A stretch of 64,000 bases of DNA from Squalus acanthias. Lineage: Eukaryota. Numbering within the stretch: position 1 is the stretch's first letter; each line of letters begins with the position of its first letter. The stretch is taken from NCBI GenBank assembly GCA_030390025.1, contig CM059431.1, positions 152,708,001 to 152,772,000 on the forward strand, written 5' to 3'. Position numbers and translations under genes: made by a program. Of the stretch, positions 1 through 64,000 are shown in pieces. A model generated the notes under the pieces. The model saw only the letters and a list, made by a program, of their open reading frames with translations, searched no databases and had not been told where the DNA came from.

Positions 1-2462
1 TACAGCTGCAGCAAGGTATCCCTGTTCCTGTATTCCAACCCTTTTGCTATGAAGGCCAGCATACCGTTTGCCTTCTTGACCGCCTGTTGCACCTGCATGC
101 TCGCCTTCAGTGACTGGTGTACAAGAACACCCAGGTCTCTCTGTACTTCCCCCTCTCCCAATTTATTGCCATTTAAATAATAATTTGCCCTCCCGTTCCT
201 GCACCCAAGGTGGATAACTTCGCACTTGTCCACATTATAGTGCATCTGCCATTTATCCGCCCAATCACCCAGTCTGTCCAAATCGCTCTGGAGCTTCCTG
301 GTCTCCTCCTCTGAGCCCACCCCCCCTCCTAGTTTAGTGTCGTCTGCAAATTTGGAAATGCTGCATCCGACTCCCTGATCCAGGTCATTAATGTAAATTG
401 TGAACAGCTGGGGACCCAGGACAGATCCCTGTGGTACCCCACTTGTTACTGCCTGCCATTCAGAAAATGAGCCGTTTATTCCAACTCTCTGTTTTCTATC
501 TGACAGCCAGTTCTCTATCCACGTCAATACTTTCCCCTTTATCCCATGAGCTTCAATTTTCCATGCTAATCTTTTATGTGGGACCTTGTCGAAGGCCTTT
601 TGGAAGTCCAGGTACACCACATCTACTGGCTCTCCCCCATCTATTTTACCAGTTACTCCCTCAAAAAATTTCAATAGATTAGTCAAGCACGATTTACCCT
701 TTGTAAATCCATGTTGACTCTGTCCTATCCTGTCCCCATTTGCTAAGTGCTCCGCTATTTCATACTTAATGATGGACTCCAGCATTTTGCCCACAACTGA
801 TGTAAGGCTTACAGGTCTGTAATTACCTGCTTTTTCCCTACCCCCCTTTTTGAATAGTGGGGTAACGTTAGCTACCCTCCAATCCATGGGCACTGTTCCC
901 GAGTCTAATGAATTCTGAAAAATCATACTTAGTGCATCCGCTATCTCTAGGGCCACCTCCTTCAGTACCCTAGGATGCATGTTATCAGGCCCTGGGGATT
1001 TGTCCGCCTTCAATCCCTTTAGCTTCCTTAACACCATATCCTTAGAGGTATTGATTTGCGTCATTTCCTCCTTTGCCAATGTCCCTATTTTTCCCGATAT
1101 CCCAGGGAGGTTTTTTGTGTCTTCCTTCGTAAAGACTGACCCAAAGTATGCATTTAGTTGGTCTGCCATTTCCTTATTTCCCGTTATATATTCCCCCGTA
1201 TCTGACTGCAATGGACCAACTTTGGTTTTCACCAGTCTTTTCCTCTTGATATACTTATAAAAGCTTTTGGAGTTAGTTTTTATATTTTCCGCCAGCTTGC
1301 TTTCATAAGCTATTTTGCCCCTCTTGATTAAGCCCTTTGTCCTCCTTTGCTCTATCTTAAACTGTTCCCAATCTTCCGCTCTGGTGCTTTTTTTGGCTAT
1401 TTTATACGCCCTATCTTTGGATTTTATGCTCTCTCTAATTTCCCCTGTTATCCACGGTTGAGTCACCTTTTTAGATTTCCTTTTATGCCAGATTGGTATA
1501 AACAATTTTTGCAATTTTGTCATTCTATCTTTAAATGCTTGCCATTGTTTATCTACCTCCAGTCCTCCCAGGAACGTTGTCCAATCAGACCTACTCAGTT
1601 CCCGTCTAATGGCATCATAATTCCCCTTGTTTAAATTCAGGACCTTAGTCTCTGAGTCAATTTCTTCGCTCTCCATTTCGAGTGAGAAATCGATCATGTT
1701 ATGATCGCTCTGACCCAAGGGTCCCCGTACAACAAGATTACTAATTAGTCCCTTCTCATTGCACAGTACCCAGTCCAATATAGCCTGTTCCCGAGTTGGT
1801 TCCTCGACATATTGATCCAGATAACCATCCCTTAAACACTCAAGGAATTCCTCCTCCTCATTATTTTTACTGATTAGGCTAGTCCAATCTATATGTAAGT
1901 TAAAGTCACCTATGATGACAGCTGTGCTCTTATTGCACGCTTCTCTAATTTCCCTCGTGATGCCCTCCCCAACCTCTATTTTACTATTTGGAGGCCTATA
2001 TACCACTCCTATTAATGTTTTTCGCCCCTTGCTATTTCTTAGCTCCACCCATATAGATTCTGTATTAACTGAGTTAATATCCTTCCTTTCAATTGCATTT
2101 ATCCCCTCTTTTACCAGCAATGCTACCCCTCCTCCCTTTCTTTTTTGTCGATCCTTCCTAAATACTGAATACCCCTGTATGTTAAGCTCCCAGCCCTGCT
2201 CACCCTGCAACCATGTTTCCGTAATCCCAATTAGATCATAATTATTAACCTCTATTTCCACAGCTAATTCATCTACCTTGTTCCTGATGCTTCTCGCATT
2301 AAGGTATAAAACCCTCAGGCTTTTTTTATGCTCACATTTTTTATGAATTAGTTTGGCCCTTTGTTTTTTGTTCCTCACCCTTTTACCATTTATTTCTGTC
2401 TGCCTTTCACTTTCCTCTAATTCACTACATAGGTTTCTAGCCCCCTGCCATACTAGTTTAAA
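1..2462 (-). CDS. CR1 ORF2 (APE endonuclease + reverse transcriptase), partial at window edge, no upstream AUG
   Basis: Hand translation is open from 2462 through the endonuclease (first in-frame ATG at 1697). The ORF track reports no closed minus-strand ORF here, consistent with a frame running off the edge. Confidence 0.85.
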
Positions 2463-3400
2463 TGCTCCCGAACTGCTTTATCAAAAATTACCCCGAGAAC
2501 ATCAGTTCCATCTTTGCACAGGTGTAGACCGTCCCTTTTGTATAGGTCACACCTACCACAAAACTGGTTCCAATGCCTCAAAAATTTAAAACCCTCCCTC
2601 TTACACCACTGCTCAAGCCACGTATTTAGCCTTACTATCCTGTTCTCTGTACTCTTACTAGCACGTGGCACTGGTAGTAATCCAGAGATTACTACCTTCG
2701 AGGTCCTACTTTTTAGCTTGGCTCCTAACTCCCTAAATTCTACTTGTAGGACCTCTTCCCTTTTTTTAGCTACGTCGTTGGTACCAACATGTATCACGAC
2801 AACTGGCTGTTCCCCCTCCCCTTCCAGAATGTTCTGCACCCGCGCCGAGACATCCTTGACCCTTGCACCAGGGAGGCAACATACCATCCTGGAGTCTCGG
2901 TCGCAACCACAGAAACCCCTATCTATTCCCCTTACAATCGAATCCCCTATTACTATAGCCCTGCCACTCTTTTTCCCTCCCTTCTTTGCAACAGAGCCAG
3001 TCATGGTGCCATGAGCCTGGCTGCTGGTGCCTTCCCCCGATGAGTCATCCCCCCCGACAACAGCACCTAAGGCGGTGAAACTGTTGCTAAGGGAGACAAC
3101 CCCAGGGGATTTCTGCACTACCTTCCTGCCCTTGCTCTGCCTTTTGGTCACCCATGTACTACCTACGCTGGCCTTAACCTGCGGTGTGACCAACTCACTA
3201 AATGTGTTATCCACAACCCTCTCAGAATCGTGGATGCTCCAAAGTGAGTCCATCCGCAGCTCAAGGGCCGTCATGCGGTCCCACATGAGCTGCAGCTGGA
3301 CACACTTCCCGCACACATGGTTGTCAGGGACACAGGAAGCGTCCCTGATTTCCCACATGTTACAGGAGGAGCATGACACAGGTCCGAGCTCTACTGCCAT
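2453..3400 (-). CDS. CR1 ORF1 protein (N-terminal Cys zinc-finger-like region + SGNH/GDSL esterase-like domain), 315 aa
   Basis: CSSC..CGKC, IGDSIVRG, CLPGARV, IHVGTND, SGLLP and DGLHL motifs. Confidence 0.92.
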   Translation of the reverse strand: MAVELGPVSCSSCNMWEIRDASCVPDNHVCGKCVQLQLMWDRMTALELRMDSLWSIHDSERVVDNTFSELVTPQVKASVGSTWVTKRQSKGRKVVQKSPGVVSLSNSFTALGAVVGGDDSSGEGTSSQAHGTMTGSVAKKGGKKSGRAIVIGDSIVRGIDRGFCGCDRDSRMVCCLPGARVKDVSARVQNILEGEGEQPVVVIHVGTNDVAKKREEVLQVEFRELGAKLKSRTSKVVISGLLPVPRASKSTENRIVRLNTWLEQWCKREGFKFLRHWNQFCGRCDLYKRDGLHLCKDGTDVLGVIFDKAVREHLN

Positions 3401-3697
3401 GACTTAACCCTTATATTACTTTTTAATTTTCTAGTTTTAGTTTATTTATTGACTTTTGTTTTCCCGAAGCTTACTTAGACCAATGTATACTGTACTCCTC
3501 TTATTCCTTTTTAAACTAACCAAATCCCACTAGTTTTAGTTTTACTTTCTAGGAAGGTTTGAGGAAAGTACTTACCAGTTAGTATTACCTCCCTGGTCTT
3601 TCGCTGACTTCCCGGTCAGTTAATCCTTACTTCACCAACAGTCGGTGAATTCTGGTCCCTTTCTAGGAGGCGAAACCCACTTCTGACATTACCTTTT

Positions 3698-4137
3698 GAT
3701 ACCTAGATTTCTAGAAGCAAAAGGCATCAAGGGGTATGGGGAGAGAGCGGGAATATGGTATTGAGATAGAGAATCAGCCATGAACATATTGAATGGCGGA
3801 TCAGGCTCGAAGGGCCGAATGGCCTACTCATGCTCCTATTTTTCGATGGTTCTACAGAGATTTAAGGTTTTGGGAAAGAGATACAGGGGGCTGTGAGGAA
3901 AAACTTTTTTAAGCAGCGAGTGGTGAGGACCGGGAACTCGCTGCCGACGGAAGTGGTGGAAGCGGACACACTCATTGTTTCCAAGGGGAGACTGGATAGG
4001 CACTTGAGGGAAATAAACTTGCAGGGCTACTGAGATAGAGCGGGGGAATGGGACTGACTGAATTGCTCTACAGAGAGCCGGCACGGCCTCGATGGGCTGA
4101 ATGGCCTTCTTCTGTGCCGTTATGACTCAATGACTCT
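3698..4137 (+). mobile_element. Two adjacent CR1 3'-terminal fragments
   Basis: gggccgaatggcct 3' motif twice, ending in ctatgttct-like and tatgactc-like tails. Confidence 0.8.
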
Positions 4138-5312
4138 ATACAGCACAGAAACAGGCGATTCGGCCCAACCTGTTCATGCCGGCGTTTATGCTCCACACGA
4201 ACTTCCACCCGTCTTTCCTCATCTAAATCTAGCAGCATAACCCTCCATTTGCTTTATCCCTCATTGACTAGCCTCCCCTTAAATGCATCTATCCTATTCG
4301 CTTCAAACACTCCCTGTAGTAGCGAGTTCCACATTCTCACCAATCCTTGGGTAAAGAAGTTTCTTCTGAATTTCCGATTGTATTCTTGGTGACTTGCTTT
4401 TATTAATGGCCTCTAGTTATTCTCTTCCTCATAAGTGGAAATATTCTCTCTCTATCCAATCTATCAATTTTTTTCTTAATTTTAAAGACCTCTATTAGGT
4501 CACCATTCGGCCTACTTTTTTCAAGAGAAAAGAGACCCAGCCTGTTCGTCCTTTCCTGATATGTATACTCTCACATTTCTAGTATCATCCTTGTAAATAT
4601 TTTCTGCTCCCTCTCCAGTGCCTCTCAATTCAATGCTTTTTAAAATATGGCGACCAGAACTGTACGCAGCACTCTAAGTGTGGTCGAACCAAGGTTCGAT
4701 ACAGGTTTAGCATAACTTCCCTACTTTTCGATTCTATCTCTCTAGAAATAAACCATAATGCTTGTTATGCTTTTTATGGCCTTTCTAACCTGTGTCGCAA
4801 CTTTGAGAGATTTGTGTATTTGTACTCCTAGATCCTTTGTCTCTCTACCCCACCTAGACGCAAACACTCCGAGTGATAAGTGACCTCCCTATTCTTCCTA
4901 CCAAAATGTAATACCTCACATTTATCAGTGTTGAACTTCATTTTCCAATTATATGCCCATTCTGCAAGTTTATTCATGTCCTCCTTAACTTGTTGCAGTC
5001 CTCCTCAGTATTGCCTATCCCCCCACCCGCCCCCGCCCCCGCCCCCGTAATTTGGTGTCATCCGCAAATTTAGAAATTGTGTTTTTGATTCCTAAGTCTA
5101 AATCGTTACTGTAAATTGTGCACTGCAGTGGTCCCAGCACTGATCCTTGTGGAATACCTCTACCCAACTTCAGCCACTGTAAATAGCTACCCTTTACTCC
5201 TGCATTCTGCTTTTTTCAGAAGCAAGCCAGCAATCCATTCTGCTACTAGTCCCCTGACTCCGCATTCTCTGACCTTGTTCATCAGTCTATTATGGGGTAC
5301 CTTATCGAAGGC
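4138..5312 (-). mobile_element. 5'-truncated, degenerate CR1 (RT C-terminus + 3' UTR)
   Basis: FADDTKL and RPHLEXCVQFWSP-like remnants on the minus strand; CR1 3' motif. Confidence 0.85.
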
Positions 5313-5644
5313 CTAATCTCACCGCCGGGGGTTTATGTCCACAAATCTTTGACGGTGGCAGGACAAGTTGAGAATGTCGTTGAAAAACATATGGGAACCT
5401 TGGCTTTATTAACAGAGGAATAGAGTACAAAGCAAGGAAATTCTGCTAAATGTTTATAATGTATTGGATAGGCCTCAGCACCATAAAAAACTGGCAATTC
5501 ACGCTGATCTTTCCTGCAGCCTCAATATAATACATGAATATTTTTCATTTTTCTTGAAATATAAACCAACTTTACTGATAGGTTTGAAACAAAGTCGTCG
5601 CTTTGAAGTCTAAATCAAATGGTGTTTCCATTGATAGAAAGCAG

Positions 5645-5717
5645 CGCTCGAACAGGGACTTGAAGCCTGGACACTCAGGTTAAATGTCTGATGCTCTACC
5701 GACTGAGGTATCGGGGC
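5645..5717 (-). pseudogene. tRNA-Lys(TTT) pseudogene
   Basis: Reverse complement GCCCCGATACCTCAGTCGGTAGAGCATCAGACATTTAACCTGAGTGTCCAGGCTTCAAGTCCCTGTTCGAGCG: 73 nt, ~7 substitutions from the canonical vertebrate tRNA-Lys-TTT, including U33>A and broken stem pairs. Confidence 0.85.
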
Positions 5718-5807
5718 TCTGATGGGCGACTGAACTAGCGACACTGAGTGGATGTGGTGGGAACTGCACCCGCTTCATTCCGTGCCCACAGCTGCCCTGA
5801 TAAAGCC

Positions 5808-6578
5808 AAGTCTGTGTGAATCTGTCTGCGTTCTGTGTGACGTCAGTCTGCAGTCTGTGTGACTCTGTCTGCAGTCTGTGTGACGCTTTCTGCAGTCTGT
5901 GTAACGTCAGTTTGCGATCTATGTGAAGTCAGTCTGCAGTCTGTGCGACTGTCTGCAGTCTGTGTGACGTCAGTCTACAATCTGTGCAACTCTGTCTACC
6001 GCATGTGACGTCAGTCTACATTCTGTGTGACGTCTGTCTGCAGTCAATGTGACGAACGTCTGCAGTCTGTGTGACGTTTACTGCAGTCTGTGTTACTCTG
6101 TCTGCAGTCAGTGTGACGTAAGTCTGCCGTCTGTGTGATTTAAGTCTGCAGTCTGTGTGACTCTGTCTGCAGTCTGTGTCACACTGTCTGCATTTTATGT
6201 GACGTCAGTCTGCAGTATGTGTGACTCTGTCTGCAGTCTGTGTGACTGCAATCTGTTTGACTTCAGGCTGCCGTCTGTGAGACTCTGTCTGCAGTCTTTG
6301 TTACTCTGTCTGCAGTCTGCGTGACTCTGACTGTAGCCTGTGTGACACCAGTCTGCAGTCTGTGTAGCATCAGTCTGCTGTCTGTGCGACGCTGTCTGCA
6401 GTCTGTATGACGGCAGTCTGGGTGACGTCAGTCTGCAGGCTGTGTGAGATCAGTCTGCAGTCTGTATAGAAGTCAGTCTGTGTGACGTCAGTCCGCAGTC
6501 TGTGTGAGGTCAGTCTGCAGTCTGTGTTGAAGTCAGTCTGTGTGACGTCAGTCTGCACTCTGTGTGACGTCATGCTGT
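5808..6578 (+). repeat. 20-22 bp minisatellite (GTCTGCAGTCTGTGTGACGTCA)n
   Basis: Directly visible tandem array containing TGACGTCA and CTGCAG palindromes. Confidence 0.95.
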
Positions 6579-7693
6579 GTGTATTATTGAGCTTCAGTCA
6601 GCGTTAGTCTCGCTCCCTCCGTGTTTGAGGAACGTGTGTCTGCTGGCTGTCTGACGTGCCGTCGGCCATGTTTCTGTGACGTGTTTTCGGCAATGTTATG
6701 ACTGATATGGGAATTGAGGGGAACGCAGCAAAGGTTTATTTAGAAATAGAGGAGATGAGAATATCAGGGACAGACAGTAACTTTGATATTAGAAATAGGA
6801 AACCCAAATCAAGGAAACCCAACAACTATCAAATTCGAAACAGGAAGAAGAAACATAACCATCTGGGATTGAATTTGAGACGGTAATGCAATGGTTACTT
6901 TTGCATGCCTTTGCGTTTTATTTTACCTGATTATATTGGATGACGTCGTTGATTACACAGCGCCAACTCACGATTGTAGCTGGGTGCAGATACATCGCTG
7001 ACTGAAGGAATTAAAACCCCAACCTGCTACCCGACTCTTGGCATAAATAGTGTTCGTCGTCTAAATCTACTTAAATGAGAATCAACCTACTGCTCAGACC
7101 TACCAGCAACTCATCACCACTTCCCCGAGAAGATGGATGCGAGCCGGATTGGCAGAGCCGGGGCTCCAGGGACCTGAAACCAAGTGGAGTTTTTTTTGAG
7201 AACGTCAGCATAAAGTGGAACGTGAACGAGTGACGGGTAAAGGGCACTTAATCACAAATAATATATGAACCACACGGACTATTAAGTACGCAGGCTGTTA
7301 GAGTAAAGATTTCAATAACGTTCTTGAAAATTGACGTGAGGTGTCACAGGTTTATTGAGCACACGGTACATGCAATAGTACTTAAACATACGGTTAAAAG
7401 GTGCAAATTGCAGCCACACCTGATGATGGTTGCATGGCGATTGAACATCTTACAGTTCTCAGCTCAGTATCTTAAGCTTTTAAGAATCAGAATACTCAGT
7501 ACAAACAGCCAGTTTTATTACAATTGTCTCACTCCCTCTCTGTGACCATCCACACAATGTTACATCACATAAATATATGATAGTTAAAATGTAATTCCAT
7601 ATATGAGACTTCCATCGAAATATCCTTTATCAGTAACGTTAGTTTTCCTTGCATAACCTTCTCTTTGTCTGTTCGGCTTAGAAGCGAAATTCC

Positions 7694-8720
7694 CTCTTCC
7701 CACTCCCGCATTATTACCTCTGAGGACCCCCAAGATCTATCCCTGACCCCTCCTATTTCACAACTATATGCTGCCCCTTGGCGACACCATCCGAAAACAC
7801 GGCGTCAGTTTCCACATGTACGCTAACGACACCCAGCTCTACCTCTTCACCACTGCTCTCGAGCCCTCCACCGTCTCTAAATTGTCAAACTGTTTGTCCG
7901 ACATCAAGTACTGGATGAGCAGAAATTTTCACAAATTAAATACTGGGAAGACCGAAGCTATTGTTTTCAGTCCCCTCCACAAACTCCGTCCCATAGTCAC
8001 CGACTCCATCCCTCTCCGTAGCATATGTCTGAGGCTGAAGACAGTTCGCAAACTCAGTGCCATATTTGACCCTGAATGAGCTTGCAACCACATATCAGCG
8101 GCATAAATCCGCCTACTTCCACCTCCATAACATTCCCCATCTCCGCCCCTGCCTCAGCTCATACGCTGCTGAAACCCTCATCCATGACTTTGTTACCTCT
8201 AGACTTGAGTATTCCAACCCACTCCTGGCTGGCCTCCCACATTCTACCTTATGTAATCTTGAGATCATCCAAAACACTGCTGCACGTGTCCTAACTCGCA
8301 CCAAGTCCCGTTCACCCATCACCCTTGTGCTCACTTACCTATATTGGCTCCCGGGTAAGCAATGCCTGACTTCAAAATATTCATCCTTGTTTACAAATCC
8401 CGCCGTGGACTCAGCCCTCCCTATCTCTGTAATCTCCTTCAGCCCACAACCCCCAACTTATCTGTGCTCATCTAATTCTACCCACTTGAGAATCCCTGAT
8501 TATAATCGCTCAAACATTGGTGTATGTCCCTTCAGCTGCCTAGGACCTATGCTCTGGAAGACGCTCCCTAAATCTCTCCGCAGCTTTACTTCTCTTTCTT
8601 CCTTTATGATGCACCTTGAGGCCGAGCACTTTGACCAAGCTTTTGGTCATCTGCCCTAAATTTTTCTTCTGTGGCTCGGTGTCAAATTTTGGTCTTATAA
8701 CAATTCTTTGAAGTCTCTCC
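7694..8720 (+). mobile_element. L2-clade LINE 3' fragment
   Basis: FHMYANDTQLY (YADD), KTEAIVF, TSRLEYSN, IQNTAARVLT motifs with frameshifts. Confidence 0.88.
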
Positions 8721-8732
8721 CACTCTCTCAGA

Positions 8733-9040
8733 ATGCATGTTGCAAAAATGTCGCGAACAGAAAAACGGCAGGAAACGATCGCCTTTAAATAGCGCTCCCC
8801 AGTGCCTTCCCGACTGCACAACGCTCCCCTCAACATGTCGTTTCTAGCGGCAGGCGGTAAGGCAGGGGGCACCACTCAATCTCCGTTCCGGGACACTACC
8901 GGGGCCCTTCACGATCGACTGACGTCACGATCTGTGGGCACAGGAGATCGTGGTGGTACTGTTTAGCGTGGCAAAATGTCGTCAATTTCGGGAGCGGTGC
9001 AAAAAAAACGGCGCGCCCAGCACTAGTTGTTTTGCACCCC
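8733..9040. mobile_element. Probable truncated Harbinger-like non-autonomous element (one end only)
   Basis: CpG-rich segment absent from the paralogous copies, ending ttttgcacccc followed by ATT like the other MITE ends; no matching left TIR found. Confidence 0.4.
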
Positions 9041-9141
9041 ATTAGCGCCATCGACTTATCGTTGATCAATGAGGATAGTTTTCCTTACTAAACAATCACT
9101 TTTTCTGGTGGGCTTACAAGCGTAATTACTTTCGAGTCATT

Positions 9142-9877
9142 GGCTCAAAAATTCGTGAGGAAGCCTTCGTGCGAGGGTAAGGCCTCCCCACGATCTCTCA
9201 CTCCGCGTTGGCTTTTTCAGTTCCAGCTCGCACGAATTGATGTTCTGGACAGCTGCTGTGCTGGGCTTGCGTATCCCACCGGCGTAGTTAATTCGTGCGA
9301 GCTGTGGGATCACGTGACTCAGTTAGAGCCAATGGCAGCACACCATCTTCCATTCATAACTTTCACATAAGTGCTGTGAAAGTTATGAATACTATAGCCC
9401 CCCAAAAGAACCGCTACACCTCAATTAAATAAAAAAAACCATCACATTAATAAAATAAGTATAGTTAAATAAATTAACCATTTTAACTAAAAAATGTAAT
9501 TTTTGAAAAAAATTAAAATCTTTTAAAAAGTTATAAAAATAAACTTACCTGTCTTTAAAGTCTCTAAAAAAGATATACCTGTTAAAAAAAATCAAAAATA
9601 ATACTTAATTCACTACTTACCTTGTTAAAAGTGGGTCTTACTCCTTTTTTTATGTGTAGAATCTTCCGTACTTACCTGCGCGTTGAAACCACTAAGTGCA
9701 CAGCGTGCGCGCAGCCTGTAGCGCGCACGCGGTTCACCTAGGACCCGCCCCCTTTTCCATTCACCAAGTGTCAGTTTTCAGCGCATGCGCAGTGCATGCA
9801 GAAAACCGGCAATTGGAGACAGAATACGCGAGAGTACGCAGTGCGTACTCTCGCGTAGCGGCACTAATTTTTGGGCC
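9142..9877. mobile_element. Harbinger/PIF-like MITE (MITE-1, 736 bp)
   Basis: TIR ggctcaaaaattcgtg / ggcccaaaaattagtg (14/16), ATT duplicated on both sides, absent from the paralog at ~53610. Confidence 0.85.
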
Positions 9878-10759
9878 ATTATCTTATCAATAGTTTCACT
9901 CTTGATCCACAGCATTTCAATTCTACCAAGTGAAACCATTAATTATAAATCTACTTTTATTTCTGGATCATTCGTCCCAATTATAATGATGATGCATGCC
10001 CCGATTTTTTCGTCTGGAACTAACTGTCTTCCCACATTGTATCAAATGATTACAGTTATCTGAAATGTATGAATCAGTTTGCAATGACATGTGTTATATA
10101 AATCTCTTATTGCGTCCTCCTGAGACTGACCATTGCTGCAGGAACGGCCCTCGCACATCAGTCCACTGTTACTTTAAGTAGACTTGTACATCCCTGCTTA
10201 ACAGGCAAACGCTAAATATTATACATTAAAGCTATAGAAAGATAAACCAATATCGCATAACTTTACCAAACATTAGGACAGTCTAATTAACTCTTTCCTT
10301 ACAGTAACCCACTGTTGGCGTTCGATTACTTAAGGCCAACAATAAAATTAAATCTCATCAGCATCATATATCTATCTCGATCTATTCTCTTCTCCAGATC
10401 TCTACCCATTTGCTTTACACATTACTTTATCCAGAGCCACATTAACCATTTCTTGTAGTGCTGACTTCAGCGTGACTGACCATGTCTTAGACCCATTCTT
10501 CAGAGCATCTTCATCATGCACATCGCATGCTGGTATCGTATTCACGAGCAACACCACACTTCAGCACACACAGCGATCACCCAAGATCAGGCAGCAGGAG
10601 GCATCCGATACAAGCCATTCCTTCCCTTTCTGGCTATCTTCCCAAAGCTGGGAGAGGGGGCAGGGGTTCTGTCGATGTTTAATTAGCTTCTCCCCCTGCA
10701 TGGTTCTGATGTTTCTTGTAGTGGCCAAGCTATCAAGTTCATTCCTCTAATTGCTCAGT

Positions 10760-13700
10760 TCCAGAAAGGACAGAACCATGAAAGCGGACCTGAGCAAGAT
10801 GAGGGGCGGCGGCATAAAAGCAGCGGGAGAAAAGATCCTGGGGCGGAGCAGACCAGAGCAGCAGCGGCATATTTATTCGGTTAATTCAAAAACAACAACA
10901 AATTATCAAGGAGTGACGTCACCGGACAGCAGGTAGGTGATTGGTTGGTGAGTATTACAGCTGAGTTTGCTCTCGAAGCAAGCGAAGTGGGTTCAAAATA
11001 TAACTTTAACGAGATGTAGTAAGTAGTTAAAAAATAAACCATGAGCTAAGTTAATTGAATGCATAAACATTATTTAATTAATTACCTAAAACGAGGTTCT
11101 TTCGTGTTGGCAGTGCAAGTTGTGTGCCGCAACATGATCAAGTGGAATGTTTGTGGCGAGCATCGCGACCCCTGATGACCATGTCTGCAGTTAGTGCCTG
11201 CACCTCGAGGAACTTCAGCTCGGAGTTGTTGAACAGAAGACCGAGGTGTAGACATTGCGAGGCATCAGGGCGGGGGGGAGTTACCTGGACACTTTGATCC
11301 TGGAGGCAGTCACACTCATTCGCTAAGGTAGTGGAACAGGCCTGGTGGTGGCCAGGGACAGGATGGTGTGGCTGCGACTTAGACAGGTAAGGGGACCCCA
11401 GGTTGCAGCCCTGGAGGAGTCTCGGCTTAGTACGTATTCAGCAGGTATGTGGTTCTTGCTGCCTGTGTGGATGAGGGCAAAGTCTGCAGTAAGGATGTGC
11501 AAACTTACCACGGCACCGTGGTATAGGAGGCCATTCGAGTGGGGGGGAGTTAAAATGAATGAAGTTGTGGTAGGGGACAGTATAGTCAGGGGGTGAAATA
11601 CTGTTCTCTGCAGCAACGACCGGGTGCTCCGAAGGCTCTGTTGCCTTTCAGGATTAAGGATATCTCCCCGCAGCTGGAGAAACATTTGGAGGGGGAGGGG
11701 AAGGATTCAGTGCTCGTGGTCCATGTAGGAACCAATGACATACGTCGAACTAGAAATGAGGTTCTGCTGAGAGAGTTTGAGGAGCGAGCATACAATTTAA
11801 AATGCAGGACCTCAAAATAATAATTTCTGGATTGTAACCTCATCCACGTGCAAATTACCATAGGGATAAGCAGAACCGAGAGTTGAAGGATTTGTTGAAA
11901 GAATGGTTTGGGAGGAAGAGATTTGGATTCATGGGCACTTGCACCAGTTCTGGAAAAACAGTGAGCTGTTCCATTGGGAGGGGCTCCACTTAAACCGGGT
12001 TGGGACCTGTATCCTGGTGAATCGAATAACACGGACTGTTAATGGGGCTTTAAACTAAAAGTCAAGGCAATGGAGCAGTGTATCGATGTGGGTAAAGATA
12101 AGCAGAGTGCGACAGGAAAGGACAGAGAGCTTAACGGTAATGGGGCATCAGCGAATAAGGAGAAAGCAGAGAATAATGGTAAAAAGTTAAAATTAAAGGC
12201 TGTTTGTCTGAATGCACGAAGCATTCGTAACAAGGGATCTATAAGAAATTAAACCAGACTAAATATAAACGAAACAGGAACGGAGAGCATAGGACGGAAT
12301 AAACTAAGGGAGGGCATAGACTCTACGTAATAAATAGAGTTATTGAACTAGAGAGTTAAAATATGGTTAAAAATAAAGCGAAGAGAACTGCTATTAAGCA
12401 TGAGTTAAACACCCTGTACAGCAATGTGCACTATGTCCGTAATAAAACAGGGGAACTGGAGGCACTAATATGTTGCGAGGAACCAGATATTGTAGGAAAT
12501 TCTAAGACATGGCTACAAAAAAGCAGGACAGCGAATTAAACATTGCAGGGTATGTTTAGAAACGATAGAGAAGGGAAAAGGGAGATGGAGTAGTTGTGCT
12601 TATTATAGGTAACATATTGGCAGTAGAAAATATGACGCAGCTATCAGTAAGACAGAAATAGAATCCAAGTTGATAGAGATAAAAGATAATGAAGGGTGAG
12701 TACACACCCAGAGGAAGTCTACAGACTACTAATGGTGGAAGAGGAGATGAAGGAAGAAATTTGGAAACAAATGAGAGAAATTAGTAAAAAAAAAAATATG
12801 TGGAGTTTAAACTGCCCCGAAATTAATTGGGCAGAAGAGCTAGGTAAAGGGAATAAGGGAATGGAGTTCCTACTATGTGAAAAGGACTCCTTTCGAACCC
12901 AATAGGTAAGAAGTCGAAAAGGGAGAATTAGCTACTGGATCGAGTAATGGGGAATGAAACAGAGCAGATAAGAGAAGTAAAAGTGGGGCAGCATCTTGGT
13001 AATAGTGACCACAATATAATACGATTTCAGGTAATAATTGAGAAGAACATACGTATGACGCCGAACAGGGTAATAGATTGGAGAAAATGCGATTTTGAGG
13101 GGCTGAGAATAGAACTTGGGAAAATAAAATGTACCACAATATTGGCAAGCAATGATGTAGAACAACAATGGGAAACATTTATTCAGCAGGACCAGGAAAA
13201 TATAGTCCACTAAAATTCAAGAACAAACTAAGCACTAATGAGACGCCATGGATGAATAAAGACATAAGGGAAAAATTGAGGATAAGGAAAGAGGCATACA
13301 CTAAGAAAATGGACAACAGGGAAGATCATGGCAAGGGAGAATGTGAAGAGAATAGAGAAGTCAAAAAAACAATAGGAAGGCAAAGGGGAACTTGCGATTA
13401 AATTAGCAAGCAACATAAAACAAAGTAATAAAATATTCTACAGGCAGGTAAATAAAAAGGACATTTGGGATGGGAATACGGCCATTCAGGAACGGTCAGG
13501 ATAAAATCAAAGGCAGTGATATCGAAATGCCAGAAATATTACATAATTACTTTACTTCAGTATTTACCAGGGAGACGGTCAGGTAGACGTGACATCGGAA
13601 AATAAGATTAGAAATTATATAACCACATTTAAAATTAAAAAGGAGAACTATTAAATAAATTAATCGAACTCAAACAGGAGAAATGCCCTGCTCTAGACGG

Positions 13701-15260
13701 ATTATATTCGTTCCTTTTAAAGGAATCCAGGGAAGCGACAGAAGAGACACTATTACACATATTTAATAATTCGTTAGGAAACGGTATAGTTCAAAAGGAC
13801 TGGTGGATAGCTAACGTAATACCTATATTTAAGAAGGGAAATGGAACATGTCCATGGCACTATAGAGCAGTCATCTTAACATCGGTGTTAGGATAAATAA
13901 TGGAATCCCCACTAAATGAAAAAAATAGAAGGAAATCTAGAAGACAAAAATATAATAATGATTAGTCAGCATGCATTTCGAAAGAGAAAGTCTTGTTTGA
14001 CCACACTCATTGAATTCTTTGAAGAGGTAACAGAGAGCGTTGGCAAGGGTAAAGTAATAGACGTAATTTATCGAGATTTCAAAAAAGCCTTCGATAATTT
14101 ACTGAATAACAGACTAATGAAAAAGGTCAGAGAATGCGGAGTGAGGCAACAAGTAGCAGAATGGATAGTTAGCTGGCTTCAAGACAGAAAGCAGAGAGTA
14201 GGGTAAAGGTTAGCTATACGGAGCGGCAGATTATGAAAAGTGGGGTCCCACAATGATCAGTGCTGGGACCATGTTTGTTCACAATTTATGTTAACAATTT
14301 AGACTTTGGAATCAAAAACACTATTTCTAAATTGGCGGATGTCACCAAATTGGGGGAAGGGTGCGGCTGTGATAGTCAGTACTGAGGAGGGCTGCAACAA
14401 ATTACAAGAAGACATTAATAAACTTGCAGAATGGGCAAATGCATTTCAACACAGATAAATGGGAGGTATTCTTTTTGGTAAGAAAAATAAGGAAGTCACA
14501 TATTACTTGGAAAATAAGAATCTAAATGGGATAGAAAAGCAAAGCGATCTTGGATTACAAATACACAAATCAGTAAAACTAGCGACGCAGGTTTATAAAT
14601 GCAAGCGACACATAAAAAAGCAAACCAAGCACTCGGGTTTAATTCAAGAGGGATAGAATTGAAAAGTGGGGAATTATGCGAAACTTGTATCGAACCTTTG
14701 TAATACCACCCTTGGAGAACTGCGGACAGTTCTGGTCGCCAAATTATAAAAAAGATATAGAGGCACTGGAGAGGGTGCACAAAAGATTTACAAGGATGAT
14801 ACAAGAACTGCGAGGATATACCTATCAGGAAGTATGAACAGGCTGGGTCTCCTTTCTATTGAAAAGAGAAGGCTGAGGGATGACCTAATAGAGGTCTTTA
14901 AAATATGAAAAGGTTTTGATAGATAGACAGAGAAAGCATGTTTCCACTTCTGGGGAAGAGCAAAACTGAAGGCCATCAGTGTAAGATAGTCACCAAGAAA
15001 TCAAATACGGAATTCATAAGAAAGTTCTTACCAATAGAATGTGAGGATGTGAACCTCGCTACCACAGGGAGTGGTTCAAGCAAACAGTATAGACACATTT
15101 GAAGGGAGGCTAGATAAGAATAGGAGGGAGAAGGGAATATAGGGTTGTGCTGATAGAGTTAGATGAGGAAAGATGAAAGGAGGCTCGAGTGGAGCTTAAA
15201 CGCCGACATGGACTGGTTGGGCCGAATGGTCTGTTTCTGTGCTGTATATCCTGTGTAAAC
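10760..15260 (+). mobile_element. Near full-length degenerate CR1 LINE
   Basis: 5' UTR, ORF1 remnants (VVGDSIVRG, VHVGTND), EN and RT remnants (DFKKAFD), 3' tail; many stops and frameshifts. Confidence 0.9.
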
Positions 15261-16297
15261 TGCTTTCATCTCCAAGAGAAAGCAATCAGTTAACTATCTT
15301 AAATATACTTACCTGACTTGTACTAGATTGTGAATTGATACCAGGATGAGATTTTTTGGCGAGTTGTGCCCAGGTGATTTCGGCTAAGAAGGTACAGTAC
15401 AGAATAGAAAGAAGTAGACTGCTGCCATTATTTGAGGGATCTGGAACGAACGGCTATAGATTAAACAATGGATTGAAGAGATTTAGAACGGGTGGTCAGA
15501 GACTCCTCTTACATTGAGAATGGTGAAGTTGTGGAATTAACAGAGGCAGAAATTATGTCAAAATTGGAGACTAAATTGTATGAACAAAAATAGGATGAAT
15601 TGATGTTGAGACCGGGCGGATAAAGTGATTGGAACTATTTGATCGGCTGGAGGGTAAACGCTGAGAAGGACTAATTGGGTTAAACAGTCTTTTCCCCTCT
15701 TATAACATTCCAACAAACTGATGACCAGTTGAGATTTTCAGTAAATATCTGTGAACAAAGATGTCTAATGTCACATTGACGGGTCAAGTTCCTACTGTCT
15801 CCATCATTAAACACTGATCAGGAGACAGGGCCCCGTTCTATTGGTCCAGGTGACAATGGGGGGCGGAGTCTGATGGGGAGTCCAGCGCCTGCAACATTCA
15901 CACCAAGATTACAGAATTACAAATAAACACCATTGTAACACATTGTTTCTACACTAAAGGAATATCTATCTGTTAATTAAACTGAGCGTCTCATTCCAGT
16001 AGCTGCTGTGTGAGGTAGTTAACGCTGACGCACACATGTTCTACTCCACTGCTGAAGCTCAGTCATGACTGTTCTCCTTGAATCTTGAGCGGGAAAGGCG
16101 CTGTTTTAGCGGGAATCGATTATGTTCACCAGAGGAAAGCAGCAGACATCAAACACACGGCACAAAGTGGGAGAAATATTTCCTGAACCCTGTTCATTTT
16201 CACAAGAACAATCCGCTTTTGTCCCAAGGGAAAGATTGCCATTCTAAAACGGAACACGGGCTGTAATTGAGCTCTAGTTAGGACAGGAAGTTATGTT

Positions 16298-17205
16298 TTA
16301 ATTCTTCATTTTATTAACCAATATCAGAATCAATGTCCAAGGAGATTTCACCATCTTCACCAACTCTTGCCTGAATTTGGTTTGTGTCGCTGCATAAATG
16401 CAGGTGTTTGTACAGGAACTCAAATACATGAGCATAAATCCGCTTTCAGACAGGATGTATGCAGGGGTTTCATACTCACCTTTGTAATAAACGGCCAGGC
16501 TGTCAGTGATGAAGCTCATGGCAGATGTGAACCACAACAGTATAAAACTGCCCGATACAGTGAACAGTAAAATGATGGATTTCCTCCGGCTCTCCATCTC
16601 TGGATCGCTCTGATTCTCACTGCAGTGACCCCGGAGTCGCCTGCGGGCCCGACTGCTTACTACAATTCGTCTGACTGTCAAACAATTAAACAGTAATATC
16701 AAAGCAACAGTAAACCATGGAACTAAAATAATTTGAATGCGCAAATAGGCTATGCCTGCAGGAGAAGAGTAAAAGGCTACATTGGCGCGGCATCCCCAGG
16801 AAACATTGTTAATGATTCGTTGAGATTCATAGGAGAAAGCAAAGGGGATATTCTCGATACAGACCAGCACAAGGACAGTTGTTAAAACAGCTGCCGCAGT
16901 TCTCACTGTGCAATATTTTGTTTTAAACTTCTGACAACATATTGTTACAAATCGATCAAAAGTGAACAAGGCTGTAAACCACACCGACATATCCAGGGTG
17001 ACGGCATTGATGTAATGAATGGACTTACACACGGGAGTGTAGAACAGGAATGAATGCGGAAAGTGGTAACAGAAAATCTGAAACACCAGTATATGGAAGA
17101 TGATGACCAGTAGATCTGCTGTCGCCATGGCCACCATGTAGACCGAGATACATTTGGAAAGGCCGCAATTTCCTCTGGAGAGAATCAGGATTGTCAGTAG
17201 GTTCG
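16298..17205 (-). CDS. GPR139-like class A GPCR, paralog A, exon 2
   Basis: 7TM pattern with MATADLL, TFDRF and SSCTNTCIY; acceptor cttacag at 17206; phase-1 join with exon 1 gives 325 aa. Confidence 0.9.
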
Positions 17206-17334
17206 CTGTAAGGAAGAGGGAGAAGAGGTTAGTAACAGGGACATCCGGTTAAACCTCACAGCTTATTGTGGGGGAATGCTCAGATGCGGGGACCAACATT
17301 GTTGTTTTGCCATATAGGCGAGCATTGAGGTGTC

Positions 17335-18305
17335 AAAGAGCCATACAGTCATTACGGCAGAGAGGGAGGGCATTCGTCCCATCGAGTCCGTACCGCTCTC
17401 TGTAGAGCAATGCAGTCAGTCCCATACTCCCGCCCCACCCCCCACTGCGCCACTGTCCCCGCAGCCGTACAAGATTATTTCCCTCAAGTGCCTATCAAGT
17501 CTCCCCTTGAAAACATTGAGTGTCTCCGCTTCCACCACATCCGTCGGCAGTGAGTTCCAGGTCCTCACCACTCACTGCGTAAAAAAGTTATTCCTCACAT
17601 CCCCCCTGTATCTCTTACCCAAAACCTTCAATCTGTGTCCCCTAGTCTTTTTACCATCAGCTAGTGGGAATAGCCTTTCCCCGTCTAGCCTATCCAAACC
17701 CGCCATAATTTGCACACCTTTATCAAATCACCCCTCAACCTCCTTTGCTCTAATAAAACAAAATCCAGCTTCTCCAACCTGTCCTTGTAGCCAAGAACCC
17801 CCATCCCCGGAAACATTCTGGTAAATCTCCTCTGCACCCTCTCAAGGGCCTTCACATCCTTCCAAAAGTGTGGTGACCAGAACTGGACGCAATACTCCAG
17901 TTGTGATCCAACCAGTGCTTTATAAAGTTCTGCATCACTTCTCTGCTTTTGTACTAAATACCACTATTTATGAAGCCTAAGATCCCATATGCTTTGTTAA
18001 CCAATCTCTCAATATGTCCCGCCACCATCAGGGACCTATGCACATTAACTCCCAGGTCCCTCTGTCCCTGCAAAATCTTTAAAACTGTGCCATTGAGTGT
18101 ATATTGCCTCTCCCTGTTCCTTCTGCCAAAATGCATCACCTCACACTTCTCTGTATTAAATTCCATCTGCCGCTTGTCTGCCCATTCTGCTAGCCTTTAT
18201 ATGTCCTGCTGCAGCTACTGTTTGCCACACCCCAAGTTTGGTGTCATCGGCAAATTTAGAAATTCTACCCTGTATTCCAATATCCAGGTCATTTATATAT
18301 ATCTT
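17335..18305 (-). mobile_element. CR1 3' fragment in the intron of paralog A only
   Basis: FNTEKCEVMHFG motif and CR1 tail; the paralog B intron is contiguous across this site (~38885). Confidence 0.88.
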
Positions 18306-18809
18306 AAAAAATTGATTTAAAAGGAATGAAACACTGAATATTCAATATAGAGGGACTCAAATTCCGACTCCCTTCCACCATACTTCAGGCAGTGGTTAAA
18401 TATAATTTCGCAGCAATTACTGGAAATATCTAGATTCAATAAAACATTCAGCTGTTGGGTGGAGGTAGCTGCAGTCCGAGCAATTATCAACTTAAAATAG
18501 ACAGGGAACTACGGGACAAATGATATTAATACTATGGACACTAAGCAACACATTTTTTACTGGACTATGTACTGTTGGAGGAGCCGGGGAATCAGCCTCG
18601 CACTCCCTCAGTGTAGAGAGGGAAGTTGAGTGCCCGTGCCGAAGATCTGCCCGACAGAGTAGCACCTAACCGGCCGCGCGGACTGGTCGGATTCCCGCTG
18701 ATATTCACCAAATTATCCCGGTAGATAAATGATCTTCACGGAATCTGTTACATAATCATTAACAGTGAGATCGTCAACAACTATTAAACAACAGGATGCA
18801 TTGACTTAC

Positions 18810-18879
18810 CGAGAATACCAAAGACCGCGAGAAAATTATAGTATATGTCCTTTATCTGTAGAATTATTGGCCGTGCCAT
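18810..18879 (-). CDS. GPR139-like paralog A, exon 1 (MARPIILQIKDIYYNFLAVFGIL)
   Basis: ATG at 18879, donor G|gtaagt at 18809; 70-nt exon, phase compatible with exon 2. Confidence 0.85.
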
Positions 18880-18957
18880 TTTTAGAAGACTGTGTGAATA
18901 CTGTCCAGCTTTACAGTTCCGACTGGATTGAAGTCCGAGATCCGTAAATGCTCCCCC

Positions 18958-18963
18958 TTTATA
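18958..18963 (-). promoter_or_regulatory. TATA box of paralog A
   Basis: TATAAA ~80 nt upstream of the ATG, conserved in paralog B. Confidence 0.6.
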
Positions 18964-19267
18964 GAACAATCCATCCCCCGGTGAGCAAACCAGGTTACAC
19001 AATAATTGAACTTAGTTACAGTCACTTAACAAACAAGGGGCTATTTTCCGCTACAGTGCGTCCGGTCCACCAATGGGGAAATTGAACAGCTCAGTCCATG
19101 AAACTCCGTCCATTTAAATCAAAGAAAGGGAGTTAATCCCAGATGGAATGTGCTCTGCGCCCGTCATGTGATCCCTGAAGGGAGCATCTCTCCAAGTCCC
19201 TGTGTTAGCTTCTTAGAGCCTCACATAATTTGGTGAAATCTCTCTCATCCATTACATAAGTAATGCT

Positions 19268-20695
19268 TTAACGTTACTGTTGATATCTCTGCCCAGACAT
19301 TAATGGTCGTCACCCTTCTCTAATATTACTACTGGTAATCCTAAACTAATATTACTGGTGGTGGCCATCATCTAACATTAATGGTGATGGCTCTACTCTA
19401 ATATTACTGGTGGTGAACCTACTCTAACATTACTGGTCATAACTCAACATAAGATTACAGATGGAGACCCTATACTAACATTACTGGTGATGATCCTCCT
19501 CTAACATTGCTGGTAGTGACCCAACTTGAACATTACTGGTGGTAACTCTACTCATGCCTTACAGCTGGTGACAGCACTCTAACATCCGGGAAGGCGCTGA
19601 ATACCTCCAGCCTCTTCGCCGGGAGCAAGCGGAAGCCAAGCGCAAGCAGCGCAAGGAGTGCACGTCAACCCAAGCACCCCACCCACCCGCCCGTTCAACC
19701 ACCGTCAGCCCCACCTGTGACAGAGACTGTAGGTCCCGCATTGGTCACATCAGTCATCTGAGAACTCAATTTTAATGTGGAAGCAAGTCATCGTCGGTTC
19801 CGAGGGACTGCCTAAGAAGAAGAAGAAGAGACCGGAGTTTAATCTGCTCTAACATTACTGGTGGTGAACCTATTCTAACATTAAAGCTGCGGAATCTAAT
19901 CTAACGTTACTGGTGGTGACTGCACTCTAACATTACTGCTGGTGACCCTACTCTAACATAACTGATGGTGATTCTACTCTAACATTACTTGTGATGACAT
20001 TTCTCTAACTTTACTGGTGGTGGCTCTACTCTAACATTACTCGTCCTGACCTCACTCTAATATTACTGGTGATGAAAATAGTCTAACATTACTGGTGGAG
20101 ACCCTTCTCTAACATTACAGATGGTGACTCTACTCTATCATTGCTGATGTTTACCCTTCTCGAACATTGCTGTTGGTGACTCTACTCTATTAATGCTGGT
20201 GCTGAATCTACACGAACATTACTAGTGGTGATCCATGTGTAACAGTACTGGTGTAGACTCTATTCTAACATTACTGGTGCTGAATCTGCATTAATATTAC
20301 TGGTGATGACACTTGTCTAACATTACTGGTGGAGTCCCTACTCTAACCTTACTGCTGTTGTCCCTACTCAAACGTTGCTGATGCTGACTCTACTCCAACA
20401 ATACTGGTGATGACCCTCCTCTAACATTACTGGTGGTGACTCTAATCTAACAGTGCTGGTGACGACCCTCCTCTAACATTACTGGAGGCGACTGTACTGG
20501 AACATAACTGGTAGTGGCCCTCGTCTAATATTATTGGTTGTCACACTGCTCTAGCATTACTGGAGGCGACTCTACTCCAACGTTGCTGGTGGTGACTGTA
20601 CTCTAACGTTACTGTTGGTCGCTCTTTTCTAACCTTTCTGATAGTGACACTACACTAACATTCCTGGTGTTGACTCTATTCCATCATTACTGGGG
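19268..20695 (-). repeat. 26-bp satellite, reverse orientation (ACTCTAACATTACTGGTGGTG...)
   Basis: Degenerate tandem units, reverse complement of the 33085-37925 array. Confidence 0.92.
19585..19830 (+). mobile_element. RTE-clade LINE 3' fragment
   Basis: Matches the 3' end of the element at 35275-36337; (AAG)n tail. Confidence 0.85.
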
Positions 20696-21682
20696 GTAGG
20701 GTGCCCTCGGTGTGAGGATGGACCTAGTCTCCACAAGGATTGTGCATGATCACACCTACAAATTCTTTCAAGCACAGATGCATCAGGAGGAAGTCAACTG
20801 GGTTTTCCCCCGTGTGGGTTCTCTCATCCCCTCCCGCACGCCCAATCTGGCAGTTATGTACTTTAGTGGTGCTACCGAGCCGGTCCTGGTGATGGACATT
20901 GAAGTCCACGACCCAGAGTACATTCTGCGGCCTCGCTAACCGCAGTGCTTCTTCCAAGGAGGCGGACTGATTCATCAGCTTAGGGAGGGCGGTTGTCAAT
21001 CAGTCGGAGCTTTCCTTTCCCATGTTTGACCTGTTGCCCCGAGACATCATGGAGTTCGAAATAAATGTTGAGGACTCTCAGGGCCACTCCGACCCGACTA
21101 TAAACTGGAGTACCGCCACATCTGGTGGGACAGGATAGATCCAGGGATGGAGATGGAAGAGACTGGGACATTGGCTGAAAGATATGATTCTGTCAGTATG
21201 ACTGTGTCAGGCTGCTGTTGGACTAGTCTGTGGGGCAGCTCAGCTAATTTTAGCACAAGTCCCCAGATGTTAGTGATGAGGAATTTGCAGGGTCGAATGG
21301 GTGGTCTGTGCCTTTGTCGTGTCCGAACCCGATCCGTCCAATTTTATTCTTATTATACTCATTTAGAGCGCGTTGATACAAATGAGTGGCTTCTTCGGCC
21401 ATTTCAGAAGATAATTAAGAGTCACATATAGGCCTTACAGGCAAAGGATGGCAGGTTTCTTCCCTACTATCCATTAGTGAACAACTTGCCTTTCTACAAT
21501 AATCGATAGCTTCATGTACATCATGCATGATACTTTCATTTTATTAGAGATTTATTTAACTGACTGCATTGAAATTCCCAGATTGCCATGGGAGGCTCGG
21601 GTTTGGAACTCACATCTTCGTATTATTAGTCCCGCTCTCTGGATTACCAGTTAAGCAACATAACCATTATGCTGCCGTACCT
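20696..21682 (-). mobile_element. CR1/L2-group LINE 5' fragment with SINE-like head
   Basis: QNVLWVVDFNVHHQ endonuclease remnant; head similar to 22770-23070. Confidence 0.7.
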
Positions 21683-21684
21683 TG

Positions 21685-22752
21685 GAGAGGTCACCAACAG
21701 AAATGTCAGAGACTTGTCCTCGCCATTATTGTGAGCGTGGAGTCATCATCAATAATCATAGAGTAGGGTCATCAACAGTAATGTTCTAGTAGGTTCAACA
21801 CCGTTAATGTTAGAGTAGAGTCACCACATGTTATGTTAGATGGGTCCCACAATCAATCAATTTAGAGTTGAATCTCCACCGGTGATGTTAAAATAGGTCA
21901 CCACCATTGATGTTAGAATACAATTAACACCAGTAATGTTAGGGTAGTGTAAGCAAGAACAGTGTTAGATTAGTGTCAAGAACAATAATAGGAATAAAGG
22001 CCAGTAATGTTAGAGTAAATTCACCACCGGTGATGTCAGATTAGGGTCACCACCTGTATTGTTAGTGTAGAGTTATCACCAGTAATGTTGTAGTAGGAAC
22101 ACCTCTAATATTATTGGGTCCGAGTACTGACCGGAACTTGTTATAATGCAGTTCCAAACAGTAATGTTGCAGTAGGGTGACTTCCACTAACGTTAGATTA
22201 GGCTACAGCCCCAGTAGTGTTAGTACTGAGTCATCACAGAATCCCCACAGTGCAGATAGAGGCCATTTCGGCCCATCGAGCCTGCACCGACACATATCCC
22301 ACCCTATCCCAGTAACCCCACGTATTTAATCCCTCTAACACTAAGGGTCAATTTATCACAGCCAAATCAACCTAAACCGCATATCTTTGGACTGTGGGAT
22401 GAAACCGGAGCACCCGAGGAAAACCTATGCAGACACGGGGAGAATGTGCAAACTCCACACAGACAGTCATCCATAGGCCGGATTCGAACCCGGGTCCCTG
22501 GCGCTGGTGAGGCAACAGTGCTAACCACTTTGCCACCGTGTTGCCCATGATCAATAATGTTAGAGTCGGGTCACCACCAGTAACGTTGGAGTAGAGTCAC
22601 CATCAGTAAGGTCAGAGTCGAGTCACCGCCGGTGATATTAGAGTAGGGTGAACTCCAGTAATGTTAGAGTAGGATCAACACCAGCAGTAAAGGTAGAGTA
22701 GGGTCAACACTAGAAATGTTAAAGTAGGCAATAGGCCAGTAATGTTATAGTA
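21685..22752 (+). repeat. 26-bp satellite, forward orientation, degenerate
   Basis: caccagtaatgttagagtag units. Confidence 0.85.
22236..22546 (-). mobile_element. HE1-like tRNA-derived V-SINE with CR1-type tail
   Basis: tRNA head (gggttcgaatcc B box), V-domain-like gtgtggagtttgcacattctccccgtgtctg, 3' gatgggccgaaatggcct tail. Confidence 0.85.
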
Positions 22753-22764
22753 GGATAACTTTTA

Positions 22765-24272
22765 ACATATTGGTAAGTTTACTGGGCTAGTAATCCAGAG
22801 GCGAGGACTAATGATCCAGTGATGTGAGTTCAAATCCCACCACGGCTGCTGGGGAATTGAAATTCAGTTAATTAAATACATCTGGAAAATAAGCTAGTAT
22901 CTGTAATGGTAACCATCGGATTGTCGTAAAAACCCATCTGGTTCACGAATGTCCTTTCGGGAAGGAAATCTGCCGTCCTTACCTGGTCAAGCCTATATGT
23001 GAGTCCAGACACACAGTAATGTGATTGACTCTATACTGCCCTCTGAAATTGCCCAGCAAGCCACTCAGTTATAACAAACCACTACGAAACACAATAAGAA
23101 GAATAAATCGGAAGAACCACCCGGCATCGACCTCGGCACCAGCTACGAACACGACAATGGCACACCCAGCCCGGTCGACTCTGCAATGTCCTCCTCACCA
23201 ACATCTGGGCACTTGTGCCGAAATTGGCAGAGCTGTCCCACAGACTAGTCAAGCAACAGACTGACATAATCATACTCAAAGAGTCATATTCCATGATGAA
23301 CACCACTTGGAAGAAGCACTGTCAGTAGCAAGGGCACAGAATGTGCTCTGTGTGCAGGACGTCAAAGTCCATCACCAAGAGTGGCGCGGGTCCCCCACTA
23401 ACGACCAAGCTGGTCGTGTCCTTAAGGATATAGCTGCCAGTCTGGGCCTGCGACAGGTGGTGATAGAACTAACACGAGGATAAAACCTACTTGACCTCGT
23501 ACTCACTGATCTAACTGTTGCAGATGCATCTGTCCATGACAGATTTGGTAGCAGTGAACACCGCACAGTCATTGTGGAGACGTAGTCCCGTTTTCACACT
23601 GAGAACACCCTCCATCGTGTTGTGGCCCTACCACCGTGCTAAATGGGATAGATTCAGAACAGATCTAGCAGCTCAAAACTGGGCATCCATGAGGCGCTGT
23701 GGGCCATTAGCAGCAGCAGAATTGTATTCCACCACAATCTATAAAATCATGACCGGGCATTTCCCTCACTCTACCATTACCGTCAAGCCAGGGGACCAAC
23801 CCTGCTTCAATAAAGAGTGTAGAAGAGCATGCTAGGAGCAGCACTAGGCGTATCTAAAACAGATGTGCCAACCTGGGGAAGCTGCAACACAGGACTACGT
23901 GCATGTTAAAAAGCGGAAGCAGCATGCTACAGACAGGGCTAAGAAATCCTACAATCAACGGATCAGATCAAAGCTCTGCAGTCCTGCCACATCCAGTCGT
24001 GAATTGCGGTCGACCATTAAACAATGGAGGAGGCTCCATGAATATCCCCATCCTCAATGATGGTGGAGCCCAGGACGTGAGTGCAAAAGACAAGGCTGAA
24101 GCGTTTACAACCATCTTCAGCCAGAAGTGCAGAGTGGATGATCCATATCGGCCTCCTCCTGAGTTCCCCACCATCACAGAAACCAGTCTTCAGTCAATTC
24201 GATTCACGCCACGTGATATCAAGAAACGGCTGAGCGCACTGGATACGGCAAAGGCGATGGGCCCCGACAATT
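22765..24272 (+). mobile_element. CR1/L2-group LINE 5' half with tRNA-like head
   Basis: gagttcaaatccc B-box-like motif, then EN remnants and KAEAFTTIFSQKC, KAMGPDN. Confidence 0.75.
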
Positions 24273-25670
24273 GAGACCGGAAGGAGTGGACGTGGAGCGA
24301 GTACAGCGAGAGCGGAGCAGTTATAAAGAGCGGCAGCAACTCAACAGAGGCAGCATTTGAAAAAGTGACGTCAGAGTAAAAAATGTGACATCGGCAAAAG
24401 GGAAAGAGCTGATTGGTGAGTAGCTGGTAGGTGTATATTTTAAGTTCATAAGTTTATTTCTGCCAAGTTAGTTCATAGCCTATTAAATAGAGGGAAAGAG
24501 CTGATTGGTGAGTAGCTGGGGAGTGTTTTTTGTTATTTTTAATTTTATTTCTGCTGGGTTCTGCTGGGTTAGTTCTGAGTCTATTCAATAGAGGCAATGG
24601 GTGGAGCTGAGTCCCGTGGAGTTCACATCATGTGCCATGTGGGAAGCCCTGGATGCTTCAGCGTAGCCTGGACGACCACATGCGCAGGAAGTGTCGCCAG
24701 CTACAGCTACTCGCGCTCCGGGTTTTGGAGCTTGAGCGGTGGCTGGAGTCACTGTGGTACATCCACGAAGCTGAGAGTTATGTGGATGGCATATTTCTAG
24801 AGGTGGTCACCCCGCAGCTTAAGAGTATGTAGGCAGAGAGGGAATGGGTGACCGCAGACTGAACAGGAGGACCAGGCAGATAGTGCTGGATTCTCTGGAG
24901 TGCACCGCGCTCTTCAACCAGTATTCTGTTCTGAGTACTGGTGAGGGCGATGGTTCCTCTGGGGAGTGCAGCCAGAGTCAAGTCCACTGCACCACGGGTG
25001 GCTCAGCTGCACAGAGGGCAGTAATAACAATGGGAGAGCAATAGTCGCAGTGGATTCAATTAATAGGGGAGCAGACAGGCTTTCCTGTGGCCTTTGACGT
25101 TACTCCAGGATGGTATGTTGCCTCCCTGGTGCCATGGTCAAGAATGTCACTGGGCGGCTGCAGGACACTCTGAAGGGGCAGGGTGAACAGCCAGAGGTCG
25201 TTGTCCATATCGCAACCAACGACACAGGCAGAAAGAGGGATCTCGCAAGGAGGTTTGTTCGTGCTGTTGGGGAGGGTTTAAATTAACCTGGCAGGGGATG
25301 TGCACCAGCATATAGGAGTAGAAAAAAGGAATAAGGTGCATAAAAGAGTGAGTGTGTTGGATAGTCTAGATAAAACAGTATTAGAGGCGGTAGTAGTACT
25401 ATATTAGATAGGAGCAGACAAAGAAAGACTACGAAAAATTCAAAAATGTGTTTAATATGCATGTACGTAAAAGCAACAAAGTTTGGTGAATAAGGTTGGT
25501 GATCTTCAAGCAGAATCAGCTGTGTGGCAATATGATGTGGTGGCAATAATGGAAACGTGGCTTAATAACGGTGAGGACTGGGCACTTAATATTCAAGGGT
25601 ACAAGGTGTTCAGAAAAGATAGGGAAGGAAAAAAGGGAGGTGGGTGGCAGTGCTGATTACGGACGACAAT

Positions 25671-26390
25671 GGCCTGGATATTCCGATGCCTGCGGGTGGG
25701 TACGTGCTGTGTACCCACCCGCAGGGACATCAGAAATGCCGGTTCAGGCATGCACAGTGAATGCGCTGAAAACCGGAGTTTCCGATCTGTCAAGAATGCT
25801 CTTGACAGATTGGATGTTTGCCCCAGAGAAGGGCCTCTGCAGCCGGATAGTTGCGCTTTCTGGAGACCCTACGCCCGCAGAAAACCCTTAGAATTCTTAC
25901 GCCTGGTAAAAGCAGGCGTCAGGGCTGATTTAACCAGAATAAGAGTTGAAAAAAGTAAAAAAAAAGAAATTCAGTCATTCATCATTTAAAAATACTTTAA
26001 AGTAAGGTAAATTTATTTTTCGCCCCGTAAAAATCTTTAACTATATTTTTCAAAAAATTAAATTTATTGTAATTTCAGCCAATTTAAAAAGATGATTTTT
26101 AAAACAATGTATTTAAAGTTTTACTATGTTTTTTCATTGATCTCCATTCATATATCTGACAGGTCTATCTGTCAAGTGTATGAAGGGTGATTCCCTTCTT
26201 CTATTGGCTGGCCTGGCCCACGTGATGCCACAGATGTGCCTCTGGGATACATAACACCCTGCGCACTTGTAGTTTGGAGAGGCCCAGGATCGGAAGTGTA
26301 GGCGCCCCGTGAGCCCTCAGGTAAGATCGTAGATTTTTCCAGATCGGAGGCCTCCGCATGCAAGAGGTTTCCGATCGGGAAATACAGCCC
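25671..26390. mobile_element. Harbinger/PIF-like MITE (MITE-3, 720 bp)
   Basis: Imperfect TIR ggcctggatattccgat / gggctgtatttcccgat, flanked by aat/att; interrupts CR1 EN coding sequence; internal motifs shared with MITE-1 and MITE-2. Confidence 0.8.
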
Positions 26391-27819
26391 ATTGTAGTGT
26401 TTGCAAGGGAGGATGCTCTTGAGGGGACAAGGACAAAATCCATTTGGTTGCAGTTGAGGAGCAAAAAGGCTATGATCACGCAATTGGAGCTATTCTATAG
26501 GCCTCCAAATAGTGAGAGGGAGGTAGAGGAGTAATTCTGCAGGGAAATCGCAGAGATATGCAAGAGCTATAGAGTGGTGATATTGGAGAAATGTAATTAC
26601 CCAAATATAAATTGGGATAATGCTCGGTTAAAGGGAAAGGAGGGGGAGGAATTTCTGAAATGTGTTCAGCAGAGTTTCATTGACCAATATGTTCTTGGCC
26701 CAACTAGGAAGGGGACAATGCTGGATCTGGTGCTGTGGAATGAGGTGGGACACTTCGATCAAGTGTCTGTGGGAGAACACTTGGGTCCGAGTAATCATGG
26801 TATCATAAGATTTAGATTAGCAATGGAGAGGAGCCAGGAACAATCTGGAGTCGAACATCTAAACTGAAATAGGGCTAACTTCAATAGGATGCGAAAGGAT
26901 CTAGCCAGGGTAAAATGGAACCAAAGACTGACAGGAAAAACTGTAATAGAACAATGGGTGATCTTTAAGGAGATGTTCCAATAGGATAGGTACATTCCAA
27001 CAAGAGGGAAGGGTAAGGAAACCAATGCAAGGGCTCCTTGGATGACGAGGGAGATAGAGAAGATGATGAAACAAAAAAAGAGGGTGTATGATGCATGTCA
27101 GGTGAATTCTTCAAGGAAGAACCAGACCAAATACAATAAGTTGAGAGGGGATGTGAAGATGAAAATAAGATTGGCAAATAGAGAATATGAGATTAGAATG
27201 GCGGTTAACATAAAAGGAAACTCAGAAATCTTCTCCCTGCATGTAAACAGTAAGCGGGTAGTAAGAGGCGGGGTGGAGCCTATTCGGGACAAAGAAGGTG
27301 ATCGATGCTTAGAGGCGCAGGCCAAGGGAAGACAAACGAGTACTTTGTATCGGTGTTTACTGAGGATATGGATGCTGAAAAAATATCAGTAGAAGTTTAA
27401 AAGGTAGAAGCAATGGAAGGGGAAGAAAATTGATAGACAGGATTTACTAGAAAGGCTGGGAATGCTGAGAGTGGACAAGTCATCTGCTCCAGATGGCTTG
27501 CATCCCAGGTTGCTAAGGGAATTTGGAGAGGTGATAGCGGAAGGGCTTGCCATAATTTTCCAATCTTCCCCAGATACGGGGGAGGTGGCTGAGGATAGGA
27601 AAGTGGAAAATGTGACACCATTGTTCAATGAAAGGGTGTAAGGACAATTCTAATAACTACAGGCCGGTCAGTTTAACTTCAGTGGTGGGTAAAAATTTTA
27701 GAAACAATAATCAAGGAAAAAAATAACGAGCATTTGGAGAGGTTTAAGCTAATTATGGAGAGACAACACAGGTTTGTAAAAGGAAGTTCAGTGGCAGCTT
27801 GGATAAGGAAGTGGCTTAA

Positions 27820-30800
27820 TAGAAATTAAGAAAAATAGAAAAATAGGAGCAGGAGTAGGCCATTCGGCCCTTCGAGCCTGCTCTTCCATTCAATATGATC
27901 ATGGCTGATCCTTTATCACAATACCATATTCCCGCTCTCTCCCATACCCCTTGATGCCTTTTGTGTCTAAAAATCTATCTATATCCTTCTTCAATATATT
28001 CAGTGACTTGGCCTCGAAAGCCTTCTGTGGTAGAGAATTCCATATCTTCACCAGCCTCTGAGCGAAGAAATTTCTCCTAATCTCAGTCCTAAATGTCCTG
28101 CCCCGTATCCTGAGACTGTGACCCCTCATTCCAGTCATCCCAAACAGGGGAAACATCCTCCCTGTATCCAGTCTGACAAGCCCTATCAAAATTGTATACG
28201 TTTCAATGACGCCCCTCTCATTTTTCTAAACTCAAGTGAATACGGGCCTAGTCGACCCAATCACTCCTCATACGACAGTCCACCCATCCCAGGAATCAGA
28301 CTGGTGGACCATCGCTGCACTCTCTCTATGGCAAGTATATCCTTTCTTAGGTAAGCAGACCTTAATTGCACACAGCACTCCAGGTGTGGTCTCACCAAGG
28401 CCCTGTATAACTTTAGTAACACATCCTTGCTCCTGTACTCAAATCCTCTTGCAATGAAGGCCAACGCACCATTTGCCTTCCTAACTGCTTGCTGCACCTG
28501 CATGTTTGCTTTCAGTGATTGGTGTACAAGGACAGCCAGGTCCCTCTGCACATCAACATTTCCCAATCTATCAGCATTTAAATAATACTCTGCCTTTCTG
28601 TTTTTCCTACCGAGGTGGATAACTTCACATTTATCCACGTTATACTGCATCTGCCATTCACTCAACTTGTCTAAATCACCTTGAAGCCTCTTTGCATCCT
28701 CCTCACAACTCACAATCCCCCTTTAGTTTCGTGTCGTCAGCATACTTGGAAATATTACATTTGGTTCCCTCATCCAAATCATTGATAAATATTGTGAATA
28801 GTTAGGACCCAAGCACTGATCCCTGCGGTACCCCACTAGTCACCGCCTGCCACCCCAAAAAAAACACATTTATTCCTGCTCTCTGTTTCCTGGCTGTTAA
28901 CCAATTTTCAATCCATGCCAGTATATTACCCCCAACCTCATGTGCTTTAATATTGCACACTAACCTCTTATGTGGGACTTTATCAAAGTCCTTCTGAAAA
29001 TCCAAATACACCACATCCACTGCTCTCCCTTATCTATTCTACCAGTTACATCCTCAAAAAAACTCCAGTAGGTTTGTCAAACACGATTTCCCTTTCATAA
29101 ATCCAAACTTTTTTTGTAATCCCGTTGATATTTTCCAAGTTTCCTATTATCACATCCTTTATAATAGACTCTAGCATTTTCACTACTACTAATGTTAGGC
29201 TAACTGATCTGTAGTTCCCTGTTTTCTCTCTCACTCCCTTTTTAAATAATGTGGTTATATTTGCCATCCTCCAATCTTCAGAAACTGTTCCATAATCTAT
29301 AGAATTTTGGAAGATAACAACCAATGCATCCACTATTTCCATGGCTATCTCTTTCAGTACTCTGTGATGCAGATTATCGGCTTTCAGTCACATTAATTCC
29401 TCCAGCACTATTTTTTTACTAATACTAAATTCCTTTATATACTCCTTTTCACTAGACCCTTGGTTCTCTAGCATTTCTGGGAAGTTATTTTTGTCCTCTT
29501 CCGTGAAGACAGAACCAAAGTATTTGTTTAATTGCTCACCATTTCCTTGTTCCCCATTATAAATTCTCCAGTGTCTGAATGTAACGGACCTACACTTGTC
29601 TTCACTCATCTTTTAGTTTTTACATACTTGTAGAAGCGTTTACAGTCTGCTTTTATGTTCCTTGCAAGTTTACTCTCATACTCTATTTTTCCCCTCTTTA
29701 TCACTCTCTTGTTTTATTTTGCTGAACTCTAAACTGCTCCCAATCCTCAGGATTGCTACTTTTTCTGGCAACGTTTTATGACTCCCCGTTGGATCTAATA
29801 CTGTATTTAATTTATTTTGTTAGCCATGTTTGGGCTGCTTTTTGTTTTGTGTTTTGCGCCAGCAAGGAATGTCTCACTGTTGCAATTCATGCATTTGTTC
29901 CTTAAATGTTAGCCACTGCTTATCGACCATCATGCCTTTTAATGAAGCTCCCCAATCTATCATAGCCAAATCACTCCTCATACCTTCGTAGTTTCCTTTG
30001 TTTAGAGTTAGGACCTTAGTTTCGGATTGGAATTCTTCACATTCCATCTAATTGAAGAATTACTCATGTTATGGTCACTCTTCCCTAAAGGACCCTGCAC
30101 AACACGATTATTAATTAACCCCTTCTCCTTGCACATTACCCAATCTAGGATAGCCTGTTACCTAGTTGGCTCCTCAACGTACTGATCTAAAAAGACATCT
30201 CGTACACACTCCAGGAATTCATCCTCCACAGTATTATTGCTAATTTGGTTTGGCCAGTCTATATGTAGATTAAAGTCACCCATGATTACTGTAGTACCCT
30301 TTTTACTTGCATCTATAATTTCCTGTTTAATCCCATCCCCTACAACACCACTACTCTTTGGAGGCCTATAGACAACTCCCACCAATGTTTTCTGCCCTTT
30401 ACTGCTTCGTAGCTCCACCCAGACTGATTCTACATCTTGATTTTCTGAGCCAATATCTTTTATCACTATTGCTCTGATTACATCCTTTAATAACAAAGCC
30501 ACCCACCTCTTTTCCTGTTTGCCTTTTCTTCCTTACTATCGAATATCCTTGGATATTCAGCTCCCAACCTTGGTCACCCTGCAGCCAGGTCTCCGTAATC
30601 GCAATGATATCGTATCCATTTACATTAATTTGCGCTGTCAATTTATCTACCTTATCACGAATGCTTCGTGCATTCAGATACAGTGCCTTTAGATTTGTCT
30701 TTTTAACATTTTTAGACATCTTAAACATTTTTTTTACTGTGTCCCTATTTGTCTTATTCCCATTTTTTCTTACCCGGACCCTATTTTTTAGTGCACTACG

Positions 30801-30935
30801 TTGTTTCTACGCTCTGTCCCTTCCTGACACAATCTGGTTATCCTTACCCCAATCACTTTCCTGCACTGATTTCTTGTCTTTTCTCTTTAGCATTCTAGAT
30901 TTCTCTCCACCGGGACCGCCCCCCCCCCCCCCTGT
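27820..30935 (-). mobile_element. CR1 ORF2-length insertion (antisense, nested)
   Basis: LYLNARSIR, YRPP, GDFN, YLDFQK, GVPQGSVLG remnants; 3' tail at ~27830; ttaa at both junctions. Confidence 0.9.
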
Positions 30936-32049
30936 TTAAGGACAATAAACAGCGAGTTGTGGTCAATGGATATTTTACAGTCTGCGGGATGATAGACAGT
31001 GGTGTTCCCCAATGGTCGGTGCTGGGGCCACTGCATTTTCGATATATATAAATGACCTGGTTATTGGAATAGAGAGTAGAACTTCTAAATTTCCGATGAC
31101 ACCAAGCTTGGGGGTATGGCAAGCATTGATGATGATATCAATCAACTGCAGCAGGCTATGGAAAAGCTGGCAGAATGGACAGCCAAGTGGCAGATGAAAT
31201 GTAATACAGAGAAGTGTGAGGTGATGCATTTTTTGACACAAGCAACAGGGAGAGGCAATATACTTATAATGACACATTTTTAAAGAGTGTGCAGGGACAG
31301 AGGGTCCTGGGAGTTAATGTGCATAGGTCCCTGAAGTTTGCAGGACATAATGAGAGAGTGGTTAACAAAGCATATGGGACCTTGGGCTTCATAAGTAGTG
31401 GTATTGTGTACAAAGCGAGAGATGTTATGCTGACACTTTATAGAGCGCTGGTTAGGCCACAACTGGAATATTGCGTCCATGTCTGGTTACCACACTTTAG
31501 GAAGCCTGAATTTCACTTGAGAGGGTGCAGCGGAGTTTTACCAGAATGGTTCCGGGGATGGAGGAATCTTAGCTACAAGGACATGTTGGAGAAGATGGAT
31601 TTGTTTACATTAGAGCAAAGGAGGTTGAGGGGTGATTTGATAGAGATGTACAAGATAATGATGGGTGTGGATAGACTGGTGGGGAAAAGGCTGTTCCCAC
31701 TAGTTGATAGTACAAGGACTAGGGGACACAGATTTCAAGCTTTGGGCAAGAGATACAGGGGTGATGTGAGGAAAAAAATGTACACAGCGAATGGTGATGA
31801 CCTGGAATTCGCTGCCGACGAAAGTGGTGGAAGCGGAGACACTCAATGTTTTCAAGGGGAGACTGGATAGGCACTTGAGGGAAATGATTTTGCAGGGCTA
31901 CAGGGATAAGCGGGGGACTGGGACTGACTGGATTGCTCTACAGAGAGCCGGCACGGACTCTTTGGCCCAATGTCCTCCTTATGTGCCGTTATGACTCTGT
32001 GAGTCTATAAACAACATTAGGGCTCATCGAATTGCTTGTATTTTACTTT

Positions 32050-33082
32050 CATGGATTGAGAATTGGTTAACTGACAGAAAACAGAGAGTAGGAATAAACG
32101 GGTTGGCAGTCTGCAACTGGTGGCGTACCGCAAGGATCAGTGCTTGTGCCTCAGCAATTCACAATCTATTTCAATGATTTTGATGATGGGACCCAATGTA
32201 ATATATCCAGATTTGCTGATGATACAAAGCTGGGTGATTGTAAGTTGGAAGGACAATGCAAGAAGGCTTCAAGGGGATATAGACAGGCTAAGTGAATTAG
32301 CAAGAACATGGCAATTGGAATATAATGATGAGAAATATGAAGTTATCCACATTGGGAGGAAAAAAAGAAAATCAGAGAATTTTTTTAAATTGTAAGGGAT
32401 TGGAAAATGTTGGTGTTCAGAGGGAACGGGCTGTCCTTGTACAAGAATCAATGTAAGTTAACAAGCAGGTACAGTAAGCAATTTGGATAGCAAATGGTAT
32501 GTTGAACTATATTACAAAACGTTTTGAGTATAAGTGTAAAGAAGTCTTACTGCAATTATATAGGGCCCTGGTGAGACCAAACCTGGAGTATTGTGTACAG
32601 TTTTGTTCTCCTTACCTAAGGAAGGATATATTTACCATAGAGGGAGCGCAACGAAGATTCACGAGAATGGTTCAGAGGATGGGGGGATTGTCCTATGCGG
32701 TGAGATTGAGTTGACTAGGTCTATATTCTCTAGAGTTTAGAAGAATGAGAGGTGATCTCATTGAAACATACAAAATTCTTACAGGACTTGACAGGGTAGA
32801 TGCAGCGAGGATGTTTCCCCTGGCTGGGGAGTCTAGAACCAGAGGTCAAAGTCTCAGAATAAAGGGTCGACCATTTAGGCCTGAGATGAGGAGATATTTT
32901 TTCACTCAGAGGATGGTGAACCTTTGGAATTGGATTGGGCTGTGGAGGCTCAGTCTTTCAGTCTATTCAAGACAGAGATCGATAGACTCTGAATATTAAT
33001 GGATCAAGGGATATGGGGATAGTGCAGGAAAGTGCAGATGAGGTACAAGATCAGCCATGATCTTATTGAATGGCGGAACTTA
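32050..33082 (+). mobile_element. CR1 3' fragment
   Basis: FADDTKL, RPNLEYCVQF, RGDLIETYK remnants. Confidence 0.85.
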
Positions 33083-33084
33083 TG

Positions 33085-36000
33085 ATAGAGTAGATTCACC
33101 ACCAGTAATGTTACATTAGCGTCACCACCAGTAATGTTAGAATAGGGTCACCACCAGTAATGTTAGAGTAGTCTCACCACCAGTAATGTTATTGTAGAGT
33201 CACCACCAGTAATGTTATAGTAGGGACCCCACCAGTAATGTTAGAGTAGGGTCACCACCAGTAAAGTTATTGTACAGTCACCACCAGTAATGTTATAGTA
33301 GGGACCCCACCAGTAATGTTAGAGTAGAGTCACCACCAGTAATGTTAGAGTAGGGACCCCACCAGTAATGTTAGAGTTGGGTCACCACAAGTAATGTTAG
33401 AGTAGAGACACCACGAGTAATGTTAGAGTAGGGTCACCACCAGCAATGTTAGAGTAGGGTCACCACCAGTAATGTTAGTGTAGATCACTACGAGTAATGT
33501 TATAGCAGAGCCACCACCAGTAATGTTAGAGTAGGGTCACCACAATTAATGTTAGTGTAGGTCACTACCAGTAATGTTAGAGTCAAGTCACCACCAGTAA
33601 TGTTAAATTAGATTCACCAACAGTAATGTTAGAGTAAATTCACTCCCAGTAATGTTAGAGTTGAGTGACTACCATTAATGTTAGAGTAGGGTCACCACAA
33701 ATAATGTTAGAGTAGGATCACCACCAGTAATGTTAGAGTAGAGTCACCTCCAATAATGTAGAGTAGAGTCACCACCAGTAATATCAGAGTAGAGTCACCA
33801 CCAGTAATGTGAGAGTAGTGTCACCACCAGTAATGTTAGAGAAGGGTCACTACCAGTAATGTTAGAGTATTGTTACCAACAGCATGGTAAGAATCGAGTC
33901 ACCACCAGTAATGTTCATGTAGAGATACAACAGCTAATGTTAGAGTATGGTGACACGCTTTAAAATTATAGTAGGATCAACATCAGTAATTTTAGAGTAG
34001 AGTCACAACCAGAAATGTCACAGTAGCGTCATCTCAAGTAATGCTAGTGTAGATTCACAAACATAAGTTAGATTAAGGTCACCAACGGTAATGATGTAGT
34101 TTGATCATCAACAGTAATGATATAGTTTGATCACCAACTGTAATGATATAGTTTGGTCACCAACTGTAATGATATAGTTTGGTCACCAACTGTAATGATA
34201 TAGTTTGGTCACCAACAGTAATGATATAGTTTGGTCACCAACTGTAGTGATATAGTAGATTCATCACCATTAATGTTAGAGTGGAATCACCACCAGTAAT
34301 GTTATAGTGTGGGCATCAACAATTCTCTTAGAGTTTGGCCACCATCAGTAATGTTAGGGTGGAATCTACTTCAGGAATATTAGATTACAGTCAGAAACAA
34401 CAATTATAGTGCAGAGTCACAATCATTAATGTTAGAGTACAGTCGCAATCATTAATGTTATTCTAGGGGCACAACCAGTAAGGTTAGAGTAGGGTCACCA
34501 AAGTAATGTTGGAGCAGGGTCATCACCATTATTGTTAGTGTAGAGTCAGAAACAGTTATGTTAGAGTGGGTTCACTGCCAGTAATCTAAGAGTGGGGACA
34601 CCACCAGTAATGTTAGAGTAGAGTCAACAACAGTAATGTTGGAATAGGATCATCACAAGTATAATTAGTGTACAGTCACAAACAGCAATGTTAGAGTAGG
34701 GTCACAGTCAGTAATGTTACAATAGAGTCACAAATATTAATGATATAGTACAGGCACCACACGTAATGTTAGAATAGCTTCACCAACAGTAAGGTTAGAG
34801 TAGAGTCACCACCAGGATAATTAGAGTAGAGTCACCGTAGGTAATGTTAGAGTAGATTCACCACCAGTATTTTTAGATTAGCGTCACCAAAAGCAATGTT
34901 AGAGTAGGATCACCACCAGTAATGTTAGAGTAGAGTCATCAGTAGTAACGATAGAGTAGATTCAACAGCAGTAATGTTAGAGTAGTGACACCACGAGTTA
35001 TCTTAGAGTCGGGTCACCACCGGTAATGTAACATTAGATTCACCACCAGCAATGTTAGATTCGCGTCACCAAAAATAATGTTAGAGTAGGATCACCAACA
35101 TTAATGGTAGAGTAGATTCACAAACAACAGTTTTAGATTTGTGTCACCACCAGTAATGTTCGTGTAGATTCACCACCAGTAATGATAGAGTAGAGTCAAC
35201 ACCAGTAATGTTACAGTATGATCACCACCAATAATGAAACAACAATTTAGAATAGAGTCACCACCAGTATTGGTCTCTTCTTCTCTTCTTAGGCAGTCCC
35301 TCGGAACCGAGGATGACTTGCTTCCACACTAAAAATGAGTTCTCAGGTGACTGATGAGTCCAATGCGGGACCTACAGTCTCTGTCACAGGTGGGGCAGAC
35401 GGTGGTAAAAGGGGCGGGTGGGTGAGGTGCTTGAGTTGACGTGCGCCCCTTCCGCTGTTTGCGCTTGGCTTCCGCTTGCTCCCGGCGAAGAGACTCGAGG
35501 TATTTGGCGCCTTCCCGATGCTTCTCCTCCACTTTGTGCCGTCTTGGCCAGCGAATCCCAGGTGTCGGCGGGGATGTTGCACATTTTCAAGGAGGCTTTG
35601 AGGGTCTCCTTGAAGCGTTTCCTCTGCCCACCTGGGGCTCTCTTATGCCGTGTCGAAGCTCCGAGTAGAGTGCTTGTTTTGGGAGTCTCGTATCGGGCAT
35701 GCGGACGATGTGACCCAACCATCGGAGCTGATCGAAAGTGGTCAAAGCTTCGATGCTGGGGATGTTGGCCTGAGCGAGAACACTGGCGTTGGTGCGCCTA
35801 TCGTGCCAATGGATTTGCAGGATTTTGCGGAGGCAGAGTTGGTGGTATCTCTCCAGTGATTTGAGGTGCCTGCTGTACATGGTCCATGACTCTGAAGCAT
35901 TCAGGAGGGCGGGTATCACTACTGCTCTGTCGACCATGAGCTTGGTGCTGGGTTTGAGGCCCTGGTCTTCAAACACTCTCTTCCTCAGGCGACCGAAGGC

Positions 36001-37925
36001 TGCACTGGCACACTGAAGGCGGTGTTGGTCTTTGACATTGACGACTACCCTTGTTGACAGTACGCTCCCGAGGTATGGAAAGTGGTCCACGTTGTCCAAG
36101 GGCTCGTCATGGATTTTGATAATCATGGAGCAGTACTGTGTGGTGGGGGCAAGTTGGTAGACGACCTTTGTCTTACGGATGTTTAGTGTGAGGCCCATGC
36201 TCTCGTACGCTTCGATGAAGGTGTTGACGGTTTGGAATTCGGCCTCAGAGTGTGCGCAGAAGCAAGCGTCGTCTGCATACTGTAATTCGATGACAGAGGA
36301 TGTGACGACCTTGGATCTGCACTGGAGGCGACGGAGTAATTTAGAGTAGAGTCACCACCAGTATTGGTAATGTAGGGTTACAATCTCTAATGTTAGAGTA
36401 GAGACACAAACAGAAATGTTAGATTAGAGTCACCACCAGTTTTGTTAGAATAGGGTCACCACCAGTAATCTTTGAGGAGGTTCACCACCAGTAATGTTAG
36501 AGTAGGTCACCACCATTAGAGTATGGTCATCACAGGTAATTGTCCAGTAGGCTCACAACTATTAAAATTAGTGTAGGGTCAACACCAACAATGTTAGAGT
36601 AGAGTCACCACCAGTAATTTTAGAGTAGAGTTACCACCAGTAATGTTAGAGTAGGGTCAACACCAGTAATGTTAGAGTAGGGTCTTCACAGGTAATGTTA
36701 ATGTAGTGTCACCATCAGTAATGTCAGAGAAGGATCATCACCAGTAATGTTATCATAAGATCACCACCAGTAATATTAGAGTGTTAGAGTAATGCAACAA
36801 CAAATAATGTTAGACAAGGGTCACGATACGTTACGTTAGATTAGTATTACCCCCAGTAATGTTAAAGTAGGATAACCACCAGTAATGTTAGAGAAGAGGC
36901 ACCACAATTAATGATAGAGCAGATTCAATGCGAGTCATGTTAGAGTAGAATCACCACCAGTAATGATTTAGCAGGATTATCATCAATAATATTGGAGTAT
37001 GAACACCACCAGTAATGTTAGAGTAGGATCACCACCAGTAATGTTAGAGTAGGGTCACCACCATTAATGTTCGTGTAGGGTCACCACCAGTAATGTTAGC
37101 GTAGGATCACCACCAGTAATGTTATGTTAAGGTTATCACCATGTAATATTGGAGTAGGATCACCACCCGTAATGTTAGAGTAGTGTCACCATCAGTAATG
37201 TTGGAGTATAGTCATCCACAGTAATGTTAGGTGAAGGGGTAGCACGTCTTAGGTTACAGTAGGGGCACTACCAGTAATGAAAGTGTAGGGGCACCACCAG
37301 TAATGCTAGAGTAGTGTCACCTCCAGAAATGTTAGACTAGGGTCACCACCAGTAATGTTAGAGTAGAGTCACCACCAGCAATGTTAGACTAGGGTCACCA
37401 CCAGTAATGTTAGAGTAGAGTCACCACCAGCAATGTTAGACTAGTGTCACCACCAGTAATGTTAGAGTAGGGTCACCACCAGTACTGTTAGGGTAGGATC
37501 ACCACCAGTAATGTTAGAAACAACTCACCATCAGCAATGTTAGACTAGGGCCACCACCAGTAATGTTAAAGTAGAGTCACCACCAGTAATGTTGGAGTAG
37601 AGTCACCACCAGTAATGTTGGAGTAGGGTCACCACCAGTAATGTTAGAGTAGGGTGAACCGCAGTAATGTTAGAGTAGAGTCACCACCAGCAATGTTAGA
37701 GTAGAGTCACCACCAGCAATGTTAGAGTAGGGTCACCACTAGTAATGTTAGAGTGAAGTCACCACCTGTAATGTTAGAGTAGGGTGACCACCAGTAATGT
37801 TAGAGCAGAGTCACCACCAGTAATGTCAGAGTAGAATCACCACCAGTAATGTTAGAGTAAAGTCACCACCAGTAATGTTAGAGCAGAGACATCAACAGTA
37901 ATGTTACAGTAGGTTCTACAACAGT
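33085..37925 (+). repeat. 26-bp satellite (CACCACCAGTAATGTTAGAGTAGGGT)n
   Basis: Period 26 read directly (e.g. 33121 to 33147); ~3.8 kb excluding the RTE insertion. Confidence 0.97.
35275..36337 (-). mobile_element. 5'-truncated RTE-clade LINE with 31-bp TSD
   Basis: QYADD, GLTLNIRKTKV, FPYLGS, QLRWLGHIVRMPDTRLPK, C-terminal CPTC..HLRTH; TSD 35244-35274 / 36338-36368 (1 mismatch). Confidence 0.92.
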
Positions 37926-38226
37926 GAAGTTGAAGCGCTTATTATGTAATGATGAGAGAATTTTTCACCAAATAACGTGGGCCCAAGAAGCTAACACAGG
38001 GATTTGGAGAGATGTTCCATTTAGGGTTCACTCGGCTGGCGTCGAGCGCATTCCCACTGGGATTAACTCCCTTTCATTGATTTTAATGGACGGTGTTTCA
38101 TGGACTGAACTTTTCAATTGTAGCCCGGGTGCACTGAAGCGGAAAATCGCCCTTTGTTTGTTAAGTGACTGTAACTAAGATCTGTTATTGTGTAACCTGA
38201 TTTGCTCACCAGGGCACGGATTGTTC

Positions 38227-38232
38227 TATAAA
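38227..38232 (+). promoter_or_regulatory. TATA box of paralog B
   Basis: TATAAAG ~80 nt upstream of ATG 38309. Confidence 0.6.
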
Positions 38233-38308
38233 GAGGGAGCATTTAAGGATCTCAGATACACGCAGTCGGAACCGTAAAGCAGGACAGAAGTCACACAGCC
38301 TTCTGAAA

Positions 38309-38378
38309 ATGGCACGGCCAATAATTCTACAGATAAAGGACATATACTATCATTTTCTCGTGGTCTTTGGTGTTCTCG
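38309..38378 (+). CDS. GPR139-like paralog B, exon 1 (MARPIILQIKDIYYHFLVVFGVL)
   Basis: ATG 38309, donor G|gtaagt at 38379. Confidence 0.85.
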
Positions 38379-39027
38379 GTAAGTCAATGCATCCTGTTGT
38401 TTAATAGCTGATGACGATCTCACTGTTAATGATTATGTAACTGATTCCGTGATGGGTCTCACTGCAGAGTCACTTATCCACCGGGATAATTTGGTGAATA
38501 TCAGCGGGAATCCTCGCAGTTCGCCCTGCCGGTTAGGCGCTATTCTATCCGGTAGATCTTGGGCACGGGGCACTCAAACTCCCTCTCTACACTGAGGCGA
38601 GGGTGATTCCCCGGCCCCTCCAACAGTACATAGTCCTGTAAAGAATGTGTTGCTTAGTGTCCATAGTATTTATTTCATTTGTCCCGTGGTTCCCTGTCTA
38701 TTTTAAGTTGATAATTGCTCGGACTGCAGCTAACTCCACCCAACAGCTGAATGTTTTATTGAATCCAGATATTTCCAGTAATTGCTGCGAAATTATATTT
38801 AACCACTGCCTGAAGTATGGGGGAAGGGACTCGGATTTTGAGTCACTCTATACTGAATATTCAATGTTTCATTCCTTTTAATTCAAATCTCCTCAACGCT
38901 CGCCTATATGGCAACAAATCAGTGTCCGTAACGCCAAGTAGGGACACATCTGAGCATTTTCCCACAATATGCTGTGAGATTTATCTGACTATCCCCGTTA
39001 CTGACCTATTCTCCCTCTTCCTTACAG

Positions 39028-39926
39028 CGAACCTACTGACAATCCTGATTCTCTCCAGAGGAAATTGTTGCCTTTCCAAATGTATCTCGGTCTACATGGT
39101 AGCCATGGCGACAGCAGATCTACTGGTCATCATCTTCCATATACTGGTGTTTCAGATTTTCTGTAACCACTTTCCGCATTCATTCCTGTCCTACACTGCC
39201 GTGTGTAAGTCCATTCATTACATCAATACCGTCACCCTGGATATGTCGGTGTGGTTTACAGTCTTGTTTACTTTTGATCGATTTGTAACAATATGTTGTC
39301 AGAAGTTTAAAACAAGGTATTGCACAGTGAGAACTGCGGCAGCTGTTTTAACAACTGTCCTTGTGCTGGTCTGTATAGAGAATATCCCCTTTCTTTTCTC
39401 CTATGTACCTCAACGAATCATTAACAATGTTTCCTGGGGATGCCGCGCCAATGTAGCCTTTTATTTATCGCCTGCAGGCATAGCCTATTTCCGCATTCAA
39501 AGTATTTTAGTTCCATGGTTTGCTGTTGCTTTGATATTACTGTTTAATTGTTTGACAGTCAGACGAATTGTAGTAAGCAGCAGGGCCCGCAGGGGACTCC
39601 GGGGTCACTGCAGTGAGAATCAGAGCGATCCAGAGATGGAGAGCCGGAGGAAATCCATAATTTTACTGTTTACTGTATCGGGCAGTTTTATACTGTTGTG
39701 GTTGACATCTGCCGTGAGTACTTTCACGGACACCGTGGCCGTTTACTACAAAGGTGAGTATGAAACCCCTGCATACATCCTGGCTGAAAGCGGATATATG
39801 CTCATGTATTTGAGTTCCTGTACAAACACCTGCATTTATGCAGCGACCCAAACCCATTTCAGGCAAGAGTTAGTGAAGATGGTAAAATCTCCTTGGACAT
39901 TGATTCTGATATTGGTGAAAAAATGA
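39028..39926 (+). CDS. GPR139-like class A GPCR, paralog B, exon 2
   Basis: Acceptor ctccctcttccttacag ending 39027; ANLLTILILSRG, TFDRF, SSCTNTCIY; spliced product 322 aa. Confidence 0.9.
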
Positions 39927-40964
39927 TGAATTAAACCATAGCTTCCTGTCCTAACTAGAGCTCAATTACAGCCCGTGTTCCGTTTTAGAATGCAATATTT
40001 CCCTTGGGGCAAAAGCCGATTGTTTTTGTGAAAATGAACATGTATCAATAAATATTTCTCCCTCTTTGTGCCGGGTGCTTGATGTCTGCTGCTTTCCCCG
40101 GGTGAACATAATCGATACCCGCTAAAACAGCGCCATTCCCGCTGAAGATTCAAAGGGAACCGTAATGACTGAGCTTCAATAGTGGAGTAGAACATATGTG
40201 CGTCAGCGTTAACTACCTCACACAGCAGCTACTGGAAGGAGGCGCTCAGTTTAATTAACAGATAGACATTCCTTTAGTGTGGAAACAATGAAGGATTTTA
40301 AAATCATGCTTATTTGTAATTCTGTTATCTTGGTGTGAATGTTGCAGGCGCTGGACTCCCCATCAGACTACGCCCCCTATTGTCTCCTGGACCAATAGAA
40401 CGGGGCCCTGTCTCCTGATCAGTGTCTAATGATGGAGACAGTAGGAACTTGTCTCGTCAATGTGACATTAGACATCTTTGTTCACAGATATTTACTGAAA
40501 ATCTCAACTGGTCAACGAAATTGTGGAATGTTATGAGAGGGGAAACAACTGTTTAACCCAATCAGTCCTTCTCAGCGTTTACCCTCCAGCCGATCAAATA
40601 GTTCCAGTCACTTTATCCGTCCGGTCTCAACATTACTTCAGACATCTATACAATTAGTCTCAAATATTGAAATAATTTCTGCCTCTGTTAATTTCAGAGC
40701 TACACCACTCTCCGTGTAAAGAGGAGTCTACGACCATCCGTTCTAAATCACTTCAATCCATTTTTAATCTATAGCAGTTATTTCAAGATCCCTCAAATAA
40801 TGGCAGCAGTCTGCTTCTTTTCATTCTGTCCCGGACCTTCTTAACCTAAAGCACCTGGGCACAACTCGCCAAAAATCTCATCCTGGTACCAATTCACAAT
40901 CTAGTGCAAGTCAGGTAAGTTTAGTTATATAGTTAATTGATTGCTTTCTTTTGGAGATGAAAGC

Positions 40965-43900
40965 GGTTTATATAGGATATACAGCACAGAAACAGGCCTT
41001 TCGGCCCAACCAGTCCATGTCGGCGTTTAAGCTCCACTCGAGCCTCCTTTCATCTTTCCTCATCTAACTCTATCAGCACAACCCTCTATTCCCTTCCCCC
41101 TCATATGCTTATCTAGCCTCCCTTCAAATGTGTCTATACTGTTTGCTTGAACCACTCCCTGTGGTAGCGAGGGTCACATCCTCACATTCTATCGGTAAGA
41201 ACTTTCTTATGAATTCCGTATTTGATTTCTTGGTGACTATCTTACATTGATGGCCTTTAGTTTGACTCTTCCCCACCAGTGGAAACATTCTCTCTGAGTC
41301 TACTCTATATCAAAACCTTTCCATTTTAAAGACCTCTATTAGGTCACACCCCAGCCTTCTCTTTTCAATAGAAAAGAGACCCAGCCTGTTCATACTTTCC
41401 TGATAGGTATATCCTCGCAATTCTTCTATCATCCTTGTAAATCTTTTTTGCACCCTCTCCAGTGCCTCTATATCTTTTCTATAATATGGCGACCAGAATT
41501 GTACACAGTTATCCAAGTGTGGTATGACTAAGGTTCGATACCAGTTTAGCATAATTCTATACTTATCATTTCTAATTCCGCTTGAAATAAACTCTAGTGC
41601 TTGGTTTGCTTTTTTATGCGTCGCTAGCTTTTATAAACCAGTGGTGCTAGTTTCAGTGATTTGTGTATTTGTAATCCAAGATCGCTTTGCTCTTCTATCT
41701 CATTTAAATTCTTATTTCCCAAGTAATTTGTGACCACCTTACTTTTCTGACCTAAATGTAATACCTTCCATTTATCTGTGTTGAAATCAATTTGACAATT
41801 ATATGCCCATTCTGCAAATTTATTCATGTCTTCTTGTAATTTGTTGCAGTCCTCCTCAGTATTGATTATCACAGCTCCACCTCCCAATTTGGTGACATCC
41901 GCCAATTTAGAAATTGTGTTTTTGATTTCAAAGTCTAAATTGTTAATATAAATTATGAACAATCATGGTTCCAGCACTGACCATTGTGTAACCCCACTTT
42001 CCACATTCTGCCACTCCGTATAGCTAACCTTTACCCCTATTCTCTGATTTCTGTCTTGAGGCCAGCTCGCTATTCTTTCTGCTACATATCACCTAACTCT
42101 GCATTCTCTGATCTTTTTCATCAGTCTGTTATGTATTACTTTATCGAAGGCTTTTTTGAAATCTTGATAAATTATGCCTACTACTTTACCCTTGTCTACG
42201 CTCTCTGTTAGCTCTTCAAAGAATTCAATGAGTGTGGTCAAACAAGACTTTTTCTTTTGAAATGCATGCTGATTATTCAAGATTAGATTTTTGGCTTCTC
42301 GGTGTTCTTCTTATTTTTTCCTTTAGTAGGGATTCCATTATTATTCCTACCACCGATGTTATGCTGACTTAACTATAGTCCCACGGACATGTTCCATCTC
42401 CCTTCTTAAATATAGGTATTACATTAGCTATCCGCCAGTCCTTTTGTACTATACCTTCTTCTAACGAATTATTACATATGTGTAATAGTGCCTCTTTTAT
42501 CGCTTCCCTAGATTCCTTTAATAATGCGGTTATATCATTTCTAATCTCATCTTCCGATGTCACGTCTACCTGACCGTCTCCCTGGTAAATACTGAAATTA
42601 AGTAATTACATCATATTTCTGGCATTTCGCTATCGCTGCCTGTGATTTTATACTGGCCGTTACTTAATGGCCCTATTCCCATCGCGACTTTCCTTTTTTC
42701 CTTTTTTATTTATGTGCCTGTAGAATATTTTATTACATTGTTTTATGTTCCTTGCTAATTTAATCGCATGGTTCCCCTGTGCCTTCCTATTTTTTTTTAC
42801 TTCTCTCCTAATGTCTTTGTATTCTCCCTTGCCATGCGCCCCCCCTATTGTCCATTTTCCTAGTTTATGCCTGTTTCCTTATCCTCAATTTGTTTCCTTA
42901 TGTCTTTATTCATCCATGGCGTCTCATTAGTGTGTAGCTTGTTCTTTATATTTAGTGGAATATATTTTTCCTGCACTCTGCTGAATACCGTTTTAACTGT
43001 TTCCCATTGTTGGTCTACATCATTGCTTGCCGATATGTTGTACATTTTATTTTCCCAAGTTCTATTCTCAGCCCTTAAAATCGCCTTTTCTCCAATCTGT
43101 TACCCTGATCATCGTCATACTTATGTCCTTCTCAATTATTACCTGAAAGCGTATTATATTATGGTCACTGTTACCTAGATGCTGCCCCACTTTTACTTCT
43201 CTTGTCTGCTCTGGTTCATTCCCCATTACTCGATCCAGTAGCTAATTCTCACTTTTCGGCTTCTTACATATTGCGTTAGAAAGGAGTCCTTTGAACATAG
43301 TCGGAACTCCATTCCCTTGTCCCCTTTACCTAGCTCTTCTGCCCAATTAATTTCGGGGCAGTTTAAATTTACCATTATTATTATTCATTTTTTACTAATT
43401 TTTCGAATTTGTTTCCATATTTCTTCCTTCATCTCTTCTTCTTCCACCATTAATGGTCTATAGACTACCTCTATTAGTGTGGTTCATTATCTTTTATCTC
43501 TATCCACGTGGATTCTATTTGTGTCTTACTGATAGCTGTGTCATTTTTTACTGCCATTATTTTATCTCTATTAAGCACAGCTAACCCACTTCCCTTTTCC
43601 CCTCTCTATCTTAACTAAATATGTTATACCCTGCAATGTTTAATTCCCAGTTCTGATTTTTCTGTAGACATGGCTCAGTATTCCCTACAATATCTGGTTC
43701 CTCGCAACGAAATATTGCCTCCAGTTCCCCTGATTTATTACGGACAGAGTGTGCATCGCTGTACAGAGTTTAACTCATGTTTAATAGCAGTTCTAGTCAC
43801 TTTATTTTCAAACATATTTTTACTCTCTAGTTCTATAACTCTATTTAACACCTAGAGTCTATGTCCTCCCTTAGTTTATTCCTTCCTATGCTCTCCGTTC

Positions 43901-45410
43901 CTGTTTCGTTTATATTTAGTCTGTTTTTATTTCTTATAGATCCCTTGTTACGAATGCTTGGTGCATTCAGATAAACAGCCTTTAATTTTAACCTTTTTAC
44001 CATTATCCCCTGCTTTTTCCTTAATCGCTGATGCACTATTACCATTAAGCTCTCTTTTCTTTCCAGTCACACTCTGCTTATCTTTATCGAAATCGATACA
44101 CTGCTCCATTGCCTTGACTTTTAGTTTAAAGCCCCATCAACAGTCAGTGTTATTCGATTCACCATGATACAGGTCCCAGCCCGGTTTAAGTGGAGCCCCT
44201 TCCATATGGAACAGCTCACTCTTTCTCCAGTACTGGTGCCAGTGCCCATGAATCGAAACATTTTCCTGCCAAACCATTCTTCCAGCAAACATTTAACTCT
44301 CAGTTCTGCTTATCCTTATTGCAATTTGCACGTGGCTGAGGTTTCAATCCAGAAATTATTACTTTTGAGGTCCTGCGTTTTAAATTGTCTGCTCGCTCCT
44401 CAAACTCTCTCAGCAGAACCTCATTCCTAGTTCGACATATGTCAGTGGTTCCGACGTGGACCATGACAGCTGGATTCTTCCCCTCCCACTCCAAATGTTT
44501 CTCCAGCTGTGGGGAGATATCCTTAAAGCCTTCGGTACACCCGGTCGTGGCTGCAGAGAACAGTCTCTAGCCCCCTGAGTATACTGTCCCCTACCACAAC
44601 TACATTCATTTTCACTCCCCCCACTCGAATGGCCTCCTATACCACGGTGCCATGGTCAGTTTGCTCATCCATACTGCAGACTTTGCCCTCATCCACACAG
44701 GCAGCAAGCACCTCATACCTGCTGAATACGTACTAAGCCGAGGCTACTCCAGCACTGCACCTGGGGTCCCCTTACCAGCCTGAGTCACAGTCACACCCTC
44801 CTGTCCCTCACCACTAACCAGGCCTGTTCCACTACCTAACCTAAGGGGTGTGACTGCCTCCAGGAGCAAAGTGTCCAGGTAACTCTCCCCCGCCCTGATG
44901 CCTCGCAATGTCTGCACCTCGATCTCCTGTTGAACAACTCCGAGCTGAAGTTCCTCGAGGTGCAGGCACTAACTGCAGACATGGTCGTTAGGGATCGCGA
45001 TGCTCGCCACAAACATTAAACGTGATGTTGTTGCGGCACACAACCTGCACTGCCATCACTATACAACCCCGTTTTAGTTATTTAATTAATTAATGTTTAT
45101 GCATTCAACTAACTTAGCTCATGGTTTAGTTTTTAACGACTTACTACATCTAGTTTTAGTTATAGGTTGAACCCACTTCGCTAGCTTAGAGAGCAAAATA
45201 ACCTGTAATACTCAGCAACAAATCACCGACCTGGTGTCCTGTGACGTCACTCCTTGATAATTTGTTGTTGTTTTTGAATTTCCCGAATAAATATGCCGCT
45301 GCTGCTCAGGTCTGCTCCGCCCCAGGATCTTTTCTCCCGCTGCTTTTATGCCGCCGCTCCTCATCTTGCTCAGGTCTGCTTTCATGGTTCTGTCCTTTCT
45401 GGTACTGAGC
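40965..45410 (-). mobile_element. Degenerate CR1, mirror copy of 10760-15260
   Basis: Same 5' UTR, ORF1 and ORF2 remnants in inverted orientation. Confidence 0.9.
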
Positions 45411-46278
45411 AATTAGAGGAATGTAATTGATAGCTTGGCTACTACAAGAAACATCTGAACCATGCAGGGGGAGATTTTTATTAAACATCGACAGAACCCC
45501 TACCCCGTCTCCCAGTAGATAGCCAGAAATGGCAGGGATGGCTTGTATCGGATGCCTCCAGCTGCCTGATCTTGGGTTATCGCTGTGTGTGCTGAAGTGA
45601 AGTGTTGCCCGTGAATGCGATATCAGCATGCGATGCGCATGATGAAGATGCCGTGAAGAATGGATCCAAGACATGGTCAGTCACGCTGGCATCAGCACTA
45701 CAAAAAATGTTTCATGTGGCTCTGGAGAGAATAATGTGTAAAGCAAATGGGTAGAGATCTGCAGAAGAGAATCCATCCAGATAGATATATGATGCTGATG
45801 AGATGCTTTTTAGTGTTGGCCTTAAGTAATCTAACGCCAACAGTGGGGTATTGTAAGGAAAGTGTTAATCAGCCTGTCCTAAAGTTTGCGAATGTTACAC
45901 AGTATTGGTTTATCTTTCTATAACTTTAATGTTCATATTTAGCCTTGGACTATTAAGCAGGGATGCACAAGTTTAAATAAAGTAACAGTGGACTGATGTG
46001 CCAGGGCCGTTCCTGCTGCAATGGTCAGTCTCAGGATGAAGTAATAATAGGTTTATATAACACATGTCATTGCAAACTGATTCATAAATTTCAGAGAACG
46101 TTAATCATTTGCTACAATTTGGGATGACAGTGAGTTCCAGAAAGGAAAACATCGGGGCATACATCATCATTTTAATTGGGACAAAAGTTTCAGAAACAAA
46201 TGTAAATTTATAATTAACCGTTTCACTTGGTAGAATTGAAATGTTGTGGATCAAGAGTGAAACTCTCGATAAGATAAT

Positions 46279-47032
46279 GGGCCAGAAATTCGGCTGTTGT
46301 CGGGTGAGTACGCGCTGTGCACTCACCCGTAAGGCCACCTGAAGTGCCGGATTCCTGCATGCACTGCGCATGCGCGGGAAACCGGAACTTCCGTCCCCTG
46401 AAGGGAGGGGTACAGAAGTTGAACGCGTGCGCGGGAGAGGCTGCGAACTTCAGGTTCTTTTTCAGGTTTCTCCGGGAAGGTTAGTATGAGGAAGCTGCAC
46501 TTTTAAAAAAGGAGGCGCAAGTCCTGTTTTTAGCAAGGTAAGTGGTTAATTAATTACAATTTAAACATTTTTTCAACAGGTTTTTCTTTTTTAGATACTT
46601 TAAAGAAAGGTAAGTTTATTTTGAGCACCCTTAAAAAGGATAATTAATTTTTTCAAAAAGTTAAATTTTTGTTTGAAGTAGTTAGTTTATGTAACTTATA
46701 GTTATTTTAAAAATGTGATGTTTTATAAAAAATGTATTTGAAGTTTAAGTGTGTTTTTGGGGCCGATCTCTATTCATAGATTTGACAGGTCTTCCTGTCA
46801 AATCTATGAATGAAAATGCCCTGCTAGGATTGGCTCTACATTGCCCACGTGATCCCAGGGGACGCTTCAAACTAACTGCGCCCCTGGGGTACACAAGCAC
46901 TGCGCGCCAGCAGCTGCAGGAGGCCCAGGACCCGAAGTCTTCGTGGGCCCAAAGCACAACTGCAGGCGTGGTCGGCAAGTACGCGCGCGATGCTTGCACC
47001 CGCAGGAAGCTGGAAAGCCGAATTTCTGGCCC
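46279..47032. mobile_element. Harbinger/PIF-like MITE (MITE-2, 754 bp)
   Basis: Perfect 17-bp TIR gggccagaaattcggct; AAT duplicated on both sides. Confidence 0.9.
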
Positions 47033-47104
47033 AATGACTCTAAGGGAATTACGCTAGTAAGCCCACCAGACAAAATTGATTGTTCAGTAAGGAAACCCAT
47101 CCCT

Positions 47105-47697
47105 ATTGTTTTGGACGGCCTTAAGATTACATAGGGTGGATTGTGAGAGGCCAGCCAGGAGTGCATTGCATTAGGCAAGTCTAGAGGTAACAAAGGCATG
47201 GATGAGGGTTTCAGCAGCAGATGAGCTGAGGCAGGGCCGGTGACGGGCAATGTTATGGAGGTGGAAATAGGCGGTCTTATGCCGCTGATATGTGGTTGCA
47301 AGCTCATTCAGGGTCGAATATGACACGAAGGTTACGAACAGTCTGTTTCAGCCTCAGACAGATGCTCGGGAGAGGGATGGAGTCGGTGACTATGGAACGG
47401 TGTTTGTGGAGGGGACTGAAGACAATGGCTTCGGTCTTCCCAATATTTAAGTGTAGACAATTTCTACTCATCCAGTACTGGATGTCGGACAAACAGTCTG
47501 ACAATTTAGAGACGGTGGAGGGGTTGAGAGTAGAGGTGGTGAGGTAGAGCTGGGTGTCGTCAGCGTACATGTGGAAACTGACGCCATCTTTTCGGATGAT
47601 GTCGCCAAGGGGCAGCATAGAGTGGAGAAATAGGAGGGGAGCAAGAATACATCCTTGGGGGACCTCAGAGGAAATGATGCGGGAGTGGGAAGAGGGA
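47105..47697 (-). mobile_element. L2 LINE fragment, mirror of 7694-8280
   Basis: VPQGCILAPLLF, FHMYADDTQLY. Confidence 0.88.
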
Positions 47698-48532
47698 ATT
47701 TCGCTTCTAAGCCCAACAGACAAAGAGAACGTTACGCAAATAAATCTACCCTTATTGATCAAGGATAAGTCGATGAAAGACTCCATATATGGAGTTACAT
47801 TTGAACTATCATAAAGTTATATAATGCATCATTGTGTGGATGGTCACAGAGAGTGAGTGAGACAATTGTAATCAAATTGGCTGTTTGTACTGCGTATTCT
47901 GATTCTTAAAAGCTTAAGATACTGAGCTGAGAACTGTAAGACGTTTCAATCGCCAAGCAACCATCATCAGGTGCGGCTACAACTTTCAACTGTATGTTTA
48001 AGTACTATTGCATGGGCTGTGTGCTCAATAAACCTGTGACACCTCACGTCAATTTTCAAAAACCTTATTGAAAACTTTACTCGAACAACAGCCTGAGTAC
48101 TTTAATAGTCCGTGGTGTTCATATATAATTTGTGACTAAGTGCCCCTTGACGCGTCACTCGTTCACGTTCCACTTTAAGCTGACCTTCTGAAAACAAACA
48201 AACTCCACTTGGTTTCAGGACCCTGGAGCCCCGGCTCTGCAAATCCGGCTCGCATCCAGCTTCTGGAGAAGTGGTGATGAGTTGCTGGCGGGTCTGAGAA
48301 GTAGGTTGATTCTCATTTGAGTAGTTTTATATGACGAACACTATATATGCCAAGAATCAGGCAGCAGGTTTGGGTTTTAATTCCGTCAGCCAGCGATGTA
48401 TCTGCACCCAGCGACAATCGTGAGAAGGCGTCGTCAAACATGGCCGAAAGTACGTCACAGAAACATGGCCGACGGCACGTCAGACTGCCAGCAAACACAG
48501 AGGGAGAGAGATTCACGCTGACTGAAGCTCAA

Positions 48533-48930
48533 TGACACACAGAGACTGGCGTCACACAGACTGCAGGGAGCGTCACACAGACAGCAGACAGAGTCACACA
48601 CTTTGCAGACTGATGTCACACAGAACGCAGGCAGAGTCACACACACTGCAGAATTACGTCACACAGACTGCAGACTGACGTCAAACAGAACGCAAAGAGA
48701 GTCACACCGACTGCAAAATTCCACCACACAGACTGCAGAATTCCGCCACACAGACTGCAAATTGACGTCACACAGACTGCAGGCAGCGTCACACAGATTG
48801 CACACTGACGTCACACAAACTGCAGACTGACGTCATACAGACGGCAGTCTGACGTCACACAGGGTGTAGACTGACGTAAGCCATACTGCAGATTGATGTC
48901 ACACATCCTACAGACTGCACGGTGTCACCA
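48533..48930 (-). repeat. 20-22 bp minisatellite, mirror of 5808-6578
   Basis: tgacgtcacacagactgcagac units. Confidence 0.92.
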
Positions 48931-48939
48931 GAGGACGGG

Positions 48940-49885
48940 GAATCATAGAATTATAGAATGGTTACCGCAGAGAAGGAGTCTATTCGGCCTGTCGAGCCCC
49001 TGCCGGCTCCATGCAACAGCACTTCAGCGAGTCTCACTCCCCCGCCCTTCCGCCGTAGCCCTGGAATTTCTTATCCTTCAGGCACTTATCCAATTCCCTT
49101 TTGCACGTCACGATTGAAACTGCTTCCACCATCCTCTCAGGCAGTGCATTCCAGATCCTAACCTCTTGCTGTGTAAAAAAATGTTCTTCCTCATGACGCC
49201 TTTTGTTTTTCTGGCAATCAACTTAAATCTGTGTCCTCTGGTTCTCGACCCTTCCGCCATTGGAAAGTTTCTCTCTGCCTACTCTCTCTAGACACCCCTA
49301 CTCTGTCGAGCACCTCTATCAAATCTCCTGTCAACCTTCTCTGCTCCAAGGAGAACAAAAACAGCGTCTTTAATCTATCCACATAACTGAAGTCACTCAT
49401 CCCTGGAACCATTTTTGTAAAACTTTTCAGCACCCTCTCTAAGGCCTTCACATCCTTCCTACAGTGTCCTGCGCAGAATTGGACACAATACTCCATTTGA
49501 GGCCGAACCAGTGTTTTATAAAGGTTCATCACAACTTCCTTGCTTTTGCACTCTATGCCTCTATTTATGAAGCCCAGGAGCCCGTATGCTTTTTTAACCG
49601 CTTTCTCAAAATGCCCTGCCACCCTCATCGATTTGTGCACATATACCCCCAGGTCTTCTGTATTCATGCACCCCCTTTAGAATTGTACCCTTTAGTTTAT
49701 ATGGCCTCACCTCGTTCTTCCTATCAAAATGTCTCACTACACAATTTTCGGCGTTAAATTTCATCTGCCACGTGTCCTCCATTCCACCGGCCTTTCCATC
49801 TCCTCTTGAAGTCTATCACTATCTTCCTCACTGTTGACTATACTTCCTAGTTTTGTGTCACCTGTAAATTTTGAAATTGTGCCCT
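48940..49885 (-). mobile_element. CR1 3' fragment
   Basis: LVRPQMEYCVQF, GDLIEV; catagaa tail. Confidence 0.85.
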
Positions 49886-50029
49886 GGGGCAATCTGGCGA
49901 TTGTTAAGGGAATGGGGGAGATGGGGAGAAAGAGCAAAAGAAAAATCACAGCAGATGGGGGAAAGTAAACGGAAAGTGAGGCTTAAAAAATCCAGACAGG
50001 AAACAGAAAAAAACAGGTGAGAGCTTGAT

Positions 50030-50470
50030 GACCTACATTGGCTCCCAGCAAATAACGCCTCGATTTTAAAGTTCTCAAACTTATTTTCAAACCCCTCCAA
50101 GGCCTCGCCCCTCCTTATCTCTGTAATCTTCTCCAGCTCTATTATCCCCTTAGGTCACTGTGCTCTGCCTATTCTGGCCTTTTGAACATCCCCGATTTTA
50201 AATGCTCCGCCCCTGGCAGTCGTGTCTTCAGTCGCCTTGGGCCGAAGCTGTGCAATTCCCTCCCTAAATCTCTCTGCCTCTCCACTTCGCTTTCCTACTT
50301 TAAGACGCTCCTTAAAAACTACATCTTCGACCAAGCGCTTGTTTATCTGCCCTAACATCTCCTTATTTGGCTCGGTGTCCAATTTAGTTTTTTTTTTCAA
50401 ACTCCTGTGAAGCGCCTTGGGACGTTTTATTCCGGTAAAGGTGCTATATAAATATAAGCTGTTGTTGAAC
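50030..50470 (+). mobile_element. L2 LINE 3' end
   Basis: Similar to 8340-8720; ends gtaaaggtgctatataaat. Confidence 0.75.
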
Positions 50471-50540
50471 TAAAACAAAGAATCTTCTGGAAAAGAACAA
50501 TGGAAGTTATGGAATGAAATGAAAGTCTGAGAATTGTATC

Positions 50541-50880
50541 TGTGCAGGTGAGTGAGGTCCCCCACGGTAGATCAGCCCAATTCCCATCTTCTCTCAATGG
50601 TTGAAGATCTGAGCAATGTACCTGTGCAAGTGAGTGATGCCCAAAATGTTGGATCAGCCCAATGCCCATCTTCTCTCAATGGTTAAAGATCTGAGCAATG
50701 TACCTGTGCAGGTGAGTGAGCCCCGCCACCCTCCATGGTGGATCAGCCCAGTGCTCATCTGCTCTCGATGAATAAAGTTCTGAGCAATAAACCAGTGCAG
50801 GTGAGTGAGTCCCTCCACGGTGGATCAGCCCTCTGCTTGTCTGTACTTATCAGTTAAAGATCTGAGAAATGTACCTGTAC
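50541..50880 (+). repeat. ~82-bp tandem repeat, ~4 copies
   Basis: tgtgcaggtgagtgag...gatcagccc...gatctgagcaatgtacc units at ~50541, 50623, 50705, 50794. Confidence 0.85.
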
Positions 50881-50909
50881 CTGATACATCTGTGAGTGAG
50901 GCAAGTGAA

Positions 50910-51180
50910 TAATAGAGAGAGACACCACCACAGGGAAATAGATAAATGTGTCACTGAATACAGTGAGCGAAACAGAGAGACACCGACAGAGAGATAGATA
51001 AATGTGATACTGAATGCAGTGAAAGACACAGAAAGACACCAACAAAGGGAGATAGATAAAGGTGACACTAAATACAGTGAGTGACATCGAGAGACACCAA
51101 CAGAGGGAGATACATAAAGGTGAGACCAAATACAATGAGTAATACAGGAAGAAACCAACAGAGAGAGAGAGAAAGAACCA
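50910..51180 (+). repeat. Degenerate ~55-60 bp purine-rich tandem repeat
   Basis: gagacaccaacagagggagatagataaa...tacagtgag units. Confidence 0.7.
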
Positions 51181-51359
51181 GGTGTGCATTAATAAATATA
51201 GTGTCACGGGAAGGGAACAGTTTAATTAGGGTTGTGCTGACTATACCCCATTATAATGTCACCTTATCCTGTGTATCGGGGTAAAGGGAGCAGCACTGTT
51301 CTGTGTAAAACAAATTGACAATGTGAGGGCTCATTAAACACAGCCTGACTGAGGTAGAG

Positions 51360-52447
51360 CGACCTAGTGTAATATAAACAGAGACCTGTTGTGGTGCAGT
51401 AATAACTGAGACAGGGCCTAGAATAATATAAACAGAGACAGGGCCTAGTGTAAGATAAACAGAGACAGGGTCTAGTGTAATATATACTGAGACAGGGTCA
51501 AATGTAGTAATAACTGAGACAGGCTCCAGAGTGATATAAACAGAGACAGGGTCCTGTGCAGTAATAACTGAGACAGGCTCCAGAGTGTTATAAACAGAGA
51601 CAGGGTCTAGTGCAGTAATAACTGAGACAGGTTCTGGTGTAATATAAAAAGAGGTAAGTTCTAGTGCAGTTATAACTGAGACAGGCCGAGTGCAACATAA
51701 AGAGAGACAGGGTCGTGCAGGAAACACAGAAAGCTAGCACGCTGGTACAACAAGTGAAAAGGAAGCCAAATGGCATGTTGGCCTTTACTGCAAGGGGTTT
51801 GGGGAATAAGATTAAGGAAGTCTTGCTACAATTGTACAGGGCCTTGGTGAGACCACACCTGGAGTACTGTGCACAGTTTTGATCTCCTGATTTAAGGAAG
51901 GATATACTTGCCTTGGAGACGGTGCAACGAAGGTAAACTAGATTGATACCTGGGATGAGAGGGCGGTCCTATGATGAGAGATTGTGTAGAATGGGCCTAT
52001 ACTCTCTGGAGTTTAGAAGAATGAGAGGTCATCTCATTGAAACCTACACGATTCTGAAGTGGATTGACAGGGTAGTTGCTGAGAGGTTGTTTCCCCTGGC
52101 AGGAGTGTCTAGAACTAGGGGGCATGTCTCAGAATAAGGGGTAGGCTATTTGAGACGGAGATTAGGAGGAATTTCTTCACTCAGAGGGTAGGGAATCTTT
52201 GGAATTCTCTGCCCCAGAGGGCTGTGAATACTGAGTCTTTGAATATATTCAAGGCTGAGATAGATAGATTTTTGGACTCTAGGGGAATCAAGGGATATGG
52301 AGATCGGGCGGGAAAGTGGAGTTGAGGTCGATGAGCCATGATCTAATTGAATGGCGGTGCAGGCTCGATGGGCCGTATGGCCTACTCCTGCTCTTATTTC
52401 TTATGTTCTTATATCTAGTGTAGTAATAACTGAGACAGGGTCTAGTG
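51360..52447 (+). repeat. 27-bp minisatellite (two variants) interrupted by a CR1 fragment
   Basis: ctagtgtaatataaacagagacagggt / ctagtgcagtaataactgagacagggt; array resumes at ~52413. Confidence 0.85.
51740..52412 (+). mobile_element. CR1 3' fragment
   Basis: RPHLEYCAQF, RMRGHLIETY; cttatgtt tail. Confidence 0.88.
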
Positions 52448-54198
52448 TGACGTCAGTCTGTGTGGCGTCAGTCTGCAGTCTGTGTGATGTCAGTCAACAG
52501 CCTGTGTGTGTCGCTGAGCTTCAGTCAGGGTTGCTCTCTCTCGCTCTGTGTTTGAGCAACGTGTGTCTGCTGGCTGGCTGACGTGCCGTCGGCCATGTTT
52601 GACGGCTATGGGAATTGAGGGGAACACAGCAAAGGTTTATTTAGAAATAGATGTGATGAGAATATCAGTGACACATGGTAATTATTTAATTATATATAGA
52701 GGGACTCCAGGAAACACAACCACTATTTAATTAAAAAGAGGCGCGAGGAATCACAACTATATTGATTTGAATTTGACACGCTAATGCAATGGTTAACTTT
52801 TGCATGCCTTTGCTTTCTACTTTACCTGTTGAATTTGGATGATGTGGTTGATTACACATCGCCCGCTCACGATTGTGGCTGGGTGCAGATACATCGCTGA
52901 CTGACGGCATTAAAACCATTGCCTGCTGCCTGACCCTTGGCTTAAATACTGTTGGTCGTCTGAATCCAGTTAAATGAGAATGTGCCTATTGCACAAAACG
53001 GCCCGCAACTCATCGTCACTTCCCCCAGAAGCTGGATGCGAGCCGGAGAAGCAGAGCCTGGGCTCCCCGGGGACCTTAAACTATGTGGAGTTTGTTTGTT
53101 TGGGGAACGTCAGCATAAAGTGGAATGTGAGTTACGGGTAAAGAGGGCACTTAATCACAGTCAGTAAATGAAGCCCATTGAAAATTACAGTACTGAGGCT
53201 GTTGTTAGAGTAAACTTTTGAATAAAGTTCTTGAAACTTGGACTGAGATTTCATAGGTTTATTGATCCCACAGTGTCTGCAATAGTACTGACACATACAC
53301 GTAAAATGCAGCACTTACAACCACAGCTGATGATGGTTGGTTAGGGATTGAGACGTCTTACAATTCTGAGCTCAGTACCTTAGGATTTCACGAATCGGAA
53401 TACTCAGCACAAACAGCCAGTTATACTACATTGGTCCCACTGCCTCTCCGTGACCATCCACACAATGTTGCATTATATAACTATATGAAGGTTAAAATGT
53501 AACTCCATATAAGGAGACTTTCATTGACTGATCATTGATCAATAAGGACAGTTTTACTGACTGAACTATCTCTTTATCTGGTGGGCTTACAAGCGTAATT
53601 ACCTCAGAGTCGGTATCTTATCGATAGTTTCACTCTTGATTCAAACATTTCAATTCTACCAAGTGAAACCGTTAATTATAAGTCTGCCTTAGTTTGTGGA
53701 ACTTTCTGCCAATTAAAATGATGATGTATGCCCCGATGTTATCCTTTGTAGATCTAACTGTCTTCCAACATTGCAGCAAATTATTAAAGTTCTCTGAAAT
53801 TTTTGAATCAGTTTGCAATGGCATGTGATTAATTAAATCTCTAATTGCTGCATCCTGAGACTGACCATTGCTGCAGGGGAATGTTAAATGACTTATACTT
53901 CTAACTAAACAGGAACTGGCTAAAGATTAATATAACTACAATAGAAAGATAAACCAATACAGTATAATATTAGCAGACTTTAGTACAGTCTGATTAACCC
54001 TTTCCCTACAATCTCCCCTCCGTTTTCGCTTGATTACTTAAGGCCAACTCTGAGCAATATCACATCATCATCACATATCTATCACAATCTTTTATCTTCT
54101 GCAGATCTCTACCCATTTGTTTTACACATTACTCTCTCCAGAGCCACATTAATCATTTCATGTAGTGGTGATGTCACCGTGACTGGCTATGTCTTGAA
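52445..54198 (+). repeat. Third, insertion-free partial copy of the duplicated module
   Basis: Colinear with 6540-7690 + 9045-9141 + 9881-10490; lacks the L2 and MITE insertions. Confidence 0.88.
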
Positions 54199-54214
54199 TG
54201 GATTTGATAGGATT

Positions 54215-54540
54215 ACATGGGATATACAGCACAGAGACAGACCATTCGGCCCAACCAGTCCATGCCGGTGTTTACGCTCCACTTGAACCTCCTCCCGTCT
54301 TTCCCCATCTAAATCTATCAGCATAACCCTCTATTCGCTTCTCCCTCCTCTGCTTGTCTAGCCTCCCCTTAAATGCATCTATCTATACTATTCGCTACAA
54401 CCTCTCCCTGTGGTAGCGAGTACCACATTCTCACCACTCTTTGGGTACAAAAGTTTCTTCTGAATTCCCTATTGGATTTCTTGTTGACTCTCTTATATTG
54501 ATGGCCTCCAGTTATGCTCTTCCCCACAAGTGAAAACATT
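54215..54540 (-). mobile_element. CR1 3' end
   Basis: Same family as 63347-64000. Confidence 0.8.
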
Positions 54541-56598
54541 GGGCTCGATTTTGCCAGGCCCGAGGAGGCGGGATTCAAGGCGTGTGAGGTGGTAAAATCG
54601 CAAAAAATGGCGGGCGGGCCCGATCCCGCCTCCTACCCGCCTCCGAGCAATTTTCCCAAAGGCGTGTTTTCTGACCCCGTTTCCATATCGCCTCCAAAAG
54701 GCGGGATAGGCCCTTAAGGCCCTTAACAACCAGTGCATCTCTAATCCCATTTTGAGAGGCCTTTCTGATTTTCCCACTTTTCCCACGATCCTGCACGTCT
54801 CCTCTGGAAGCTGGCGGCATCACAAGTGGACTGTTACTAACAGCTGCAGCTCCACCATTAAAAAGGAGTTTTCAGCAATCATCATTTGCAGGTGGCAGAA
54901 CTTTGTTGTCTCAGGTCTGGAGGAACTTTTAGCAGGCATACCCATTGTTGTGGAAGTTTGGAGCCTGAGACCTATCTCCAGTGTGACCTCCTGCGAAACC
55001 CCTCTCGCCTCCTCAACTGAGGCATATACGAGAAGCATGGGATCCATTTATTTCCTTTCCTCCTGGACATCAGATTCGGACGAAGATCAGCCGTGGCAGC
55101 AGCAGAACCATGAACAACAGCATCACCAGCAGCAGCAGCAGCATCAACAGGAGTGCCAAGCTGCTCCTCACCCACCTGAAGCTGCACAGGCCAGAAGGCG
55201 CCAGCGCGCGACCACATTGCTGCCCGAGATGCAAGGGAAGTACTTGACCAGATTTGCTTAGCCTGCACAATCAAACACTTTTGCCTCGCACCTTCTTATC
55301 AGACCATCGACAATGGCCAGGAACCTGCGGATTCCTATCACTCTGACCACCATACTGACAATTGCAGCTTCCTCTGAGGAGTGGTGAGGCTCATGCTCTT
55401 CCTCCTGGACGGTGGGGATGGCTGCTCGCGATGATCCTGGGGTGGAGTAAAGGAAAGAGTCAGAGATGTGAGTCCAAGGTTACATGCACGTTGCATATTG
55501 CAGATGATCATAAGTCAGTCTGCTGGAGCATCAGAATCATTATCAGTGACTCATGCAATGTCAATGAGAGAGATGATAATCTATTCGGTCACCAGCTTGC
55601 TCTGATGCACCCATCTGTCGATTCCCCACTTGCGCATCCTCCTCCACTCCCATGATCTCCAGGACCGCCTCCTCCCAGGTGGTGAGCTTGGCTACTGAGT
55701 GTGGCCCTCCCCCTGTCCTCGCTCTTTCCCTCTTATTGTGAGCTCTCTTTTCCTGCAATGAGGTAGACAAGTGGAGTTTGAGTGAGAATGAAGGAGTGTA
55801 GAGAATCTATAACATTAATGGTTAGAAGGAGATAAATTCGAAGTGATGTGGCAAGACCATGTGCCCTTCCTGTGTGTTGTAAGTTGTTTTCATAGCATCA
55901 CAGCGAGGGCTGCATAGTCGAATAGTTAGGTGAATGTGACCATACAGAGAGAGGGATTGGGTAAGGGCGCAGGGATGTCAGTGTCAAGTGGGATGTTGAG
56001 GAAGAGGTTGTCAAAGCTGAGTGCTGGTGAGGAGAGGCAACGGGGATCAGAATGAGGGTGATGGGAAATTCATACTCACTTTTCCAGTGCGCAGCAGGTC
56101 ATGAATCCTCTTCCTGCACTGAAGCCAGGTTCTGCGGGTTATGGACAACGAGTTGACCTCCTCTGCCACCTGGATCCACACAGCCTTGGTTTGATGGGAA
56201 GGCTTCTTCCTCCCTGAAGAAGGGAAGAGCACCTCCTTATTAGCTCTGGCTCCCTCAATTAAAGCTTGCAGAGCGACGTCATCAAATCGAGGTGTAGACC
56301 TAGGTCTCTGGCTGGCCATTCTTCCTGCAGGTGCCTCTAACATGCAAAGGCAGAAGCTTGGCAGTCTGCAGGGGAAGCAAGGCTTGTTGCAGACCTTCAA
56401 TGCTGCAGCAATGATGACGTCATCGGAAGCGACTTTCAGACTGGAAAAACTCACTGGCCATGGGTTCCCACACGTTGGAACTCAAATGGCCAATTATGTT
56501 AAAATCGCTTCAATCTCCCACATCGATTTAGATTCGGGTGGCTAACACGAAATGCGGATTACACAACCCCAGCCCGCCCCTGAATCACAATCCAGCCC
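54541..56598. mobile_element. Internally deleted PIF/Harbinger transposon
   Basis: Ends gggctcgatttt / acaatccagccc; spliced Myb/SANT-like gene on the minus strand, probable transposase N-terminal stub on the plus strand (~55037-55261); no DDE core seen. Confidence 0.8.
55592..56319 (-). pseudogene. Harbinger Myb/SANT-like DNA-binding protein (exons 56319-56080 and 55752-~55592), truncated
   Basis: PRFDD..L..LI...KEVLF...W..VAEEVN....RTWLQCRKR.HDL, phase-0 GT-AG intron, then EKRAHNKRERARTGGGP....LT.WEE. Confidence 0.8.
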
Positions 56599-56609
56599 TA
56601 TGACTCGAT

Positions 56610-57308
56610 GGGCTGGATTTTCATTGACCCGTGGAGGCGGGTTTGGAGGCGTGTCGGGGGTTAAAGTTGCAAAAACTGGCGGGCGGGCACAAGTCCGCCT
56701 CCATCCCGCCTCTACGCAATTTTCATTAAATCGTGTCTGCTGGTCCCGACTCCGTCCCGCCTCTAAGAGAAGGGATAGTCTGTTAAGGCTCTTAACAAGC
56801 ACTAAATTGGCTCTGTAATGCCATTTTGAAAGGCCTTTGTGATTGTAACCCTTGATCTCCGTGAAGCACGCCTGTCCTGAAACACGATTGTGAAACCTGG
56901 CGGGAGCACATTTGGATAGCTGACTATCAGTGACTCGGCTGACGATCAGTGACTGTGGCTGGCAGGTATCAGGGAGGAACCGTATCTGGGAGTGGTGGTG
57001 GAAAAAAAATTATCTCTCTCTCTCTCCCTGTCTCTGCAGACTTAGAGCTGCTACTCATGTTGCATCCTGGTACTCTCACAGCAAAGGCCAGGCAGTCTCT
57101 GACCTGCAATGCAACAGCAATGATGACATCATCAGAGGCGACTTTCAGACTGAAACCACTAATTGGTTGATGGGTTCGCACATGCTGGAACTCAATTGCC
57201 GAATTAGGTGAAAATTGCATCAATCTCCTACATCCAATTGCAGTCGGGTGGATAACACGAAATCCGGATGACACGACCCCAACCCGCCCCAGTATCAAAA
57301 TCCAGCCC
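56610..57308. mobile_element. Non-coding MITE related to the adjacent Harbinger (699 bp)
   Basis: Perfect 12-bp TIR gggctggatttt; both subterminal regions are similar to those of 54541-56598. Confidence 0.82.
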
Positions 57309-57539
57309 AAAGACTCTATAAGGATGACTGAAGTGGAAAATTGATGCTGACACAGGCTCTAAAATGGGTACATTTCTATTTCACAGCACTGATTTACAGA
57401 GGCCAGGAGATGCAAAAACATTTTCAGCTTTTACCTTTGATTCATTTCTGAGCAGCATCAAATACATTTTGCGCCTTATCTTCTCCAGCGGCAGGAGCTG
57501 GTGAGCGGCCTGGGCGGGACCGCATGATTGGTGCACGAT

Positions 57540-57990
57540 GGCAGTTTCAGCTGTGGCTCAGTGGGTAGCACACTCGCCTCTGAGTCAGAAGGTTGTGTGT
57601 CCATATCGGGACTTGATTACAGAAAGCTAGGCTGACACTCCAGTGCAGTGCTGAGTGAATGCTGCACTGTCGGAGGTTAAACCGAGGCCCCATCTGCACT
57701 CTCAGGTGGTCTTAAAAGATCCCAGGGCACTATTTCGAAGAAGAGCAGGGGTGTTATCCCTGTTGTCCTGGCCAGTACTTATCCCTCAATCAACATAACA
57801 AAAACACATTATCTGGTCATTATCACATTGCTGTTTGTGGGAGCTTGCTGTGCACAAATTCGCTGCCGTGTTTCCCACATTACAACAGTGACTACACTTC
57901 CAAAGTACTTAATTGTCTGTAAAGCGCTTTGAGACATCCGGTGGTTGTGAAAGGCGCTATATAAATGCAAGTCTTTCTTTTCTTTCTTAG
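57540..57990 (+). mobile_element. tRNA-derived Deu-type SINE with L2-like tail
   Basis: A box tggctcagtgg, central taaaccgaggcccc...gatccca..gcactattt..gaagagcagggg, tail aaggcgctatataaatgcaag(tctt)n. Confidence 0.8.
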
Positions 57991-58799
57991 GGGGGACATT
58001 AGTGTGTGGCCCTCAACAGCTCACCAAAACTTGTTAAGTGGCCCTTCAGCCCACACAGTTTCCACCCCTCATCTAAAGTAAGAGTAATAGAAAAGTCAAA
58101 AGTGTTGGCAGGCCATGTCATCCTGTGTGTCAAATCACCAATAATTTCACTATTAGGATTCAGTAGCGAGTGTGAAAGGGAATATAATACAATTTTACAA
58201 CAATTAGGGCAATTTTGTTACATTCCGATTCATTCAATTACATAGTTAGAACACAACAATGACACACTGTTGTTCAACTGTTAATCATTCATGTTTATTT
58301 GATATAAATTTGTTCTGTGTTCATTTTATTTTATTCTAATGTTTCACCTGTACAACTGTGGAATTTGGTGATAATGAATTGAAATTTTCAGTCCGATATA
58401 ATTTACAACTTTCAGTACAGTCCATACATGAGCGTTACACTGATAATCAAATACAAGAGTTCGGTCTGAGGACAAACACTTTGACATTTAGAATTCACGT
58501 GTTAGAAATTATGTGGACTATGTTTGCAGATAATTTCATGCATAACAATCAACTATGAAATCTATCAGTACACTTGTACACTAATCTTTTACAAAAATGA
58601 ACAATTTGAATCAGCGGGCACAACACGTAGAGGCGGAACTAATATTTGGCTTGTTTTTTGTACTGATCAAGCTGAACAAATATAATTATTGAACAAGAGA
58701 ACATTTTGGAGACTCCTTATAACCCGGTCAGGAATCAAGGGCTTCCAACCCAGGAAAACCATGGCCTGTAGCGTTCTCCCTGCATTCCCTTGAATGGAA

Positions 58800-59290
58800 G
58801 TTTTTTCTTACTAATTTATGGGATGTGGGCGTCGCTGGCAAGGCCAGCATTTATTGCCCACCCCTAATTGCCCTCGAGAAGGTGGTGGTGAGGCGCCTTC
58901 TTGAACCGCTGCTGTCCATGTGGTGAAGGTACTCCCACAGTGCTGTTAGCGAGCGTATTCCAGGATTTTGAACCAGCGACGATGAAGGAACGGAGATATA
59001 CTTCCAAGTCAGGATGGTGTGTGACTTGGTGCAGAACTTGGAGTTGCTGGTGTTCCCATGCACCTGTTGCCCTTGTCCTTCTAGGTGGAAGAGGTCGCGG
59101 GTTTGGGAGGTGCTGCCGAAGATGCCTTGGCGAGTTGCTGCAGTGCATCTTGTAGATGGTATACACTGCAGCCACGGTACGGCGGTGGTGGAGGCAGTAA
59201 TTGTTTACGGTGGTGGATAATCTAGTTTGTCCTGTATGGTGTTGAGCTTCTTGAATATTGTTGGAGCTGCACTCATCCAGACAAGTGGAG
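58800..59290 (-). mobile_element. CR1/L2-group LINE 3' end
   Basis: HHRRTVAAVYTIYKMHCSN; same family as 60890-61570. Confidence 0.8.
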
Positions 59291-59294
59291 AATT

Positions 59295-59530
59295 TGAATC
59301 GTAGAATGATACAGCAAAGAATGAGGCCATTCAGCACATCGTGTCTGTGCGTGTGCCGGCTCTTAGGTAGAGCTCTCCAAATAGTTCCACTCCCATGCTC
59401 TTTCCCCATAGCCCTGTATTTTTTCCCCCTTCAAGTATTTAGCTAATTCTCTTTTGAATGTTACAATTAAATCTGCTGCCACCGCCCTTTCAGGCAGTGC
59501 ATTCCAGATCACAACAACTCGCTGCGTAAA
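59295..59530 (-). mobile_element. CR1 3' end
   Basis: FTQRVVVIWNALP; CR1 tail. Confidence 0.75.
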
Positions 59531-59587
59531 CTCTGGTTCTTCTGTCAAGTTAGGGCAGGAACTGCAGGAACATACATTTACTACACT

Positions 59588-60429
59588 TTACACCGAGATG
59601 AGAGCCAGAGCCGCCAGAATCCACCATCCACCCAATGCCGAAATGATCGCCCCCTCACACTGTACCACCATCAGCTCCCCATCTTTGTCCCTGTCCAACC
59701 TCACCACGGTCCCCTGCTTCCGCATTCCCTTGAGAAGAAAGTTGCTGCCACCTTCCCAAGAGCTCTGATTTTCGACTCGAAACACCTCGTAAGGTGGAAT
59801 CAGAACCTCCTGCTCCTCCGGGAAATGCGAGAAGTTTTGGATGCGGACCCCGAAAAGTGAGCGTATCTCTAACATGGTGTTGGTGTTTGTGGAGCTGTTG
59901 CTGTAGTTAATGGCGATCTGTTGATTAAGAGACGAAGAGGCAAAGTATCCAAATCTCACGTATGAGCCCAGCTGAGCCTCCGCGTTCCTCGAGAACCATC
60001 TGTAAGTCTGCGGTACCGGGCGGCACGAATCGGTGCCCAGTTTCTCAAGGGCGACGGAGAGAAGATAATGAAAGCATTTGAAGTTGAAATTCTCGGCGTA
60101 GATAGAGTCAGTCGCTCCGTACAATCTGACCGCTTCATTGAACATTTTGTAGAACCCGTTGTTTTGGGGGACGCTTGCCGTGTAGGCATACAGCGCCAAC
60201 ATGTGCTCTTTTTTCAGTCCATTGGCTATCTTCGATTTCATGTGGCCACATGTGTGCTCCCAGACGGTATCAAACGTCTTGTTCTTCTGTCTCTCTTCCC
60301 GGATGTAGGCGATGGCTATCTGGTCAGATTCCTCGCTCTGGGTGAAGATGTAAGTGGCAGAACCTTTCGCCATGTCCAGTCGGATGACATTTTCCCCGTT
60401 CTTTCCGCTGACAGCAATTATGTTCTGGT
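59588..60429 (-). CDS. Ecto-ADP-ribosyltransferase (ARTC/ART5-like), main exon with C-terminal GPI-signal-like tail
   Basis: LDMA, ALYAYT, FNEAVR, FHYLL, TYR, RFGYFASSSL, SHFPEEQEVLIPPYEVF (R-S-ExE triad); acceptor ttgttttacag at 60430; the ORF is also open to an ATG at 60472; signal-peptide exon not identified. Confidence 0.88.
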
Positions 60430-60554
60430 CTGTAAAACAAAGCCGGAATCTGAGCAACCCACGCCAGCACATTCAGATCAGTGACCCCAAACTGCGGGAC
60501 AATTACTAAAGAAATACTCGCATTTCGAGAGCACCATTCGCGACCGCTCACCGT

Positions 60555-60885
60555 TTTTCAGCCAATTAAGTACTTTTTGAAGTGCGGTCACTGTCGGAAA
60601 TGCGGCAGCCAATCTGCGCACAGCAAGCTCCCACAAACAGCAATGTGATAACGACCAGTTAATCTGTTTTTTTTCAGTGATGTTGATTGACCTGCAATAT
60701 TAACCGGCAAGAACTCCCCTTGCTCTTCTATCGAAATAGTGCCATGAGATCTTTTACATCCACCGAAGAGGGCAGAAGGGGCTTCGGTTTGACACTCAAT
60801 ACCGCACTGGAGTGTCAGCCTATATTGGTTGTGCTCAAGTCTCTGGCGTGGGTCTTGAACCCACAAACCATCATGACTCAGAGGC
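60555..60885 (-). mobile_element. Deu-type SINE, degenerate
   Basis: Reverse complement of the 57540-57990 body. Confidence 0.75.
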
Positions 60886-60889
60886 TAGG

Positions 60890-61575
60890 GTGCATCCTAG
60901 GGGTCACCATTAACAAGAAACTTAACTGGACCAGCCACATAAATACTGTGGCTGCAAGAGCAGGTTAGATGCTGGGTATTCTGCAGCGAGTGTCTCAACC
61001 CTTGACTCCCCAAAGCCTTTCCACCATCTACAAGGCACAAGTAAGGAATGTGATGGAATACTCTCCACTTGCCTGGATGAGTGCAGCTCCAACAACACTC
61101 AAGAAGCTCGCCACCATCCAGGACAAAGCAGCCCGCTTGATTGGCACCCCATGCACCACCTTAAACATTCACTCCCTCCACCACCGGCGTACCGTGGCTG
61201 CAGTGTGTACCATCTACAAGATGCACTGCAGCAACTCGCCAAGGCTTCTTCGGCAGCACCTCCCAAACTCGTGACCTCTTCCACCTAGAAGGACAAGGGC
61301 AGCAGGCGCATGGGAACACCAACACCTCCAAGTTCCCCTCCAAGTAACACACCATCCTGACTTAGAAGTATATCGCAGATCCTTCATCGTCGCTTGGTCA
61401 AAATCCTGCAACTCCCTACCTAACAGCACTGTGGGAGACCTTCACCACACGGACAGCAGCGGTTCCAGAATGCGGCTCACCACCACCTTCTCAAGGGCAA
61501 TTAGGGATGGGCAATAACTGCTGGCTTTGCTAGCGACTCCCACATCACATAAACGGATTTAAAAAAATAAAAAAA
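60890..61575 (+). mobile_element. CR1/L2-group LINE 3' fragment
   Basis: ILGVTI..KLNWTSHI, YKAQVRNVMEYSPLAW; A-rich tail. Confidence 0.85.
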
Positions 61576-62077
61576 AATTAGCTCTTCGAGCCTGCTCCGC
61601 CATTCAGTAAGATCATGGCTGATCTTCTGCCTCAAATCCACCTTCCTGCACTATTCCCCATATCCCTTGATTCCCTTAATATCTAAAAAATCTGTCGATC
61701 TCTGTCACCAAGTATAATTATGGTAGCATAGACCTTTAGATATTTGTGAGAAGGAGAAATGATGGCGATTGAGGGTTGAGAGGACATTTCTGCATTTGTT
61801 TTGCATGGTCGGAGCGCAGACAGGAACATGAGTCGGCGAAAATAACCCGCTGGTTACAGACTCCTCCCGACTTTCCTTCCAGTAACTTACAGGGAAGGTC
61901 AGTCAGCGAAAATCTGTTACCTGCCCGGATTCGCCCGTCAGATTCTCTGGCCTCTTTCCGTTCAGGGGGCTGCTTAAAGCCCTGGCAGCATTCCCAGGTG
62001 TTCCACAGATGTTAGGGCTTGGAAACCAATTAGTTGCAGGAGGAGACAGTGCGGTGAGTTCTCCTTCCAGTGCAATA

Positions 62078-62857
62078 AGTCATAGAGTCATAGAGTCATA
62101 ACGGCACAGAAGGAGGCCATTCGGCCCATCGAGTCCGTGCCAGCTCTCTGTAGAGCAATCCAGTCAGTCCCATTCCCCCGTTCTTTCCCGTAGCCCTGCA
62201 AGTTTATTTCCCTCAAGTGCCTATCCATTCTCCCCTTGAAGATATTGAGTGTCTCCGCTTCCACTACCTCCATCAGCAGCGAGTTCCAGGTCCTCATCAC
62301 TCACTGCGTATAAAAGTTTTTCCTCACATCCCCCTGTATCTCTTGCCCAAAAGCTTAAATCTGTGCCCCCTAGTCCTTGTGCCATCAACTAGTGGGAACA
62401 GCCTTCGTCTAGCCTATCCAAACCCCTCATAATCTTGTACACCTCTATCAAATCACCCCTCAACCTTCTTTGATCAAATTAAAACAAATCCAGCTTCTCC
62501 AACCTGTCCTTGTAGCTAAGATCCCCCATCCCAGGAACCATTCTGGGAAATCTCCTCTGCACCATCTCAAGTCACATCCTTCCTGAAGTGTGCTGACCAG
62601 AACTTGATGCAATACTCCATTTGTAGCCTAACCAGCGCTTTATAAATGTTCAGCATAACTTCTCTACTTTTGTACTCAACACATCTATTTATGAAGCTCA
62701 AGTTCCCATATGCTTTGTTAACCACTCTCTCAATATGTCCTGCCACCTTCAGGGACCTATGCACATTAACTCCCAGGACCCTCTGTCCCTGCACACTCTT
62801 TAAAACTGGGCCATTAAGTGTACCTTGCCTCTCCCTGTTCCTTCTGCCAAAATGCAT
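62078..62857 (-). mobile_element. CR1 3' fragment
   Basis: MHFGRRN, LVRLQMEYC; (tatgactc)n tail. Confidence 0.85.
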
Positions 62858-63346
62858 CGAGGATTGTTGGTTAGTATCTCAACGTATAAACAACAAGCAC
62901 ATTGGGTGAAAAGCAAATCAATAGAATCAAAGGCATCAGACACGAACACTGACATGTTTAATCGGATTGAACGATGAATTCAGATGCTTACAATTAAAAC
63001 TTTGGAAAATAAGCAGAGTTATAAACAAAGAACGCATTGTTTCTGCCTCCTGTTCCCTGTATGTCCAGATGAATTCGGTCCTCTCCCTCTGACCAGTGAC
63101 CCTTCAGGATCTGCCTTTATTCATTTTGAAGAATTCTACTGATTGCAGTGGAATTTATACAGTTCACATGCGGTCCAGTAACACTGAAACTAAAACCAGT
63201 GGTTCCTGTTTCGAGTGTGATGCAATTTACTTATTAACTATTCCACACCATAGCCGCCTAGAAATAATTCAATAATTGCCAAAAAAGCTGTGACAGGTTA
63301 CTAGATTGATAGCGGATGGTTTAATTTCCGTCTAAAAACGATTACA

Positions 63347-64000
63347 TTACATAGGATATACGGCACAGAAACAGGCCATTCGGCCCAACCAGTCAATGCC
63401 GTTTGTGTATGGTCCACTCGAGCCTCCTCCCGTCTTTCCTCGTCTAAATCTATCAGCATAGCCCTTTATTCCCTTCTCCCTCATATGCTTGTCTAGCCTC
63501 CCCTTAAATGCATCTATACTATTCGCTTCAAGCACTCCCTGTGGTAGCGAGTTCCACATTCGCACCAATCTTTGGGTAAAGATGTTTCTTCTGAACTCCC
63601 AATTGGATTTCTTGGTGACTATCTTATATTGATGGCCTCTAGTTGTGCTCTTCCCCACATGTGGAAACATTCTATCTGTATCCATTCTATCAAAGCCTTT
63701 CATAATTTTAAAGGCCTCTATTAGGTTACCCCTGAGCCTTCTTTTTTCAAGAGAAAAGCGACCCAGCCTGTTCATCCTTTCCTGATATGTATCCCCTCGC
63801 ATTTCTGGTATCATCCTCGTATATCTTCTCTGCACCCTCTCCAGTGCCTCGATATCCTTTTTATAATATGGCGACCAGAACTGTACGCAGTGCTCTAAGT
63901 GTGGTCTAACCAAGGTTCGATACAGGTTTAGCATAACTTCCCCACTTTTCAGTTCTATCCCTCTAGAAATAAACCCGAGTGCTTGGTTTGCTTTTTTTAT
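63347..64000 (-). mobile_element. CR1 3' end, continues beyond the window
   Basis: LVRPHLEHCVQFWSP, FTQRLVRMWNSLP. Confidence 0.9.

Follow-up and report, generated by a model that had tools for sequence, protein, structure and literature searches.

Most vertebrate species have CR1 as their dominant retrotransposon (PMC13343379), and translation of ORF2 in LINEs has been described as unclear (PMC3708506). Human L1 initiates its ORF2 without an AUG (PMC5009743), so that a missing AUG is by itself no proof of a frameshift. Among non-LTR elements, a −1 frameshift has been stated to be required for ORF2 of Dictyostelium TRE5-A and TRE3-A (PMC5911963), and a second review of the TRE elements says only that their ORFs overlap (PMC5633606). 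On mammalian ribosomes, U_UUA_AAC is, together with G_GGA_AAC and A_AAA_AAC, among the most shift-prone heptamers (PMC5009743), and a canonical −1 signal depends on stimulation by an RNA structure 5–9 nt on its 3′ side (PMC3542737). The −2/−1 frameshift of PRRSV nsp2 is stimulated by nsp1beta and PCBP on a short C-rich motif 10 nt past the slippery site, with the bound complex mimicking a structured RNA stimulator (PMC4937337). For CR1, word searches of PMC13343379 and PMC4120745 found no statement on how ORF2 is translated. A literature search that did not extend to the first CR1 papers on chicken and turtle or to the Repbase notes found no statement of −1 frameshifting, and an earlier remark may exist. 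The initial annotation of the locus considered here had framed gag-pol frameshifting as typical of retroviruses and LTR elements; the statements on TRE5-A and TRE3-A correct this framing, and what stands is that none was found for CR1.

The ORF1/ORF2 junction of a CR1 element in Squalus acanthias

The window, i.e., the whole 64,000-nucleotide stretch of the Squalus acanthias genome that was analyzed, carries on its minus strand an element with its 3′ part at the window edge (Table 1). The 3′ end of ORF1 reads GAG CAT TTA AAC TAG. The −1 frame, which opens at 2477, crosses the junction as F K L V W Q G and has no stop up to the window edge; counted from the heptamer through the window and the neighbouring stretch (L155), it comprises 983 codons and contains FADD. 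Its first ATG, at 1697, is codon 255 and lies just past SDHN. Thus, the in-register T_TTA_AAC that the initial annotation had placed at the end of ORF1, the −1 relation of the endonuclease/reverse transcriptase frame, the coordinates, the open frame and the position of the first ATG were all confirmed. An ATG 1 nt past the ORF1 stop is in the +1 frame, which is closed after 4 codons, and is not shared by other families.

The esterase domain of ORF1 was recognized by the Pfam profile Lipase_GDSL_2 (E 9e-11, above the cut-off) and by a profile match to the ORF1 esterase of ZfL2-1 (4C1B, E 1e-40). The solved 4C1B chain (171 aa) aligns only up to profile position 309 of 313, which indicates that the esterase chain does not include the Leu-Asn end. 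The 3′ end of the element, located in L155, consists of a stem-loop followed by a short tandem-repeat tail, with no poly(A). The same Cys-rich N-terminus and SGNH esterase in ORF1, APE and RT domains in ORF2, 3′ stem-loop and tandem-repeat tail are found in canonical vertebrate CR1 (PMC13343379; type IVB ORF1 with zf/lz and esterase, PMC4120745), and the junction words match consensus rows labelled LINE/CR1 in the supplement of PMC13343379. Judged by this domain layout and these matches, the element is a vertebrate CR1 LINE of the esterase ORF1 type.

Table 1. Features of the CR1 junction and related heptamer sites in the window
Feature	Positions	Strand	Remarks
Slippery heptamer U_UUA_AAC (T_TTA_AAC)	2462-2456	−	X_XXY_YYZ register; final 7 coding bases of ORF1
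ORF1 stop TAG	2455-2453	−	Abuts the heptamer; C-TA (Leu) when read in the −1 frame; TAA or TAG in other families
Linker from shift site to endonuclease	2307..2456	−	About 50 codons in the −1 frame, without Met or stop; 45-81 codons in other families
G-run, candidate stimulator	2441..2445	−	Starts exactly 10 nt past the heptamer (+11..+15); also codes the invariant Gly of FKLxxxG
CR1 ORF1	2453..3400	−	315 aa from ATG 3400; Cys-rich zinc-finger-like N-terminus, predicted coiled coil, SGNH esterase; ends E-H-L-N-stop
CR1 ORF2 (−1 frame), APE endonuclease and reverse transcriptase	1..2456	−	Exo_endo_phos, RVT_1; extends beyond the window edge
5′ UTR	3401..3617	−	5′ end approximate; contigs of relatives end at 3617
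T_TTA_AAC + TAA; another CR1 family, copy decayed	12049..12058 (heptamer 12049-12055)	+	In-frame ATG at 12070
Heptamer junction, probable inverted-duplication copy of the 12049 site	44121..44130 (heptamer 44130-44124)	−	
U_UUA_AAU + TAA; third family, copy decayed and with an internal deletion	25277..25286 (heptamer 25277-25283)	+	AAT replaces AAC

The bare heptamer is common in the window (14 matches on both strands, about the number estimated from composition), so that the non-random feature is its position rather than its presence; 4 of the 5 matches to TTTAAAY followed by a stop are ORF1 ends. The initial annotation had reported that the arrangement recurs at 12049, 44130 and 25277. The sites are as it described them, but all three are decayed: the −1 frame meets a stop soon after LNARSIRNK at the first, is broken by an indel at the second and meets a stop 4 codons after WQG at the third. 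A copy similar to the third (L151) has AAC. The sites at 12049 and 44130 adjoin inverted-repeat arms of 91–94% identity (pairs I1 and I2) and hence most likely represent one inverted duplication rather than independent sites.

Conservation of the heptamer across families and taxa

Genome-wide copies were counted by anchoring on the esterase motif DGxHL upstream, independently of the heptamer (reversed-pattern control, 0). The exact heptamer and stop stand in fixed register behind this motif in 25,291 genomic copies; another wobble base (V-TTA-AAY) is found in 375 and a CTN Leu codon (CTN-AAY) in 38. The variants inspected (100 of the 375 and all 38) consist of scattered mutants, slips in the G-run and small clusters of local extent, with no dispersed family among them in which a variant heptamer is fixed. 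Four CTA-AAT copies on C7 were considered as a heptamer-free family and rejected as decayed, locally clustered fossils (3 of the 4 examined). In each of the 10 multi-copy families, which have ORF1 identities of 56–87%, the majority sequence is the heptamer; 99 of 105 members have it exactly, and the stop follows it directly in all families. The wobble T before the Leu codon is kept under Asp, His, Ala and Gly, and TTA accounts for only 26 of 155 Leu codons. The initial annotation had named free synonymous variation at the Leu codon and at the wobble base before it, and ORF2 frames other than −1 in intact copies, as grounds against its reading. Neither position varies between families, the synonymous positions being conserved as in a −1 frameshift signal, and ORF2 lies in −1 in every copy with an in-frame endonuclease motif.

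The junction is not confined to sharks. ORF1 proteins ending in Leu-Asn were found in swallow, snake, lizards, turtles, frogs, sharks and rays, and the residue before this end is one without an NNU codon (E, Q, K, M or W) in 1 of 101 proteins, compared to 46 and 37 of 101 at the two preceding positions. At the DNA level, TTTAAACTA stands at the end of ORF1 in consensus sequences from alligator, crocodile, bowfin, bullfrog, chimaera, coelacanth, rays and sharks (PMC13343379 supplement; first 400 letters of each row, no bird row, 23 matches, of which 17 were placed at the ORF1 end by eye and 6 lie elsewhere). None of six synonymous spellings of the heptamer occurs in the CR1-labelled rows of this material.

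It could be argued that ORF1p simply needs a Leu-Asn C-terminus, that the codons were inherited unchanged and that ribosomes come to ORF2 in another way, either initiating internally or scanning leakily to Mets particular to each family. Indeed, these are related families, in which a single codon serves 2 of 24 further invariant-residue columns and the third base stays the same in 10 of 76 variable columns; with this and the shared ancestry, a constant wobble T carries little weight on its own in this genome. A Met precedes the endonuclease, at scattered positions, in 8 of 14 copies and is missing in the other 6. Yet 0 of 6 other invariant Leu columns hold one codon (they use 2–6), the DNA word is identical from chimaera to crocodile, with no synonymous variant in the consensus rows, and the 4C1B chain finishes short of the Leu-Asn position. 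Furthermore, in the full-length ORF2s of three young families, the first Met is at codon 166–255, so that AUG initiation could not yield an intact endonuclease. We therefore regard inherited protein constraint as very unlikely to account for the site.

In a more distant clade, 14 non-redundant relatives end in Gly-Asn, preceded by Gln (10 relatives), Ser, Val, Lys or Ala, all compatible with NNG codons at the protein level, and 2 relatives end in S-K-N. It is possible that these Gly-Asn and Lys-Asn ends, known from proteins alone, reflect a swap of the heptamer to G_GGA_AAC and A_AAA_AAC, respectively. Overall, 69 of 122 ORF1 termini fit X_XXY_YYZ, versus 111 of 2290 internal tripeptides; the other 53 of these esterase-ORF1 ends are incompatible with a heptamer at the terminus, and the signal is accordingly not universal. 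Searches for DNA from other species yielded 10 distant loci in a metagenome scan, none with an ORF2 junction, 4 distant matches in prokaryote genomes, and none in viral contigs or plasmids. Four database proteins (P0088, P0037, P0073 and P0126) that run from ORF1 into FKL.. were considered as natural in-frame fusions and set aside, as they look like indel copies or gene-model artefacts; what they show is that FKLxxxG, the −1 peptide, is encoded in rays and a turtle, and they do not attest expression.

Access to ORF2 and the region downstream of the heptamer

The linker varies in length between families and is always in −1. The −1 frame is closed 5 codons upstream in 10 of 14 copies, and 2 of 14 have a Met upstream in this frame. 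It is open over all 502 codons covered in 21 of 29 copies, and 871 codons contain 2 stops in the −1 frame versus 65 and 89 in the other frames, a count biased by the choice of most representatives for an open frame. No in-frame AUG overlaps or adjoins the ORF1 stop: there is none before codon 255 in the element of the window, and only in one family is there a Met at codon 4.

Splicing could give an ORF2 message if the donor-like GTAAGT in the 5′ UTR (3575-3570) were joined to an acceptor at the junction (AG of TAG), with the conserved bases acting as a branch or acceptor signal. The donor matches the consensus, donor-like words occur in two shark consensus 5′ UTRs (PMC13343379 supplement), and the stop in the family of this element supplies C-TAG. 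However, the stop is TAA, hence without AG, in 8 of 10 families, no polypyrimidine tract precedes the site, and no ATG lies between the approximate 5′ end of the element and the donor. On these grounds, we give splicing hardly any credence. Among the contigs listed from 4 of 21 sequencing runs, the RNA status of which was guessed, there was no splice-type joint into ORF2 and no indel in the heptamer, but none of them has 31 bases on both sides of it, and they are given no weight here.

For 22 copies, the minimum free energies of the 80 and 150 nt downstream of the heptamer were compared to those of dinucleotide shuffles, with folding that does not model pseudoknots. None of the 22 has a z below −2 at either length, in line with the initial annotation, which had seen no obvious downstream pseudoknot. 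Instead, GGGG is present at +11..+14 in 20,553 of 25,291 copies (81%), and the same 10-nt spacing recurs in crocodilian, sawfish and catshark consensus rows (PMC13343379 supplement). A two-tier G-quadruplex was rejected, the pattern fitting 10 of 22 copies only and not the family of the window element. The best long-range duplexes of the G-run often lie near the 3′ UTR; pairing with the element's own 3′ UTR was likewise rejected, as cognate pairs were no better than non-cognate ones (permutation p 0.92; 9 copies, 6 of 15 having been dropped because no 3′ motif was found).

The lack of a frameshift-type RNA structure in these 22 copies and the stop directly behind the motif in all families would also suit termination-coupled, AUG-independent reinitiation, by which ribosomes that have completed ORF1 restart in −1 at a non-AUG codon overlapping or just past the stop, at a place set by the conserved bases and the G-run, and make a separate ORF2p. 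There are precedents in L1, with AUG-independent ORF2 initiation (PMC5009743), and SART1, with an overlapping UAAUG (PMC3708506), and an open −1 linker is equally expected. Reinitiation nevertheless leaves without reason the exact X_XXY_YYZ in the 0-frame register and the avoidance of E, Q, K, M and W before Leu-Asn, and offers no account of the switch to Q-G-N and S-K-N ends fitting other canonical heptamers. Moreover, the codons past the stop vary freely between families, and the ATG 1 nt past the stop in the family of this element leads into the short +1 frame and is not shared. On balance, reinitiation appears unlikely.

A predicted frameshift fusion and its relation to known systems

The heptamer, its register, the frame relation, the absence of a shared AUG, the nucleotide-level conservation and the G-run 10 nt downstream collectively argue that vertebrate CR1 LINEs, with a conserved U_UUA_AAC and stop and ORF2 in −1, likely make ORF2 by programmed −1 frameshifting as an ORF1-ORF2 fusion. 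The comparative evidence thus supports what the initial annotation had advanced as an esterase-endonuclease-RT fusion. Under this mechanism, most ribosomes would terminate at UAG and release the 315-aa ORF1p (34.6 kDa), and a minority would pause while Leu- and Asn-tRNA occupy UUA AAC; the tRNAs would then re-pair on UUU AAA and CUA would be read next, yielding a predicted 1296-aa (146.5 kDa) esterase-endonuclease-RT protein with the junction ...EHLN|LVWQGAR. With no local RNA structure, the pause may be caused by the stop codon next to the heptamer, by a factor that binds the G-run or a structure that the G-run forms, or by both; this is the least certain step. The outcome would be a fixed high ratio of ORF1p to ORF2p and, as with Gag-Pol, an enzyme that stays attached to multimers of ORF1p.

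More tentatively, and with a lower probability than the fusion itself, esterase-type CR1 from the distant clade to sharks and birds might share a structure-free signal, composed of a canonical heptamer (U_UUA_AAC in jawed vertebrates; G_GGA_AAC or A_AAA_AAC elsewhere), a stop right behind it and, after a fixed spacer of 10 nt, a G-run recognized by a trans-acting protein, which could be ORF1p itself or a host protein that binds G-runs. If so, one of the most abundant vertebrate retroelements would employ a protein-stimulated, possibly autoregulated Gag-Pol-like fusion. The conserved shift site predicts that the active CR1 enzyme is the esterase-endonuclease-RT fusion and not the ORF2 that pipelines annotate from an internal Met, which would change the counting of intact CR1 copies and the design of cell assays. 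With approximately 25,000 anchored copies in the S. acanthias genome, the site would rank among the most numerous frameshift sites of vertebrate genomes, with no detectable RNA structure.

The proposed CR1 fusion can be compared to four kinds of system. Human L1 and silkworm SART1 are likewise bicistronic LINE RNAs in which ORF2 is made at a low level, but initiation or reinitiation gives them a separate ORF2p (PMC5009743, PMC3708506). TRE5-A and TRE3-A resemble CR1, as far as the statements of the reviews go, in being APE-type non-LTR elements with overlapping ORF1 and ORF2 and a stated −1 shift, and differ from it in lineage, in ORF1 type and in being targeted to tRNA genes. Viral −1 shifts (IBV and other coronaviruses; the retroviral gag-pol type) share the identical heptamer and the fusion of a structural or accessory protein to a polymerase; unlike these signals, that of CR1 has no detected pseudoknot or stem-loop, its stop abuts the heptamer, and it resides in a host-genome LINE. 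Finally, a 10-nt spacer precedes both the CR1 G-run and the PRRSV motif; the former is G-rich and the latter C-rich, so that the likeness is one of analogy, with a hypothetical CR1 trans-acting protein in the place of nsp1beta and PCBP.

CR1 and other features of the window

The window holds an intact, young CR1-type LINE on the minus strand (about 3617-1), in a genome of 3.7 Gb; the named ORF1 relatives nearest to it are from sharks and rays. Its ORF1 ends CAT TTA AAC TAG, with the heptamer U_UUA_AAC (2462-2456) directly before the stop, and the −1 frame opens 5 codons upstream of the heptamer and runs for 983 codons across the APE endonuclease and RT; no Met occurs in it before codon 255. 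The initial annotation, which had described this junction and an AUG-less ORF2, is borne out here. The three further window sites that it listed (12049-12055, 25277-25283, and 44124-44130) are all real, but lie in decayed copies, two of them probably a single duplication.

Feature positions in the window
Feature	Position	Strand	Remarks
CR1 ORF1	ATG 3400	minus	315 aa; Cys-rich + SGNH esterase
GTAAGT consensus splice donor	3575-3570	minus	inside CR1 5′ UTR
5′-truncated CR1 copy	about 30160-30940	minus	starts at G-run, just past expected heptamer place
Single-exon rhodopsin-family GPCR ORF (7tm_1)	16298-17248	minus	7tm_1 domain match
Single-exon rhodopsin-family GPCR ORF	38814-39926	plus	inverted arm partner of 16298-17248
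294-codon ORF, ART NAD:arginine ADP-ribosyltransferase family	59588-60472	minus	E 2e-41; hydrophobic C-terminus
Large 26-bp minisatellite arrays	about 19240-20700, 21680-22770, 33000-35240, 37250-37930	both orientations
27-bp array	51339-51686
Roughly 22-bp array	5800-6590

The CR1 donor could serve splicing inside the UTR or into host genes; donor-like words also occur in the 5′ UTRs of two shark consensus sequences (PMC13343379 supplement, first 400 letters of each consensus). The two GPCR ORFs form inverted arms, 94% identical, and together with more arms at 10648-11346 and 44817-45515 probably represent a large inverted segmental duplication. The ADP-ribosyltransferase ORF looks like a host ecto-ART. 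Elsewhere in the genome, fossils of a divergent CR1 that terminates in T CTA AAT are locally clustered (loci L135-L137, G000:C7:75.5-76.4 Mb); every reading frame in them is decayed. ORF pieces at 56047-56481 (minus) and at 865-1530 of locus L135 we take, by eye, to resemble a Harbinger-type transposon Myb/SANT-like DNA-binding protein.

Conservation of the ORF1 terminus

ORF1 ends were located by the esterase DGxHL motif and a fixed spacing, independently of the heptamer. For the window CR1, an anchor matched in 29 of 30 loci, all 29 of which carry TTTAAACTAG, and the −1 frame was open across the 502 codons examined in 21 of the 29; over the last 115 ORF1 residues, 150/150 scored matches were protein-identical. 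More broadly, 120 loci yielded 10 multi-copy families and 15 singletons, with family-to-family identity of 56-87% across the final 450 nt of ORF1. The synonymous-position comparison proposed in the initial annotation showed the Leu codon and the preceding wobble T to be kept: TTTAAAC plus a stop (TAA in 8, TAG in 2) is the majority form in all 10 multi-copy families and the heptamer is exact in 99 of their 105 members. Among single representatives of each family, each of the six remaining invariant Leu columns draws on 2-6 codons, TTA accounts for 26 of 155 Leu codons, and T precedes TTA under four different amino acids. Relatedness accounts for part of the conservation, since in these representatives a single codon is used throughout in 2 of 24 invariant columns and the third base is constant in 10 of 76 variable columns. 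Genome-wide, the DGxHL-based anchor gave 25,291 exact copies, 375 with a non-T wobble (among 100 listed, mixed bases from many families, some with G-run slips), and 38 with a CTN Leu codon, scattered or in small local clusters; TTG-Leu and T-TTA-AAT carry no separate tally in these counts.

Outside this genome, Leu-Asn is the terminus of 45 of the 51 homologues in which a short tail follows the DGxH motif; searching with a profile contributed named relatives from swallow, snake, lizards, turtles, and a frog. Residues without a U-ending codon stand directly before Leu-Asn in 1/101 termini, compared with 46/101 and 37/101 one and two places earlier, a bias that, at the protein level, matches the prediction of a putatively required U. 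In consensus DNA, TTTAAACTA is present where ORF1 ends in alligator, crocodile, bowfin, bullfrog, chimaera, coelacanth, stingray, sawfish, and sharks; 17 of 23 matches in that supplement lie at an ORF1 end, judged by eye, and within the first 400 letters per row no CR1-labelled row matched any of six variant heptamer spellings (PMC13343379). The heptamer at the ORF1 end is thus a real observation, and it is deeply conserved.

A more distant ORF1 group, known from protein only, has Gly-Asn ends in 14 non-redundant proteins (preceding residue Q in 10, otherwise S, V, K, and A) and S-K-N ends in 2. The former fit G_GGA_AAC, because Gln and Lys can give G but not U, and the latter are compatible with A_AAA_AAC; a passage of PMC5009743 names these two and U_UUA_AAC jointly as the most shift-prone heptamers. 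We infer that the heptamer may have been swapped in this group. No terminal heptamer fits 53 of 122 termini, including teleost esterases (carp, rohu, pompano), and the signal is therefore clade-limited. Six distant esterase ORF1 proteins (P0152, P0184, P0231, P0267, P0273, and P0274) terminate in G-F-x, F-F-x, or G-F-L-x and might thereby conceal further slippery heptamers (G_GGU_UUY, U_UUU_UUH) 1 or 2 codons before the stop.

Access to ORF2 and the downstream region

In 14 of 15 representatives, mostly picked for open frames, the endonuclease motif lies in the −1 frame, as the initial annotation had anticipated, 45-81 codons past the heptamer; in ten, this frame is closed five codons upstream of the heptamer. 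A Met before the endonuclease is absent in six representatives and present at scattered places in eight, and the first Met of full-length ORF2 frames falls at 166, 178, and 255 in three families and at 19 in a fourth. Thus, AUG initiation cannot be the general route to ORF2. A purely protein-level constraint on the ORF1 end, with ORF2 accessed otherwise, would draw on the share of codon conservation explained by relatedness; with AUG initiation not general, it appears very improbable. AUG-independent reinitiation has a precedent in L1 (a passage of PMC5009743) but does not predict the heptamer, and we regard it as unlikely; splicing into ORF2 is very unlikely, as AG is absent from the site in most families. 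Judging from these sequence patterns, ORF2 is likely made by −1 frameshifting at the heptamer: the ribosome would slip on U_UUA_AAC to UUU AAA and read CUA next, giving a predicted 1296-aa, 146.5-kDa fusion alongside abundant 34.6-kDa ORF1p.

In canonical −1 signals, a structured element lies 5-9 nt downstream (a passage of PMC3542737). Folding predicts no RNA structure downstream of the CR1 heptamer, where the initial annotation saw no obvious pseudoknot, and long-range pairing of the G-run with the 3′ UTR failed a cognate test. Of 22 copies, 20-22 have G at the positions from +11 to +14 (background 26%), and 20,553 of the 25,291 copies have GGGG there. The 10-nt spacer recurs in crocodilian, sawfish, and catshark rows of the PMC13343379 supplement; in some other rows the run is displaced by 1-3 nt or not clear. 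The G-run encodes an invariant Gly, as GGG preceded by G, which makes a role at the nucleotide level plausible. Its length is highly variable among copies, often shifting the ORF2 frame. The stop abutting the heptamer is another candidate pause element.

Relation to known frameshifting systems

Frameshifting by −1 is textbook knowledge. No statement on CR1 frameshifting was found in the mainly open-access literature searched, which does not extend to the first descriptions of CR1: word searches gave none in the 2026 CR1 survey, the esterase structure paper, the ORF1 survey, or the first half of the chicken genome report, and 'CR1' occurs 0 times in the first 300,000 characters of the 2016 frameshifting review. 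The CR1 case is probably new, although the kind of recoding is already known, and its putative shift site is open to direct testing. Among non-LTR elements, −1 frameshifting is stated for TRE5-A and TRE3-A in a review legend (PMC5911963). An analogy is offered by the PRRSV signal, for which a passage of PMC4937337 describes a C-rich motif bound by protein 10 nt beyond the slippery site, the same spacer at which the CR1 G-run may act.

What the first reader, a model, noticed from the sequence alone, without database searches (positions are those of the whole stretch)
9139..9880. Two different MITEs occupy exactly the same nucleotide in both arms of the duplication
Seen: MITE-1 (9142-9877) and MITE-2 (46279-47032) both sit in gagtc-ATT[element]ATT-atcttatc, in the same relative orientation. 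The third paralog has the empty site (gagtc-ggt-atcttatc, ~53606-53621). The flanks are ~89% identical (123 bp hand-aligned), but the first ~59 bp of the elements match at only ~50-55% and the TIRs differ (ggcccaaaaatt vs gggccagaaatt). Each element looks young (CpG-rich, perfect hairpins, good TIRs), so decay of one ancestral insertion does not explain the pattern. Inference: either strict site-specific targeting by two subfamilies (Harbinger elements are known to have target preferences), or replacement of a resident element by gap repair from an ectopic family member after excision, as in P-element replacement.
Basis: partly seen in the sequence, partly recalled or inferred. Interest (0 to 1): 0.75.

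Follow-up and report, generated by a model that had tools for sequence, protein, structure and literature searches.

The report
Two transposon subfamilies hit one target
Two related but distinct short jumping genes sit at the same base in two of twelve close copies of a duplicated region, most likely because each landed there separately on a short sequence their family prefers, so this is ordinary target choice and probably not one element replacing another.

Summary
MITE-1 (9142-9877) and MITE-2 (46279-47032) share one site and an ATT duplication. They are 69-76% alike against about 88% in the flanks, and each has dispersed relatives at 97-98% or 92-93%. They are two subfamilies of one Harbinger-type family with 4.5-kb DDE + Myb/SANT parents.

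Replacement is not supported. The site lies in 12 close paralogues, 10 of them empty. The two filled copies are not sisters (AU p=0.0002), neither element is chimeric, and the site scores in the top 0.03% for the family's target motif. A SINE position of equal score gives 337 junction matches, 88 of 100 listed at one base, from 5-10 subfamilies. About 3% occupancy there makes two hits unsurprising (p 0.04-0.4); motif-only estimates are far lower (0.0002-0.002). This is known from plants (PMC6881990), and earlier scan notes report it at other repeats in this genome.

Side result: 26 of 68 SINE-site insertions have mismatched TSDs at exact 3-nt spacing, probably because the element brings its donor overhang with it.

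The parts
9139..9141 (+). left copy of 3-bp TSD (ATT) of MITE-1
   Evidence: single ATT in 9 of 10 close empty paralogues
9142..9877 (+). MITE-1, 736 bp, young subfamily of a Harbinger-type MITE family; 12-bp TIRs at 9142-9153 (one C>T) and 9866-9877
   Evidence: 97-98% dispersed copies; 1.49% from the column majority of 27 relatives
9766..9877 (+). terminal 112 bp of MITE-1 shared with DDE-bearing elements that carry the same TIRs
   Evidence: 92-95% identical to ends of L304, L287, L288, L290
9878..9880 (+). right copy of TSD (ATT) of MITE-1
46276..46278 (-). TSD copy of MITE-2 (ATT on the minus strand)
46279..47032 (-). MITE-2, 754 bp, older subfamily of the same family; TIRs gggccagaaatt at both ends; 11-bp internal deletion against relatives
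   Evidence: 92-93% dispersed copies; 3.72% from the column majority of 29 relatives; ends 81-88% identical to autonomous L286 and L289
47033..47035 (-). TSD copy of MITE-2 (ATT on the minus strand)
53606..53621 (+). empty site in a more distant paralogue; triplet GGT at 53612-53614 is a poor target, not a footprint
   Evidence: about 78% flank identity; motif score 1.7 bits against 8.87 for the ATT site; its clade has GTT/GAT/GGT
9067..19585 (+). host copy A of the locally repeated segment (L091); holds a 7tm_1 receptor ORF at 16298-17248 (-), 6.4 kb from the site
   Evidence: 84-90% inverted match to 37615-47108 in three blocks; Pfam; distance
37615..47108 (-). host copy B (L097); holds a 7tm_1 receptor ORF at 38814-39926 (+), 6.35 kb from the site

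Best explanation
The two MITEs are most likely two independent insertions, at different times, of two subfamilies of one non-autonomous Harbinger-type family into an 11-bp sequence that closely fits the family's shared target motif and is present in many paralogous copies. Shown: two subfamilies; 3-bp ATT duplication; motif W-N-W-Y-[A-W-T]-R-W-N-W shared by both; the site is among the best-scoring in its segment; 10 of 12 close paralogues are empty; the filled copies are not sisters; the family reuses single nucleotides of other repeats hundreds of times. Inferred: mobilisation in trans by the 4.5-kb DDE + Myb/SANT elements with the same ends; MITE-2 entering copy B first and MITE-1 entering copy A later, each after that copy split from its nearest empty paralogue. 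The matching orientation is a coin toss (37 against 33 at the SINE site).
For: Tree of 13 host copies without the MITE: copy A groups with six empty copies (closest identity 94%), copy B with empty L096; holding A and B together is rejected, p-AU 0.00023 (813 columns) and 0.00012 (321 columns nearest the site). Only 1 column in the near-site alignment has a base shared by A and B and rare among the empties (distances). Element ages of 1.49% and 3.72% are below terminal branches of 0.029 and 0.065. Motif from 79 dispersed insertions: site score 8.87 bits, reached by 0.027% of 152,102 background positions, rank 1-3 of 2,000 positions in 9 of 10 empty paralogues. SINE position scoring 9.02 bits: 337 junction matches, control 0; 88 of the 100 listed at one spacing (hand count); 68 complete insertions from 5-10 sequence clusters, including the clusters of MITE-1 and MITE-2. 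L023 and L032 are a MITE-1-type and a MITE-2-type copy at that same SINE base. AAT-type occupancy is about 101 filled against 3,143 empty (3.1%, interval 2.2-4.2%); the AAT/AAC ratio is 17 observed against about 19 from the motif scores. The host-site family has 2 filled and 40 empty copies genome-wide (4.8%); P(at least 2) is 0.044 for 11 sites and 0.38 for 42.
Against: The motif alone predicts only 0.18-0.59% occupancy per site for 15,000-50,000 copies, giving P(at least 2 of 11) of 0.0002-0.002. It also underpredicts the SINE AAT rate about 5- to 8-fold at 30,000-50,000 copies, so something beyond the 11-bp motif acts. Pooling AAT and AAC SINE sites gives 0.44% and P=0.001. The 3% figure may be inflated if AAC became AAT at or after insertion, and AAT copies may be older; it is deflated by junctions with mutated TIRs. 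Both hits fall in the 12-copy local clade and none among about 30 more distant copies. The paralogues are mosaic (L096 is 10.8% from A near the site but 93.7% identical over 2.5 kb), so the tree is an approximation. The element ages come from top hits and are rough.
Confidence: 0.87

Rival explanations
1. Replacement: one element was inserted before A and B split; in one copy it excised and gap repair copied an ectopic member of another subfamily into the break, as in P-element replacement.
For: Same base, same orientation, same TSD. The subfamilies share 10 of 12 TIR bases and about 70% internal identity, which could prime repair. PIF/Harbinger excision is usually precise (PMC2836001, PMC4561436, passages), so losses would leave no trace.
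Against: Needs at least three separate precise losses plus one swap, against two gains (tree). The older element (3.7%) is younger than the root of the clade (about 7-8% from root to tip for copy B). No chimeric ends: differences from the own subfamily are spread evenly, 0-3 per 75 columns in MITE-1 and 0-4 in MITE-2. No co-converted flank: A and B differ at -6 and +9.
Confidence: 0.04
2. Excision and re-use: an ancestral element excised precisely, and the restored target was later hit again by another subfamily.
For: Precise excision restores a top-scoring target (PMC4561436, passages). It cannot be told from a first hit at a single site.
Against: Same cost in parallel losses and same dating conflict as replacement; adds nothing that two plain gains do not explain.
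Confidence: 0.03
3. Independent insertions, but this site is a true hot spot well above its motif score, through longer sequence context, DNA shape or local chromatin of the receptor cluster.
For: 2 of 12 local copies (17%) are filled; the motif-only expectation is 0.2-0.6% per site. The site and the SINE hot spot share A-G-T-Y-A-W-T-R-T-Y-T, and the SINE site too is used above its score.
Against: Genome-wide occupancy of this site family (2 of 42) fits the SINE rate; the case was picked because it was a double hit.
Confidence: 0.06

Closest known systems
Parallel insertion sites of DcSto Stowaway MITEs in carrot (PMC6881990; passages read)
   Same: Different MITE families at precisely the same position (292 sites, 1.6%), more often for families with similar TIRs and many copies.
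   Different: There: alleles of one locus across accessions, Tc1/mariner-type. Here: paralogous sites in one assembly, Harbinger-type, 3-bp TSD with an extended motif.
PIF/Harbinger elements and Tourist-like MITEs: mPing/Ping/Pong, PIF, Harbinger3_DR (PMC2836001, PMC4561436; passages read)
   Same: Short TIRs starting with G, 3-bp TSD, extended palindromic target preference (9 bp in plants, 15 bp in vertebrates per PMC2836001), parents with DDE transposase and Myb/SANT ORF.
   Different: The triplet is AWT, not TWA (PIF/Harbinger) or CWG (NuwaI) as defined in PMC4482050; about a third of copies have non-identical TSD halves.
Pangu group of the PHIS superfamily (PMC4482050; passages and section 5 read)
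   Same: ANT-type 3-bp TSD; TIRs starting GG.
   Different: Pangu's second ORF has no known motif in that paper; here it has Myb_DNA-bind_5. Parents are 4.5-4.7 kb against about 3.5 kb. No transposase phylogeny was run.
Donor-overhang carry-over: mPing in TATSI (PMC11254759; passages); piggyBac at non-canonical sites (Li et al. 2013, seen only as a title in reference lists, mechanism recalled)
   Same: The element leaves the donor with TSD-derived overhangs that can appear at the new junction.
   Different: TATSI shows this at Cas9 breaks and states that free transposition gives intact TSDs; here the signal is in natural insertions, inferred from sequence only.

Membership tests
MITE (non-autonomous DNA transposon) | short, TIR-bounded, TSD-flanked, high copy number | tested here: met
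   736/754 bp, 12-bp TIRs, 3-bp TSD confirmed by empty paralogues; 20,371 matches to one 16-bp end pattern against 2 in the control; no ORF of 120 aa or more lies within either element
PHIS superfamily (Harbinger in the wide sense) | autonomous partner with DDE_Tnp_4 transposase and the same ends | tested here: met
   L287, L289, L290, L299 and others: 4.5-4.7 kb, same TIR types; DDE_Tnp_4 E 7e-43 in L289 and L290; 112 terminal bp 92-95% identical to MITE-1
PHIS superfamily (Harbinger in the wide sense) | mobilisation of the MITE by that transposase | not testable with these tools
   inferred from shared ends only
PIF/Harbinger group (Han et al. 2015) | second ORF with Myb/SANT domain | tested here: met
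   Myb_DNA-bind_5, E 4e-12 and 7e-14, on the opposite strand in L290 and L289
PIF/Harbinger group (Han et al. 2015) | TSD 5'-TWA-3' | tested here: not met
   triplet is AWT: A 0.88, A/T 0.90, T 0.88 over 79 sites; so not filed in this group
Pangu group | TSD 5'-ANT-3' | tested here: met
   AAT/ATT dominate; ACT and AGT occur
Pangu group | second ORF without known motif | tested here: not met
   Myb/SANT found
Pangu group | transposase falls in the Pangu clade | not tested
   no reference transposases fetched
ISL2EU group | 2-bp AT TSD at A|AT|T; THAP transposase; YqaJ second ORF | tested here: not met
   AAT|ATT junctions mimic this, but empty sites show 3 added bases; Pfam finds no THAP or YqaJ in the four ORFs scanned
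Element replacement by gap repair (P-element type; concept recalled) | a resident element existed at the site before the present one | tested here: not met
   filled copies not a clade, 10 of 12 empty, ages younger than terminal branches
Element replacement by gap repair (P-element type; concept recalled) | chimeric ends or co-converted flank | tested here: not met
   a complete replacement would leave no such trace, so this alone does not exclude it

The most novel reading that the evidence does not exclude
This Harbinger-type family integrates like piggyBac: the excised element keeps 3-nt overhangs from its donor TSD, these are joined against the target's overhangs, and mismatch resolution writes the donor's triplet into one side of roughly a quarter to a third of natural insertions. 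Each mismatched TSD would then record the donor site's triplet, insertion would be mutagenic at the target, and such copies would no longer excise cleanly. At the SINE site, where the empty sequence is known, 26 of 68 insertions have non-identical halves at exact 3-nt spacing. 19 have T for A in the middle on one side only, against 2 A>T changes in 204 neighbouring control bases. The young MITE-1 subfamily shows 9 of 28 such swaps against about 0.1 expected. Rivals not excluded: templating between the TIRs or in-place flipping (AGT|ACT in L169, TAT|ATA in L037 and AAT|GTT in L250 fit these), though three AAC|ATT cases fit carry-over better.
Probability: 0.55. Interest if true: 0.5.

Novelty: new member of a known kind. 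Interest (0 to 1): 0.27.

Why it matters
The finding as given is ordinary: parallel insertion of MITE subfamilies at one base is described in plants, and extended target preference is a known trait of this superfamily. It is a clean caution that a shared insertion site of these elements is not a marker of common descent: here a presence/absence reading would join two copies that the flanks place apart. The more valuable by-product is the TSD mismatch. If it reflects donor overhangs kept at integration, it settles a step of Harbinger chemistry that the mPing papers leave at excision, and tens of thousands of copies make it testable by computation.

Tried and rejected
Decay of one ancestral insertion: rejected; each element is far closer to dispersed copies than to the other. 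Opposite-orientation homology of the two MITEs: rejected. GGT at 53612 as an excision footprint: rejected; its clade carries GTT/GAT/GGT and nine closer paralogues carry ATT. More filled copies of the host site: a junction pattern with up to 2 mismatches found only these two; its other 7 matches are empty sites; it would miss copies with more diverged flanks. A 2-bp AT duplication to explain AAT|ATT: rejected by spacing at the SINE site. Point mutation to explain mismatched TSDs: rejected. Polymorphism of MITE-1: contigs of 4 of the 20 listed runs were laid on 8700-10400; no joint skips the whole element, but the pieces are short and no piece spans it, so this is uninformative. Copy number is rough: about 59,000 from 12 of 70 ends matching the counted pattern. 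Literature searches for imperfect TSDs in Harbingers and for the piggyBac precedent gave nothing readable on the point; Li et al. 2013 is not held. A search for Harbinger MITEs in sharks gave no description of this family. No supplements were read; those of PMC4482050 may list related families. Two look-ups of earlier findings for mismatched TSDs gave no matching note.

Full report
Observation. A global alignment in register gives 535 of 709 aligned columns (75.5%; 68.5% with gaps), against 86.7% and 88.6% for the flanks; the reverse orientation and 30 shuffles score far lower. So they are homologues, but more distant than their flanks. The window lies at G000:C7:152708001-152772000 of a 3.7-Gb genome. 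MITE-1 finds full-length copies at 97-98% and MITE-2 at 92-93% (39 other copies among the 40 scored in each). In an alignment of 58 copies (L014 and L016 dropped as duplicates of L013), each is at least 30.9% from every member of the other subfamily.

What the elements are. An end pattern of 16 bp has 20,371 matches against 2 for its control; a rough scaling gives tens of thousands of copies. Of 20 DDE_Tnp_4 loci fetched out of the 150 listed, about half carry the same TIR types; six span 4.5-4.7 kb. L289 and L290 encode a 385-386-aa DDE_Tnp_4 protein and a convergent Myb_DNA-bind_5 ORF. The last 112 bp of MITE-1 are 92-95% identical to four of these loci, and both ends of MITE-2 are 81-88% identical to L286 and L289. 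Mobilisation in trans is inferred. The triplet is AWT, which fails the TWA definition of the PIF/Harbinger group and fits Pangu's ANT, while the Myb ORF fits PIF/Harbinger and not Pangu (PMC4482050, section 5 and passages). I file them as PHIS (Harbinger in the wide sense), group unresolved.

The host site. It is not a two-copy duplication. Searches with the flanks find 12 close copies in C7:150.5-153.7 Mb plus more distant ones. The window's two copies each carry a 7tm_1 receptor ORF about 6.4 kb away. Ten of the 12 are empty, nine with ATT and one with ATC. In a tree of the 12 plus one outgroup, MITE excluded, copy A falls among six empty copies and copy B pairs with empty L096. Forcing A and B together is rejected (p-AU 0.00023; 0.00012 for the 321 columns nearest the site), and they differ 6 bp left and 9 bp right of the TSD. 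Support for inner branches is moderate (84-94) and the copies are mosaic. Distances of the elements from their subfamily majorities, 1.49% and 3.72%, spread evenly along their lengths, are below the host terminal branches, 0.029 and 0.065. Two late gains explain this; one early gain needs at least three precise losses and a swap.

Why that base. A symmetrised matrix from 79 dispersed insertions (56 top hits and 23 of 30 pattern hits; 2 had no second end, 5 were dropped as duplicate or ambiguous) gives W-N-W-Y-[A-W-T]-R-W-N-W, 5.7 bits over 11 positions; the two subfamilies show the same motif separately. The empty site scores 8.87 bits, reached by 0.027% of background positions, and ranks 1-3 of 2,000 positions in 9 of 10 paralogues; the ATC copy scores 4.65 and the GGT copy 1.7.

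An internal control. Among the top hits, L023 (MITE-1 type) and L032 (MITE-2 type) sit at one base of a dispersed repeat tail, which I call a SINE from recall. A pattern anchored there with a free gap of 0-24 bases finds 337 junctions, control 0; 88 of the 100 listed have the same spacing (hand count). I fetched 90 of the 100, leaving out four off-register rows and the last six. 83 are in register, 70 resolve to a complete element with the repeat continuing, and 68 pass a flank filter. They fall into 5-10 clusters by threshold, in both orientations (37 and 33 of 70). Exact empty sites number 37,585, of which 3,143 have AAT. Scaled occupancy is about 3.1% for AAT (9.02 bits) and 0.18% for AAC (4.79 bits), a ratio of 17 against about 19 from the scores; leaving out the off-register rows raises this by about 4% of its value. 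At 3.1%, P(at least 2) is 0.044 for 11 sites and 0.38 for 42. Against this: the matrix alone gives 0.18-0.59% per site and P 0.0002-0.002, pooled SINE sites give P 0.001, and the AAT rate may be inflated. A double hit is therefore plausible to uncommon for a named site, and expected somewhere in a scan of many windows.

Side result. At the SINE site 42 of 68 insertions have identical TSD halves and 26 do not, always with exactly three bases between element and repeat. Nineteen have T for A in the middle on one side only (6 left, 13 right), against 2 A>T in 204 control bases (binomial P 8e-15; the control columns passed the same flank filter). Some halves differ by two or three bases (AAC|ATT three times, AAC|TAA, TTT|AAC). 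The young subfamily shows 9 of 28 middle swaps against about 0.1 expected. mPing excises by staggered cuts in its TSDs (PMC4561436, passages) and carries donor TTA/TAA to Cas9 breaks, while free insertions are said to have intact TSDs (PMC11254759, passages). Carry-over of the donor overhang is my best reading; TIR templating or in-place flipping fits a few cases. Searches found no description of this for Harbingers, in a library that lacks most subscription journals.

Comparison and verdict. Different MITE families at the same base are known as parallel insertion sites in carrot (1.6%, PMC6881990, passages), and extended target preference is a hallmark of the superfamily (PMC2836001, passages). 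Earlier notes of this scan, read after my reading was formed, report the same behaviour at satellites and CR1 tails of this genome; they are unchecked. Interest 0.27, most of it from the TSD by-product.

Noticed in passing
L131-L253 (SINE-site insertions); L002-L060: About a third of insertions have non-identical TSD halves at exact 3-nt spacing, mostly AAT against ATT; best read as donor overhang carry-over.
   Followed up: partly
G000, repeat tail matched: One base of an abundant SINE-like tail holds about 300 MITE insertions from 5-10 subfamilies, roughly 0.5-1% of the family; AAT versions are used about 17 times more than AAC.
   Followed up: yes
window 9142-9877 and 46279-47032: Both MITEs keep the same motifs despite 30% divergence: CACGTG and CCAAT near one end, GCGCATGCGC near the other, and two or three GTAAGT splice-donor-like motifs on the strand reading in from that end (labels recalled). 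Probably the promoter and leader of the parent element, as earlier notes suggest.
   Followed up: partly
window 16298-17248 (-) and 38814-39926 (+): Two paralogous rhodopsin-family receptor ORFs (7tm_1) in a locally amplified cluster; they resemble GPR139/142-like receptors from recall only.
   Followed up: no
window 59588-60472 (-): 294-aa ORF with an NAD:arginine ADP-ribosyltransferase domain (E 2e-41), looking like a vertebrate ecto-ART exon.
   Followed up: no
window 56047-56481 (-): Myb/SANT-like ORF, probably a relic of another Harbinger-type element.
   Followed up: no
G000: 63,886 first-look candidates for DDE_Tnp_4, many of the 150 scored in open frames of 384-392 aa; a second abundant family of about 4.1 kb with different TIRs (L291-L297, L301). 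PMC9179366 (passages) found no Harbingers in the one cartilaginous fish it examined; earlier notes call this genome shark-like, which I did not test.
   Followed up: no
L138/L139, L211, L215: Several MITEs sit between head-to-head SINE tails, and such inverted tail pairs recur among the empty matches.
   Followed up: no
window 19260-22760 and 33080-37930: Long degenerate tandem arrays with a period of about 26 bp shared between the duplicated arms.
   Followed up: no
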